Below, in pieces: positions 1-50,574 of a stretch of DNA of 50,574 nucleotides. The notes under the pieces are model-generated. The model was not told where the DNA came from, searched no databases, and saw nothing but the letters and a program-made list of their open reading frames with translations. Both the position numbers and the translations under genes were made by a program. Positions within the stretch are counted from its first letter, which is position 1; every line of letters begins with the position of its first letter. This stretch comes from an uncultured Bacilli bacterium. Lineage in GTDB: Bacteria > Bacillota_I > Bacilli_A > RF39 > UBA660. The DNA lies in contig CANQXT010000002.1 of NCBI GenBank assembly GCA_947627915.1, positions 1-50,574 on the forward strand, in the 5' to 3' direction.

Positions 1-110
1 TCTTTTTCATCTATTATTCGATTACTATATGATTTATATGTTATATTTATTAACATTATCTCTATGATTACTAATATTGTTACTATTATTTTTTTGTTAA
101 TACTTTTCAT
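1..110 (-). CDS. Small membrane-anchored protein, 5' part only (runs off window); paralog of the 146-aa protein at 18915..19355
   Basis: Reverse-complement reads ATG (108-110) then MKSINKKIIVTILVIIEIMLINITYKSYSNRIIDEK..., open to the window edge. It resembles MKKIIIGVLVIIEIFSLYMMYQINNSK of 18915..19355 and sits behind the same 41-bp promoter module. Too short for the ORF track. Confidence 0.5.
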   Translation of the reverse strand, partial: MKSINKKIIVTILVIIEIMLINITYKSYSNRIIDEK

Positions 111-140
111 TATTAATCATCTTACCCTTACTATAAGATA

Positions 141-167
141 ATTATATAATACCCCCCCCGGTGTCAA
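141..167 (-). promoter_or_regulatory. Sigma-A-type promoter TTGACA-15bp-TATAAT with a G8 run in the spacer (copy 1)
   Basis: Minus strand reads TTGACA(167-162) CC GGGGGGGG(159-152) TATTA TATAAT(146-141). The 41 bp at 132..172 are identical to 19412..19452. Confidence 0.5.
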
Positions 168-175
168 GTTTTAGC

Positions 176-203
176 AAAAAAAATGTTGCTTGAAAGCAAC
201 ACT
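176..203 (-). terminator. Rho-independent terminator after rpoC
   Basis: Minus strand reads TGTTGCTT-tc-AAGCAACA stem followed by a T8 run, 4 nt after the rpoC stop. Confidence 0.7.
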
Positions 204-206
204 TTT

Positions 207-3200
207 TTAAGCAGCAGCTAAATCATCATCATTATCTGCTAAGAATTTTTCTTCTAATACTTCACTAGCGTCATCATCTAATAATTGTTTTTGAAGTTCT
301 AGTTCAATATCACTATATTGTTTAGCACCAGTTCCAGCTGGAATTAATTTACCAATTATAACATTTTCTTTTAATCCGACTAGATTATCAACTTTACCAC
401 GCATTGCAGCATCAGTTAAAACTCTAGTTGTTTCTTGGAATGATGCAGCAGATAAGAATGAATCAGTTTCTAGAGATGATTTAGTAATACCTAACATGAT
501 TGGATTTCCTTTAGCAGGAGTTCCACCATTTAAGATAACTGGTTTATTGCCATCAGCAAATTCTCTTAGAGATACTGTTAAACCTTCAACAAAGTCTGTA
601 TCACCAGCATCAATTATTCTTACTTTATTAATCATTCTCTTAACTATTATTTCAATATGTTTATCGTTAATATCAACACCTTGTAATTTATAAACATTTT
701 GAATTTCTTTTAAGATATATTCTTGTGCTGTAAGTGGATCTGTAACTGCTAGTAATTCTTTTGGTGAAATAACACCTTCAGTTAATTTATCACCAGCGGA
801 AACTTCATCACCAACTTCTACTCTAACTTTCATATTATAATTTGTAATATGTTCTTTAACACCAGAGGCATTTTCAATTACAATAGAATGTTTACCATTT
901 TGTTCTTCAACACTTATTACTTTACCAGTAATTTCCGCAATTGTAGCTTTAAATTTAGGAATACGAGCTTCGAATAATTCTTCTACTCTTGGAAGACCTT
1001 GAGTAATATCATCTCCACCAGCTACACCACCAGTATGGAATGTACGCATTGTAAGTTGGGTACCAGGTTCACCAATTGATTGAGCAGCCATAATACCAAC
1101 TGCTTCACCAGTTTCAACTAAGTTACCTGTTGCAAGGTTACGTCCATAACATTTTTGACATACACCACCAACTGTTTTACAAGTAAGAACACTTCTTATT
1201 TCAACTCTCTTAATACCTGCTTTTTTAATTTTAGCAACGATATTTTCGGTAATCATTTCGCCAGCTTCAAGAATAGTTTCTTTTGTTTCTGGATTAATAA
1301 TTTTTTTAGAAGCATATCTGCCTAAAATACGTTCTTCAAGTGATTCAATAACTGAACCATCTTTATCATTAATTAAATCATATACTACTACACCTTGCAT
1401 TGAACCACAATCATGTTCTTTAACAATAATGTCTTGAGCAACATCAACAAGTCTTCTTGTTAAATATCCTGAATCGGCAGTACGTAAGGCAGTATCTGCT
1501 GAACCTTTTCTTGAACCATGGGTTGATAAGAAGAATTCTGATACGGATAATCCTTCCATAAAACATGAAGTAATTGGAATTTCAACAGTAGTACCATCTG
1601 GTTTAGCCATTAAACCACGCATACCAGCAAGTTGGGTAAAGTTAGAAATCTTACCACGAGCACCACTATTCATCATCATAAATATTGGATTTGTAAAGTT
1701 ATCTTTGGCAATTTCTGCTAAAGCATCTTTAACTTTATCAGTTGCTTCTGTCCAAATTTGAATAACGCCATTATATCTTTCTTGTTCTGTAATAAGACCT
1801 TTTTGATATTGTTTATTAATTTTATCTACTCTAACTTTAGCTTCATCAATAATTTTATCTTTAGCATCACTTCTAACTACATCAGCAGCAGATACAGTAA
1901 TACCTGCAATTGTAGAATATTTAAATCCTTGATCTTTTAATTTATCAAGCATTACAGAAGTTTCTGTTGTTTTATATCTTTTAAATACTTGGGCAATTAT
2001 TTGACCTAATGTTTTTTGAACAAAAGGACTTACAAGTGGCATTTCTTTAATTGCTTGTTCTAAATTAGTACCTTTTTCTAAGAAATATTTACTAGGGGTA
2101 ATACCTTCAATATTTTCTTTAGTTCCTTCATTTAAATAAGGGAATGAATCAGGTAATATTTCATTAAATTTAATCTTACCTACAGTTGTAACTAAATATT
2201 TATCCATTTGTTCTTCGGTAAATAATTTATGTTTAAATGATTTAACTGGAATAGCAATTCTTGTATGTAAATCTATTTCTCTTCTTTCATAAGCCATTAA
2301 AGCTTCATTACAATCTTTATAAGCTTTACCTTCATTATTATGTCCTGTTTCTTCCATAGTTAAGTAACAGTTACCAAGTACCATATCTTGGCTTGGTGTA
2401 ACAATAGGTTTTCCATCTTTTGGATTTAAGATATTATTAGCCCCTAACATAAGAATACGAGCTTCACTCTTAGCTTCTTCTGATAATGGTACGTGGACAG
2501 CCATTTGGTCACCATCGAAATCGGCATTAAATGCGGTGCAAACAAGAGGGTGTAAACGAATAGCTTTTCCTCCAACAAGTTTAGGTTCAAATGCTTGAAT
2601 ACCTAATCTATGTAGAGTTGGAGCTCTATTTAACATTACTGGATATTCTGTTATAACATCTTCAACAATATCCCAAACACATTCATCTCTTGATTCAATT
2701 AATTTTTTAGCTCCTTTAATATTATGAGCTAAACCTCTTTCAACTAAACCATGAATAACATGAGGTTTGAAAAGTTCAATAGCCATTTCTTTAGGTAAAC
2801 CACATTGATACATCTTAAGATTTGGTCCAACAACGATAACTGAACGACCAGAGTAATCAACACGTTTACCAAGTAAGTTTTGACGGAATCTTCCTTGTTT
2901 ACCTTTTAACATACTAGATAAACTCTTAAGTGGACGATTAGAGGCAGCAGTGATACTTCTTCCTCTTCTTCCGTTATCAAATAAAGAGTCAACAGCTTCT
3001 TGAAGCATACGTTTTTCATTTTGAACAATGATTGTTGGTGCTCCAAGTTCAAGTAATTTCTTTAAACGATTATTACGATTAATTATTCTTCGATATAAAT
3101 CATTTAAATCACTTGTTGCAAATCTACCACCATCAAGTTGAATCATTGGTCTAAGTTCTGGAGGTATTACTGGTAAAACAGTTAAAACCATCCATTCAGG

Positions 3201-3866
3201 TTTATTTCCTGATTCTTGGAATGCTACTAAGGCATCAAGTCTTTTAACTAAACGAATTTTCTTTTGACTAGTAGCATTTTCAAGTTCACTTCTAACATTA
3301 GCTATTTCTTTTTCTAAATCTACTCTTTTTAAAAGTTCTTGAATAGCTTCTGCTCCCATACCAACTTTAAAAGTATTACCATATTTTTCATAATAAGCAC
3401 GATATTCTTTATCAGATAATGTTTGTTTTTCCATTAAAGGAACATTTCCTGGATCAATAACAACATAACTAACAAAATATAATACTTCTTCTAAATCTCT
3501 TGGACTCATATCAAGAACTAAGCCCATTTTAGATGGAACACCTTTAAAGAACCAAATGTGAGAGCAAGGTGCAGCAAGTTCAATATGTCCCATACGTTCA
3601 CGACGTACTTTAGAACGAGTAACTTCTACACCACATCTATCACAGACAACATTTTTATATCTAAGTCTTTTATATTTACCACAAGAACATTCAAAATCTT
3701 TAGTAGGTCCAAATATTTTTTCACAGAATAGACCATCTCTTTCTGGTTTTAATGTACGATAGTTAATAGTTTCTGGTTTTTTTACTTCACCATAAGACCA
3801 ACTACGAATTTTTTCAGGTGATGCAATACTAATTTTAATACCTTTAAATTTACTTACATCTATCAT
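207..3866 (-). CDS. rpoC: DNA-directed RNA polymerase subunit beta'
   Basis: 1219-aa ORF with a Zn-binding [14 protein letters not shown] region, the catalytic [14 protein letters not shown] motif, and conserved bridge-helix/trigger-loop regions. Its start overlaps the rpoB stop (TAATG). Confidence 0.98.
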
Positions 3867-6800
3867 TATTCCACCTCTATATCTTCATCTAAGTCTTCTG
3901 GAAATTCTAAATCATCTAATGAATCTTCTTCAAATTCATCTTCTTCATTTTTTTCTTCTACAACTTCTTCAAATGGTTCTTCATTATTATCTTCATTTGG
4001 AAGTTCTATTTCTTCAATTCTAAATGTATCATCACTATCTTCATCTTCTTCAATATCTTTAAAGTCAACAACCTTATCATCATTATCAATTACTTGAACA
4101 TCTAAACCTAAAGCTTGGAATTCTTTTACTAATACTCTAAATGATTCTGGAACACCAGCTTGATTTACAAGTTTACCTTTAACTAATGCTTCATATACTT
4201 TAACACGACCAACAATATCATCAGCTTTAACTGTTAATATTTCTTGAAGAACATGAGCAGCACCATAAGCATATAATGCCCAAACTTCCATTTCTCCAAA
4301 TCTTTGACCACCAAATTGAGCTTTACCTCCAAGTGGTTGTTGAGTAACTAATGAATAAGGTCCTGTTGCACGAGCATGTAATTTATCATCAACCATGTGG
4401 TGTAATTTAACCATGTACATAACACCAACTGATATTCTTTGATCAAATGGTTCACCAGTACGTCCATTATATAAGACTGTTTTTCCATCTGGTTCCATTC
4501 CGGCTTCTTTCATTTCTTCTTGAATATCTTCCCAAGAAGCACTATCGAATACTGGCGTTGCATAATGAACACCTAATTTTTTACCAGCCATACCTAAGTG
4601 TAATTCTAAGATTTGACCAATGTTCATACGAGATGGAACACCTAATGGATTAAGCATTACATCAACTGGACGACCATCTGGTAAATATGGCATATCTTCT
4701 TCAGGAAGTACTAGAGAGATAACACCTTTGTTACCATGACGTCCTGACATTTTATCACCAATTTGAATTTTTCTCTTTTGAATTATATATACACGAATAA
4801 CTTTAGATACACCAGCAGGTAGTTCATCAGAATTTTCTTTAGTATAAACTTTAACATCATGAACTACACCACCAGCTCCGTGTTCAACACGTAAACTAGT
4901 ATCTCTAACTTCACGAGTTTTTTCACCAAAGATAGCATGTAATAATTTTTCTTCACTAGTAAGTTCTTGCATACCTTTAGGTGTTACTTTACCAACTAAG
5001 ATATCGCCTTCTTTAACTTCAGTACCAATTTTAACAATACCATCGGCATCTAAGTTCTTACGAGCATCTTCTCCAACATTTGGAATATCTCTTGTAATTT
5101 CTTCAGGTCCAAGTTTTGTATCACGACAATCGATATCATAGTGATCTATATGTAAAGAAGTATATACATCATCTTTAACTAATCTTTCATTTAAGATAAC
5201 AGCATCTTCATAGTTATAACCATTATATGTCATGAAAGCAACAGTCATATTCTTACCTAAGGCAAGTTCGCCACCTTCAGTTGAAGGTCCATCAGCAATA
5301 ACTTGACCAGCATGAACTTTATCACCCTTTTTAACAAGTGGATGATGGTTTATAGCACTTGAAGCATTACTTCTTTCAAAGTTAGCTAAATGATATGTAT
5401 CAAATCCTTGTTTTACTTTAACAACTATTTTTAAGCCATCAGCATATTCAACTACACCATCTGCTTTACAGACAATTGTAGATCCAGAATCTCTAGCGGC
5501 AATCCATTCTACACCTGTACCAACAATTGGTGCTTCACTAGTAAGTAGTGGCACTGCTTGACGTTGCATGTTAGAACCCATTAATGTACGGTTAGCATCA
5601 TCGAATTCCAAGAATGGAATACAACTTGTTGTAATAGATACAACTTGACTTGGTGCAACATCGACATAATCGACAACATCACGTTTAACCATAACGTTAT
5701 CACCATTATGACGAACTAATAATTCATCGGCTATTATTTTATTATTATCATCTAATTTAACAGTAGCTTGACTGATATATAAATCTTGTTCTTCATCAGC
5801 AGTCATATAAACGATTTCATCTAAGACAACACCATCTTTAACTTTACGATAAGGTGTCATTATAAAACCATATTCATTTATTTTAGCATAACCAGCTAAA
5901 CTAGTAATAAGGCCAATGTTTTGTCCTTCTGGAGATTCAATTGGACATATACGACCATAGTGAGATGAGTTAACATCACGTACATCCATACCAGCACGTT
6001 CTCTTGAAAGTCCACCAGGTCCTAAACTTGATAAACGTCTTTTATCAGTAAGTTCAGCAATTGGATTTATTTGATCCATGAACTTAGATAATTGAGATGA
6101 TCCAAAGAATTCTTTTAAAGCAGCTGTTACAGGTCTTATGTTAATAAGAGTTTTTGGTGTAATATTTTCTACTTCTTGAGTAGTCATTCTTTCACGAATA
6201 ACTCTTTCCATACGACTAACACCAGTTCTAAATTGATTTTGAATAAGTTCTCCTACTTGACGAACACGTCTATTTCCTAAATTATCTATTTCATCTGTAT
6301 TACCAATATTATCATGTAAATTTAAATAATATGATACTGCAGCATAAATATCTGGAATAGTAAGTCTCTTTTCATCAATACTTTGATCATTACCTATTAA
6401 TTTAATTGTCTTTTTAGAATTATTTTTATCATATACTAAAATTGTTTGAATTTTATTATATTCATCTAATTCCATATTTGTAATAGTTTCTTTTAAATTG
6501 TAACCTTTAGCCATAGCATCTTTTAAGATACTTATATTATTTTTATCAATTACAGTTCCTTTAGCTAAAACTACTTCTTTATCAACTTTAATATCTTCAG
6601 CTAATGTACAACCTAATATTCTTTCACAAACATTTAATTTTTTGTTAAATTTATAACGTCCTACTTTAGCTAAATCATAACGGAATCTATCAAAGAATCT
6701 CGTTATTAATTGGTTTTTAGCACTATCTAATGTTGCTGGTTCTCCAGGTCTTAATTTTTCATAAATTTCAATTAATGCTTCATCAGTATTTCTTGTATTA

Positions 6801-7471
6801 TCTTTTAGAATAGTATTTTCTAAATATTCATTCTTGCCAAAAACACTAATGATATCATCATCACTAGATAATCCTATTGCTCTTAAGAATGTTGTAATTG
6901 GAACTTTTCTTGTACGATCAATTCTAACATAAACAACATTTTTAGCATCTGTTTCAAATTCAAGCCAAGTACCCTTATTAGGTATAACTTCTCCTGAAAT
7001 GATATGACGTCCATTTTTATCTATTTCTTTTTTAAAGTAAATAGATGGACTTCTAACAAGTTGGGAAACAATAACTCTTTCTGCACCATTAATGATAAAA
7101 GTACCTGCTTCAGTCATTAAAGGCATATCTCCTAAAAAGATTTCTTGTTCCTTTACTTCCCCTGTTTCATGAATGTAAACTCTTGCTTGTACTTTTAATG
7201 GTGAAGCATAGTTTACCATTCTTTCTTTTGCTTCCTTGATAGAATATCTTGGAGATTCAAATGAATAGTCTCCTAATTCTAAAGAAATATTTCCAGTAAA
7301 TGATTCCACAGGAAATAAGTCATCAAACACTTCTCTTATTCCTTCATTTAAGAATTGTTGATAACTTTTCTTTTGAATTTCTAACAAATCTGCAAGTTCT
7401 AGCGTATTTTTTGATTTTGCAAAGCTTCTTCTTTTTCGATAATCACCAAATTTTAAGGTTTTATAAGCCAC
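3866..7471 (-). CDS. rpoB: DNA-directed RNA polymerase subunit beta
   Basis: ORF 3866..7489. Firmicute RpoB-like from [29 protein letters not shown] onward. The GTG at 7469-7471, preceded by an AGGGGTGAT RBS, is preferred over the RBS-less ATG at 7489. About 60 aa of acidic C-terminal tail. Confidence 0.97.
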
Positions 7472-7531
7472 GATATCACCCCTATACATAGATTTTCATT
7501 TTGAAAAATATAAATACGTCACCAATTTAAA

Positions 7532-7560
7532 ATTTTATCAAGTATTTAAAATAAAGTCAA
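7532..7560 (-). promoter_or_regulatory. Candidate sigma-A promoter for rpoBC (TTGACT-17-TAAAAT)
   Basis: Hexamers read on the minus strand. The -35 overlaps the stop codon of the upstream methyltransferase gene. Confidence 0.45.
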
Positions 7561-8150
7561 CTGATTTTTAAAGAAATTATAAAATTTCCTTTACTTTTTT
7601 GAATTATGTTACACGTACATAAATTTTCCAATTCTTTTTTTACGCTTTTAGCACCCTTATCTTTTGCAATCACAAACCAAAGTTCCCCATCTTTATTTAA
7701 TTTTGCAAGTCCTCCTTTTAGAAATTCCATTAAGGTTTCTTTCCCTGCTCTAATCGGCGGATTTGTAATAATTAAATCATACTTATCTGTAACATTTTCA
7801 TAAATGTTACTTTCCCAAACTGTTGCATCTACTTTATTTATTTCAATATTCATATTACATAAATGAACTGCTCTTTTATTTATATCAACCATATCAATAT
7901 GTTTATTTAATATTTTACTTAATGTTATACCAATAAAACCATAACCACATCCAACATCAAGTATCTTATTATATTCTCTATTTTTAGATTCTAAAAATGT
8001 TTTAACTAAAAATAAACTAGCATAATCTATTTTATTTTTAGAAAAAACTCCATTATCACTTTTAAACAAAAAATTATATGCATCTAATTGAAAATTTATG
8101 TCTCGTATCTCACTCTTTAAATTTTGATTATTTGTAAAATAGTGTTCCAA
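7557..8150 (-). CDS. Class I SAM-dependent RNA methyltransferase (small-domain RsmC/RlmG-like, B. subtilis YbxB-like position upstream of rpoB)
   Basis: 197 aa with SAM motif I ILDVGCGYGFIG and the ITNPPIRAG (NPPxH/R-like) motif. TTG start with an upstream GGGGAAT RBS. Synteny matches ybxB-rpoB in Bacillus. Confidence 0.85.
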   Translation of the reverse strand: MEHYFTNNQNLKSEIRDINFQLDAYNFLFKSDNGVFSKNKIDYASLFLVKTFLESKNREYNKILDVGCGYGFIGITLSKILNKHIDMVDINKRAVHLCNMNIEINKVDATVWESNIYENVTDKYDLIITNPPIRAGKETLMEFLKGGLAKLNKDGELWFVIAKDKGAKSVKKELENLCTCNIIQKSKGNFIISLKIS

Positions 8151-8246
8151 TACTATTCCCCGTTTCTTTCATATACATTGAGTATAGCATAAAAGATAGA
8201 TGCTAACAAGATTAAAAAATTAAAAATTATGCAATATTTTGTCAAA

Positions 8247-8272
8247 CAAAAAAAGTTAGCAACTCGCTAACC
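8247..8272 (-). terminator. Rho-independent terminator after hup
   Basis: Minus strand reads GTTAGC-gagtt-GCTAAC followed by T7. Confidence 0.6.
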
Positions 8273-8284
8273 TTTTATGACTCA

Positions 8285-8557
8285 TTAATTTAAAGCTTCT
8301 TTTAATTTGCTTCCAGCTTTGAATGAAGCAACTGTCTTTGCAGGAATCTTTAATGGTTCTTTAGTTAAAGGATTGATTCCTTCTCTAGCTTTTCTTTTTT
8401 TAGCACTAAAAGTTCCAAATCCAACTAGAGTAACTTTTCCTTCCTTTTTAAGTCCCTTAGTAATTCCTTCAAAAGTAGCATCTACAGCTCTAGCAGCAGC
8501 AGCTTTAGATATTTCAGCTTTTTCAGCAACTAATTCAACTAATTCTGTTTTAGACAT
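8285..8557 (-). CDS. hup: Nucleoid-associated DNA-binding protein HU
   Basis: 90 aa. MSKTELV..GFGTFSAKKRKAREGINPLTKEPLKIPA is a typical HU/IHF fold signature. Confidence 0.95.
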   Translation of the reverse strand: MSKTELVELVAEKAEISKAAAARAVDATFEGITKGLKKEGKVTLVGFGTFSAKKRKAREGINPLTKEPLKIPAKTVASFKAGSKLKEALN

Positions 8558-8700
8558 GTTTTTCTTACCTCCTCATAATATTTTCATATCTTCGTAGGAC
8601 TTATTGTCCTTACATATTAAGATTAACAAAAAAATATTGTAAAATCAATAAAAAAAGCACATAAATTAGAAAATAATAATAATTTTATTATTATTTTACA

Positions 8701-8730
8701 CAAAAAACGTCTATATAATAGACATTTTTT
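8701..8730 (-). terminator. Terminator after spoIVA
   Basis: Minus strand reads GTCTAT-tat-ATAGAC followed by T6. The stem is short, so confidence is moderate. Confidence 0.5.
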
Positions 8731-8731
8731 A

Positions 8732-10210
8732 TCATAAAACGATAGCAATTAAGTTATTACTTCCCTTATTTACTATTTTAGTTACTGTATTAGATAATTT
8801 GAATCTTGTATTATCAGGCATCATATTAAGCTTAGCTTGAATACCTTCTTGAACTATAACTTCTAAACTACGACCAAATATTTCACTTTTCCAAATACTA
8901 CTTGGATCTGTTTCATAATCTTTCATCAAATAATTTATTAATTCTTTACTTTGAAGTTCACTACCGATAATTGGTTCAAAAGTACTTTCTACATCAACTT
9001 TCATTAAATGAATACTTGATGCTAAAGCTTTTAATTTAACTCCATAACGACTTCCTTGTTTGACTATTTCTGGTGTTTCTAATTTCATATCCTTAAGAGT
9101 TGGATATACAATACCATATCCTGTTGTTTTAGCTTGTTTTAATGCATTCTTTAAAAGTTCTGTTTCTTCTCTATTTTCTTTATAAGTTGCAAATATTTTT
9201 AAAAGTCCTGCTTTAGTTGTCGCTGATTCTCCCACTAAAGATTTTAAAGTTTCATTATATAATTCATTAGGACTTTCTAAATTAAGAGTAATAGTTCCAT
9301 TAGCTGTATCAAGTTCACTAATATAAGCTTTAGATATATATTCACTATCTTCAAAGTGCCCAATTATATAATCAACATCTTTAACTTTATTAACACTAAT
9401 AACACTTTCTTTAATTTTTTCTAAGTAATGCATTTTAATAGCGTTATTCATTGGCAAAACATGAACCCACTCTGGCATATTAACCATAATATCTATTACT
9501 GGGAATTCATATAATGCTTCTTTTAAAATACTCATTATCTCTTTTTCATTCATATTTTCAACATTTATTGGTAAAACAGGAACATCATATGTTTCATTTA
9601 ATCTTCTAGATAATTCTTGCGTATCAGTATTAGTTGGATGAACAGAATTTAATATTACAATAAATGGTTTACCTATTTCTTTTAATTCTGTTACAATTTT
9701 TTCTTCTGCTTCGACATAAGCATCTCTTTTTATTTCCCCAAAAGAACCATCTGTAGTCATTACAATCCCAATTGTTGAATGGTCTTTAATTACTTTTTGG
9801 GTTCCAACTTCTGCTGCTTCCACAAATGGAATAGCATCAGGAAACCACGGGGTTTTTACCATTCTCGGATTACCATCTTCATCTTCATAACCATTTGCCC
9901 CAGGTATAACATATCCTACACAATCTACTAATTTAATATTCGTTTCAAAAGAATCAACTTTAATATTAGCTCCGTTAGAAGGAACAAATTTTGGTTCAGT
10001 TGTCATAATTGTTTTACCTTCAGCACTTTGAGGAATTTCATCTAAACATTTTTTCTTTTCAAAATCATCAGTAATATTAGGAACAACTAAATTTTCTATA
10101 AATCTTTTAATAAAAGTCGATTTACCACATCTTACTGCTCCCACAACACCCAAGTAAATTTCGCCATTTCCTCTTTTAGCAATCGAAGATATTATATTTT
10201 CTTTTTCCAT
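8732..10210 (-). CDS. spoIVA: Stage IV sporulation protein A (spore coat basement-layer ATPase)
   Basis: 492 aa. GEIYLGVVGAVRCGKSTFIKRF (Walker A) and QSAEGKTIMTTEPKFVP are near-identical in pattern to B. subtilis SpoIVA. Adjacent to hup, as in Bacillus. Confidence 0.97.
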   Translation of the reverse strand: MEKENIISSIAKRGNGEIYLGVVGAVRCGKSTFIKRFIENLVVPNITDDFEKKKCLDEIPQSAEGKTIMTTEPKFVPSNGANIKVDSFETNIKLVDCVGYVIPGANGYEDEDGNPRMVKTPWFPDAIPFVEAAEVGTQKVIKDHSTIGIVMTTDGSFGEIKRDAYVEAEEKIVTELKEIGKPFIVILNSVHPTNTDTQELSRRLNETYDVPVLPINVENMNEKEIMSILKEALYEFPVIDIMVNMPEWVHVLPMNNAIKMHYLEKIKESVISVNKVKDVDYIIGHFEDSEYISKAYISELDTANGTITLNLESPNELYNETLKSLVGESATTKAGLLKIFATYKENREETELLKNALKQAKTTGYGIVYPTLKDMKLETPEIVKQGSRYGVKLKALASSIHLMKVDVESTFEPIIGSELQSKELINYLMKDYETDPSSIWKSEIFGRSLEVIVQEGIQAKLNMMPDNTRFKLSNTVTKIVNKGSNNLIAIVL

Positions 10211-10234
10211 AACTTCTCTCCTTTTTCTACTTTA

Positions 10235-10263
10235 ATGCTATGATACATTCTAAAATTTATGCA
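10235..10263 (-). promoter_or_regulatory. Candidate sigma-E-type sporulation promoter for spoIVA
   Basis: Minus strand reads TGCATAA-14 nt-CATAGCAT, about 25 nt upstream of the ATG. It resembles the sigma-E consensus (ATA-rich -35, CATAcanT -10). Match judged by eye only. Confidence 0.3.
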
Positions 10264-10291
10264 AAGAAAAAATGTATTGTTCAAATACATT
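10264..10291 (-). terminator. Rho-independent terminator downstream of 10412..11272
   Basis: Minus strand reads AATGTATT-tgaac-AATACATT followed by TTTTTCTTT. Confidence 0.55.
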
Positions 10292-10411
10292 CGTTCCTAC
10301 AAGTTACTTCGTCCTTTGTGCAACTCATAATAAATGTTTTCTCTTTGTTCAATTTTTTCCACATACCAAAAGAGTAAGATACTGTGAAAGAAAGGATCTG
10401 GTCGTAAATGA

Positions 10412-11272
10412 CTAATATTGTAACCTAACGCCTGTTTCTCCATCATACTTTTGGGAAATGCTGTATGGATATACAAAGACAGCACCAAGGCCAGTACTTC
10501 CTAATGTGAAGTTTAAAGCTTCGTTCATCGTCGTTTTTGCTACAGCATGTTGATAAGATCCAAATAATTCTGGATGACTTGCAGTTTGTTTTACGTCGCA
10601 TTCTAGGTTAAGTTGAAGTCCTTTTAAATTACTATTGTTCACTATATTCATAGCAAAACCAAATCCATTGTCTAATTTTTTAATATGATCTTCATCCCAA
10701 TCATAAAAGATAGTACTCCAAGTGTCATCTAATTTAATTGATTGTTCTCCAAATTGAGAACCATTCCGAACATCAAAACCAACTAAACGAACACCAATAA
10801 CATCAAATTCTCTAGTACTAGGAATTCCTTTCCAAATATTAGATAAAATTACAGGATTATATACTGTACCACCTATAATGGCAATTTCTAATCTTTTGGC
10901 ACTAGTTTCAGAATATGCAGAGTCGGAATTAACCATTGGTCTATTCTCACTCACTACAACGCCTGGAATAAAGTTATCATATTCTTCTTCAGTAATTTCT
11001 TTTTCGGTAACTAAATTTAAACGACGATTATATGTAGTTTCAACATACTTTGTTTCTTTTCTTATATCAGTAAAATCTAAGGCAGATAATTTGTTATATT
11101 TTTCTTGTGTCATATTCATTATATATTCAGGTGTGTATACTTTCAAAAAATTATTATAATCATTTTCTGACATTACAACACCGTTTTGATTAACAATATC
11201 TTTTGCAATGCAATTAAGGGGTATTATTAAAACTACAATAACAATCGTTAAGAATATTTTCAATCTTTTCAT
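10412..11272 (-). CDS. Secreted protein of unknown function
   Basis: The ORF track gives 10412..11353. The start at ATG 11270-11272 (MKRLKIFLTIVIVVLIIPLNCIAKD, a signal peptide) has a GGAGAGG RBS. I recognise no family. Confidence 0.7.
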   Translation of the reverse strand: MKRLKIFLTIVIVVLIIPLNCIAKDIVNQNGVVMSENDYNNFLKVYTPEYIMNMTQEKYNKLSALDFTDIRKETKYVETTYNRRLNLVTEKEITEEEYDNFIPGVVVSENRPMVNSDSAYSETSAKRLEIAIIGGTVYNPVILSNIWKGIPSTREFDVIGVRLVGFDVRNGSQFGEQSIKLDDTWSTIFYDWDEDHIKKLDNGFGFAMNIVNNSNLKGLQLNLECDVKQTASHPELFGSYQHAVAKTTMNEALNFTLGSTGLGAVFVYPYSISQKYDGETGVRLQY

Positions 11273-11335
11273 TTCGCCTCTCCTTTCTAGTGTCATTTTA
11301 TATGAAAATGGTAAAAATTGGCAACCTAATTTTGC

Positions 11336-11364
11336 GAGAATATCAATTCTCAAATTGTGAGAAT
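11336..11364. promoter_or_regulatory. Overlapping inverted repeats (GAGAAT-atca-ATTCTCA-aattg-TGAGAAT), candidate operator
   Basis: Three GAGAAT/ATTCTC half-sites lie just upstream of a TTGCCA-16-TATAAA promoter for 10412..11272. They are immediately downstream of the XRE-family regulator gene. Confidence 0.35.
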
Positions 11365-11385
11365 TTGTCGAAATGTTGAGAAAAA

Positions 11386-11416
11386 TAGAAAAAGATATCG
11401 TTTTTTGTCGATATCT
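11386..11416 (-). terminator. Terminator after the XRE-family gene
   Basis: Minus strand reads AGATATCG-acaaaaaa-CGATATCT followed by TTTTTCTATTTTT. Confidence 0.55.
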
Positions 11417-12534
11417 TAAGTAAACATGTATAATACATTATCATATAAAATTTGATACATTTCTTTATAATTATTACATCTACCAATTGTACATTTTTCT
11501 ACTTTATTAGTATTAATATTATAAATATAGTTTTCTTTCTCAATATTTTCATTATCATAAATTAAAATATGCATAAGATTATTGCTTAAATCATATTCTA
11601 ATTTATAGTTATAGTCATCTTTTTCCTTAAAACAAATTATCTTATTTATCAATTGATAATAAATAGTTTTACAATTTTTTGTGTCTTTAACTAAAGAAGA
11701 ATCCTCTTCTACAAAACCATTTTCTAACAAAACATCTTTAATTAATTTACTATTATTATTCAAGTAACTTATCTCTTCAATTTTGCCTTTATTATATACT
11801 TTACTATTAGTAAAATCTAACGTAAAGATTAATTTTGATTCATATTCTATAATATTGTTTTTATTATCTATTAATTTTAGTTTAATATATAAATTATCTA
11901 AATAATCACTTAAATGTTTTATTTTAATGTAACTTTCAAAATTAGAAAAAACAATATTAATTAGACTAGTGTACTCTTGAATTATGTGATTTCCTTTATC
12001 ATCTTTATAATATAATTCAATACTTAATATATCATCTTTATTTATTTCATTACTTTTTAATTTAATATCACCTAAATATAATAAATCTTTCGTTTTAGTT
12101 TCAATATAGTAACCTTCTAAATAATATATATCACTATTATCAACTCCAACTTGATAAACTTTATATTTATTATAACTACTAATAAATAAGATGGCGATTG
12201 TTACAACTACTGCTAATATACCAACTAAAGTTAAGATTAATTTTATAATCCTGGAATTACGATGACTAACCCGATGGAACTCATTTATAATAGCGTCTAC
12301 TACTTCATCATCAGAATTTTCATCTGCCATTCTTGCTTCCAGTAAATTATAAAATGAAACTTTAAAATATTTACTAATTTGATAAATCATATCAATGTTG
12401 GGATAATTATTACCTGTTTCCCATCTCGATACTGATTTATCCGTCGTTCCTAACTCATCTGCTAATTCTTTTTGCGTTAAACCTTTAGCCTTTCTAAGTT
12501 CAATTATTATATCTCCTAATTTATTACTTTTCAT
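11416..12534 (-). CDS. Membrane-tethered XRE-family HTH transcriptional regulator
   Basis: 372 aa. N-terminal Cro/C1 HTH (LRKAKGLTQKELADELGTTDKSVSRWETG), one TM helix (IIKLILTLVGILAVVVTIAILFI), and a ~250-aa extracytoplasmic domain. Confidence 0.85.
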   Translation of the reverse strand: MKSNKLGDIIIELRKAKGLTQKELADELGTTDKSVSRWETGNNYPNIDMIYQISKYFKVSFYNLLEARMADENSDDEVVDAIINEFHRVSHRNSRIIKLILTLVGILAVVVTIAILFISSYNKYKVYQVGVDNSDIYYLEGYYIETKTKDLLYLGDIKLKSNEINKDDILSIELYYKDDKGNHIIQEYTSLINIVFSNFESYIKIKHLSDYLDNLYIKLKLIDNKNNIIEYESKLIFTLDFTNSKVYNKGKIEEISYLNNNSKLIKDVLLENGFVEEDSSLVKDTKNCKTIYYQLINKIICFKEKDDYNYKLEYDLSNNLMHILIYDNENIEKENYIYNINTNKVEKCTIGRCNNYKEMYQILYDNVLYMFT

Positions 12535-12565
12535 ACTTCACCACAATTTTTTGTACCACTAAAAT

Positions 12566-13189
12566 TTATATATCCTTTCTTTTACATCGATTATTAAAGA
12601 TACAGTCATTACATAAGGGGTTTTTACTCTTACAAAAGTATCTACCAAATAAAACTAATTGATGATGTAATCTACTCCATTTATCTTTGGGAAAAAATTG
12701 CATTAGTTTTTTCTCAATTATTAAAACATCATCATTTTTATTGGCAATATCTAATCTTTTGGAAACTCTACTAACATGAGTATCAACAGCAAAAGTAGGT
12801 TCATTAAATAAATTAGCTAGAATCAAATTAGTAGTTTTTCGACCAACCCCAGGTAAACTTTCTAAATATTCTCGATTATTTGGAACAATACCATTATAAT
12901 CGATAATTAATCTTTTAGCAATTTCTTTTATATAATAGGCTTTTCTCTTAAATGTTCCCACTGGTTTAATAATATCTTCAATAACCTTTATATCTAAATT
13001 ACTTATTTCTTCTAAAGAATATTTAAATAATTCTTTAGTAACTATATTAACTCTTTTATCCGTTGATTGAGCAGATAAAACAGTAGCCATTAATAATTCA
13101 TAATCCTTAGTATAATCAAGTTCACAATGGGGATTTGGAATTATTTTATCTAAATATTCGATTATTTCTTTACTACTTATCATAATCAT
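12566..13189 (-). CDS. nth: Endonuclease III
   Basis: 207 aa with an HhH-GPD region (LPGVGRKTTNLILA..AVDTHVSRV) and a C-terminal 4Fe-4S motif CKSKNPLCNDCIFNNRC. Follows dnaD, as in Bacillus. Confidence 0.95.
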   Translation of the reverse strand: MIMISSKEIIEYLDKIIPNPHCELDYTKDYELLMATVLSAQSTDKRVNIVTKELFKYSLEEISNLDIKVIEDIIKPVGTFKRKAYYIKEIAKRLIIDYNGIVPNNREYLESLPGVGRKTTNLILANLFNEPTFAVDTHVSRVSKRLDIANKNDDVLIIEKKLMQFFPKDKWSRLHHQLVLFGRYFCKSKNPLCNDCIFNNRCKRKDI

Positions 13190-13814
13190 CTAACCAATCA
13201 TAATCAAAAACACTAGTCTCTTCTAATTTTTTATTATTTTCATTATTAATATTTTTATTTTGATAATAATTTTCTACATCTTCTTTAGTTTTAATTCCTT
13301 TTTTTTGCCATTCATATAAAATAGTATCAATATATTTCGTATTAACTGCTCCATTATATATTGCTTCATCTAATGCTGCTAAAACTAAATCTTCATTATA
13401 CATCTCTTCACTCCAGGCTTTTATAAGTTCTGTTTCTTGACTATATAATGGTCTTTTAAATTTCTTTTCAAAGATAGTAAAAATATCTTCTTTAATTAAT
13501 TTCTTCTTTTCTTTTATTTTTTCTACTTCAATATCATGATAAAAACCTTCTAAAGATATTTTATCAATTCTTTTACCAAGTTCATTCTTATCGCTTTCTA
13601 ATTTAATAATATTTTTACTAATTAAATTATTAAAAGCATTTAAAATATCTTTTTTATCTATTTTTAATTTAGAACTTATTCTTTCTAAATCAAATATTAA
13701 ATCATCAGCATTAACAAAATAAAGCAATAATAAAAATTCTTGTAAAGATACATTTAACTTATAAGTTGCTTCAATAAAATCAGTATCCACTACATATTTT
13801 TTACTATTACTCAT
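13173..13814 (-). CDS. dnaD: DnaD-domain replication initiation / helicase-loading protein
   Basis: 213 aa. The C-terminal DnaB_2/DnaD repeat pattern (..YIDTILYEWQKKGIKTKEDVE) and dnaD-nth synteny support the call. Confidence 0.75.
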   Translation of the reverse strand: MSNSKKYVVDTDFIEATYKLNVSLQEFLLLLYFVNADDLIFDLERISSKLKIDKKDILNAFNNLISKNIIKLESDKNELGKRIDKISLEGFYHDIEVEKIKEKKKLIKEDIFTIFEKKFKRPLYSQETELIKAWSEEMYNEDLVLAALDEAIYNGAVNTKYIDTILYEWQKKGIKTKEDVENYYQNKNINNENNKKLEETSVFDYDWLDDYDK

Positions 13815-14904
13815 TTTTCTTACCTTCCTGTCTATTTTTTAAATAATTAATTAATATTTTATTTTTATTTTCTAATTTACCATCTAGTATTTTATTAATT
13901 AAATGTCTTTTAATCTTTTTAATTTTTTCACTAGGTTTTATCTTTAGAATAGTCATAATTTCTTCACTAGTTATATCTAAATCTTCGGCAAATTGAATTG
14001 GCATATCATTAAACATTTTATTTATTTTTTTCTTACTTATATTTAATATTTGTCCTGCAACTAAAGAAGTATATAAACCATAAGTAAATAATATTTTATT
14101 ATCGATATATCCTTTGTTTATTATTTGCCTAATTTTTATTATATTTCTCTTTTCTTGTTTTGTAAATGTAAAATATGAAGAAAATTCTAATTGCGACCAC
14201 ATCCCACATAAATCACTAACATAAGTAATATCATCATATTTAATATTTAAAAGATCTAATATTTTTAATTCTTTAAGTAAAGATAAACCTTTATTATAAT
14301 TAGGACTTAATAATATTTTATTTAATTCTCCTTTAATTCTATCTTTAGATAAAGTATTAATTAACTGATAATTATCTTTTATTTCTTTTAATAAATTATC
14401 TTCAATATTAAAATTTAAAGTACAAGAAAATCTTATTGCTCGTAATATTCTTAATGGATCTTCAATTAATCTTTCTTTAATATTACCATTCATCTTAATT
14501 AAAAAATTATTTAAATCATTTACGCCATTAACTAAATCAATAACTTGTTCATCTTTATCCATACAAATAGAATTAATTGTAAAATCTCTTCTTTTAATAT
14601 CTTCATTTAAATCATCTATATAGATAAGTTCAGTAGGTCTTCTATTTTCATATTTTAATTCTTTGCGAAAAGTTGTAATATCTATATTATAATTTTTTAT
14701 TTTTAAATTAAAACCACCATAATCATTTTTCTTATTATAGCTCGGAAATAAACGATGAATATCTTTAGGTAAAGCATTAGTACAAATATCAATATCATTA
14801 GATTTAATACCGAGTAAATAATCTCTAACAAATCCTCCGACTAAATAAGCTTTAAAACCATCATCTTCTAATTTTTTTAATATATTTTTTATTATTTTAT
14901 CCAT
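13807..14904 (-). CDS. cca: CCA-adding tRNA nucleotidyltransferase
   Basis: GGFVRDYLLGIKSNDIDI and RRDFTINS motifs. The start is moved to ATG 14902-14904 (MDKIIKN), 10 nt after the mutM stop. The ORF track extends to 14955. Confidence 0.9.
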   Translation of the reverse strand: MDKIIKNILKKLEDDGFKAYLVGGFVRDYLLGIKSNDIDICTNALPKDIHRLFPSYNKKNDYGGFNLKIKNYNIDITTFRKELKYENRRPTELIYIDDLNEDIKRRDFTINSICMDKDEQVIDLVNGVNDLNNFLIKMNGNIKERLIEDPLRILRAIRFSCTLNFNIEDNLLKEIKDNYQLINTLSKDRIKGELNKILLSPNYNKGLSLLKELKILDLLNIKYDDITYVSDLCGMWSQLEFSSYFTFTKQEKRNIIKIRQIINKGYIDNKILFTYGLYTSLVAGQILNISKKKINKMFNDMPIQFAEDLDITSEEIMTILKIKPSEKIKKIKRHLINKILDGKLENKNKILINYLKNRQEGKKNE

Positions 14905-14914
14905 TTTATACCTT

Positions 14915-15733
14915 CTATTTTTGACAATGTTCACAATAATAAGTACTTCTGCCACCTATTTTAATTTTCTTTATGATATTTCCACAGACAACACAATTTT
15001 TTCCTTCTCTTTTATGAACTTTCAAATAATTTTGGTAAGAACCACTTACTCCTAAACTTGAGGTATAACTTCTAATAGTAGTTCCACCATTCTTAATTGC
15101 GTTAGTAATTATTTCATTTGTGGAAGATACAATTTTAGCGCATTCTTCTAAAGATATGGTACTTGCTTTTCTTAAGGGATTTATTTGACTTTGAAATAAA
15201 ACTTCATCAGCATAAATATTTCCTAAACCACTTATAATAGTTTGATCTAATAAAATAGTTTTCATAGGTAATTTTTTATTATTAAATTTATCTTTTAAAT
15301 ATTCTTTTGTTAAGCCCTTACTATTAGGTTCCATTCCTTGTTTTTTAATCTCTTCTGTATTTTCTAAATCTTCTTTTTTAACTATTTTCATTCGACCAAA
15401 TTTTCTTGTATCGTGATATCTAAGATCTATATTATCAGTAAATGTAATAATTAAATGTTCATGTTTATTAATTTCTTCTTTATGATCTTTAAGAAAATAT
15501 TTACCTTCCATTCTTAAATGACTTAATAAATAATATTTATCTAATTCAAATATTAACCATTTTCCTCGACGTAAAATATCTTTAAAACTATTATTTATTA
15601 ATATTTTTTTAAATTCATCGGGATTATTTTCAATTATCTTATCATAAATAATATTAACATCTTTTATTTTCTTATTTAATATTTGTTTTTTTAAAACATT
15701 TCTTACTGTTTCAACTTCTGCAATCTCAGGCAT
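14915..15733 (-). CDS. mutM: Formamidopyrimidine-DNA glycosylase
   Basis: MPEIAEVETV N-terminus (catalytic Pro2), an H2TH region, and a C-terminal zinc finger CVVCG..YYCEHCQ. Start at ATG 15731-15733. Confidence 0.95.
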   Translation of the reverse strand: MPEIAEVETVRNVLKKQILNKKIKDVNIIYDKIIENNPDEFKKILINNSFKDILRRGKWLIFELDKYYLLSHLRMEGKYFLKDHKEEINKHEHLIITFTDNIDLRYHDTRKFGRMKIVKKEDLENTEEIKKQGMEPNSKGLTKEYLKDKFNNKKLPMKTILLDQTIISGLGNIYADEVLFQSQINPLRKASTISLEECAKIVSSTNEIITNAIKNGGTTIRSYTSSLGVSGSYQNYLKVHKREGKNCVVCGNIIKKIKIGGRSTYYCEHCQK

Positions 15734-15835
15734 GATTATCACCAATAATATTGTAACACGTATCTTGTATTTCCAAAAGTTAATATTGCTTTTTTATTAT
15801 TTTTTATAAAAAAAATCTAGTTCAAACTAGATTCT

Positions 15836-17272
15836 TTATATCTTATAAATTTTATCTTTATTACGATAATATAATTTTCCTATTATAGTTATTAATACTA
15901 TTATTCCAATAATACCTACAATACTATAAAATCCTGTTTGGGGATTTTCAACAGTTTTATCAGCATTAGGTGATGTTTGGGGTTTATTTTCTGTTATAAT
16001 ATCTTCAGTTTTACCAGGATCTACCGGAGTTTCAGGTTTAGGATCATTATTTTCTAATACATTTGATAAATATGCAGTATATGTATTATCTTGATTATCA
16101 TCATATTTTACATAATAACCTTGAGGTGTTGTAATATTAGTATCTTCTATAATATTATTTAAAATAATTTTGCCATCATAAAAGTTTAAATTATATCCTT
16201 CACGATAACCATATTTAAAATTACCACTATTTATATATATTAATGGTGATTCACTTGTTACATTATCATCATTCTTACCAATTGTAATATTATTAAATAA
16301 AATTCCTTCACTATTTTTAGCATCAATAACCCCACCATTTATATAAAAATGATTATTATCTTTAGTATTAGAAGCATCACTTAAAATATAAGCTTTAGTA
16401 TTTGAAGTAATTGTTCCGTTATTAAAAATAATATCTACATTTTTAGCTAACACACCAAATAATAAAGCAGAATCAATTGTATTAAAAGTACCATTATTTA
16501 TTTCTATTGTTGTTTTATTTTCACCAAATAAACTAGCAAAAGAATTAACAATATTTTTTACATTAAAAACACCATTATTAATAATTGTACTACTTCCAGT
16601 CTCAAAATCTATTAATGCTGTATTAGAAGTAAAATTTCCATTATTTATAGTAAATGTACCAGATGTATTTCTAATATGAAATGTATTCATATTAAAGTTA
16701 TATGTTCCATCTTCAATTGTAACTAAATTTCGATTTTCAAGAAAAACACCTTGAGTTGTATAATTACCATTTTTAATAGTAACTTCTCCTGTTTTAATAT
16801 TTAGTATAAAATAAGACATACTTTCACCATTTAAGGTAACTTCTTCTAAAGATAATTTTCCTGAATTATAAAAATAATAATTAGCTTCAATATGTTCTGT
16901 ATTTAAATCATCAATATTTAAATTATTTAAGGATAATTCACCAGATTCTTGATTATTTATTGAAACAGGAAAATCTCCAGTTGTTGTAGCAATCAATTTA
17001 CCTGGTCCTTTTATTTCTAATTTACCACTATTATTTATATTACTATTAAAAGAATGACTATTTAAATTAAGACTAATATTTTTATCTTCACTAACTTTTA
17101 TTGAAGTTGCTTCATCACTTAATAAAAGTATTTCATCATTTTCAACTGCTTCATCAATTGCTTCTTGTAAAGTTTCATACTCTTGTTCTTTAATTTTAGC
17201 CACATTTTCAGCATTAACAATACTAGGATACAAAAATAATATTGTTAATACAGTTAAAATAACTCTTCTCAT
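15836..17272 (-). CDS. Cell-wall-anchored beta-helix repeat surface protein with NPQTG sorting signal
   Basis: 478 aa with a signal peptide and repeated NNG(N/V/T)F..N units typical of right-handed beta-helix adhesins. C-terminus is NPQTG + hydrophobic helix + YRNKDKIYKI. Confidence 0.8.
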   Translation of the reverse strand: MRRVILTVLTILFLYPSIVNAENVAKIKEQEYETLQEAIDEAVENDEILLLSDEATSIKVSEDKNISLNLNSHSFNSNINNSGKLEIKGPGKLIATTTGDFPVSINNQESGELSLNNLNIDDLNTEHIEANYYFYNSGKLSLEEVTLNGESMSYFILNIKTGEVTIKNGNYTTQGVFLENRNLVTIEDGTYNFNMNTFHIRNTSGTFTINNGNFTSNTALIDFETGSSTIINNGVFNVKNIVNSFASLFGENKTTIEINNGTFNTIDSALLFGVLAKNVDIIFNNGTITSNTKAYILSDASNTKDNNHFYINGGVIDAKNSEGILFNNITIGKNDDNVTSESPLIYINSGNFKYGYREGYNLNFYDGKIILNNIIEDTNITTPQGYYVKYDDNQDNTYTAYLSNVLENNDPKPETPVDPGKTEDIITENKPQTSPNADKTVENPQTGFYSIVGIIGIIVLITIIGKLYYRNKDKIYKI

Positions 17273-17304
17273 TTTTTTAAAACCTCTCTTTACTTTATAA
17301 CAGA

Positions 17305-17334
17305 ATTATATATTACCATCACCTTAAGTGTCAA
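17305..17334 (-). promoter_or_regulatory. Sigma-A promoter TTGACA-18-TATAAT plus conserved leader GTTATAAAGTAAAG
   Basis: Read on the minus strand upstream of 15836..17272. The leader (17288..17301) is identical to 27517..27530. Confidence 0.5.
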
Positions 17335-17381
17335 GTTTGAACATTAATATTATTATTTGAATTTTTTAAAAATATATACCC

Positions 17382-17410
17382 TAAAAAGAAAGAGATTTTT
17401 ATTCTCTTTC
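17382..17410 (-). terminator. Rho-independent terminator of the cassette operon
   Basis: Minus strand reads GAAAGAGA-ataaaaa-TCTCTTTC followed by TTTTT. Homologous hairpin at 49226..49251. Confidence 0.6.
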
Positions 17411-17411
17411 A

Positions 17412-17447
17412 GGGTTAAGTTTCTATTTTATATCGTCTTCGTTGACG
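17412..17447. repeat. Conserved 3'-flank element 'X' (copy A)
   Basis: GGGTTAAGTTTCTATTTTA-tat-CGTCTTCGTTGACG lies 2 nt beyond the stop of 17450..18892. It is nearly identical to 49162..49195, which has a 1-nt linker. It contains a CGTC/GACG mini-palindrome. Confidence 0.6.
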
Positions 17448-17449
17448 AG

Positions 17450-18892
17450 TTAATTAGATGGAGAAAGAACGAGACGAAAGCCATAGGCTTCGGAAGCAAT
17501 ACCATTATGCCCATCGAAGTGAAACTGACCAGCCATGACTCCATCGGCTTGACATCCTCCTCGAAGGAACCACGGGTAAGAAGAGTCAATGAAGTACGAG
17601 TCATCAGCATACCAAACGTTATGATAATGTTTAGCACTATTTTTATCCCAATAGTAATAGAATGGTCCCATCTCTCCTGTTGCATCTCCTAAGATTCTGT
17701 TACTATATGAGTTAGTATCACTTGGATATTTATCTATATAACCATTTTCTACCTCTTTTGTTAAGTCTAATTCATTTGTAAAACCACTACTACCTACAGT
17801 TCCTTCCCTATAAGCAGCCATATATTCGTGTGCTCCTCCAGACATATCATATACACCTGTTATATTTCCAGTTGTACTTGCTAAGTAACCTGTTGGAGTA
17901 TTATATGGTTGAGTTGTTTTGTCATCTGTTCCATATGTTCCTAGATAAATACTTTGATCAGTATTTGCTGCTGCGCTATATCCTGTTTTATATTCTGAAT
18001 TATTATTTATTCTTATTTCTGTTCCTATTCCATATTTAGAATGTGATAAGTATGCTACTGCTCCCCATTCTGTATTCTTCATCATATGACTATCTAATGT
18101 CTCTCTTGCATAATTTTTTCCGGCATCAAAAAATGTTTTTACTGTTGCACTTCGCCATGAGGTTACGTTTGGCTTTACTACCATATCGGTTGATGATGTT
18201 CCTCCGGTTTCGAACTTTCCTACCCATATGCCACTTAATTCTTTATCTCCTAATGTAAATGCTGGATGGGTTAACCAGTCTCCATCTTTTGCAGCACTAC
18301 TTTTATTTGTTTCTTTACTTTCAAACTCGATATTGATTAATCTTGCTTGTCCTAATGCTTGGGTTGTTGAGGTATTATAATTATCATTTGTTAATGTATT
18401 TCCTTCTTTTGCATCATTATCACTATTTATATGCCATACTTGATATTTATATCTTGGTATCCAGACAAAGTATCCATTTATATCAGTTTCTTCTATTTTT
18501 TGTCCTACCGAATAACTTTTACCTTTTTGTAATATTACGGCATTAGCCCATCTTTTCTCACTATAGTTATACCATTCACTATGTTTATTGGCATAATATA
18601 CATCTCCATTTGGTTTTATCTCTACTGGTATTAAATCTCCTTTTAGTACAGGATCATTTCCTTTTAATTCTTTATCAGTCCATTCTTCCTTATGTAACCC
18701 ACTTCTTTCATATAATTCATCTATGGATTCTTGAACATTATTATGTTCTCCATGACTTGTTGTATTATCATATGTTACTTCTTCACTATCTATCATTGTA
18801 CTTTCGGCATATACGATACTTATTGATATTATTACTATTCCTATTATTATTCCTATTAATATCTTATAATTATTTTTTATTACTTTCTTCAT
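17450..18892 (-). CDS. Secreted FGE-sulfatase / C-type-lectin-fold (SUMF1-like) protein with hypervariable C-terminus
   Basis: 480 aa with a signal peptide (..SIVYA/ES). FGE-fold landmarks are VTSWRSATVKTF..KNTEWGAVAYL, GVYDMSGGAHEYM, RGG....GFRLV. The last ~55 codons switch to A-poor, GC-rich codons. Confidence 0.85.
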   Translation of the reverse strand: MKKVIKNNYKILIGIIIGIVIISISIVYAESTMIDSEEVTYDNTTSHGEHNNVQESIDELYERSGLHKEEWTDKELKGNDPVLKGDLIPVEIKPNGDVYYANKHSEWYNYSEKRWANAVILQKGKSYSVGQKIEETDINGYFVWIPRYKYQVWHINSDNDAKEGNTLTNDNYNTSTTQALGQARLINIEFESKETNKSSAAKDGDWLTHPAFTLGDKELSGIWVGKFETGGTSSTDMVVKPNVTSWRSATVKTFFDAGKNYARETLDSHMMKNTEWGAVAYLSHSKYGIGTEIRINNNSEYKTGYSAAANTDQSIYLGTYGTDDKTTQPYNTPTGYLASTTGNITGVYDMSGGAHEYMAAYREGTVGSSGFTNELDLTKEVENGYIDKYPSDTNSYSNRILGDATGEMGPFYYYWDKNSAKHYHNVWYADDSYFIDSSYPWFLRGGCQADGVMAGQFHFDGHNGIASEAYGFRLVLSPSN

Positions 18893-18914
18893 ATCTTAAC
18901 TCTTCTTTCTTTTT

Positions 18915-19355
18915 TTAAAAATTTGCTTTATATAATTCATCTATTGCACATTGAATATTTGTACAATTTGTTCTATTATTTGAATTATCATATATTAATA
19001 TACTGGCCATCAACTTTTCAAAGTACAATATACAATATGTTGTTTCTGTATTACTTAATGTTATTGTTCCATGATTATATTTTATTTCTGGATCTTCTAG
19101 TTTATCTCCTTTTTCATTCATACATTCTGTTTTAGATAAATCTAATGTATATCCTTTCTCTGGCCAATTAGTTTTCTTATATTCTGTATACGTTCCATCT
19201 CCATTTTCATCCCAATATACTGCAAAGACATCTTTATTTATTTTATTATTTTTTATATTTACTTCATTTAAACTTTTACTATTATTTATTTGATACATCA
19301 TATACAATGAAAATATTTCTATTATTACTAGTACTCCTATAATTATCTTCTTCAT
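18915..19355 (-). CDS. Small N-terminally membrane-anchored protein, first gene of the cassette
   Basis: 146 aa. It has one N-terminal TM helix and ends NIQCAIDELYKANF. It lies 22 nt upstream of the FGE-like gene. No family recognised. Confidence 0.75.
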   Translation of the reverse strand: MKKIIIGVLVIIEIFSLYMMYQINNSKSLNEVNIKNNKINKDVFAVYWDENGDGTYTEYKKTNWPEKGYTLDLSKTECMNEKGDKLEDPEIKYNHGTITLSNTETTYCILYFEKLMASILIYDNSNNRTNCTNIQCAIDELYKANF

Positions 19356-19420
19356 TTCTTAACCCTCTCTTTTATGTTGATAACTCTTATCTATTTTGCT
19401 TTTCTCTATTTTATAAGATA

Positions 19421-19447
19421 ATTATATAATACCCCCCCCGGTGTCAA
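19421..19447 (-). promoter_or_regulatory. Sigma-A-type promoter TTGACA-15bp-TATAAT with a G8 run in the spacer (copy 2)
   Basis: Minus strand reads TTGACA(19447-19442) CC G8(19439-19432) TATTA TATAAT(19426-19421). Identical to 141..167. Confidence 0.5.
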
Positions 19448-19455
19448 GTTTTCAT

Positions 19456-19481
19456 TAAAAAAATGTTGGGGAAAACCAACA
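19456..19481 (-). terminator. Rho-independent terminator after polA
   Basis: Minus strand reads ATGTTGG-ttttcc-CCAACAT followed by T7. Confidence 0.7.
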
Positions 19482-19496
19482 TTTCACAGTTATAAT

Positions 19497-22049
19497 TTAT
19501 TTAGCATCATACCAATTAATACCTGAATTAATTTCTATTTTAAGTGGTACTTTTAGTTCTACAATATTTTCCATTGCATCTTTTAAAATATCTTTTAGTT
19601 TATCAACTTCATCTTCACAAGCATCAATAATTATTTCATCATGAACTTGTAAAATCATTTTACTCTTTAAATTAACTTCTTTAATTTTATCATATACTTT
19701 AATCATAGCCATTTTCATAATATCAGCACTACTACCTTGAATTGGAGTATTTAAGGCCATTCTTTCCCCCATTGTTCGAGTATGAAAATTAGTATCTTTT
19801 AATTCTTGAATTTTTCTTATTCTTCCAAACATTGTTTTAACTTCACCAGTTTTATAAGCTTCTCTCACAATATCAGTCATATAATTCTTAACTCCTGGAT
19901 ATAGTTCATAATATTTTTCAATAAATTTATTAGCTTCTTCTCGAGAAATATTTAAATTTTCCCCTAAACCAAAACCACTTATCCCATATACTATTCCAAA
20001 TATAACTGCTTTAGCTGTACTACGCATATGTTTAGTAACTTCTTTTTCACTTACTCCATTAATGTCCGCTGCTACTTTAGTATGAATATCTTCATCATTA
20101 ACAAAAGCATCAATTAATTCTTTACAATTAGATATATGCGCTAATATTCTTAATTCAATTTGGGAATAATCAGCACTTATAATAAGATCATTACTAGGAA
20201 TAAATGCTAATCTTATTTTCTTACCCAATTCTTCCTTAACCGGTATATTTTGTAAATTAGGTTCCATTGATGATAAACGACCAGTTCTTGTTAGAGTTTG
20301 ATTAAAGATAGTATGTATTTTACCATCATCTAAGACATAAGTTGGTAATCCTTCAATATAAGTTGATAATAATTTATTTAAATTACGATATTCTAATACT
20401 TTAGATATAATAGGATGTTTATCAATATATTTAGTTAATGTTTTAATATCAGTTTTATATCCCCTATTAATTTTTTTACTCTTACCTATACCCATTTTTT
20501 CAAATAAAACAATACCTAATTGTTTAGGACTAGCTATATTAAACTTTTCACCACTTAAATCATATATTTCATGACTTATTATATCAATATTTTTAATAAT
20601 ATCTTCTTTCATTTTATTAAGAGGACTAGCATCAAATTTAAAACCTGTTTTTTCCATATCTGCTAATACTTTTATTAAAGGCATTTCAATATTATTAAAT
20701 ATATCTTCTTGTTTTAACTCTTTAACTTCTTCCATTATTTTATCAGCATATTCATAAATAAATTTACTTTTTAAACAAATATTATTTCTTAAATTACTAA
20801 AATTATTTTTTTTATCTTCTTCATAAGAAGAAATATTTTCATCAAACATATGCATAAGTTCTGTAATATCATCACTTGCTTTATCTTGAACTAAATAAGC
20901 AGCGACCATCATATCAAAATGACAATTTAAATCAGTATCTAATTTAATTAATACTTTTTTTAAATCATATGTTAATATTTCTTTATCTTTAATTAGAGGT
21001 ATAACATCTTTAATTAATTCATTCTTAATATAATAAGTATTATTTTGATCAGTAATACTTAAACCAAGAATATTTCCTTTATGATAATTTATATCATCTA
21101 CTTCTAAATAAAGAGCTATTTTATCTTCTAACTTTAAATCTTTTATATTATTTATATCTATTATATTAAATTCTTTGATTTCTTTTTTAACTGGTAAATT
21201 TTTTAACATAGAAAAGAATTCTAATTCTTCATACATTTCTTTTAAATGTTCATAATTATACCCATTATATTTAAATTCTTCAAAATTAACATTTAAAGGT
21301 ACATCTCTATATATAGTAGCAAGTTCATAACTCATATAAGCATTCTCTTTATCTAAATCTAATTTTTCTTTTGTTTTACCTTTAATTTTATCTATATTAT
21401 TATATATACCATCTAAAGATCTATATTCTTGTAATAATTTTAAAGCTGTTTTTTCTCCAATTCCTTTAACCCCTGGAATATTATCTGATGAATCCCCCAT
21501 TAATGCTTTTAAATCAATTATTTTAATTGGTTCTATACCATATTCTTTTTGAAAACTTTCATTATTATATCTAATAAATCCAGTTTGTTTTAATAATTTT
21601 ATTTCTGTTTCAAAACTAATAAGTTGTAATAAGTCTTTATCACTTGAGACAATTAGTGAATAATATTCTGGATCACTTTCCGCAAGTTTAGCAACTGTCC
21701 CAATTATATCATCTGCTTCATAAGGACACATTTCTAAATATTTTATCCCCATCGCATCTAATAACTTTCTTGCTAGTGGCATTTGAATTTTTAAATCTTC
21801 TGGTGTTTCACTCCTTCCCTCTTTATAAAAATCATATTTTTCTTTTCGAAAATTCTTACCTATATCAAAGGCAACCATCATATATTCTGGATTTTCCTCA
21901 TTAACTATTTTATTAATCATTCCTGCAAAGCCATACAAGGCATTTGTTGGAAAACCTTTACTATTACGCATTATCGTACCTGTATAGGCCGTTGCATAAT
22001 AAGAACGAAATAATAAATTATTCCCGTCAACTAAAACTACTTTCTTCAA
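19497..22049 (-). CDS. polA: DNA polymerase I
   Basis: 5'-nuclease domain (VLVDGNNLLFRSYYA), 3'-5' exo-like domain, and Pol A motifs (DYSQIELRILAH, QVHDEIIID). The TTG at 22047-22049 with a GGTGA RBS is preferred. The ORF track start 22064 is also a TTG but has no RBS. Confidence 0.95.
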   Translation of the reverse strand: MKKVVLVDGNNLLFRSYYATAYTGTIMRNSKGFPTNALYGFAGMINKIVNEENPEYMMVAFDIGKNFRKEKYDFYKEGRSETPEDLKIQMPLARKLLDAMGIKYLEMCPYEADDIIGTVAKLAESDPEYYSLIVSSDKDLLQLISFETEIKLLKQTGFIRYNNESFQKEYGIEPIKIIDLKALMGDSSDNIPGVKGIGEKTALKLLQEYRSLDGIYNNIDKIKGKTKEKLDLDKENAYMSYELATIYRDVPLNVNFEEFKYNGYNYEHLKEMYEELEFFSMLKNLPVKKEIKEFNIIDINNIKDLKLEDKIALYLEVDDINYHKGNILGLSITDQNNTYYIKNELIKDVIPLIKDKEILTYDLKKVLIKLDTDLNCHFDMMVAAYLVQDKASDDITELMHMFDENISSYEEDKKNNFSNLRNNICLKSKFIYEYADKIMEEVKELKQEDIFNNIEMPLIKVLADMEKTGFKFDASPLNKMKEDIIKNIDIISHEIYDLSGEKFNIASPKQLGIVLFEKMGIGKSKKINRGYKTDIKTLTKYIDKHPIISKVLEYRNLNKLLSTYIEGLPTYVLDDGKIHTIFNQTLTRTGRLSSMEPNLQNIPVKEELGKKIRLAFIPSNDLIISADYSQIELRILAHISNCKELIDAFVNDEDIHTKVAADINGVSEKEVTKHMRSTAKAVIFGIVYGISGFGLGENLNISREEANKFIEKYYELYPGVKNYMTDIVREAYKTGEVKTMFGRIRKIQELKDTNFHTRTMGERMALNTPIQGSSADIMKMAMIKVYDKIKEVNLKSKMILQVHDEIIIDACEDEVDKLKDILKDAMENIVELKVPLKIEINSGINWYDAK

Positions 22050-22145
22050 TTTAACTTCACCCAATTATATTATATCTAAAAATATACACATTGTAAAAGT
22101 ATTTAAATATTAAATTAACATATAATTTATAAGGATGTGTTATTT

Positions 22146-22835
22146 ATGTTTTTACATTTTTTTAATTTGATTAAAGATATGATTTTCTTTACTGGTTCTT
22201 ATGGTAATAATGTTTTTCCTCCACCCCTTACCCCTGAAGAAGAAAATATGTATGTTGATAAAATGTTACAAGGCGATAATGAGGCCCGTAGTAAACTTAT
22301 TGAACATAATTTAAGATTAGTTGCCCATATTGTTAAAAAATTTGATAGTAAAAATACCGATACAGATGATTTAATATCGATTGGAACAATTGGTTTAATT
22401 AAAGGAATAGATACTTATAAAAAAACTCCTACTGTTAAAATAACTACTTATGCTGCTAGATGTATTCAAAATGAAATCTTAATGTATTATAGAAGTAATA
22501 AAAAGAATCAATTAACTATCTCTTTAAATGATTCCATTGGTTATGATAAAGAAGGAAATGAAATTAATTTAGTTGATATGTTAGAAGACAAAAAAGAAGA
22601 TATTATTGATACTTTACAAATTAAAGATAATATTGCTTTATTAAACAAATATATGCAAAAATTAAATAAAAGAGAAAAAGAAATAATTATTAAAAGATAT
22701 GGTTTAAATAATGAAAAAGAATTAACCCAAAAAGAGATTGCTGACTACTTAGGAATTTCTAGAAGTTATGTCTCTAGAATTGAAAAAAGAGCTTTAACTA
22801 AAATATTAAGAGAATTTAAATTACATAATAATTAA
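22146..22835 (+). CDS. sigK: Pro-sigma-K (late mother-cell sporulation sigma factor), uninterrupted
   Basis: FPPPLTPEEE..IEHNLRLVAHIVKKF..DLISIGTIGLIKGIDTY..ISRSYVSRIEKRAL closely parallels B. subtilis SigK, including a ~20-aa hydrophobic pro-sequence. The ATG at 22146 has an AAGGA RBS. The ORF track start is a GTG at 22137. Confidence 0.9.
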   Translation: MFLHFFNLIKDMIFFTGSYGNNVFPPPLTPEEENMYVDKMLQGDNEARSKLIEHNLRLVAHIVKKFDSKNTDTDDLISIGTIGLIKGIDTYKKTPTVKITTYAARCIQNEILMYYRSNKKNQLTISLNDSIGYDKEGNEINLVDMLEDKKEDIIDTLQIKDNIALLNKYMQKLNKREKEIIIKRYGLNNEKELTQKEIADYLGISRSYVSRIEKRALTKILREFKLHNN

Positions 22836-22847
22836 TATATAAAAAAA

Positions 22848-22873
22848 CTAACTTTTTGTAAGTTAGCTTTTTT
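22848..22873. terminator. Bidirectional terminator between sigK and the permease gene
   Basis: CTAACTT-tttgt-AAGTTAG is flanked by an A7 run on one side and a T6 run on the other. Confidence 0.7.
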
Positions 22874-22880
22874 ATATTTC

Positions 22881-24389
22881 TTAGATATAAGTCATTATTG
22901 TATATAATACAAGTAATATAACTAGCATTCCAAGAGCAAATATCCAAATATATTTAATCCAAGTCTTATATTCAATTTTTAAATAAGATAGACCAATCAT
23001 TAATACAGCACTTGTTGGTAAACATAATTGAACGAAACCATACATTGTAGCAAATATTGTATGAACAGCATTAATGTTATCAGCAAAATTTGAAGCAAAA
23101 TATGGGGCAACGGCAAAGGCAGTTAATGATAAATCTGTATATAAAGTATTTGATATTAAAGCCGCTAAAGATGTTACGAATGGATTAAATGTTTTAGTTA
23201 TACCACCAATTAAATTAATTATTGCTGGGACATATAAACTTACATATCCAGCAGTCATTACCATATAAATACCCATAAATAATACAATAGGTAATAACAT
23301 TTTTTTAATACCTGAAGCACATCCTTCAAGATATTCATCCACCTTTATACGACCTATTAGACCTACTACTACGCTAGCAACCATTAAGATAGCTGACATA
23401 ACGAATAAATCCCAAGTACCAAAAGCACCTCTCATACCATTAACTGTTGGTGTAGCTACTGTACCAATAATACTTTGGAAAATAGCAAAATCTTTAATTT
23501 TAATACCTACTAACCAAGTTTGAAAATCATCAAATATTGTTAAACCAAAAATATTTTTCCAAGATACAAAGCCTAAAACAACAATTACAAATAAGAAAGC
23601 CATACCAATTGCTGCTAAAACAACATGAGCTTTTTTATCTACTTTTTCAACTTTAAATGGATCAGCTTCTATTTCATTAACATTCTTTTTATTTAATACT
23701 TTTTTAATATGTAATATTGTAAAGAAATTAAATAAAATGAATGCTATACCAAGTACTAATAAACGATATAAAATGTTATCAGTAACTGAAACTGTTAAAT
23801 ATTCATTTAACCAATTTAATCCTTCTCCACCATAAGTTAATCCTAATAAACCAACTAGTATTGAACCAAATGATATTACAAATGCACTTAACTTATCTAA
23901 CTTCATAGATAAAGCAATTGAAATAATAAATGGAACAAATACTAATACAGCAAATGTTTCATTAAATAATGTAGTCATTGCCGTTATTAGAAATGAACTT
24001 ATAAGAGCAAATAATATTTCCTTTCCTTTAAATTTTTCAGCAATTGTTGAAACAAGTTTATTATATCCTTTTGTTTTAGATACTATTCCATAGAATAAAC
24101 CTAATGAAATTAAGAATATTATTTTATCTCCACATAATTGAACTAAGTAATAAATAATATATGGAATATCACTTATACCTTGTGGATTTAATCCCATTCC
24201 AACAAATTCAGCAGAATAAATAAATCCTTGACTTTGTTCAAAAATCCAAGTCATAGCAATTGATAAAAAAGCAAACAATCCAACCCATTTTATTAAGTCA
24301 TGTGATTTAGATTTTTTAACAATTAAGAATCCACTTATAACTGCTAATAATAAAACAACTATAAGACCAATAATTTGCACTACTGTCAT
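22881..24389 (-). CDS. Polytopic membrane permease (family uncertain; YfcC/DcuC-like size and topology)
   Basis: 502 aa with at least 10 hydrophobic segments throughout. No motif lets me assign a family with confidence. Confidence 0.65.
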   Translation of the reverse strand: MTVVQIIGLIVVLLLAVISGFLIVKKSKSHDLIKWVGLFAFLSIAMTWIFEQSQGFIYSAEFVGMGLNPQGISDIPYIIYYLVQLCGDKIIFLISLGLFYGIVSKTKGYNKLVSTIAEKFKGKEILFALISSFLITAMTTLFNETFAVLVFVPFIISIALSMKLDKLSAFVISFGSILVGLLGLTYGGEGLNWLNEYLTVSVTDNILYRLLVLGIAFILFNFFTILHIKKVLNKKNVNEIEADPFKVEKVDKKAHVVLAAIGMAFLFVIVVLGFVSWKNIFGLTIFDDFQTWLVGIKIKDFAIFQSIIGTVATPTVNGMRGAFGTWDLFVMSAILMVASVVVGLIGRIKVDEYLEGCASGIKKMLLPIVLFMGIYMVMTAGYVSLYVPAIINLIGGITKTFNPFVTSLAALISNTLYTDLSLTAFAVAPYFASNFADNINAVHTIFATMYGFVQLCLPTSAVLMIGLSYLKIEYKTWIKYIWIFALGMLVILLVLYTIMTYI

Positions 24390-24452
24390 ATTTTACATAC
24401 CTCCTACTAAAATTATATCACTCACTTATGTAAAATAAAAGTACTTTTTTTA

Positions 24453-24477
24453 TAAAAAAAGTCTTCCAAAGAAGACC
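24453..24477 (-). terminator. Terminator after 24491..25054
   Basis: Minus strand reads GTCTTC-tttg-GAAGAC followed by T7. Confidence 0.6.
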
Positions 24478-24490
24478 AATTTCTAAATCA

Positions 24491-25054
24491 TTAAATCTTA
24501 TACATTTTAGATTTATTTCTAGTTGTTACATAAGCTGCAGTAGCAACTAAAACAATTGCACCTAAAGCTATATAAGGTAATGTTGAACCAGTTTGTGGGT
24601 TTTTCTCTGGTGTTGTTGGTGTAGTTGGTGTTGCAGGAGCACTACCAATTGAATATGTTACGGCACAATCTTTAGTTCCTGATTCAGTGTATGTATAATC
24701 AAATATTTTACCATCCCATTTAGTTTTAGCTTTATTGTCAGCTGTTTTTACAGTTACGTTCCATACTTCTACACCATTAACAGTAGCTTTATCAATGTTT
24801 TTAATTTCCCAATCTAATGAAGCATCATCTCTAATAGTAGCACTATTAATAACTGCTCCACCAGCTGGTGTTAAAGTAATAGTTTTTTCAGTAACATTAT
24901 CATTATCTATAGTTATTTTGAATGAACATGTATGAAGTTTATCATTAACTGTACAATCAGCATTATCACCTAATTTAATTGAGGCATTAACACTAAGTGG
25001 CATAATAAATAAAGCTACCAATACCATAACCATTAAACCTAAATTCTTTTTCAT
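24491..25054 (-). CDS. Small cell-wall-anchored surface protein with NPQTG sorting signal
   Basis: 187 aa with a signal peptide, a PATPTTPTTPE linker, then NPQTG + hydrophobic helix + TRNKSKMYKI. Confidence 0.8.
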   Translation of the reverse strand: MKKNLGLMVMVLVALFIMPLSVNASIKLGDNADCTVNDKLHTCSFKITIDNDNVTEKTITLTPAGGAVINSATIRDDASLDWEIKNIDKATVNGVEVWNVTVKTADNKAKTKWDGKIFDYTYTESGTKDCAVTYSIGSAPATPTTPTTPEKNPQTGSTLPYIALGAIVLVATAAYVTTRNKSKMYKI

Positions 25055-25189
25055 CTAAATCCTCTCCTACTCTCTATTATGTCAACATTATATCATAAAA
25101 ATACAAAAATCTACATAAATTTATAATTTTTTTTATTTTTTTTACTAATTTATGTCAAATTGTGTTATTATATATACTAGGAGAGTATT

Positions 25190-26845
25190 ATGAATAAGTT
25201 ATTATTTCAAATAAATGAAAATAAATTATTAGTGCAATGTAAGAAAAGACTAAAAACTGATCAAAAAAGTATTATTAATACTAATGTTATTAGTCAAAAT
25301 GAATTACTATTCAGTGAAGAATATGTTGCTAGTAATATTAAAATAATGCATAGTTTTCTTAAAGAAATAATAAATGATTATAATATAAATACTTTAGTTA
25401 TAAAAGAATCTTCCATTGCTCCATTAATACTTGATGTTATAAAGAATATAAATAAAATAGTTAATCTTCATCTTTTAGAAGAAACATTACTTAATTATAA
25501 AATATGTGAAAAAATAATTAACGCTAATAATATTAAATATGTATCTGTATATAATATTCCTACCTTCTTATTAGAAATGTTAGATAAAGAAAATATAGTC
25601 GTATCATCAAGAAATGAAATATTATTTTCAAGTAATTTTATGGAAACAAATAATTTAAATAATTATTCTGATATCTATTATAAAACTAAAATAGTATTAA
25701 CATTCCCTTTTTCCAAAAATGATGAAGATGATTTTGAAGCTTTTATTAAAAATAATCGTTATTTAAAACATATTTATATTAATTCTTTAAATAAAAATGA
25801 TATTGAAAATATTTTAGAATTAATGTATAGTCAAAAATTAAAAAATATTAAAATTCATATCGAACAGAATATTAATGATATTTCTTTAATTGAATATTTA
25901 AAGAAAATAAATAAAAAGAATCAAAAAACTAATAAGATTATTTTTAAGATAGATTATACAAAAGAATATTTGGAAAATAATTTAATGAGTCAAGTTCAAT
26001 TAAACACTATTAAATTATGTATAATTATTTCTTTATTCTTTGTTGGTTCGTTAGTTGTTTATGTTTTCTATTCTAATTATAGATCAATGCAGACAGTTGA
26101 TGATATTCAAAATGATATAAAAGATGTTATTGCCGAATATGTTGAAGAAAATAATGATAACCAAGATAATATAATCGAGGAACCAAATACTCCTAGTGAA
26201 GAAATTCCAAATGTAGATGAGAATAAGACACCAGATGTTGAAGAAAACAAAGAACCTAGTGTTCCTCAAGAAAAAGAAGAAATTACAAGAGATATGAAAG
26301 CATTATTAACAATTAATGAAGATACTGTTGGTTGGTTAAAAGTAAATAATACTAATATTGATTATCCTGTAGTTCAAAGTAATGATAATGATTATTATTT
26401 AACACATAACTTTAGAAAAGAAGATGAAAAAAGTGGTTGGGTTTTTGCTGATTATCGAGCTAATATGGAAACATTAAGTACAAACACTATTATCTTTGGT
26501 CATAATATGTATTATAGTGGTGTTATGTTTGGAACTCTTTATAAAGCTAAATCAGCAAGTTGGTATACTAAAAAAGAAAATCAAATAATTGAATTTAGTT
26601 CTTTATATAAAAAGATGAATTGGCAAATATTTTCAATATATGTTGTAGATAAAACTAGTGACTATTTAATTGCTGAGTTTAGTACTACAGAAAAATATCA
26701 AAACTTCTTAGATTTAATTACTAAAAGAAGTAAATATAATTTTAATGTTCCCGTTTCAACAGAAGATAAAATATTAACTTTATCTACTTGTACAAATAAT
26801 GGTAAAAGTCGTTTAGTAATTCATGCTGTATTAATTAACGAATAA
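25190..26845 (+). CDS. srtB: Class B sortase fused to a ~270-aa N-terminal cytoplasmic domain
   Basis: 551 aa. Residues ~365-551 are SrtB-like (INEDTVGWLKV..IDYPVVQSNDNDYYLTHNF, IIFGHNM, catalytic TLSTC, SRLVIHAVL). A TM helix lies near aa 273-296, followed by an acidic E/P/N linker. The N-terminal domain is I/L/N-rich and looks repeat-like. Confidence 0.85.
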   Translation: MNKLLFQINENKLLVQCKKRLKTDQKSIINTNVISQNELLFSEEYVASNIKIMHSFLKEIINDYNINTLVIKESSIAPLILDVIKNINKIVNLHLLEETLLNYKICEKIINANNIKYVSVYNIPTFLLEMLDKENIVVSSRNEILFSSNFMETNNLNNYSDIYYKTKIVLTFPFSKNDEDDFEAFIKNNRYLKHIYINSLNKNDIENILELMYSQKLKNIKIHIEQNINDISLIEYLKKINKKNQKTNKIIFKIDYTKEYLENNLMSQVQLNTIKLCIIISLFFVGSLVVYVFYSNYRSMQTVDDIQNDIKDVIAEYVEENNDNQDNIIEEPNTPSEEIPNVDENKTPDVEENKEPSVPQEKEEITRDMKALLTINEDTVGWLKVNNTNIDYPVVQSNDNDYYLTHNFRKEDEKSGWVFADYRANMETLSTNTIIFGHNMYYSGVMFGTLYKAKSASWYTKKENQIIEFSSLYKKMNWQIFSIYVVDKTSDYLIAEFSTTEKYQNFLDLITKRSKYNFNVPVSTEDKILTLSTCTNNGKSRLVIHAVLINE

Positions 26846-26870
26846 AAAAAAGAAGACAATCTTCTTTTTT
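26846..26870. terminator. Bidirectional terminator between convergent genes
   Basis: AAGAAGA-caa-TCTTCTT is flanked by A and T runs. Confidence 0.65.
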
Positions 26871-27504
26871 ATTTGCAAGTAAATTCTACTATTGAAAAGG
26901 TAAACTTAACATTTGTTCCCTTTAAATCAGTTTGATTTTTATCAGTTTTATTAACAATTTTAAATTGAGCATTTATTTTTTGAGGATTATTAGCATTTAA
27001 ATTTGTAATTTGACCAGTAACATCAAAACCTTTTGTAAAATCAGGTGTTGAATCAGCAAAATCATATTCATTATTATCAACAGTTAAAACTATTTGACCT
27101 TTTGACTTATCCTGTAATTTTTGAAAAGCATCATACATAGTACCATCCATTGCAACATGCAATTTATAATCACAATTAAAAGTATAACTACCAATTGCCG
27201 TTGCCGTTGCTACGACAGGCTTTTCTTCTTGTTCTTCTACAGGTTTACCATTAGTAGTTGCATAAAAAGTTTTATCAGCATCTTGTTGCATCATTCCAGC
27301 TCTTTCCATATTCAAAGATAAAACTTCTCCACTAGTAATAACTACACTTCCATCTGGAGGTCCTTCTACAATAGCTTTAACAGTTTCTGTAGCTCTTGTA
27401 AATGGAACATTAAAGTAAGCATATGTTGCTCCTGTAACTAATACAATTAATAATCCAATTATAAGAATAGTATAAAATAACATTTTTTTATTCGATTTAT
27501 CCAT
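26869..27504 (-). CDS. Secreted protein with SipW-dependent (TasA/camelysin-type) signal peptide
   Basis: 211 aa. The N-terminus K..LLIVLVTGATYAYFN matches the ..GGT(F/Y)A(Y/F)F(S/T/N) signature of SipW-cognate signal peptides. Confidence 0.65.
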   Translation of the reverse strand: MDKSNKKMLFYTILIIGLLIVLVTGATYAYFNVPFTRATETVKAIVEGPPDGSVVITSGEVLSLNMERAGMMQQDADKTFYATTNGKPVEEQEEKPVVATATAIGSYTFNCDYKLHVAMDGTMYDAFQKLQDKSKGQIVLTVDNNEYDFADSTPDFTKGFDVTGQITNLNANNPQKINAQFKIVNKTDKNQTDLKGTNVKFTFSIVEFTCK

Positions 27505-27533
27505 AATAACTACTCCCTTTACTTTATAACATT

Positions 27534-27563
27534 ATTATATACTAATAACAATTATAAAGTCAA
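27534..27563 (-). promoter_or_regulatory. Sigma-A promoter TTGACT-18-TATAAT plus conserved leader GTTATAAAGTAAAG
   Basis: Read on the minus strand upstream of 26869..27504. The architecture is the same as 17305..17334. Confidence 0.5.
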
Positions 27564-27589
27564 ATTCATCATTATAAATTGACATTTTT

Positions 27590-28666
27590 TTATACGTATT
27601 TTTCCATTTGTTCTAAATTTAATTGTAAACGTAAATTATTTGGATCTAAATTTAAAGCTATTTTTACATTAGTAACGGCTTCAGAATATTTTTTTAAATT
27701 AAAAGCACATATACTATATAGATCATAAATAAAACTATTCCAAGCAAATTGTTCATTAATATAACTATTACTTTTTTCTTTTATCATAAATGCTTGTTGT
27801 AATAAATTATAAGCTTCTTCAAAATTATTTTCTAAATAATATAGATATGCTAATTCAACATAACTTTCTCTTAAATATGGTGCTTCTCCAATAGCTTTTC
27901 GATACCATTCTTTAGCTTTTTCAATATCATTTTTACCACTATAAGATCTTGCTATAAAACGCATTGAAGCACATCTTTCATCTTTCCAAGTTGCTTTTTT
28001 TAAATTTAAGTGTTTTTTTAAAGTACTAATTGCATCATCCCACTTTTGATAATACATATATTCTCGACCTAAATAATGCATATTCCGATCATCTTCAGGA
28101 TCTTCTTTAACACTTAATTCTAAAAGAGGTAAATAATTACTTCTTGATTTAGTTTGATCTGGATAATGATTTACAACAATATTCGGATATAAAATTTCTT
28201 TCTCTTCTCCATCTGGAACTAATATTTCATGAACTGGATGTTCCCATTTATATAAACCATTTTTATGTATTTTATTAGTCATAAATGTTGTTTCTGGTTT
28301 ATTATATTCATTTAAAGACCAATTATATGTATAACGAACTCTTGTAATATCATCATTCCATATAGATAATAATTTTTCTTTCCATCCTTCCTCTACTACT
28401 TCATCTAAATCCATGCAAAAGCAAATATCATAATCTTCGGGAATTAATTTTAAAGATTCATTTCGAGCTATATCAAAACGCCATGGTGTAATTACTTTTG
28501 AAGTAACTTCTACCCCTTTAGATTTCAATATGTCTACTGTCTTATCAGTTGAACCAGTATCTAATACAATTATTTTATCAGCATCTTTTACTGAATCAGC
28601 CCATCTAGCAGCAAATTTTTCTTCATTTTTAGATATAGCATAAACACATACTTTATAATTTTTCAA
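27590..28666 (-). CDS. Family-2 glycosyltransferase fused to TPR repeats
   Basis: 358 aa. GT-A N-terminal domain (VCVYAISKNEE..IIVLDTGSTDKT..DLDE), then TPR-like repeats (AISTLKKHL.., AKEWYRKAI.., AYNLLQQAF..). TTG start with an AGGTGAT RBS. Confidence 0.8.
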   Translation of the reverse strand: MKNYKVCVYAISKNEEKFAARWADSVKDADKIIVLDTGSTDKTVDILKSKGVEVTSKVITPWRFDIARNESLKLIPEDYDICFCMDLDEVVEEGWKEKLLSIWNDDITRVRYTYNWSLNEYNKPETTFMTNKIHKNGLYKWEHPVHEILVPDGEEKEILYPNIVVNHYPDQTKSRSNYLPLLELSVKEDPEDDRNMHYLGREYMYYQKWDDAISTLKKHLNLKKATWKDERCASMRFIARSYSGKNDIEKAKEWYRKAIGEAPYLRESYVELAYLYYLENNFEEAYNLLQQAFMIKEKSNSYINEQFAWNSFIYDLYSICAFNLKKYSEAVTNVKIALNLDPNNLRLQLNLEQMEKYV

Positions 28667-28720
28667 TATATCACCTAAAATAATTTATGCTAAAATAAAA
28701 AAATTGATTAGTTAAGTATT

Positions 28721-29326
28721 CTACTTTTTAATCAATTTCTTACTTGCTACTACTTGACAATAAACATTTTTATCATATGTTCTAATTTCTTCTACATATG
28801 GTAATTCTAAATCATTTTTAAAATTTTTCATTTGATTAAATTTATATAACCAATCTTTATCATAAATATTACCATATATACCAACAACAATACCATATTT
28901 ACTATTATTATGAATATTTTTTAATAATTCTAAAGATTTATAATCATAAGGATTTTGGGTTATAAATCCTAAAGAATTAGGAATAAAATAATTGTCATCT
29001 TTTTTAATAATTACATTTTTATTATTATAAATAATTTGTTCGGCAACTATTTTATTATTATCAATATTTTCATTATATGGTGTAACTAATAAATAATCTT
29101 TAACAAAAGATAAAGAATCTAGAAAACCTTTATTAAGTTCATATAATTGTTCATTAGGTAAATTTAATCTTTTTAATAATCTTATATATTTTAAAGCCAT
29201 ATCTTGTCTTTGTGTACACCATAATACAAAATCATTCATATCGATTAATTCAGTATCACTTGAGTCCATAGCCTTTTTATATTGGCCAATTAAATTATTA
29301 ATATAAGTTGAATTACTTTCTTGCAT
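28721..29326 (-). CDS. Cytoplasmic protein of unknown function
   Basis: 201-aa ORF with an AAAGGAG RBS. No signal peptide and no recognisable motif. Confidence 0.6.
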   Translation of the reverse strand: MQESNSTYINNLIGQYKKAMDSSDTELIDMNDFVLWCTQRQDMALKYIRLLKRLNLPNEQLYELNKGFLDSLSFVKDYLLVTPYNENIDNNKIVAEQIIYNNKNVIIKKDDNYFIPNSLGFITQNPYDYKSLELLKNIHNNSKYGIVVGIYGNIYDKDWLYKFNQMKNFKNDLELPYVEEIRTYDKNVYCQVVASKKLIKK

Positions 29327-29408
29327 AAATTTTCTCCTTTAAAAATCCCGTTGGAATACAACAGGACCTATTTGTTAATTACCCCCCTGATTAATTAACA
29401 ACAATGCT

Positions 29409-29437
29409 ATTTTAACACACTTTACATTATATGTCAA
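29409..29437 (-). promoter_or_regulatory. Sigma-A promoter TTGACA-17-TAAAAT (TGn-extended) for 28721..29326
   Basis: Hexamers read on the minus strand, followed by a ~75-nt structured leader. Confidence 0.5.
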
Positions 29438-29462
29438 ATTAAAGGAAATAATTTGTTAAGCA

Positions 29463-29491
29463 TAAAAAAAGTAGACACTAAATATCTACTT
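29463..29491 (-). terminator. Terminator after the collagen-like gene
   Basis: Minus strand reads AGTAGA-tatttagtg-TCTACT followed by T7. Confidence 0.6.
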
Positions 29492-29499
29492 TTCTTTAA

Positions 29500-30035
<536 letters not shown>

Positions 30036-30079
30036 TTAATAAAGTATGTCCTTATATTAATAATGAAAAGTAAAAATGA

Positions 30080-31207
30080 CTATTTAGTTAATAATAATTT
30101 TTCACAATGTTTTTGTAAACTTTTTAAAAAGATTTCTATTTCTGTTTTAGTTGTTAAATGGGATAAGCTAATTCTTAAACTAGATTTAGCTCTTTCCATA
30201 TCATTAGTAAGTTCTAAAACATTAGTACTATAGTCATCACTATTACAAGCAGTAGAAGCCGAAATATAGATATCGTCTTCTTCTAAAGCATGAATAATAG
30301 TTTCTGATTTTATACCTATAATACTAATATTTAATATATAAGGAATACAAGAAGAATTACTATTAATTTTAATGTAAGGTAATTTTTTTAATTCTTTTTG
30401 TAAATCTTCATTTAAAGATTTAACATATTCGTATTTACTTTCTATTTTCTCACAACTTAATCTTATAGCTTTAGCAAAAGAGGCAATTAAAGCATGATTA
30501 GGTGTTCCACTTCGATAAATAGTTGTTGATTTACCACCATGAATTAATGGTTCTAAAAGAATATTTTTCTTTTTAATTAAAGCTGCAATTCCTGGTAAAC
30601 CATAAATCTTATGGGAAGAAATACTTATTAAATCTATATTTTCCATATTTATATTTATTTTTCCTAGACTTTGCGTTAAATCAGAATGAAAAAAACATTT
30701 AGGATATTTTTTTAAAATTTCTCCTATCTTTTCAATGGGATTTAAAATACCTATCTCACTATTAACAGCGCATATACTAACTAAAATAGTATTATCAGTC
30801 ATAATATTTTCTAAATCATTAATATCTACTACACCATTTTTATCACTCTTAACATAAGATATTTCAAAACCATATTTTTCTTCTAAATATTTAAGCGTTT
30901 CTATAACAGATGAATGTTCATATTTAGTAGTTATAATATGTTTACCTCTATTTTGATATTTTAAACATATTCCTTTTAAAGCTAAGTTATTAGCTTCACT
31001 AACATTACTAGTATAAATTATTTCTTCATCATTTAAATGAAGAATATCTTTTATTTGTTTTGTTGAAGCCATAATTAATTGATTATTTTTTATTCCTAAT
31101 TTATGTAAAGAATTAGCATTTCCTATAAAATTATTAGTTATATAATTGAAACTTTCTAAAACATCTTTATTAACTGGTGTAGTTGCACTATAATCTAAAT
31201 ATATCAT
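30080..31207 (-). CDS. Cysteine desulfurase (class V aminotransferase, NifS/IscS-like)
   Basis: MIYLDYSATTPV start (ATG 31205-31207, AAGAGGA RBS), PLP-lysine motif SSHKIYG, and a C-terminal ..ASTACNS.. active-site Cys region. Confidence 0.9.
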   Translation of the reverse strand: MIYLDYSATTPVNKDVLESFNYITNNFIGNANSLHKLGIKNNQLIMASTKQIKDILHLNDEEIIYTSNVSEANNLALKGICLKYQNRGKHIITTKYEHSSVIETLKYLEEKYGFEISYVKSDKNGVVDINDLENIMTDNTILVSICAVNSEIGILNPIEKIGEILKKYPKCFFHSDLTQSLGKININMENIDLISISSHKIYGLPGIAALIKKKNILLEPLIHGGKSTTIYRSGTPNHALIASFAKAIRLSCEKIESKYEYVKSLNEDLQKELKKLPYIKINSNSSCIPYILNISIIGIKSETIIHALEEDDIYISASTACNSDDYSTNVLELTNDMERAKSSLRISLSHLTTKTEIEIFLKSLQKHCEKLLLTK

Positions 31208-31239
31208 ATTATTCCTCTTTCTCATCAAATTATAACATA

Positions 31240-31273
31240 AAAAAAGATAGAATGCTTTTATATTCTATCTTTT
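31240..31273 (-). terminator. Terminator after 31285..32772
   Basis: Minus strand reads GATAGAAT-ataaaagc-ATTCTATC followed by T7. Confidence 0.55.
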
Positions 31274-31284
31274 TAAATTATTTA

Positions 31285-32772
31285 TTAATTTGGATTTTCT
31301 ACTTGACATGAATATCCAAGTTGACCACTAAAGTATTGACTTAATGCACTATAAGTTGTAAATTTATCAGCACCATGAATAGTTTCTAATGCACTATTAT
31401 CAAGTTCATTTATAATTGTAATTGTTTTATTAGCATCATCAAATGTAAGATTTAAATGATTTCCTAAAATACCATCAATAGTAACTTGTTTATCAGTAGC
31501 ATATGTAGTTTTTAATTCATTATATTTTGCTTCATCATTAATTACAAATTTATATATTTCTTGAGCTAAACCACCATATATATTAGAAACTGTTTCACCA
31601 TTTTCTAAACCATCTGATATTACAAAACGATATGATACACTTTTTGTACCTTGTGGTTCAATCATTTCATCACTTGATATTGCACAATTATAATATCTCT
31701 TAACTGGATATTGAGTAACAATTAATTTAGAATCAAATTCTAAAGTTTTACCATTTGTACTTGTAGCTTTAAGTCTTATATTATGAGTTCCTGGAATATT
31801 AATTCTTGTATTAACTTCATTTTGATCGAAGAATTCATAAGTTAAAGTAGTATCAGTACTTGTAGCAAATTCTTTAGCTTCTATTGTATCACCTGCTACT
31901 TTATAAACAACTACATTAGTAACTTCTATTTCTCTATCATCTTTTACAGTTACTTTACCTTTTTGAACTGTTCCACCACATTTTATTTCAAATTCATATT
32001 CTCCAGCTTTATTAATATTAACTTGAGATATATCTTTTGAACAATTTTCAGCAGCAGTTCCTTTAATTGAAGCATATACTTTTATATCTTCTGGTAATTC
32101 TTGGCCAATACTAATTTCTAAGTTTCTTGTTTCAATACTTGTCTTTTCAGCTTTACCACCAGTTTTATTTAATATAAAATAAACACCTGCTCCGATTGCA
32201 ATTAATAATACAACAATTATTATAATAAATAACGTAAAATTATTTTTCTTTTTTGGTTTCTTTTCTGGATCTAATGATATTGGTGGTGTAGTGCCTACAA
32301 CTCCACCACTTTCAAATCCTGGCATATCTCCTAAAGTATTATTAGGTACTGGATTAGGATTTGCCATATTATTATCTGGTATTGTTTGGGGATTAGTGTA
32401 ATTTGGCATTGGAGCACTAGGACCATTATTTGGAACTTCTGGACCCATAACTGGAGTTGAATTTGGTCCCACTACATTTACAGGAGTTGGATTAACTGGT
32501 GTTGGTTCAGCGGGAACTGGATTTACTGGCGTTGGGTTAATTGGATTTACCGGCGTTGGATTTACTGGTTCTGGACTTGGTGTTGGTGATGCTTGTGTAG
32601 GAGAAGGTCCCATTACCACATTACCAGGATTTGGATTAGGCATTTGATTAGCCCCATTATTCATTACTTGACCTGGATTATCATTCATCATTACTGTAAA
32701 ACCAGCTTGATTATTGGGTTCATTTGTTACACTACCTATAACATTACCATTATTATTCATTTCATTATTCAT
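31285..32772 (-). CDS. Type II membrane protein with N/P-rich cytoplasmic repeat region and ~290-aa external domain
   Basis: 495 aa with PTPVNP-type repeats (aa ~60-100), a TM helix FTLFIIIIVVLLIAIGAGVYFIL, and a beta-rich C-terminal domain. No family recognised. Confidence 0.7.
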   Translation of the reverse strand: MNNEMNNNGNVIGSVTNEPNNQAGFTVMMNDNPGQVMNNGANQMPNPNPGNVVMGPSPTQASPTPSPEPVNPTPVNPINPTPVNPVPAEPTPVNPTPVNVVGPNSTPVMGPEVPNNGPSAPMPNYTNPQTIPDNNMANPNPVPNNTLGDMPGFESGGVVGTTPPISLDPEKKPKKKNNFTLFIIIIVVLLIAIGAGVYFILNKTGGKAEKTSIETRNLEISIGQELPEDIKVYASIKGTAAENCSKDISQVNINKAGEYEFEIKCGGTVQKGKVTVKDDREIEVTNVVVYKVAGDTIEAKEFATSTDTTLTYEFFDQNEVNTRINIPGTHNIRLKATSTNGKTLEFDSKLIVTQYPVKRYYNCAISSDEMIEPQGTKSVSYRFVISDGLENGETVSNIYGGLAQEIYKFVINDEAKYNELKTTYATDKQVTIDGILGNHLNLTFDDANKTITIINELDNSALETIHGADKFTTYSALSQYFSGQLGYSCQVENPN

Positions 32773-32828
32773 AACTATCAGCCCCTTTGACTACTATATA
32801 ACAATTATAACTTTAAATACTAAAATTT

Positions 32829-34184
32829 TCAACTATTTTTTTCGTCATTTTTTTCAGCAAATATATATTCTTTAAACTTGTCTCCTTTTTCCGCATAATT
32901 TTTAAATTGATTATAGGAAGATGCTGCCGGTGATAACAAACAAACTTTATTTTTTTTAGTTATTTTTTTAGCTAAAGAACATGCTTCTTCTAAAGTATCA
33001 ACTAAGTATACTTTATCTTTAGATAAATACTTAGCTATTTTATGCCCTGTCGTTGGCATACATATAAAATGTTCTATATTACTCTTTTGTAAAAAATCTA
33101 TAAATATATCATAAGATATACCTCTATCCATACCTCCAAATATTAAAGTATTAATATCATCAATTGCTTTAATAGCATTTATAGTAGCTTCTGGAATAGT
33201 AGCTAAAGTATCAACATAATATGTAACGCCATCTACTACCCCAATATTTTCTAAACGATAAGCCACTGGTTCAAATTCTTTAATCGCTTGGATAGTTTTA
33301 CGATCATCTAAATTTAAAACTTTACTAACTGTATAAGCCACCATTATATTCTCTAGATTATGTAATCCTTTTAATTTTCTTTCCATATTGCTATTAAATA
33401 CTTCTATATCTTTATAATAAACTATATCATTATTTAAATATGTTGTAGCTTTATTATGCATATCTATAGTTAATTTTTGTCCTTTAAAATTTCTTTCCTT
33501 AATAATATTATTTAAATTAACATTATCTTGACAATATATCATATAATCGTTACTATTTTGATATTTAAACATATTCATTTTCGCATTATAGTAATTTTCT
33601 AAACTACCAGCATGATCTAAATGATCTTCAAATAAATTTAAAACAATTCCAATATGAGGTGATACATTAATAAACTCTAATTGATGGGAAGACATTTCTA
33701 AAACTAAAATAGTATCATCTTTGATATTATCTAAAATAGAGAAAACAGGTATTCCCATATTACCTGCTAAAATAGCATCAAGACCATTCTTTTTTAATAT
33801 CTTATAAATTAAGGTTGTGGTAGTGGTTTTACCTTTAGTTCCTGTAACCCCAATTACTTTATCCCGATATAATTGGAGTAATATTTCCATTTGAGATGTT
33901 ATATTTAGATTACTAGTATCAATATCTTTTAAACTTATACCTGGTGTTTTCATAATTAAATCATATTGTTCTAAATTTTCTAAATAATTATCTCCATAAA
34001 CAAAATTAACATTATGATCATTACTTACAACATTATTATTACTTTGATTAACTAAATCAATAATAGTAATAGGTATATCTTGTAAATATTTTCTAATAAA
34101 ATTATAAGTAGCTATTCCTTCTCTTCCAAATCCTAAAATACCTATTTTTTTATTTTTAAACATATTGATTATTTCATTTATCAT
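32829..34184 (-). CDS. murD: MurD-family UDP-MurNAc-L-Ala--glutamate ligase (possibly MurD2-type)
   Basis: 451 aa. N-terminal GILGFGREG dinucleotide-fold motif, P-loop GVTGTKGKTTTT, and C-terminal LLSPAASSYNQFKNYAEKGDKF as in MurD. It is outside any dcw context and overlaps the upstream gene by 11 nt. Confidence 0.85.
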   Translation of the reverse strand: MINEIINMFKNKKIGILGFGREGIATYNFIRKYLQDIPITIIDLVNQSNNNVVSNDHNVNFVYGDNYLENLEQYDLIMKTPGISLKDIDTSNLNITSQMEILLQLYRDKVIGVTGTKGKTTTTTLIYKILKKNGLDAILAGNMGIPVFSILDNIKDDTILVLEMSSHQLEFINVSPHIGIVLNLFEDHLDHAGSLENYYNAKMNMFKYQNSNDYMIYCQDNVNLNNIIKERNFKGQKLTIDMHNKATTYLNNDIVYYKDIEVFNSNMERKLKGLHNLENIMVAYTVSKVLNLDDRKTIQAIKEFEPVAYRLENIGVVDGVTYYVDTLATIPEATINAIKAIDDINTLIFGGMDRGISYDIFIDFLQKSNIEHFICMPTTGHKIAKYLSKDKVYLVDTLEEACSLAKKITKKNKVCLLSPAASSYNQFKNYAEKGDKFKEYIFAEKNDEKNS

Positions 34185-35523
34185 TATTTATAATCTCCTT
34201 TATATAATTACATTCATCTTCTGGTAAATTATTATAATTATTAAATTGATGTTCTAAATCTTTCTTTAAAATATTTTCATCATAATAATTATGATAATAA
34301 TAATCTAATAAATATGGTAAATTATCTTTACTTAATTTACTAATTGTTTTTGTAATTGCATAATTAATTTCTTCAAATGTACCCACACATTCAAATGGTT
34401 TTTGATCTCCTTTACCTATTAAATCAATAAAAATATTTAATAAATCTTCTTTTTTAAATAAATCTTCCCCAAAGATATTAATTAAATCTTCTTCATATAA
34501 GAAAGGCGATAATAAAGAATATACAAATAAACATTTTGAACAATTACAACACCAATTCCAAGGAACTTTTTTACTACCAATATTACAGCTTTTAAATATT
34601 TGATGATATTCTTTCTTCTTAGCAAAAAGCATTGCTATTTGATATTCACTTAATGGTCTTAAAAAAGAATAATATTTAATATTAGGATTTAAAAATTCTT
34701 TGGCATAATCTTGAAAATCTTTTTCAAATTCATAAGATTTGGAATATTGATGATTTATATTGGTATCTTTAATATTTGCTTCATTAGCACTACTTTCATT
34801 AGATACTAAGATTCTTTCTTTATTATTTAAATAAATAGTTAAAAAAGAAACAAACGCAATCATAGCGGAAAAAGGTGTATGACCATTTAAGAATCCTTCT
34901 TCATTTAATTCTAAAAGTCCTTTATCAATCATTCTTTGGACTTTATATATTTGGTCATCTTTAATCCCTTTAGCATAAGCACAATTTAACATTACTTCTT
35001 TAGGATTTACCATAAAACAACTAACATCTTTTTTAGGATATATACTAAGAGTAACACAAGAGTCTTTACCACCGCCAATAGCGACTAAACTACCAGAGCC
35101 ACTATAATCTATATTTTCATTATAATAAGGACCATTACATTTAAAATTAACAAAAGTATTATAATCCGGTTCTAAATTATTAAGATAAAAGAATTCACTT
35201 AAACCACGGTAATATAATTTTTTAAAAAATTCTTTTTGTTTATTTGTTATATTACCACAATTAATAATTATATTTGGAGATATAGTACTTTTCCAATAAC
35301 TTACTATTTCTAATAAACCAATATTAAAAGCTAATTTCTCTATAAACTTCTTATTTAAATTATTATTGGTATAAGGAATTATTAATTTATGGATAAATTT
35401 TTTTAAATTTTTTATTTCATAATAATATTCTATTTCGATATCATTCTTATTATAAGTAATATTAAATTTATCAAAAATAAAAGTATCATATTTTTTTATT
35501 TCATTGAAAGATTTCTTAGTCAT
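34174..35523 (-). CDS. PP-loop-like ATP-utilising protein; candidate MurL-type epimerase partner of MurD2
   Basis: 449 aa with LVAIGGGKDSCV (SGGxDS-like PP-loop) and C-terminal Cys motifs SCN..WCCNCSKC. Translationally coupled to the murD-like gene. The family assignment is an inference. Confidence 0.55.
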   Translation of the reverse strand: MTKKSFNEIKKYDTFIFDKFNITYNKNDIEIEYYYEIKNLKKFIHKLIIPYTNNNLNKKFIEKLAFNIGLLEIVSYWKSTISPNIIINCGNITNKQKEFFKKLYYRGLSEFFYLNNLEPDYNTFVNFKCNGPYYNENIDYSGSGSLVAIGGGKDSCVTLSIYPKKDVSCFMVNPKEVMLNCAYAKGIKDDQIYKVQRMIDKGLLELNEEGFLNGHTPFSAMIAFVSFLTIYLNNKERILVSNESSANEANIKDTNINHQYSKSYEFEKDFQDYAKEFLNPNIKYYSFLRPLSEYQIAMLFAKKKEYHQIFKSCNIGSKKVPWNWCCNCSKCLFVYSLLSPFLYEEDLINIFGEDLFKKEDLLNIFIDLIGKGDQKPFECVGTFEEINYAITKTISKLSKDNLPYLLDYYYHNYYDENILKKDLEHQFNNYNNLPEDECNYIKEIINNDK

Positions 35524-35588
35524 AAAATAAATTCCTTTCTAATAATAATTTTATAATAAAATATTATATCAAATTACTATATTAAAGT

Positions 35589-37355
35589 CTAATCTACTTC
35601 TTTTTTAGTTATAACTTTAATTAATAATACTATTAGAAAGATTACTATACTACTAGATATAATTATAATAAGACTATTTTTTTTAAATGTCGTAACAAAA
35701 TTATTATTTTGAATATTCTTATCAATTAAAACATTAATATTTTTATCTGGGGTATTATCATGTTCAATTAAATTACTTTCTTTTATAGAATCATTAGTGT
35801 AAGCTTTAATAGTTAATTGAAAATTACCCCCATCTAATAAACTAACATCAGCATAATTATCGCCATCAATGGATATAAATTGAACATCACTTGTTAATTT
35901 AATATCTTCATAATTACCATCTAATTTTAAAGAAACTCCTAAATTAATATTATTATCACTTGATAATTTAATTAATATAGTAAAACGATCACTTTTTATA
36001 ATTGGTTTATTATTTATTTTAATTGTATCATAACCAACAAATTTTGAAACACCTTCCGCTATTTTAATGGCATTATTAGTATTCTTTTCTTCACCATTAG
36101 CAAAATATACTTCATATTTTTGATTTGGTTCGGTAAAAAACATTGATACTTCTTGTAATTCTTCATTATTACTACTCTTTTTATCAAAGAAACTCAATAA
36201 ATTAACTGTTTTTCTATCAATATTATAAACAGCATTATAACCTAAATAATCATAATAATAACTATAGTCTTCAACTTCATTAGAAGCATTAAAAAATCCT
36301 ACTACATTACCGCATATATGAATATCATCATAAGATACATATTGATATCCTTTATCTCCAATATTAATATAAACCATATTATTATTTATATAAACATCTT
36401 CTATATTTACTTCATATAAATTAGATATTAAGAATATTATTCTATCTTCAGTTAATTCATCTAAAGACATAATATTTAATCTATTATTATATTTATTAAA
36501 TAACATATTTCTTATACTATTAACTGAACCAATAGACATACTTTTACCATATGAATTTTGAATAATAAAAGCACCATTTCTAGTTGGAGGATTAGAGGTA
36601 CCAAATTCACTTACAGATACATTATCATCCCAACCAATAATTGTTACACCATGGTTAACGTTTTGATTGGCGGCGATTTTATTACCTAAAAGATCTTCTC
36701 TTTCTAAACCATTATAATAATTATATTTTTTAAAGACATTTGTATTATCTACATACATAGTTGCTGCTAAAGCCCCATTAGTAATTAAATATTCTTTTAT
36801 ATCACTTATAACACTTGGTGTACATTTACTATTAGTACCTATAAAGGCAATCGAATTAACATCTATTTTTCCTTTAACATTAGTTACTTCATTATTATTT
36901 ACTAAAATATTATTATTATATAAATTTAATAGTTTAGAAAAAGGTAATTCACTTTCATAAACTGAACCATAAGAATTCATTAAATATGCTGCTGAAACAT
37001 AAAAGTTTCCCCCATTATTAACGCTTCTTTTAAAAGTATCATTATACATATATGTACTTTGTGTAGCTAATTCTAAGTGTGCTTCTGATAAATCATAATA
37101 ACCCATATTATTTAATAATAAGTTACTTTCAATAGAAGTGTTTGTAGCAAAAGCCCAACAAGCATTAGTATTATTTTGATTTTTAACATCAGTTAATAAA
37201 TTATAATTTCTTAAATCAAAATGGGTATCAGTTGGACTAACATTATTAAATTTTGAATTAGCTTGTTCAAAAACAAAACGATCATTACTTGAAGCATTTA
37301 CTCTTGGAACAAATATTAATAATAAAATTATAACTGCAACTAATATCTTTTTCAT
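35589..37355 (-). CDS. Papain-family (C1) cysteine peptidase, secreted, with C-terminal membrane anchor
   Basis: 588 aa with a signal peptide. Catalytic Cys in NACWAFAT, His in VNHGVTIIGWD, Asn in IIQNSYG. C-terminal TM helix IIISSSIVIFLIVLLIKVI. Confidence 0.85.
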   Translation of the reverse strand: MKKILVAVIILLLIFVPRVNASSNDRFVFEQANSKFNNVSPTDTHFDLRNYNLLTDVKNQNNTNACWAFATNTSIESNLLLNNMGYYDLSEAHLELATQSTYMYNDTFKRSVNNGGNFYVSAAYLMNSYGSVYESELPFSKLLNLYNNNILVNNNEVTNVKGKIDVNSIAFIGTNSKCTPSVISDIKEYLITNGALAATMYVDNTNVFKKYNYYNGLEREDLLGNKIAANQNVNHGVTIIGWDDNVSVSEFGTSNPPTRNGAFIIQNSYGKSMSIGSVNSIRNMLFNKYNNRLNIMSLDELTEDRIIFLISNLYEVNIEDVYINNNMVYINIGDKGYQYVSYDDIHICGNVVGFFNASNEVEDYSYYYDYLGYNAVYNIDRKTVNLLSFFDKKSSNNEELQEVSMFFTEPNQKYEVYFANGEEKNTNNAIKIAEGVSKFVGYDTIKINNKPIIKSDRFTILIKLSSDNNINLGVSLKLDGNYEDIKLTSDVQFISIDGDNYADVSLLDGGNFQLTIKAYTNDSIKESNLIEHDNTPDKNINVLIDKNIQNNNFVTTFKKNSLIIIISSSIVIFLIVLLIKVITKKEVD

Positions 37356-37428
37356 ACAAACCTTTCTATCTTTACTTTAATTATACTTTATTTATTATTA
37401 TTTTAATAAGTTTTAAATCTTTTTTATG

Positions 37429-37462
37429 TAAAAAAATGTCGAAAACAACATAGTTTTCAACA
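37429..37462 (-). terminator. Terminator after nrdG
   Basis: Minus strand reads ATGTTGAAAAC-tatgtt-GTTTTCGACAT (one mismatch) followed by T7. Confidence 0.6.
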
Positions 37463-37463
37463 T

Positions 37464-38027
37464 TTAAATATATAATTTCTCTTTAGGTTTATATTTTTCC
37501 ATAATACCATCACTTTCAGGTATTAAAGTTACTTTTCCTAATTTTAATGTTTTCGGTACATCGATTAATCTTTGATTAGAAGATCCTCTAAAAAGTAAAT
37601 TTAAATCTTTTTTATCATTTTCAAATCTTCCATCAACTAAAACATCTATATACTTAAGTAATTCTAAATAATTAGGATTCTTTTTACCTAAATCTAATAC
37701 TTGTTCATAAGTAAAACCAGTATAACACCAAACATTTAAGCCAATTTTTTTTGCAAATTTAGCAATTTCTAGAACACTATCTACTTGAAACATTGGATCT
37801 CCCCCACTAAGAGTTATTCCATCTTGTTTTTTATTCTTTTTGATATCTTGTAATTCCTTACAAATATCATCTATTTCAAAATCGGCACCACCATTAAAAT
37901 CATGTGTACTAGGGTTTTGGCAAAAAGGACAATTATGAGAACATCCTTGCGTCCAAATAACTGTCCTAACTCCCAAACCATCAACAACACTATCACATTG
38001 AAGTGGTGCTGCTAGTCTTATCTTCAT
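37464..38027 (-). CDS. nrdG: Anaerobic ribonucleotide reductase activating enzyme (radical SAM)
   Basis: 187 aa. DGLGVRTVIWTQGCSHNCPFCQNP carries the CxxxCxxC cluster motif, and GITLSGGDP is present. Confidence 0.93.
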   Translation of the reverse strand: MKIRLAAPLQCDSVVDGLGVRTVIWTQGCSHNCPFCQNPSTHDFNGGADFEIDDICKELQDIKKNKKQDGITLSGGDPMFQVDSVLEIAKFAKKIGLNVWCYTGFTYEQVLDLGKKNPNYLELLKYIDVLVDGRFENDKKDLNLLFRGSSNQRLIDVPKTLKLGKVTLIPESDGIMEKYKPKEKLYI

Positions 38028-38038
38028 AAACGTATTCC

Positions 38039-38221
38039 TTAAGCAGTTTTTTCACATTTTTCGCTAGATGTTACACCAGTATGTTTTACACGATCATGTT
38101 CTTCAGCTTTTTTAGCATTATTGAATCTATCTAGTGTACCTACAAGATAACCTGTAATACGACGGATATTTTCAAATCCTACTCCTTCACCAATAGTTTT
38201 ACATTTTTTTGTTGCTTCCAT
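38039..38221 (-). CDS. Stand-alone glycyl-radical domain of class III RNR (NrdD C-terminal segment as a separate 60-aa cistron)
   Basis: IRRITGYLVGTLDRFNNAKKAEEHDRVKH parallels E. coli NrdD ..RRVCGYLGSPDARPFNAGKQEEVKRRVKH (the Gly-radical loop). It has its own ATG and an AAGAGGAGG RBS. Confidence 0.75.
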   Translation of the reverse strand: MEATKKCKTIGEGVGFENIRRITGYLVGTLDRFNNAKKAEEHDRVKHTGVTSSEKCEKTA

Positions 38222-38251
38222 AAAATATTCCTCCTCTTTCTATTTTCTATT

Positions 38252-40531
38252 TTAGCAATCACACTCTAAGCTATTTATTGTTTCAACCGGAACCCCTTCA
38301 AAATTTCTTCTACCACATCTTGGACATACATCATTAATAACTCCAACATAACCACAAACTGGATCTCTATCAACTGGATGGTTAACTGCCCCATAACCTA
38401 TATCATTATCATGCATAATACGAATTATTTTTTCAAATGCTTCAACATTATTAGCTGTATCACCATCTATTTCAATATAAGAAATATGACCAGCATTAGT
38501 AAGTTTATGATATTTACCTTCAATTTCCATTTTATGTTGAATAGTTGTTTTATAATAAACTGGGACATGGAATGAATTAGTATAATATTCTCTATCTGTT
38601 ACGCCTTTAATCTTACCATAGATTGATCTATCGATACCAACAAATCTACCACTTAATCCCTCAGCAGGGGTAGCAAGACAAGTAAAGTTAAGTTTCATTT
38701 CTTCAGAATATTGATCACATTTTTCACGCATATGGGAAACTATTTCAAGTCCTAACTTTTGGGCTTTATCACTTTCACCATGATGTTCACCAATTAAAGC
38801 TTTTAAACATTCAGCAAGACCAATAAAACCAATTGATAACGTTCCATGTTTTAATACTTTTCTAATTTTTTGTCCTGGTTCTAATTTTTCTGAATCAAGC
38901 CAAACGTGTGAACCAAGTAAGAATTTAAAGTTAGCTACTGATTTACTACATTGAATATCGAATCTTTGAAGTAATTGACCTTTACATAAATCAAGTAATT
39001 CATCTAATTCTTCATAGAAGCCTTTCATATCAGCTTTTGTTCTACTGCCATCAACTATACCATGTTTTATACCAAGTCTTGGTAAATTTATTGTCGTAAA
39101 TGATAAGTTTCCTCTTCCTGGTGTAATTTGTTTTTCAGGATCGACAACATTACCAATAACTCTTGTTCTACATCCCATATATGCTACTTCTGTTTTAGGA
39201 TCCATACCTTTTAAATAAGGTTTATTAAATGATGAATCCATAAATGAGAAGTTAGGGAACATTCTTTTAGCCGATACTTTACAAGCTAATTTAAATAAAT
39301 CATAGTTTGGATCATCAACATTATAGCTAACACCCTCTCTTAATTTAAAGATTGAAATTGGGAAAATAGGTGTTTCACCATGACCAAGTCCAGCATCGGT
39401 TGCAAGTAAGAAATTCTTAATTACCATTCTTCCTTCTGGAGATGTATCTGTACCAAAGTTTACTGATGAGAATGGTACTTGAGCTCCTGCTCTACTATGC
39501 ATTGTATTTAAGTTATGAATAAATGCTTCCATAGCTTGATATGTAATACGATCAGTTTTAGCCATCGCTTTATCATAACCTTTTACAATTATTTCTTCTA
39601 ATCTATCACTTGTTATAAAATCTTTAAATATTTCTTTGGGATCATAAGCAATAGTATCTTGTTTATTAATAACTTCAACTATTTTATCAAAATTAATTTC
39701 GCCTAAAAATCCATCTAAATCAAGAAAATCATATAAAGTTTGTTTTAATTGTTTCTTAAATGTTTTCTTAACACCTGGAGCCATATAATAATCAAACATT
39801 GGAATACTTTGACCACCATGTTGATCATTTTGATTAGCTTGAATACAAATAGCTGCTAGTGCTGTATAACTCATAATATCATTTGGCGTTCTTAAATGAC
39901 CGTGTCCTGTCGAAAAACCATTTTTAAATAATTTCTCTAAATCAATTTGATTACAAGTTGTTGTACCCATTGCTAAGAAATCTAAATCGTGGATATGAAT
40001 TGCTCCTTCATCATGAGCTCTAGCATATTTAGCATCCATCAAATAAGCTTTACCGAATTCTTTAGAAACTGTTGCTCCAAAATGAAGCATTGTTCCCATT
40101 GGACCATCACCATCGATATTAGCGTTTTCTCTTTTGGCATTTTCTTCTTTTGAACTTTTAAGTCCTAAAGATTCAATTGCTTTAACAAATTTATGTTGGG
40201 GTTTACTAAGTCCTACAAAAGCTTCTCTAGATGCTGCTCTTCTTTCCCGATATTCAGAGAAAGATTTATAAACACTTTCGTCTGTTTTTTGTAACTCTTT
40301 TTCAATAATATCTTGAATTTCTTCAATACCAATTGTCTTTCTTTCTTGATATTCTTTTTCAATCGTTTTAATAACTTTTTCTAGTATTTTATTAACTATT
40401 TTTTCATCATAATCTTCATATACACTATCAAAGCCTTTTTTTATAGCAATTGCTATTTTTGTTCGGTTAAAAGGGACTCTTTGGCCACTTCTTTTAACAA
40501 CAATTAAATCATTTATTACCTCTTCTTTCAT
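38252..40531 (-). CDS. nrdD: Anaerobic ribonucleoside-triphosphate reductase, large polypeptide lacking the glycyl-radical loop
   Basis: 759 aa with an N-terminal ATP-cone (VVKRSGQRVPFNRTKI), the NrdD barrel core, and a C-terminal Cys cluster CGYVGVINDVCPRCG..ECDC. It ends with TAA before any RxxGY motif. Confidence 0.93.
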   Translation of the reverse strand: MKEEVINDLIVVKRSGQRVPFNRTKIAIAIKKGFDSVYEDYDEKIVNKILEKVIKTIEKEYQERKTIGIEEIQDIIEKELQKTDESVYKSFSEYRERRAASREAFVGLSKPQHKFVKAIESLGLKSSKEENAKRENANIDGDGPMGTMLHFGATVSKEFGKAYLMDAKYARAHDEGAIHIHDLDFLAMGTTTCNQIDLEKLFKNGFSTGHGHLRTPNDIMSYTALAAICIQANQNDQHGGQSIPMFDYYMAPGVKKTFKKQLKQTLYDFLDLDGFLGEINFDKIVEVINKQDTIAYDPKEIFKDFITSDRLEEIIVKGYDKAMAKTDRITYQAMEAFIHNLNTMHSRAGAQVPFSSVNFGTDTSPEGRMVIKNFLLATDAGLGHGETPIFPISIFKLREGVSYNVDDPNYDLFKLACKVSAKRMFPNFSFMDSSFNKPYLKGMDPKTEVAYMGCRTRVIGNVVDPEKQITPGRGNLSFTTINLPRLGIKHGIVDGSRTKADMKGFYEELDELLDLCKGQLLQRFDIQCSKSVANFKFLLGSHVWLDSEKLEPGQKIRKVLKHGTLSIGFIGLAECLKALIGEHHGESDKAQKLGLEIVSHMREKCDQYSEEMKLNFTCLATPAEGLSGRFVGIDRSIYGKIKGVTDREYYTNSFHVPVYYKTTIQHKMEIEGKYHKLTNAGHISYIEIDGDTANNVEAFEKIIRIMHDNDIGYGAVNHPVDRDPVCGYVGVINDVCPRCGRRNFEGVPVETINSLECDC

Positions 40532-40553
40532 ATTACCTCTCCATTACAATTTC

Positions 40554-40581
40554 ATTATAACATCATCTTCTTCTTAATCAA
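40554..40581 (-). promoter_or_regulatory. Candidate nrdD promoter TTGATT-16-(TGT)TATAAT
   Basis: Read on the minus strand ~20 nt upstream of the GGAGAGG RBS. Confidence 0.45.
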
Positions 40582-40608
40582 TGTTTTTTTTATGTTTTTT
40601 TTCAAAAA

Positions 40609-40724
40609 TGTAAAACGAACATTTTCATTTTTTTTAATTTTTAATCTTCAAAAAACATTTTACTTAGATTCTACCTATATTTTTATTTTTATAAATTTTT
40701 ATAAATTTTTTTGTTCGTTTTACA
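40609..40724. promoter_or_regulatory. Pair of inverted 13-nt boxes (TGTAAAACGAACA / TGTTCGTTTTACA) about 100 bp apart upstream of nrdD
   Basis: Exact reverse complements at 40609..40621 and 40712..40724. A tandem TTTTTATAAA x2 lies between them. Confidence 0.35.
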
Positions 40725-40821
40725 ATGCTTTTTTTGTCAAAATGAGTAAAAGAAAATTAACTATTTTTGATACTCTATTTAAGTAAAAAAATGCCAATAA
40801 AAAATAAGTATTTTAATCTAC

Positions 40822-41289
40822 TTATTTTATAATATCTTTTAACATTTTTTCTATTAACTTACTGATATTATCTTTATTTTCACATCTTTTATTACTAATA
40901 CATTCATATATTTGTTCATAATATTGATGATTATCATTATCATATATACTAATATAAACTTTGTTATCTTCATTGGTTAAATTATGGATATCTTTTTTCT
41001 TTAATTGACCAGTTATTCCAATACCATAATTAGAGTTTGTGAATTCTGCTATTTTTTTACTCATTTCTCTAGCTACTTCTCTACTATAAACTGTATATTT
41101 ACTAATTGTATCTTTATCAACACCCATCTTTATTTTAAATTCATTAGCATAAGTAACTGCACTAAACTTTATCACTTCACTAGCACCTTCTACATTAGTA
41201 ATAGCATTAACAATATAACCACCTGTACAAGATTCCATGGTACTAATTGTTTTCTTTAATTTAGTTAATCTTTCAACGATCTCTTTCAC
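40822..41289 (-). CDS. CinA C-terminal-domain protein (PncC-type nicotinamide-nucleotide amidase family)
   Basis: 155 aa with the MESCTGGYIVNAIT..GAS motif typical of CinA/PncC. Follows pgsA, as in Bacillus. Confidence 0.85.
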   Translation of the reverse strand: MKEIVERLTKLKKTISTMESCTGGYIVNAITNVEGASEVIKFSAVTYANEFKIKMGVDKDTISKYTVYSREVAREMSKKIAEFTNSNYGIGITGQLKKKDIHNLTNEDNKVYISIYDNDNHQYYEQIYECISNKRCENKDNISKLIEKMLKDIIK

Positions 41290-42023
41290 TTTTTATCTCC
41301 TTTAATAATTGCGGTAGTTAATTTTTTTAAATTTTTATCATTACAATGTTTTTGATAAAATTCCGGATTTAACCCAATTAATTTAAATCTTTCCCAAGTC
41401 GTTTTACCATCCATTTTAGGTATCTCAATTTCTTTTCTTTGAGCATTTTTTCTTTTTATCTTTTTAGGAGCCACAACATCTAATATATAACTAATTAATG
41501 TTAAAAACTCTATTATAATTGCTGGTGTTAATAAAATTAAATAGACATTCTTCATATTTAAAGAATTAAAAATATTTTTAAGACTACTACTTATAAAACT
41601 AATACTATTAATATCACTAATTATAAAAGTTAAGACAACACATATAGCTAATACCCAAACTTTAAACTTACCTATTATATTAGATTGTAAATTTAAATTA
41701 TTTTTAAATTTTAATATTTGAGTTATTACAATACTTATTTCAAAGAAAATAGGAATTAAAGCAAAAGGAGTAATCAAGTATAAGACAATAAAATTCATAA
41801 TTGTAAATAATTTATCAGCTGTTCCATCAAATAAAGCTCCAAAAAATGTAGAGGCAGACCATTTTCGAGCAAGAATACCATCTAAACTATCGGTAAGATA
41901 GCAAATAAGTGCTAAAACACCTGTCATAAAGCCACCACAATAATGATAAACTGGCACTAATAATATTACCCCAATAACTCTAATTAATGTTAAGAAATTT
42001 ATTATAATTAATTTTAATTTCAT
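41286..42023 (-). CDS. pgsA: CDP-alcohol phosphatidyltransferase (PgsA-like) with extended basic C-terminal tail
   Basis: Exact Dx2DGx2ARx8Gx3Dx3D motif (DSLDGILARKWSASTFFGALFDGTAD). Start at ATG 42021-42023 (GAGGTG RBS). Confidence 0.85.
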   Translation of the reverse strand: MKLKLIIINFLTLIRVIGVILLVPVYHYCGGFMTGVLALICYLTDSLDGILARKWSASTFFGALFDGTADKLFTIMNFIVLYLITPFALIPIFFEISIVITQILKFKNNLNLQSNIIGKFKVWVLAICVVLTFIISDINSISFISSSLKNIFNSLNMKNVYLILLTPAIIIEFLTLISYILDVVAPKKIKRKNAQRKEIEIPKMDGKTTWERFKLIGLNPEFYQKHCNDKNLKKLTTAIIKGDKK

Positions 42024-42046
42024 AAAGAAACACCTCAATACAACAC

Positions 42047-42949
42047 TTATTTACTTTTTTTACCATTTAAATAACTTTTAATATCCATCATATTTTTACC
42101 AACTGGTTTTATTATATCAAAATATATTATACCATTTAAACAGCCAATTCCCAAATTATCTTTATTTTGATAAATTTTACCTATATCACATTTAGTTAGT
42201 TCATAATGCGCTTTAACAATTTTTACTTCTTCATCTAAAATAATTGTTCTTGTTAAAGGATAAGGACTAAAAGCTCTTATTTTATTATATATCTTAATAA
42301 CATCATTATTAAAATCTAATTCTTCATCTTCTCTTTCTATTTTTGGAGCATATGTAGCTAAATTATTATCTTGTTTAATTCTTGTAATATTATTGTTGAT
42401 AATATTTTCTAAATTCTTTGCAATTATATTAGCTCCTAAAACCATTAAGGTATTATGAATATCTTCTAAAGTATCTGTTTCATTAATATTACATTCTAAT
42501 GTATCTATAATATCTCCGGTATCCATTCCTTCATCCATATACATAAGAGTAACTCCTGTTTTTTTATCACCATTCATTATAGCATATTGCATTGGTGATG
42601 ATCCTCTATATTTAGGTAATAAAGAAGCATGAATATTAAGACAACCATATTTAGGATAATCTAATATTTCTTTATTTAATATTTTACCATAAGCACATGT
42701 TACAATTAAATCTGGTTTATAATCTAAAATATTTTGATATTCTTCTTTTAATTTATTGGGAGTTATAACTGGTATATTATTGTTAATTGCTACTTCTTTA
42801 ATTGGTGATGGTGTTAAAATCTTTTTTCTTCCTACATAGGCATCAGCTCTTGTAACAACTAAAACAACATTCGTAAGTTCTATTAATTTATTTAAAACTG
42901 GAATCGCAAATTCTGGTGTTCCCATAAAAACAACTCTTAAATCTTTCAT
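42047..42949 (-). CDS. fmt: Methionyl-tRNA formyltransferase
   Basis: 300 aa with VVFMGTPEFAIPVL and HASLLPKYRGSSPMQYAI motifs. Confidence 0.95.
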   Translation of the reverse strand: MKDLRVVFMGTPEFAIPVLNKLIELTNVVLVVTRADAYVGRKKILTPSPIKEVAINNNIPVITPNKLKEEYQNILDYKPDLIVTCAYGKILNKEILDYPKYGCLNIHASLLPKYRGSSPMQYAIMNGDKKTGVTLMYMDEGMDTGDIIDTLECNINETDTLEDIHNTLMVLGANIIAKNLENIINNNITRIKQDNNLATYAPKIEREDEELDFNNDVIKIYNKIRAFSPYPLTRTIILDEEVKIVKAHYELTKCDIGKIYQNKDNLGIGCLNGIIYFDIIKPVGKNMMDIKSYLNGKKSK

Positions 42950-42966
42950 CTAATCATCTCCTTCAT

Positions 42967-44253
42967 TTATATATTATATTTCTTGATTTCAATTCTTTTT
43001 AAATCTTTATCATATCCTATTTGAGATAAACTTCTTGTTAAAATTTTTCTTACACCCTCTTTAGTAAGATTAAACATTTGCCCAATATCTTCTAAAGATT
43101 TTCTTTCACCCATAAGTCCATAACGTAACATAATAATTTCTTTATTTCTTTTACTAATATCCGATAGTTCAATATTATTTTTAAATTCTTCTATATATAA
43201 TTTTAAATCAATATAATCAGTAAATGCTTGACTTGTATCTTCTAAATAGTAATTAAGATCTTTGTCATCATTAATATAAGTATCTAAACTTAAAATATCT
43301 TCATTATCTAGTAATAATTTTTTAACTTTATTTATAGGTAATTTCATTTCGTTTGCTAATTCTTCTATAGTAGGATATACCCCATTTATTAAATAAAAAG
43401 TTTGTTCTTTATTATGTAGTTCTAATAATAAATTATATGTTAAACTAGATAATCTTATGGTTCTATTATTATTTTTTAAAGCATTATTAATATATTGTCT
43501 TATCCAAGAAACTGCATAAGTAGAAAAATAATTAGGACGATTTAAATCAAACTTTTCAGCAGCTTTTAAAAGACCTAAACGTCCTTCTTGAATTAAATCT
43601 TCCCTATCTATTTTACCATTCTTTATTTTAAATAAATGTTTATTTACAACATATAACACTAATTTATCATTTTTAATAATTAATTCTTCTTTAGCTTTAT
43701 TATCACCATTTTGAATTCTTCTAATTAATTCTCTTTGTTTTTGATAATCATAATTATTATTTATATTTTTAAGGTTAGATGAATTAAGATAATTTTCATA
43801 TATTATTAATAATCTGCTTATATTATTATTAAGATTACTTTTATTATTTAAATTATTATAAAGATAAGAAATATTTTCTTTAAATTTATAATTTTCTTTT
43901 AATAAATCATTAATAATATTATCTTCTAAATATATTTCAAAATAATTTAATATTTTAATAAAACCATTAATATTTTTTATAGCGTTATATAATTTATTTA
44001 TTTCTTGAAAATTATTATTTATATAATTATTTATTATAAATAATAATTTATCATTATCTTGCATAATAATATTAAGATATTCTTTTAATTTATCATTAAT
44101 ATATATATTTATATCAATTTCTTTTTTATTTAACTTATTATATTCTTCTAAACATTTTCTTAATAATTTATAAAAGATATCATCAGAAATAATAACATTA
44201 TATTTTTCTTTTATTAATAATATTTCTTCATTTAGTAAAATATCTTTATCCAT
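42967..44253 (-). CDS. Sigma-70 family sigma factor (group 1/2-like core) with ~170-aa N/I/K-rich N-terminal extension
   Basis: Region 2 DLIQEGRLGLLKAAEKFD..FSTYAVSWIRQYI, region 3 YPTIEELANEM, region 4 IIMLRYGL..SLEDIGQMFNLTKEGVRKI. Confidence 0.8.
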   Translation of the reverse strand: MDKDILLNEEILLIKEKYNVIISDDIFYKLLRKCLEEYNKLNKKEIDINIYINDKLKEYLNIIMQDNDKLLFIINNYINNNFQEINKLYNAIKNINGFIKILNYFEIYLEDNIINDLLKENYKFKENISYLYNNLNNKSNLNNNISRLLIIYENYLNSSNLKNINNNYDYQKQRELIRRIQNGDNKAKEELIIKNDKLVLYVVNKHLFKIKNGKIDREDLIQEGRLGLLKAAEKFDLNRPNYFSTYAVSWIRQYINNALKNNNRTIRLSSLTYNLLLELHNKEQTFYLINGVYPTIEELANEMKLPINKVKKLLLDNEDILSLDTYINDDKDLNYYLEDTSQAFTDYIDLKLYIEEFKNNIELSDISKRNKEIIMLRYGLMGERKSLEDIGQMFNLTKEGVRKILTRSLSQIGYDKDLKRIEIKKYNI

Positions 44254-44319
44254 ACCAATCCTCTTATTTAATTATCTTAACATTAAATATCAATAAATTC
44301 AATGAAAAAGTACCACTTA

Positions 44320-47300
44320 TTATTGTGATACTTTTTCTAATTCTATTTTAACAGGTATACCATTAATGTTATATTCTTCCATCTTTAAGTTTTTCTTAGT
44401 TATATTTATAGCTAGAGTTTCATTTTTAATATATTCATTATATTCTGCAATGACATTATCAAAATCACCATCATAATAAATATTAATTCGATCACTAACT
44501 TCATAACCATTTGTTTTTCTTAAATTTTGCACTTTAGAGACAAATTCTCGAGCATGACCTTCATTAATTAAATCATCTGTTAAGTTAGTATTTAAAACAA
44601 TAAATAAATTATCTAATACACCAACATTAAAGCCTTCTTTACTAGTTATTCTTAATTCATACATATCTTTTGTAATAACTGTATCATTAAATTTAACTTT
44701 TTCTTTATTTAATTCATTTAAATCTTGTGTTTGTAAGAATGCTTCATATTCTTTAATTTTTGCCCCAAATAACTTACCTACTTCTTTATAATTTGGTTTT
44801 AAAGTAATATTCATATATTTATTTAAATCATCATCACTAACTATTTTTTTAACATTTAATTCTTCTTCCAGTAAATGAACTAAATCACTTATCTTATTAT
44901 ATATATTACTATCTATAATTGCTTCTAAAAGAGGTGTTCTAACTTTAATTTTAGCATCTTCTCTAACATTTCTTCCTAGAGAAATTAAGTTACGAACATA
45001 ATCCATTTTTTCTTCTAAAGAAGAATCAATAAGAGATTCATCTACTTTTGGAAAATCTTCGGTATGAACAGAATATTTTTTGGTAAGTTTAGTATATATT
45101 TCTTCACTTATATATGGTACAACTGGAGCAATTATTTTAGATAGACCAACTAATACTTCATAAGTAGTTATATAAACGGCTTTTTTCGAATTATCAAGGG
45201 TACTACCCCAGAAACGATTTCTGCATCTTCTTATATACCAATTAGATAAATCATCAGATACAAAGTTAGTTATATTACGAACTACTTTATTTAAATCATA
45301 TTCTTCATAACCTTCAATAACTACTTTAAGTAAAGAATTATATTTAGATAATAACCATTTATCTATTTCTTCACGATCTTTAATAGCAACATTACATTTA
45401 TCAATATCAATATTATCAGTTGTTGCATACATACTAAAGAAATTATAAGTATTTTTTAAAGGATTAAAGAACTTCGAATATACTTCTTTTAAACCATCTT
45501 CATCAAATTTAAGTGGTGTCCATACTGGAGAGACATAAGGTAAATACCATCTTACTGTATCAGCACCATATTCTTCCATAATAGTAAATGGTTCAATTGC
45601 ATTACCTCGAGATTTATGCATTTTTTGACCATTTTTATCTAATAATAGTTCATTTACTAAAACATTTTTATATGGAGATACGCCTTTAACAAATGTTGAT
45701 ATAACAAGAAGTGAATAGAACCAACCTCTTGTTTGATCAATTCCCTCACAAATAAAGTCAGCAGGAAATTGATTATTAAATAATTCTTCATTTTCAAATG
45801 GATAATGATATTGAGCAAATGGCATAGCACCGGAATCAAACCAACAATCAATAACATCTTTACATCTTGTCATTGTTTTACCGCATTTAGGACATAAAAT
45901 ATGCACATCATCAACATATGGACGATGTAAATCAATTGTTTCATCGATATCTTCAATAGCTAATTCCACAAGTTCTTTTCTGGAACCAACCATCATATCA
46001 TGACCACATTCACAACGCCATAAAGGAAGTGGTGTACCCCAATAACGACTTCTAGAAATAGCCCAGTCATTTAGATTTTCAAGCCAATTGCCAAATCTTT
46101 TTTCACCAACAAATGATGGATACCAATTAACTGTTTTATTATTAGCAATTATTTTATCTTTTAATTTTGTTACTTCTAAATAAAATGATGGTTTAGAATA
46201 ATATAAAAGAGGACTTTTACAACGCCAGCAATGAGGATAATTGTGAACTATTTTTTGCTTTTTAAATAATTTATCATTTTCTTTTAAGTATTTAATAACT
46301 TCTAAATCAGCATCAAATACTAACATTCCTTTCCAAGGACCTTCAGTAAAACAACCATCTTCACCAACAGGATTTAAATATGGTAAATTATAATTTTTAC
46401 CAACATTGGCATCATCAGCACCAAAAGCTGGAGCTATATGAACAAGTCCAGTACCATCTTCCATAGTTACATATTCATCACATGTAACAAAGAATGCTTT
46501 TTTATTAACACTTAAGACTGGTATTAATTGTTCATATTCAGTATATTCTAAATCTTTACCTTTATAAGTTTTAAGTACTTCATAGTCATCACCTAAAACT
46601 TTATTAGCTAGTTTTTTAGCTACAATAAATTTATAGTCTTTACTTTTAGCTAAAATATATTCTTCTTTAGGATTAACACAGATAGCAACATTAGAAAGTA
46701 ATGTCCAAGGTGTTGTTGTCCAAACTAAGAAATATTCATCACTATCTTTCTTTTTCATTGGGACAATAACTGTATCAACCGAAACTTCTTTATAACCTTG
46801 AGCTACTTCGTGAGATGCTAGTCCTGTACCACATCTAGGACAATAAGGTAATATTTTACTTCCTTCATAAAATAATCCTTCATCAAAGAATTTCTTTAAT
46901 ATCCACCACTCTGTTTCAATATAATTATTATCATATGTTATATAACGATTTTCTAAATCAATAAATTGACCCATTTTATTGGTTAAATCACAAAATGATT
47001 TTTCATTTTCCCAAACTGCTTTACGGCATTCTTCATTAAATTCTTTAATACCATATTTTTCAATATCATTCTTATTTTCAAAGCCAAGTTTCTTCTCTAC
47101 TTGAACTTCAACCGGAAGACCATGCGTATCCCAACCAACTTTTCTTAATACTTTGTAGCCTTGCATTGTTTTATATTTGCAAAAACTATCTTTTAAAAAT
47201 TTAGCTACCATATGATGAAGTCCTGGCATTCCATTGGCCGTAGCAGGTCCATCATAAAATACCCAATATGGTTTATCTTCCCTGTTTTGAATACACTTAT

Positions 47301-47388
47301 CAAGTATCTTATCTTTCATCCATCTATTTAAGATATCTTGTTCAACTAATGATGTTTTACGATTATCTAGACTTTCAAATTTTATCAT
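44320..47388 (-). CDS. ileS: Isoleucyl-tRNA synthetase (type-2 length, 1022 aa)
   Basis: HIGH-region PATANGMPGLHH, KMSKS as KMHKSRGN, and a CP1 editing domain. The leader is a T-box with an AUC specifier. Confidence 0.97.
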   Translation of the reverse strand: MIKFESLDNRKTSLVEQDILNRWMKDKILDKCIQNREDKPYWVFYDGPATANGMPGLHHMVAKFLKDSFCKYKTMQGYKVLRKVGWDTHGLPVEVQVEKKLGFENKNDIEKYGIKEFNEECRKAVWENEKSFCDLTNKMGQFIDLENRYITYDNNYIETEWWILKKFFDEGLFYEGSKILPYCPRCGTGLASHEVAQGYKEVSVDTVIVPMKKKDSDEYFLVWTTTPWTLLSNVAICVNPKEEYILAKSKDYKFIVAKKLANKVLGDDYEVLKTYKGKDLEYTEYEQLIPVLSVNKKAFFVTCDEYVTMEDGTGLVHIAPAFGADDANVGKNYNLPYLNPVGEDGCFTEGPWKGMLVFDADLEVIKYLKENDKLFKKQKIVHNYPHCWRCKSPLLYYSKPSFYLEVTKLKDKIIANNKTVNWYPSFVGEKRFGNWLENLNDWAISRSRYWGTPLPLWRCECGHDMMVGSRKELVELAIEDIDETIDLHRPYVDDVHILCPKCGKTMTRCKDVIDCWFDSGAMPFAQYHYPFENEELFNNQFPADFICEGIDQTRGWFYSLLVISTFVKGVSPYKNVLVNELLLDKNGQKMHKSRGNAIEPFTIMEEYGADTVRWYLPYVSPVWTPLKFDEDGLKEVYSKFFNPLKNTYNFFSMYATTDNIDIDKCNVAIKDREEIDKWLLSKYNSLLKVVIEGYEEYDLNKVVRNITNFVSDDLSNWYIRRCRNRFWGSTLDNSKKAVYITTYEVLVGLSKIIAPVVPYISEEIYTKLTKKYSVHTEDFPKVDESLIDSSLEEKMDYVRNLISLGRNVREDAKIKVRTPLLEAIIDSNIYNKISDLVHLLEEELNVKKIVSDDDLNKYMNITLKPNYKEVGKLFGAKIKEYEAFLQTQDLNELNKEKVKFNDTVITKDMYELRITSKEGFNVGVLDNLFIVLNTNLTDDLINEGHAREFVSKVQNLRKTNGYEVSDRINIYYDGDFDNVIAEYNEYIKNETLAINITKKNLKMEEYNINGIPVKIELEKVSQ

Positions 47389-47401
47389 ATTTATCCTCCC
47401 T

Positions 47402-47620
47402 ATTAAAAAAAGTTCATAAATATAAGGACGAAAAACCGTGGTACCACCTTAATTCATGAACTATTAGTCATCTTTATATGTTTAACGACATTACCCGTGT
47501 TATCTTTTCAATAACCATTCCCCAAGTGATATAAATTAAACTTCATTATTAGTTTTCACCAACCACTAACTCTCTTGTAAATCCATTTAACTCACGTGTC
47601 TTGTTCAATTTAAATTTACA
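47402..47620 (-). promoter_or_regulatory. T-box leader (Ile, AUC specifier) controlling ileS
   Basis: The minus strand shows an AGAGA box, GGTTGGTGAAAAC, a specifier loop ..TATATCAC.., the T-box AATTAAGGTGGTACCACGG, and a terminator GTTCATGAATTAAGG...CCTTATATTTATGAAC + T7. Confidence 0.8.
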
Positions 47621-47626
47621 TTTAAA

Positions 47627-47655
47627 ATTATATGAAATTAATTAAAATAAGTCAA
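47627..47655 (-). promoter_or_regulatory. Sigma-A promoter TTGACT-17-TATAAT for the ileS T-box leader
   Basis: Hexamers at 47655-47650 and 47632-47627 on the minus strand. Confidence 0.55.
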
Positions 47656-47777
47656 TGATTTTTTTATTTTTTTAATTGACGTTTTTATATTTATTTTTTT
47701 AGATTTACTTGTTATTTTAGACTATCTTTGTTAGAATATAGGTATACTATTAATATAAATAATAAAGAGGGATTAAT

Positions 47778-49139
47778 ATGATTTTAGACAAAATATTTAG
47801 AGAGTATGATATTAGAGGTAAAGTTCCTAGTGAAATAAATGAAGAAGTTGCTTATAAGATTGGTTTAGGATATGGATCATATTTACAAGAGAATTTAAAT
47901 CAAAAAGCTTGTGTTATAGCTCATGATAATCGAGTATCTAGTGAATCTTTAAATAAAAGTTTAATTAAAGGATTATTAGAAACTGGTATTAATGTTATAG
48001 ATTATGGTCTAACTACTACTCCAATGCATTATTATGCTAGATATATTAATAATTTATATGGTATCATGATTACTGCTAGTCATAATCCAAAAGATGAAAA
48101 TGGTTTTAAATTTTCTTTTGATAAGTATGCTAATGCTAGAGGATCAATGGTTAAAGATTTAAAAAAATATATCGATAAAGGTAAATTTATTAAGGGAGTT
48201 GGTAAATTAGAACATAAAGATATTAAAGATGATTATATTGAATATGTTATTAGTCATTTAAAATTTGGTAAAAAAAGAATTAAAGTTGTATTAGATCTTG
48301 CTAATGGTACTACTAGTTGTATTGCTAGAAGTATTTATGAAAAATTAAATATTGATTTAACTATCATTAATGAAGAAAGTGATGGTACATTTCCAAATCA
48401 TCATCCTGATCCAAGTATTGAAGATAACTTAGAAGAATTAAAAGCTAAAGTATTAGAAACAAAAGCTGATATTGGTATAGGTTTTGATGGTGATGGTGAT
48501 CGTATTGGTATTGTTGATGAAAAAGGCCAAATGGTCTCAATTGAAAGTTATGGTATAATAATTGTTAGAAATATTATTGATAAAGTTAAAAATAAAAAGT
48601 TCTTATATGATCCAAAATGTTCTGATACTTTTAAAGATGAAGTTATTCGTTTAGGAGGTATTCCCGTTATATCAAGAACAGGAACAAGTTATACACAAGA
48701 AAAAATATTAAGAGAAAATATACCATTTGGTATTCAATTTGTTGGTCACATATCCCTTAATGATCGTTTATTTAGTACTGAAAGCGCTATGTATTCTTCT
48801 TTAAGAATAATCGAAATATTAAGTAAGACTGATAAAACATTAAGTGAATTAATTGCTACTACACCAAAGTATTTAAATACTGATGAAGAAAAATTTGCAT
48901 CTACTGATACTAAGAAATTAGAAGTTATCCAAAATATTAAAAAATATTGTGATAGTAAAAAATATAAATATATAGAAATAGATGGTCTTAAAATAACATT
49001 TAAAGATTGTTGGGCCTATGTTAGAGCAAGTAATACTGGACCAAATGTTAATCTTCGTTGTGAAGCACATAATCAAGAAGATTTAGATAACATACATCAA
49101 TTATTAATTACGCTAATTGCTATATATAATAAAAAATAA
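47778..49139 (+). CDS. Phosphohexomutase (PGM/PMM/GlmM superfamily)
   Basis: 453 aa with active-site Ser loop TASHNPKDENGFK, metal loop GFDGDGDR, and sugar loop region. AGAGGG RBS. Subfamily not resolved. Confidence 0.9.
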   Translation: MILDKIFREYDIRGKVPSEINEEVAYKIGLGYGSYLQENLNQKACVIAHDNRVSSESLNKSLIKGLLETGINVIDYGLTTTPMHYYARYINNLYGIMITASHNPKDENGFKFSFDKYANARGSMVKDLKKYIDKGKFIKGVGKLEHKDIKDDYIEYVISHLKFGKKRIKVVLDLANGTTSCIARSIYEKLNIDLTIINEESDGTFPNHHPDPSIEDNLEELKAKVLETKADIGIGFDGDGDRIGIVDEKGQMVSIESYGIIIVRNIIDKVKNKKFLYDPKCSDTFKDEVIRLGGIPVISRTGTSYTQEKILRENIPFGIQFVGHISLNDRLFSTESAMYSSLRIIEILSKTDKTLSELIATTPKYLNTDEEKFASTDTKKLEVIQNIKKYCDSKKYKYIEIDGLKITFKDCWAYVRASNTGPNVNLRCEAHNQEDLDNIHQLLITLIAIYNKK

Positions 49140-49161
49140 GGAAAATATAATTATTTTCCTC

Positions 49162-49195
49162 GGGTTAAGTTTCTATTTTAACGTCTTCGTTGACG
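49162..49195. repeat. Conserved 3'-flank element 'X' (copy B)
   Basis: GGGTTAAGTTTCTATTTTA-a-CGTCTTCGTTGACG. On the + strand here, AACGTC-ttcgtt-GACGTT + T6 could also terminate the phosphohexomutase transcript. Confidence 0.6.
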
Positions 49196-49225
49196 TTTTT
49201 TATTTGCTTTAAATATTTTTAAGAT

Positions 49226-49251
49226 TAAAAGAAAGAGACCTATACTCTTTC
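49226..49251 (-). terminator. Terminator after the FGE-like paralog
   Basis: Minus strand reads GAAAGAG-tataggt-CTCTTTC followed by TTTT. Homologous to 17382..17410. Confidence 0.55.
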
Positions 49252-49284
49252 AATGTTAATAGATCTTATATCTTTGTTAATAAA

Positions 49285-50574
49285 TTAATTAGATGGCGAA
49301 AGGACGAGGCGAAACCCAATGTTGCTAGCACCACCGGTGCTCCTAGCGAAGTAGAACTGACCCGCCAAGACACCATCGTCGTAACCGCCTCCTCGATGGA
49401 ACCACGGGTACGAAGAGTCAACGAAGTACGAATCGTCAGCGTACCAAACATTATGATAATGTTTAGTACTATTTTTATCCCAATAGTAATAAAATGGTCC
49501 CATTTCTCCAGTTGCGTCTCCTAAAATTCTTTTACTATATGATGTTTCAGTACTTTCTTTTGGATATTTATCTATATAACCATTATCCATTCCAGTTTTT
49601 AATTCTTCTGTGGAAAAACCACTACTTCCTACGTTTCCATCTATACACGCTGCCATATATTCCCATGCTCCACCTGACATATCATATATACCACTTATAT
49701 TTCCAGTTGTACTTGCTAAGTAACCTGTTGGCGTATTATATGGTTGAGTTACACTTTCTTCTGTACCATATTTTCCTTGATAACTACTTTGATCTGTATT
49801 AGCTGCAGCTGAATAGCCAGTTTTATACTCTGAATTATTATTTATTCTTATCTCATTTCCTATGCCATATTTAGAATGGGATAGGTATGCTACTGCTCCC
49901 CATTCTGTATTTTTCATCATATGACTATTTAATTCACTTTCATATTCTTTTCCAGCATCAAAGAATGTTTTTACTGTTGCATTTCGCCATGAGACAACAT
50001 TTGGTTTTACTATTACATTATCTGCATCTCCACCTGTTTCAAATTTTCCTACCCATATCCCACTTAACTCTTTACTTCCTAATGTAAATGCTGGATGAGT
50101 TAACCATTCTCCATCTTTTGTAGCATTACTTTTTGTAGTATTTTTACTTTCAAACTCAATATTGATTAATCTTGCTTTTCCTAATGCTTGAGTTGTTGAA
50201 GTCTCATAATTACCATTTGTTAATTCACTTCCATCTCTTTCATCTTCATCACTATTATAATGCCATACTTCATATTTATATCTTGGTATCCAGACAAAAT
50301 ATCCATTTATATCATTTTCATCTATTTTTTGTCCTACAGAATATGTCTCTTTTTTTCCTTCATTTAATATTACAGCATTAGCCCATCTTTTTTCACTATA
50401 GTTATACCATTCACTATGTTTATTTGCATAATACACATCTCCATTTGGTTTTATTTCAACTGGGATTAAATCTCCGGTTATTACTGGATCATTTCCGTTT
50501 AAATCTTCTTCTTTCCATTCATCTTTATGTAACCCACTTCTTTCATATAATTCATCTATGGCTTCTTGTACATT
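49285..50574 (-). CDS. FGE-sulfatase / C-type-lectin-fold secreted protein, paralog of 17450..18892 (5' end off window)
   Basis: The frame stays open to the window edge. 50437..50574 encodes NVQEAIDELYERSGLHKDEWKEEDLNGNDPVITGDLIPVEIKPNGD, matching aa ~52-97 of the other copy. By eye the body is roughly 80% identical, and the C-terminal ~35 aa are far more divergent. Confidence 0.85.
   Translation of the reverse strand, partial: NVQEAIDELYERSGLHKDEWKEEDLNGNDPVITGDLIPVEIKPNGDVYYANKHSEWYNYSEKRWANAVILNEGKKETYSVGQKIDENDINGYFVWIPRYKYEVWHYNSDEDERDGSELTNGNYETSTTQALGKARLINIEFESKNTTKSNATKDGEWLTHPAFTLGSKELSGIWVGKFETGGDADNVIVKPNVVSWRNATVKTFFDAGKEYESELNSHMMKNTEWGAVAYLSHSKYGIGNEIRINNNSEYKTGYSAAANTDQSSYQGKYGTEESVTQPYNTPTGYLASTTGNISGIYDMSGGAWEYMAACIDGNVGSSGFSTEELKTGMDNGYIDKYPKESTETSYSKRILGDATGEMGPFYYYWDKNSTKHYHNVWYADDSYFVDSSYPWFHRGGGYDDGVLAGQFYFARSTGGASNIGFRLVLSPSN

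What the first reader, a model, noticed from the sequence alone, without database searches (positions are those of the whole stretch)
17450..17614. Adenine-depleted, GC-rich hypervariable C-terminus on an FGE/C-type-lectin fold: DGR variable-region signature with no RT or TR in sight
The last ~55 codons (from VWYADDSYF to the stop) change composition abruptly. By hand count about 30 of 165 coding-strand bases are A, against roughly 39% A in the 24 codons just upstream. Arg switches from AGA to CGA/CGT and Leu from TTA to CTT/CTC. C-ending codons (GCC, CAC, TCC, GGC), which are rare elsewhere, become common. Encoding scaffold residues with A-free codons, and having NNC codons at variable sites (AAC-templated), is what diversity-generating retroelements impose on their targets. 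The known DGR targets are typically C-lectin/FGE-sulfatase folds whose variable region spans RGG....GFR at the extreme C-terminus, exactly as here (RGGCQADGVMAGQFHFDGHNGIASEAYGFRLV). The stop-free antisense and alternate-frame ORFs in the track (17357..17692 +, 17428..17685 -) exist only over this tail and reflect the same anomaly. Caveat: I found no reverse transcriptase, Avd-like gene or template repeat in the 50 kb.
Basis: partly seen in the sequence, partly recalled or inferred. Interest (0 to 1): 0.8.

Follow-up and report, generated by a model that had tools for sequence, protein, structure and literature searches.

The report
Eroding remote DGR variable region
The odd A-poor, GC-rich gene tail is a real footprint of a diversity-generating retroelement (a known system that rewrites the tips of surface proteins), but this copy looks like a decaying, no-longer-rewritten one, while a sister gene 32 kb away carries the fresh copy.

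Summary
The last 165 nt of gene 17450..18892(-) have 30/165 A and GC3 0.38, against a window mean of A 0.40 and GC3 0.10.

The protein belongs to a large family of membrane-anchored DGR variable proteins. The nearest solved structure is TaqVP, 5VF4. Eleven related loci carry an Asn-rich template repeat about 200 nt downstream, with 149 mismatches at template adenines and 10 elsewhere. That repeat is followed by MutS-like, bAvd and RT genes.

The window holds no RT, Avd or TR. However, short contigs from the same samples that hold this strain at 99.96-100% identity carry a complete cassette. The adjacent VR of that cassette differs between samples almost only at template adenines, so the element is active.

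The paralog tail (49299..49443) matches that TR at all but one non-adenine position, with one 3-nt deletion. The flagged tail mismatches at 23/114 non-adenine positions (16 GC->AT) and is identical in a second sample.

Verdict: DGR-derived, but probably an eroding former target. It is a new member of a known kind and of modest interest.

The parts
17450..18892 (-). Gene for a 480-aa protein of a DGR variable-protein family. It has an N-terminal membrane anchor and an extracellular CLec/FGE-like domain.
   Evidence: ORF. There are 7,981 homologues at E<=1e-3, some carrying PF03781. phmmer against the PDB hits only 5vf4_A at 2e-7. The AF2 model has pTM 0.79, and the top Foldseek PDB hit is 5VF4 (TaqVP) at E 6e-7, probability 1.0.
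17450..17614 (-). The flagged tail (c1): a VR-derived segment, WYADDSYF...GFRLVLSPSN plus stop. It is A-depleted and partly eroded towards AT.
   Evidence: Composition. Against the TR of L084 it has 19/34 mismatches at adenine positions and 23/114 at non-adenine positions, 16 of them GC->AT; 11 of 22 scorable mismatches show the same base in the more decayed relative L1b. It is identical in sample ERZ27249530.
49285..50574 (-). Paralogous gene of the same family. Its N-terminus runs off the window end. It is about 78% identical in protein sequence to the first gene.
49285..49446 (-). Tail of the paralog (c2): a pristine remote VR. The TR-matching core is 49299..49443.
   Evidence: A 0.16, GC 0.54, GC3 0.60, which equals my hand count of the TR's own GC3 of about 0.61. 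Against the TR of L084/L097/L098/L099 it has 12 mismatches at template adenines, 1 at a non-adenine position (T->G) and one 3-nt deletion. Its last 19 nt are identical to the TR.
17404..17447 (-). Conserved element of about 35 nt, CGTCAACGAAGACG(A)T(A)TAAAATAGAAACTTAACCC, immediately after the stop codon and followed by a terminator-like hairpin. Its function is unknown.
   Evidence: There are two exact copies of the 14-mer in the window against 0.01 expected. It also follows the stop codon of the related gene in L001.
49162..49195 (-). Second copy of the same 35-nt element, here about 90 nt downstream of the paralog's stop codon and beyond a terminator-like hairpin.
17357..17692 (+). Spurious ORF (with its partner 17428..17685 on the minus strand). 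It exists only because the GC-rich tail has few stop triplets.
   Evidence: Both overlap the tail exactly, and the real reading frame is fixed by family homology.

Best explanation
The gene encodes a membrane-anchored surface protein of a family whose C-terminal CLec/FGE-like tip is rewritten by a chromosomal diversity-generating retroelement.

In the complete cassettes of this family the gene order is target gene (VR), TR, MutS-domain-I protein (MSL), bAvd, RT. The known DGR mechanism works as follows. The TR is transcribed. The RT copies it with errors opposite adenines. The cDNA then replaces the VR, starting from an identical 3' stretch. Because the TR avoids adenine outside its AAT/AAC codons and has GC3 of about 0.6, every rewriting stamps an A-poor, GC-rich patch onto a gene that otherwise has GC3 of about 0.1.

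Shown here:
- The stamp is present on two paralogs in the window.
- The window holds no TR or RT.
- A cassette with an identical TR sits on short contigs in the same samples as this strain. That cassette is actively diversifying its adjacent VR.

Inferred:
- That cassette belongs to this organism. It is missing from the 50-kb contig because assemblies break at the VR/TR repeat.
- The paralog tail at 49285..49446 is a remote VR that this TR wrote recently.
- The flagged tail at 17450..17614 was once such a VR but has lost its exact 3' match to the TR. It is now drifting towards AT by ordinary mutation, with some paralog recombination, so it is a compositional fossil rather than a live hypervariable region.
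For: Family membership and mechanism:
- N-rich TR copies lie about 200 nt downstream of the VR in L002, L007, L009, L012, L014, L015, L017, L019, L022, L070 and L081.
- Pooled TR-VR mismatches are 149 at A and 10 at non-A.
- The L012 cassette proteins hit MutS_I (8.5e-10), bAvd (4e-15) and RVT_1 (8e-15).
- The RTs carry IGNYTSQ and YMDD.
- L085 shows the cassette next to rplS and lepB, so it is chromosomal.

Synonymous composition as an internal control:
- TR-linked VRs have GC3 0.54-0.72, against about 0.15 for the gene body.
- Many TR-less paralogs with the same residues have tail GC3 0.06-0.25. The fold therefore does not require these codons.
- c2 has GC3 0.60, c1 has 0.38, and the decayed relative L1b has 0.17.

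Same strain, same samples:
- L090 and L102 (ERZ27249530) are 99.96% and 100% identical to the window.
- L091 (ERZ27249283) is 100% identical.
- L095 (ERZ27249541) is 100% identical over 46179..49507.
- L096 (ERZ27249546) is 99.8% identical.
- Cassette contigs L098, L099, L084 and L101 come from those same four samples. The TR is identical, 149/149, in L084, L097, L098 and L099.

Activity of the cassette:
- L098 differs from L084 at 12 positions in 3,029 nt, and 11 of them are in the VR.
- L099 differs from L084 at 12 positions, all in the VR.
- 20 of these 24 differences are at template adenines.

c2 and c1 against that TR:
- c2 has 12 adenine mismatches, 1 non-adenine mismatch and one 3-nt gap. 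It is the best match to the TR in about 1 Mb of family loci apart from the cassette-adjacent VRs themselves.
- c1 has 23/114 non-adenine mismatches, 16 of them GC->AT. Of the 22 that can be compared with L1b, 11 show the same base there.
- c1 differs from the TR at 3 positions in the terminal 19 nt.
- c1 is unchanged in ERZ27249530, whose contig differs from the window by 2 SNPs elsewhere.
Against: - The cassette is linked to this genome only by co-occurrence in four samples, similar coverage (3-5x against 6-8x) and the c2 match. There is no physical linkage.
- The closest cassette-adjacent target (P0002) is listed under an NCBI source, while P0001 and P0003 are masked. P0002 may therefore sit in a different MAG.
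- The stasis of c1 rests on one independent sample.
- The identity of c2 in ERZ27249541 may be trivial if the window was assembled from that sample.
- c2 carries a 3-nt deletion relative to the TR, which retrohoming does not normally produce. It also lacks the strong hairpin seen after cassette-adjacent VRs. It could therefore have received its tail by recombination from a diversified paralog rather than by retrohoming.
- c1 is still strongly A-depleted (A3 0.13), so a second, unseen TR serving it cannot be excluded.
Confidence: 0.65

Rival explanations
1. The flagged tail is a live remote VR that is still rewritten, either rarely by the known TR or by a second TR elsewhere in the genome.
For: - It is still the second most A-depleted coding stretch in the window.
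- Its first ~45 nt after the opening four codons (TCGTAC...CGAGGAGG) match the TR at all non-adenine positions but one.
- c1/c2 differences are enriched at TR-adenine columns: 16/38 against 18/114, p=0.0014.
- Remote DGR targets are documented (PMC5758913).
Against: - It has 23/114 non-adenine mismatches, mostly GC->AT. Cassette and c2 VRs have 1-3.
- The mismatches concentrate in the 3' half, which retrohoming would overwrite first.
- It has 3 mismatches in the terminal 19 nt.
- It is identical in a second sample in which the cassette VR differs.
- No second TR was seen in any related locus.
Confidence: 0.2
2. Neither tail is written by retrohoming in this genome. The A-poor tails were imported by homologous recombination between family paralogs or strains, and this strain may lack a DGR.
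For: - The family is mosaic. Window 50272..50475 is 203/204 identical to a paralog in L001, while the flanks are 70-85% identical.
- c1 looks chimeric: its 5' half is TR-like and its 3' half resembles L1b.
- c2 has a 3-nt deletion and lacks the cassette-type hairpin.
- No RT is found in the window.
Against: - Cassette contigs co-occur with this strain in four of four samples where both could be checked.
- The non-adenine identity of c2 to that TR (110/111) is far above the 75-85% identity of the gene bodies.
- Recombination explains the movement of tails, not their origin.
Confidence: 0.12
3. The composition reflects the amino-acid content of the domain, or recent transfer of the gene from a GC-richer donor. 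It has nothing to do with retroelements.
For: - The tail is rich in Gly, Arg, Trp and Ala, which raises GC at codon positions 1-2.
- Another GC-rich island in the window (29502..30023) is explained that way, because it is a collagen-repeat protein.
Against: - The shift is at synonymous sites: GC3 0.38-0.60 against 0.10.
- It starts abruptly about 55 codons before the stop, not at the gene boundary.
- Paralogs with the same scaffold residues have GC3 0.06-0.25.
- The nucleotide match to a TR is adenine-specific.
Confidence: 0.02

Closest known systems
Cellular DGRs with multiple or remote targets (Treponema denticola TvpA family; the 'non-adjacent targets' of Wu et al. 2018, PMC5758913)
   Same: There is one chromosomal TR/RT and several paralogous surface proteins with C-terminal CLec-type VRs scattered in the genome. 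Remote VRs are recognised by A-to-N differences from the TR. Here there are a cassette-adjacent VR, c2 and possibly P0003.
   Different: The host is an uncultured, roughly 26% GC spore-forming Bacilli-class gut bacterium. One of the scattered copies (c1) is visibly eroding. The paralogs are also mosaic through recombination. Linkage of the cassette to this genome is inferred, not shown.
Thermus aquaticus DGR variable protein TaqVP (PDB 5VF4; PMC6328139)
   Same: It is the only PDB sequence hit (E 2e-7) and the top structural hit (E 6e-7, probability 1.0). It has a CLec/FGE-like fold with the VR at the extreme C-terminus.
   Different: Sequence identity is about 16%. The window protein has an extra N-terminal anchor and a region of about 200 residues. 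TM-scores are low (0.33/0.40) because only part of the model aligns.
MSL-containing DGRs (the MutS-like accessory class of Wu et al. 2018; the Legionella DGR is one)
   Same: The related cassettes encode a small MutS-domain-I protein together with Avd upstream of the RT. The survey likewise found that MSL-containing DGRs also contain avd.
   Different: The survey found only 16 MSL cases. Here the RT profile search retrieved 5,770 proteins at E<=1e-20, and the best 120 are 58-100% identical to the query RT. Every cassette examined has the MSL-Avd-RT order. The role of MSL is untested.
Bordetella phage BPP-1 Mtd/Brt, the DGR prototype
   Same: It shares adenine-specific TR-to-VR information flow, an Avd accessory protein, an identical 3' stretch shared by TR and VR, and a hairpin downstream of the cassette-adjacent VR.
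   Different: This element is chromosomal rather than on a phage. The target is a membrane-anchored cell protein rather than a tail fibre. It templates with AAT as well as AAC codons. The remote copies in the window lack the hairpin.

Membership tests
DGR variable region (target of mutagenic retrohoming) | A cognate template repeat whose differences from the VR are confined to template adenines | tested here: not met
   For the flagged tail (17450..17614) against the only TR available (L084, L097, L098 and L099, all identical): 19/34 mismatches at adenine positions and 23/114 at non-adenine positions. For the paralog tail (49299..49443) the feature is met: 12 adenine mismatches, 1 non-adenine mismatch and one 3-nt deletion.
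DGR variable region (target of mutagenic retrohoming) | A DGR-clade reverse transcriptase ([LIV]GxxxSQ, YxDD) in the same genome | tested here: inconclusive
   There is none in the 50-kb window. An RT with IGNYTSQ and YMDD lies on 2.6-18.9-kb contigs from the same four samples that hold this strain at 99.8-100% identity. Physical linkage is not shown.
DGR variable region (target of mutagenic retrohoming) | The VR forms the C-terminal part of a C-type-lectin/FGE-like (or Ig) fold | tested here: met
   The top Foldseek PDB hit is 5VF4 (TaqVP), followed by weak FGE hits. phmmer hits 5vf4_A at 2e-7. Several homologues carry PF03781.
DGR variable region (target of mutagenic retrohoming) | A 3' end of the VR identical to the 3' end of the TR (IMH-like priming/homing stretch) | tested here: not met
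   The TR ends in GGGTTTCGCCTCGTCCTTT. c2, L1a and the cassette VRs are 19/19 identical to it. The flagged tail reads GGCTTTCGTCTCGTTCTTT, 16/19. Whether 3 mismatches abolish homing was not tested.
DGR variable region (target of mutagenic retrohoming) | Variation between individuals or samples restricted to adenine-templated positions | tested here: not met
   The flagged tail is identical in ERZ27249530. The cassette-adjacent VR differs between ERZ27249541, ERZ27249530 and ERZ27249283 at 23 VR positions, 20 of them template adenines, with only 1 difference in about 2.9 kb outside the VR. This rests on one comparison. For c2 the result is inconclusive.
DGR variable region (target of mutagenic retrohoming) | Accessory gene (Avd and/or HRDC/MSL) next to TR and RT | tested here: inconclusive
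   bAvd and MutS_I proteins are present in every related cassette. They are absent from the window.
Formylglycine-generating enzyme / FGE-sulfatase (PF03781) as an enzyme family | A significant match to the Pfam model, and the catalytic Cys pair / copper site | tested here: not met
   The window protein has no Pfam hit at E<=0.1. Structural matches to FGEs are weak, with E 0.2-3. Catalytic residues were not examined. The resemblance is one of fold only.

The most novel reading that the evidence does not exclude
The organism runs a two-layer variation system. One cassette-adjacent VR is continuously diversified by the DGR. Recombination among roughly 3-9 scattered, mosaic paralogs then distributes or archives diversified tails. 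Copies that lose the 3' homing stretch decay at the genome's AT-biased rate. If so, the series c2 -> c1 -> L1b would act as a molecular clock of time since the last retrohoming.
Probability: 0.15. Interest if true: 0.55.

Novelty: new member of a known kind. Interest (0 to 1): 0.3.

Why it matters
The result shows that a purely compositional signal can flag DGR targets in a very AT-rich genome even when the RT and TR are missing from the contig. The signal is adenine depletion plus a jump in synonymous GC. The result also shows why the RT and TR go missing: the VR/TR repeat breaks short-read assemblies, so the cassette ends up on 2.6-3.9-kb contigs that are unlikely to be binned.

It also gives a practical criterion for separating live VRs from fossil ones. 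Live VRs keep the TR's GC3 and match it at every non-adenine position. Fossil VRs keep low A but lose GC3 through C->T and G->A drift.

Biologically this is one more chromosomal DGR acting on a surface-protein family in an uncultured gut Bacilli-class bacterium. That is useful for annotation but not surprising.

Tried and rejected
- Pfam on the window protein and both neighbours gave nothing useful.
- Exact-protein contig look-ups failed for P0001, P0002, P0003, P0008 and the 146-aa upstream gene.
- A lineage-specific VR/TR pattern found nothing in viral contigs or metagenome contigs. A protein search of viral contigs found no relative. There is therefore no evidence of phage association.
- The RT profile search listed no source-masked RT that could be assigned to the window's own assembly. 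Cluster look-up showed P0003 as an NCBI protein on a 36.9-kb contig but could not tie it to this genome.
- Tetranucleotide similarity does not discriminate between related AT-rich contigs (r 0.97-0.99 for all of them), so it cannot link the cassette to the window.
- Rfam has no match anywhere in the window, including the 35-nt conserved element. No tRNA is present.
- No homologue more than 83% identical to either window paralog exists in the protein collection, so protein-level population variants could not be compared.
- The idea that c2 could itself be the TR was rejected. It is the in-frame end of a full paralog and is the most A-poor stretch in the window.
- Whole-gene HGT and amino-acid composition were rejected (see rival explanations).

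Full report
**Observation**

Gene 17450..18892(-) encodes a 480-aa protein with an N-terminal hydrophobic anchor. On the coding strand the last 165 nt contain 30 A (18.2%) and are 47% GC. The 72 nt upstream contain 27 A (37.5%). Arg codons change from AGA to CGA/CGT, and Leu codons change from TTA to CTT/CTC.

I scored 2,740 sliding 165-nt windows taken from 36 ORFs of the window. The tail has the second-lowest A fraction: 0.17, against a mean of 0.40 and sd 0.056. It is also among the highest in GC3: 0.38, against a mean of 0.10 and sd 0.056. The two overlapping extra ORFs are by-products of the stop-poor composition.

blastn of the tail against the window finds a second copy at 49271..49530, 81% identical over 263 nt. 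It is the end of a paralogous gene, 49285..>50574(-), that runs off the window. This tail is the single most extreme coding stretch in the window, with A 0.16 and GC3 0.58. I call the flagged tail c1 and the paralog tail c2.

**The family is a DGR target family**

- The protein has thousands of homologues, some carrying PF03781. Its only PDB sequence match is 5vf4_A.
- An AlphaFold model (pLDDT 74, pTM 0.79) has as its top three Foldseek PDB matches the chains of 5VF4, the Thermus aquaticus DGR variable protein. Weak FGE matches follow (identity of 5VF4 confirmed in PMC6328139).
- Homologues 71-80% identical are conserved except at discrete positions of the tail: WYAD-x-S-x-F-V-x-SS-x-PWF-x-RGG-xx-D-x-GVLAGQF-x-F-xxxx-G....
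- A pattern built from the invariant VR bases hit one MAG in the species-representative genomes, an uncultured Bacilli bacterium (CANQST01). There the target gene is followed by an in-frame, Asn-rich copy of the tail, which is a template repeat.
- tblastn of the tail over 80 metagenomic loci found the same arrangement in ten more loci.
- Across the eleven TR-VR pairs, 149 mismatches fall on template adenines and 10 on the roughly 1,200 other positions.
- Downstream of the TR lie a MutS-domain-I protein, a bAvd protein and an RVT_1 reverse transcriptase. The RT carries IGNYTSQ and YMDD.
- This corresponds to the MSL+Avd accessory class described by Wu et al. (PMC5758913).
- In CANQST01 the cassette is followed by rplS and lepB, so it is chromosomal. 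Searches of viral contigs were negative.

**Synonymous composition separates templated tails from untemplated ones**

In TR-adjacent VRs, GC3 is 0.54-0.72 and A3 is at most 0.12, while the gene bodies have GC3 of about 0.15. Many TR-less family members keep the same scaffold residues but have tail GC3 of 0.06-0.25. The fold therefore does not need these codons. The composition is imposed by copying from the TR. By my own count from the TR sequence, the TR's GC3 is about 0.61. c2 (0.60) sits with the templated class. c1 (0.38) is intermediate. The relative L1b (L001 2377..2550; 0.17) is decayed.

**No cassette in the window, but one in the same samples**

The window has no RT, Avd, MSL or TR. 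c2 is followed 145 nt later by a convergent phosphoglucomutase-type gene, so c2 cannot be cassette-adjacent.

Exact-protein look-ups of window genes recovered contigs from an ENA assembly series that match the window as follows:

| Locus | Sample | Identity to window | Window region |
|---|---|---|---|
| L090 | ERZ27249530 | 99.96% | 6646..11557 |
| L102 | ERZ27249530 | 100% | 11836..17744 |
| L091 | ERZ27249283 | 100% | 7380..11557 |
| L095 | ERZ27249541 | 100% | 46179..49507 |
| L096 | ERZ27249546 | 99.8% | 47457..49141 |

An RT profile search found P0154 on a contig of the same length (20,890 nt) as the contig of P0002, the closest homologue of the window protein. Its ENA copy, L084, also comes from ERZ27249541. 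L084 carries the end of P0002's VR, a TR, MSL, Avd and RT.

The 90%-identity cluster mate P0241 lies on 2.6-3.9-kb contigs from ERZ27249530, ERZ27249283, ERZ27249546 and others. The TR is identical, 149/149, in L084, L097, L098 and L099. These contigs begin or end inside the VR or TR. Contigs of the window strain also break at the family genes: L103 ends at 17453 and L095 at 49507. This is a plausible reason why the binned 50-kb contig has no RT nearby.

**The cassette is active**

L098 differs from L084 at 12 of 3,029 positions, and 11 of them are in the VR. L099 differs from L084 at 12 positions, all in the VR. Twenty of these 24 differences are at template adenines, and only one lies outside the VR.

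**The two window tails against that TR**

- c2 has 12 mismatches at adenines, one T->G mismatch and one 3-nt deletion. Its terminal 19 nt are identical to the TR. Apart from the cassette-adjacent VRs, it is the best match to the TR among about 1 Mb of family loci. The gene bodies are only 75-85% identical.
- c1 has 19/34 adenine mismatches and also 23/114 non-adenine mismatches. Sixteen of those are GC->AT. Of the 22 that can be compared with L1b, 11 show the same base there. It has three mismatches in the terminal 19 nt.
- More of c1's non-adenine mismatches lie in the 3' half (14/58 against 9/56 in the 5' half), which retrohoming rewrites first, and a ~45-nt stretch of the 5' half is almost TR-like. 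Together with clear mosaicism among the paralogs, this suggests recombination rather than recent homing.
- c1 is identical in ERZ27249530, whose contig differs from the window by two SNPs elsewhere.

**Interpretation**

The tail is DGR-derived with near certainty. I estimate about 0.7 that c1 is an orphaned, eroding VR. I estimate about 0.75 that c2 is a recently written remote VR of a DGR carried by this organism.

Weak points:
- Cassette-genome linkage is by co-occurrence only.
- The test of c1 stasis has n=1.
- c2's deletion and its lack of the cassette-type hairpin leave room for import of its tail by recombination.

**Comparison with known systems and novelty**

Chromosomal DGRs with scattered paralogous targets are documented, as are MSL/Avd accessories. 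This is a new member of that kind in an uncultured, roughly 26% GC, spoIVA-bearing Bacilli-class gut bacterium. The visible gradient from fresh through eroding to decayed VRs is a useful annotation criterion, but it is not a new mechanism.

Noticed in passing
window 49285..50574 (-): A second family paralog whose tail (49285..49446) is even more A-poor and GC-rich than the flagged one. It matches an external TR at all but one non-adenine position.
   Followed up: yes
window 17404..17447 and 49162..49195; L001 2553..2590: A conserved element of about 35 nt, CGTCAACGAAGACG-T-AAAATAGAAACTTAACCC. It lies directly after the stop codon of c1 and of the related L001 gene, but 90 nt beyond c2's stop codon and behind a terminator-like hairpin. 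There is no Rfam match, it is absent from the other 80+ family loci, and its function is unknown.
   Followed up: partly
window 50272..50475 vs L001: This stretch of the c2 gene is 203/204 identical to a paralog on another contig (L001, sample ERZ27249541), while the flanks are 70-85% identical. The family is mosaic, which implies gene conversion between paralogs or strains.
   Followed up: partly
L084 ~174..221; L012 ~11459..11506; L002 and L022 equivalents: Cassette-adjacent VRs are followed 40-55 nt after the stop codon by a strong 11-12-bp hairpin. Its stem sequence differs completely between loci while the T-rich loop (CTTCTTTTTTAAA) is conserved. It is not consistently followed by a T-run. 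It could be the DGR target-recognition hairpin. The window's two tails lack it.
   Followed up: partly
L020 11249..11600: The target gene's tail runs straight into the spacer that normally follows the TR, and no separate TR exists upstream of MSL-Avd-RT. This looks like a VR/TR recombinational collapse or an assembly collapse.
   Followed up: no
L084, L097-L101, L095, L102-L104 (contig ends): Contigs of the same strain and of the cassette end inside or beside family tails (at window 17453, 17744 and 49507, and inside the VR or TR of the cassette). The cassette therefore sits on 2.6-3.9-kb contigs. This probably explains why a MAG contig shows VRs without an RT.
   Followed up: partly
window 18915..19355 (-): The small gene just upstream of the target encodes a 146-aa anchored protein. 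It ends in CTNIQCAIDELYKANF, which echoes the NVQESIDELYERSG motif near the target's N-terminus. The upstream gene in L012 ends similarly (CETVQCAIDEINSMLV). It may be a conserved partner.
   Followed up: no
window 29502..30023 (-): The other strong GC-rich island of the window (GC 0.56 at 29501..29620) is a collagen triple-helix repeat protein (PF01391, 3e-16). It is GC-rich through Gly/Pro codons and is not A-depleted on its coding strand.
   Followed up: yes
L008 3675..3836: This family member's tail is almost unmutated relative to the L012-type TR (nine Asn codons retained). It could be a VR caught just after a faithful homing event, or an assembly chimera of VR and TR.
   Followed up: no
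window 8732..10210 (-): The precomputed Pfam hits on the identical gene in L090 are SpoIVA domains. This very AT-rich, uncultured Bacilli-class organism is therefore probably a spore former.
   Followed up: no

Follow-up and report, generated by a model that had tools for sequence, protein, structure and literature searches.

The 50,574-nt window (the whole stretch of DNA analysed, 26.3% GC) encodes rpoB/rpoC, polA, SpoIVA, SigK, a class B sortase, MurD and a collagen-like protein, a gene content that indicates a walled, spore-forming, low-GC Firmicute. On its minus strand lies a two-gene operon whose reading frames were found as the initial annotation had described them. The first encodes a 146-aa protein (18915..19355) with an N-terminal hydrophobic anchor (MKKIIIGVLVIIEIFSLY...). 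The second, separated from it by 22 nt, encodes a 480-aa protein (17450..18892) with an N-terminal anchor and a modelled C-type-lectin/FGE-sulfatase-like fold. A terminator-like hairpin on the minus strand (17410..17388), 3′ of the 480-aa gene, closes the operon. At the other end, a terminator-like hairpin with a T-run (19460..19485, minus strand; –10.4 kcal/mol, z = –3.5) sits just 3′ of polA and directly 5′ of the operon promoter, so that expression of the operon would depend on this promoter alone.

The promoter region on the minus strand (19452..19412) reads AAAAC TTGACA CC GGGGGGGG TATTA TATAAT TATCTTAT. It consists of a perfect-consensus –35 hexamer, TTGACA (19447..19442), a CC that starts the spacer (19441..19440), a run of eight G (19439..19432; C8 on the plus strand), a TATTA that ends the spacer (19431..19427) and a perfect-consensus –10 hexamer, TATAAT (19426..19421). 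CC, G8 and TATTA add up to a spacer of 15 bp, roughly half of which is the G run. Transcription is predicted to start near 19414. An identical 41-nt twin promoter is present on the minus strand at 192..132, with TTGACA-CC-G8-TATTA-TATAAT at 167..141 (C8 on the plus strand at 152-159) and the same 15-bp spacer, so that in both window copies a homopolymer lies between recognisable –35 and –10 hexamers. Such an arrangement is far from expected in DNA of this composition: TTGACA-N15-TATAAT occurred twice in the window compared to 0.07 ± 0.26 times in 100 dinucleotide shuffles, and G8 likewise occurred twice compared to 0.07 ± 0.26. The two promoter tracts are the only G/C runs of seven or more in the window, and the next longest is a single C6. 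Reading of the minus strand between 19447 and 19421 (19447..19421) thus bore out the earlier description of perfect hexamers, a 15-bp spacer and a G8 tract whose only counterpart in the window is the one at 152-159, with both copies in the same G8 state.

Both window copies, each together with the hairpin that precedes it, fall within a 73-nt direct repeat of 86% identity; as duplicates, they represent one invention rather than two independent events. The hairpin that precedes the twin promoter is the terminator after rpoC (177..208, minus strand; –16.3 kcal/mol, z about –3.5). Hairpins with different stems also precede promoter copies in three metagenome contigs described below (L008, L010 and L011). 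The gene that starts behind the twin promoter (MKSINKKIIVTILVIIEIML..., 1..110, minus strand) runs off the window; compared with the N-terminus of a 424-aa glycine-rich protein encoded behind another copy of the promoter (L005), its product shows 94% identity over 36 aa. The window also holds a second copy of the 480-aa gene (49285..50574, minus strand; 85-89% nucleotide identity), whose 5′ end and promoter lie beyond the window end.

Sixteen copies of the promoter core were read in total: the two in the window, seven loci in three rabbit-gut MAGs and seven ENA contigs. The MAG loci (L001-L007) came from a scan of the genome contigs of the GTDB genome collection with the pattern CTTGACACCGGGG-N0-10-TATTATATAAT, which would accept G4 to G14. 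It returned one G8 and six G9 tracts, in three MAGs only, all listed as 'uncultured Bacilli bacterium'. The flanks were fixed by this pattern, and part of the apparent spacer conservation in L001-L007 reflects that choice; this does not hold for the seven ENA metagenome contigs (L008-L014), which were reached through homologues of the 146-aa protein and in which gene and promoter are both present. The ENA assemblies behind these contigs are ERZ27249451, ERZ27249446, ERZ27060145, ERZ27248980, ERZ27249317, ERZ27249555 and ERZ27060504. Among the latter, L010, L011, L012 and L013 have G8, L008 and L014 have G9, and the more distant L009 reads TTGACA-CTC-G8, giving a 16-bp spacer. Taken together, TTGACAC(C/TC)-Gn-TATTATATAAT contains G8 in 8 of the 16 copies and G9 in the other 8; none of the 16 has a tract shorter than G8, longer than G9 or interrupted by another base, and a 17-bp spacer or a G10 is found in none of them, the states seen being 15 and 16 bp. 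Tract length, which the initial annotation had proposed to compare across related genomes, thus does vary between constant flanks, among copies that stand at different loci.

One MAG, Lapin-014 bin22, contains both lengths, and agreement within a genome is common (G8 in 2 of 2 copies in the window, G9 in 3 of 3 in Lapin-016 bin2). The only clear same-locus pair, L008 and L014, which derive from two samples and have identical upstream DNA, carries G9 in both members with genes that differ by 7%. All of these sequences are consensus assemblies, several of them at 1.4-5.7x coverage.

We compared the variability of the core with that of its surroundings in seven close copies. The 37-nt core, from the –35 hexamer through TATCTTATA, had no substitution and a single indel column, which is the tract. 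In the same seven copies, 7 of 57 sites (12%) were variable in the remainder of the 5′UTR, about 68 of 441 (~15%) in the 146-aa gene and 39 of 60 in the 60 nt upstream of the promoter. On these counts, constraint is stronger on the core than on the gene, and the core varies in nothing but tract length. The persistence of an uninterrupted G run in genomes of 24-30% GC argues for selection on the tract itself.

When L008 and L010-L014 were aligned with window positions 19356-19500, the cassettes were 90-97% identical at the nucleotide level behind wholly different upstream DNA. Each cassette usually starts at the terminator hairpin, the stem sequence of which differs with the pairing kept. Near-identical cassettes behind different upstream DNA indicate that the cassette is multi-copy or relocates. 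In viral contigs, searches for the promoter and for relatives of the 480-aa protein both came back empty; the cassette is thus not phage-borne in that collection.

A scan of JGI metagenomes with exact flanks, TTGACACCGGG-N0-12-TATTATATAAT, gave no match, and a relaxed search for seven or more G followed by TATTATATAAT gave 28 loci, among which only L019 and L025 are relatives, the rest being unrelated. In these two distant relatives, which come from another metagenome, a G7 with a 3-nt flank lies upstream of homologous proteins with TYAYF signals. The spacer there measures 15 bp if the –35 is read as TTGAAA/TTAAAA and 16 bp if it is read as TTTGAA/TTTAAA. Either reading gives 15-16 bp, and a spacing of this size could be a geometry that works and has been conserved, not an OFF state.

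Other G runs were seen at comparable positions in unrelated DNA. In the unrelated contigs L036 (1227-1246), L040 (119-138), L018, L030, L031 and L039, a G8-G10 run lies between a TTGACA-like box and TATTATATAAT; these are candidate further G-tract promoters. L036 and L040 have G9 and a TATAAT spacing of exactly 17 bp, and L018, L030 and L031 have a TATTAT at a spacing of 18-19 bp. In moss-associated metagenomes (L015, L016, L021, L022, L023 and L042), a homologous low-GC locus carries a tract at the same site just before TATTATATAAT, with G7 in five and G11 in L021. Here the length clearly varies at one and the same site, in a sequence that is unrelated and may be organellar.

The genes that follow the core are mutually non-homologous. 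An N-terminal 'IIEI' anchor module is found in the 146-aa protein of the window, in the product behind the twin promoter and in the 424-aa protein of L005, which has a glycine-rich ALK/LTK-like domain. In L004, a 416-aa protein with the 'IIEI' module is the second gene, behind a 257-aa first gene. SipW-type TYAYF signal peptides mark the products of L001 (537 aa) and L007 (451 aa, with a LamG domain), and in L003 the core stands before a cluster of small helical proteins. The gene pattern of this last cluster had raised the suspicion of a T7SS, which Pfam did not support. All genes behind the core look secreted or membrane-anchored, the cargo being of surface type by its N-terminal anchors and TYAYF signals, its modelled C-type-lectin fold and its LamG and glycine-rich domains. 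Surface and host-interaction proteins are the gene class usually under phase variation. The association of one core with non-homologous genes indicates a reused promoter module, and not merely co-duplication with one gene family. The same reuse at many loci, as opposed to a device private to this operon, leaves room for reading the element as a fixed regulatory site.

The protein sequences themselves point to modular shuffling of surface-protein parts, through a repeated motif and a fused N-terminal module. The C-terminus of the 146-aa protein (NIQCAIDELYKANF) echoes a motif near the N-terminus of the 480-aa protein (NVQESIDELYERSG), encoded at window positions 18903-18959 and 18683-18739, respectively, and the N-terminal ~110 aa of the 146-aa protein form a module that is joined, in the L004 (416 aa) and L005 (424 aa) proteins, to large domains that differ between the two. 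No Pfam or NCBIfam family matched the 146-aa protein, and the same two collections gave nothing for the 480-aa protein or for a 478-aa N-rich secreted protein also encoded in the window (15836..17272). Exact-protein look-ups returned no match for the window 146-aa and 480-aa proteins or for the NCBI-only cluster members P0002, P0007 and P0016.

Several other window genes were noted. A collagen-like GXX-repeat protein (gene 29502..30023, minus strand) contains about 28 tandem 9-nt units (29464-29868); it resembles Scl/Lcl/BclA-type adhesins, and its repeat number is likely length-variable. A 588-aa protein (35589-37355, minus strand) with a papain-family cysteine protease domain and a lectin-like domain is probably another secreted or host-interaction protein. 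A 428-aa sigma-70-family protein (42967..44253, minus strand), encoded upstream of fmt and oriented like it, carries a long extension at its N-terminus. Its scores against RpoD models were only 127-150 bits, a long way short of the cut-offs, which leaves two readings: a primary sigma factor of an unusual kind or an uncharacterised alternative one.

The second gene of the operon belongs to a large family: its homologues number more than 7,900, in many cases with several on one contig, and some are recorded with PF03781 (FGE-sulfatase). An AlphaFold model of the 480-aa protein built from a 32-sequence alignment (pLDDT 79.9, pTM 0.83) had its best PDB structural matches in TaqVP (E 4e-10) and Bordetella phage Mtd (E 1e-4), with modest TM-scores of 0.34-0.44; TaqVP was also the only sequence-level match in the PDB. 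The last ~160 nt of both gene copies (17450-17612 and 49285-49447) are GC-rich and contain 15-17% A, compared to 43-44% over the remainder of the gene. Residues 429-470 of the alignment (the C-terminal ~45) show invariant positions in alternation with columns whose entropy exceeds 3 bits. The hypervariable columns lie at residues 431-470, and 91% of the residues in them are NNY-encodable compared to 76% in control columns. By this base composition and the modelled fold, the 3′ ends of the 480-aa genes look like DGR variable regions: a C-type-lectin fold, a C-terminal variable region and A-poor coding DNA are features they would have in common with the DGR variable proteins TaqVP and Mtd. Unlike in DGR systems, searches of the 50.6-kb window and of the fetched loci gave neither a template repeat nor a reverse transcriptase, which makes DGR activity a lead rather than a finding. 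A DGR may act in trans, with template repeat and reverse transcriptase elsewhere in the genome. If the DGR reading is true, the operon would pair expression switching with binding-site hypervariation. A full-text literature search gave no paper linking DGR targets to homopolymer phase variation.

We next consider what the spacing means for this promoter. Other near-consensus intergenic promoters in the window have spacers of 17-18 bp, so that 15 bp is short for this organism; measured against them, the 15 bp of G8 fall clearly short and the 16 bp of G9 are acceptable. The initial annotation had supposed that one or two additional G would bring the spacer to 16-17 bp. The first half of this holds, as G9 with 16 bp does occur, and the second does not, as G10 and 17 bp are absent from all 16 copies; with natural states of 15 and 16 bp only, what is left of the supposed gain is at most the step to G9 and its 16 bp. 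Of the –10 candidates, TATAAT alone is conserved in every copy. An AATTAT at 18 bp, which a promoter scan ranked as the best –10, was discarded on the grounds that only TATTATATAAT is conserved across copies and the sequence after it differs. We also considered whether the geometry of G-tract DNA could compensate for the short spacer. A-like G tracts are under-twisted and shorter per bp, and would by this reasoning worsen the shortness, and the idea was dropped.

Further sequence elements were observed around the promoter. A second perfect promoter, AAACTTGACA-N18-TATAAT (17334..17305, minus strand), lies upstream of the gene for the 478-aa N-rich secreted protein. It has AAACTTGACAC and TATATAAT in common with the G-tract promoter and no G run; CTTGACAC and ATATAAT are likewise in common, with TTAAGGTGATGG in place of the G run. 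This promoter could be a relative of the same module that lacks the G run and is 'locked'. The motif TTATCAACA(T/A)AAA occurs in the 5′UTR in the window (19371-19385) and in L008-L014, and about 25-45 nt upstream of the –35 in L002, L004 and L007, with variants in L019/L025. TATCTTATA, right after the –10, is invariant in the 146-aa cassettes and appears as its reverse complement in L002-L004. Either of these two elements could be a regulator site. Rfam has no RNA family matching the window or L001-L009, so no riboswitch or leader accounts for the conserved 5′UTR.

The reading we favour, at somewhat better than even chances, is that a sigma-A promoter with a slippage-prone G tract in its spacer acts as an on/off switch of the surface operon. 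Holoenzyme with the housekeeping sigma (sigma-A/sigma-70 type) would use TTGACA and TATAAT, and replication slippage at the G run would add or remove one G. G8, with its 15-bp spacer and poor geometry, would leave the promoter weak or OFF, and G9, with a near-optimal 16-bp spacer, would turn it ON or raise its output. The operon so controlled would comprise the 146-aa anchored protein and the 480-aa lectin-fold protein. As the same 28-nt module has been copied before several unrelated secreted or surface operons, each of these could switch independently. The anatomy of the module, the conservation of its core and its G8/G9 polymorphism were read directly from the sequences, and it is from these that we infer switching; the polymorphism would have to arise at high frequency and reversibly, and the change from 15 to 16 bp would have to alter transcription. 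Support for the switch comes from an anatomy far beyond chance, the G8/G9 split, the invariant core, the short spacer, the insulation of the operon, the surface-type cargo and the precedents discussed below. The earlier claim that the tract gates this particular surface operon stands insofar as its products are anchored and terminators bracket it, and is weakened insofar as the element is not private to the operon.

Several of the same observations can be read differently. The module may instead be a fixed regulon promoter or operator, a conserved recognition site that includes the G run, with G8 and G9 as rare, slow indels of little or no effect. Variant forms of this explanation invoke a spacer-binding regulator, or an activator, required because a spacing of 15-16 bp keeps the promoter deliberately weak. 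The spacer elements CC, Gn and TATTA, and TATCTTATA beyond them, do not change between loci with unrelated genes or among several genomes, and conservation of the whole spacer argues against a pure slippage device, which needs only the tract. This apparent conservation is inflated by the search pattern that fixed the flanks of L001-L007, and the flank does vary in L009, where CTC replaces CC; the core, moreover, has no palindrome or known operator motif. A fixed site also fits with the occurrence of just two adjacent lengths, neither giving 17 bp, which speaks against a freely slipping tract, usually seen over more lengths. Tract length is nonetheless all that varies in the core, and its 8:8 split among 16 copies, with both lengths in one MAG, is what a mutable tract gives. 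The concordance of L008 and L014 at one locus counts against the switch and for a fixed site, as do the mostly agreeing lengths within one genome and the 15-bp (or 16-bp) spacing that L019/L025 retain with a different flank and G7. A negative precedent exists in the vpma T-tract (PMC2268961). Because of the missing 17-bp state, the L008/L014 concordance, the within-genome agreement, L019/L025, the conserved spacer and vpma, we keep a fixed site as a possible, if rather doubtful, explanation.

It is unlikely, in our estimate, that the two lengths are a sequencing or assembly artefact overlying a true tract of a single length. Homopolymers of 8-9 G are error-prone, and the 1.4-5.7x coverage of several ENA contigs would favour such errors. 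Against this, both lengths occur in long MAG contigs of one study as well as within one MAG, L013 (G8) was assembled at 23x coverage, and L008 and L014 are independently G9 at the same locus; errors would also be expected to yield G7 or G10, which none of the 16 copies has. We consider it very unlikely that the promoter belongs to an alternative sigma factor, either a sigma-B-like factor using GGGTAT as its –10 or one of two factors encoded in the window, SigK (22137..22835) or the divergent RpoD-like protein (42967..44253). GGGTAT, which is the B. subtilis sigma-B –10 consensus, does arise at the junction of the G run and TAT, and the window does encode SigK as well as the 428-aa RpoD-like protein with its low RpoD scores. 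However, both window copies have AAAACT/GAAAAC in place of a GTTTAA-like –35 12-15 bp upstream of GGGTAT, and the sequence does not fit a SigK-type promoter (AC...CATA---TA). A sigma-B or sporulation-sigma promoter was rejected for want of a matching –35, and perfect TTGACA and TATAAT in 16 of 16 copies are a sigma-A signature.

If the switch is real, one reusable promoter cassette randomises the expression of many surface or secreted proteins; together with DGR-like receptor hypervariation, this would give a commensal a compact form of layered bet-hedging. Annotators of metagenomes would then have to take the length of such homopolymers as biological signal, not noise. If the tract is fixed, the element still marks a co-regulated surface-protein regulon. 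More tentatively, and with limited confidence, we suggest that the portable 28-nt G-tract module, present before at least 4-5 non-homologous secreted or surface operons in several genomes of this rabbit-gut, spore-forming Bacilli lineage, constitutes a promoter-level 'phasome' with a 15/16-bp toggle. Here it may be stacked on DGR-type hypervariable lectin-fold receptors, giving two levels of variation: whether a receptor is expressed, and which binding site it presents.

Switches based on spacer slippage are well documented in a few pathogens, in the genera Neisseria, Treponema, Mycoplasma and Bordetella. We know of no description of one in walled, spore-forming gut Firmicutes, and our non-systematic full-text literature searches found none in such organisms. 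What is new here is the setting, an uncultured spore-forming gut Firmicute, and the fact that many unrelated operons draw on one and the same module. In Bordetella pertussis fim2/fim3, a promoter poly-C tract alters the spacing of promoter elements and causes fimbrial phase variation. A C/G homopolymer in the promoter region is common to fim2/fim3 and the present module; the fim tract sets the distance between the BvgA site and the –10, whereas no activator site was identified here. The vlp genes of Mycoplasma hyorhinis have a conserved promoter repeated before every family member. Spacer indels switch surface genes ON and OFF in vlp (poly-A), in M. arthritidis maa2 and in M. mycoides vmm (PMC2268961). 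Those systems involve A or TA repeats and paralogous genes in wall-less Mollicutes, in contrast to the G tract, non-homologous genes and walled spore-former described here. In Mycoplasma agalactiae, the vpma T-tract was found experimentally not to be the cause of phase variation (PMC2268961). Like the G tract it is a homopolymer by the –10 of a surface-protein promoter, the vpma tract directly adjoining the –10, and its inertness means that position alone is no proof of a switch.

The closest parallels are with poly-G promoters. In N. meningitidis porA, as described in PMC7864442 with reference to the original work, a poly-G tract between –35 and –10 sets their spacing and hence the level of transcription, with an optimum of 17 nt. 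The promoter described here resembles porA in having a G homopolymer in a sigma-70-type spacer before a surface-protein gene. It differs in that the natural lengths of porA include the 17-bp optimum, compared to 15 and 16 bp only in our copies, and in that a multi-copy candidate switch before unrelated genes is found in a Gram-positive spore-former and not in a proteobacterium. T. pallidum tp0126 likewise has a poly-G between –35 and –10 and is expressed best at 17 nt; tp0126, tprE/G/J and tprL carry G8-G10 promoter tracts with one-G differences among and within isolates, and the tprL tract ranges from 7 to 11 G within isolates (PMC7864442). The within-isolate heterogeneity (7-11 G) and the reporter effects measured in T. 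pallidum contrast with the consensus G8/G9 available here, and the tpr tracts lie just upstream of the transcription start site, not in the spacer. By its proposed mechanism, the G-tract promoter would belong in one group with those of porA, tp0126 and vlp, in which a repeat likewise lies in the spacer.
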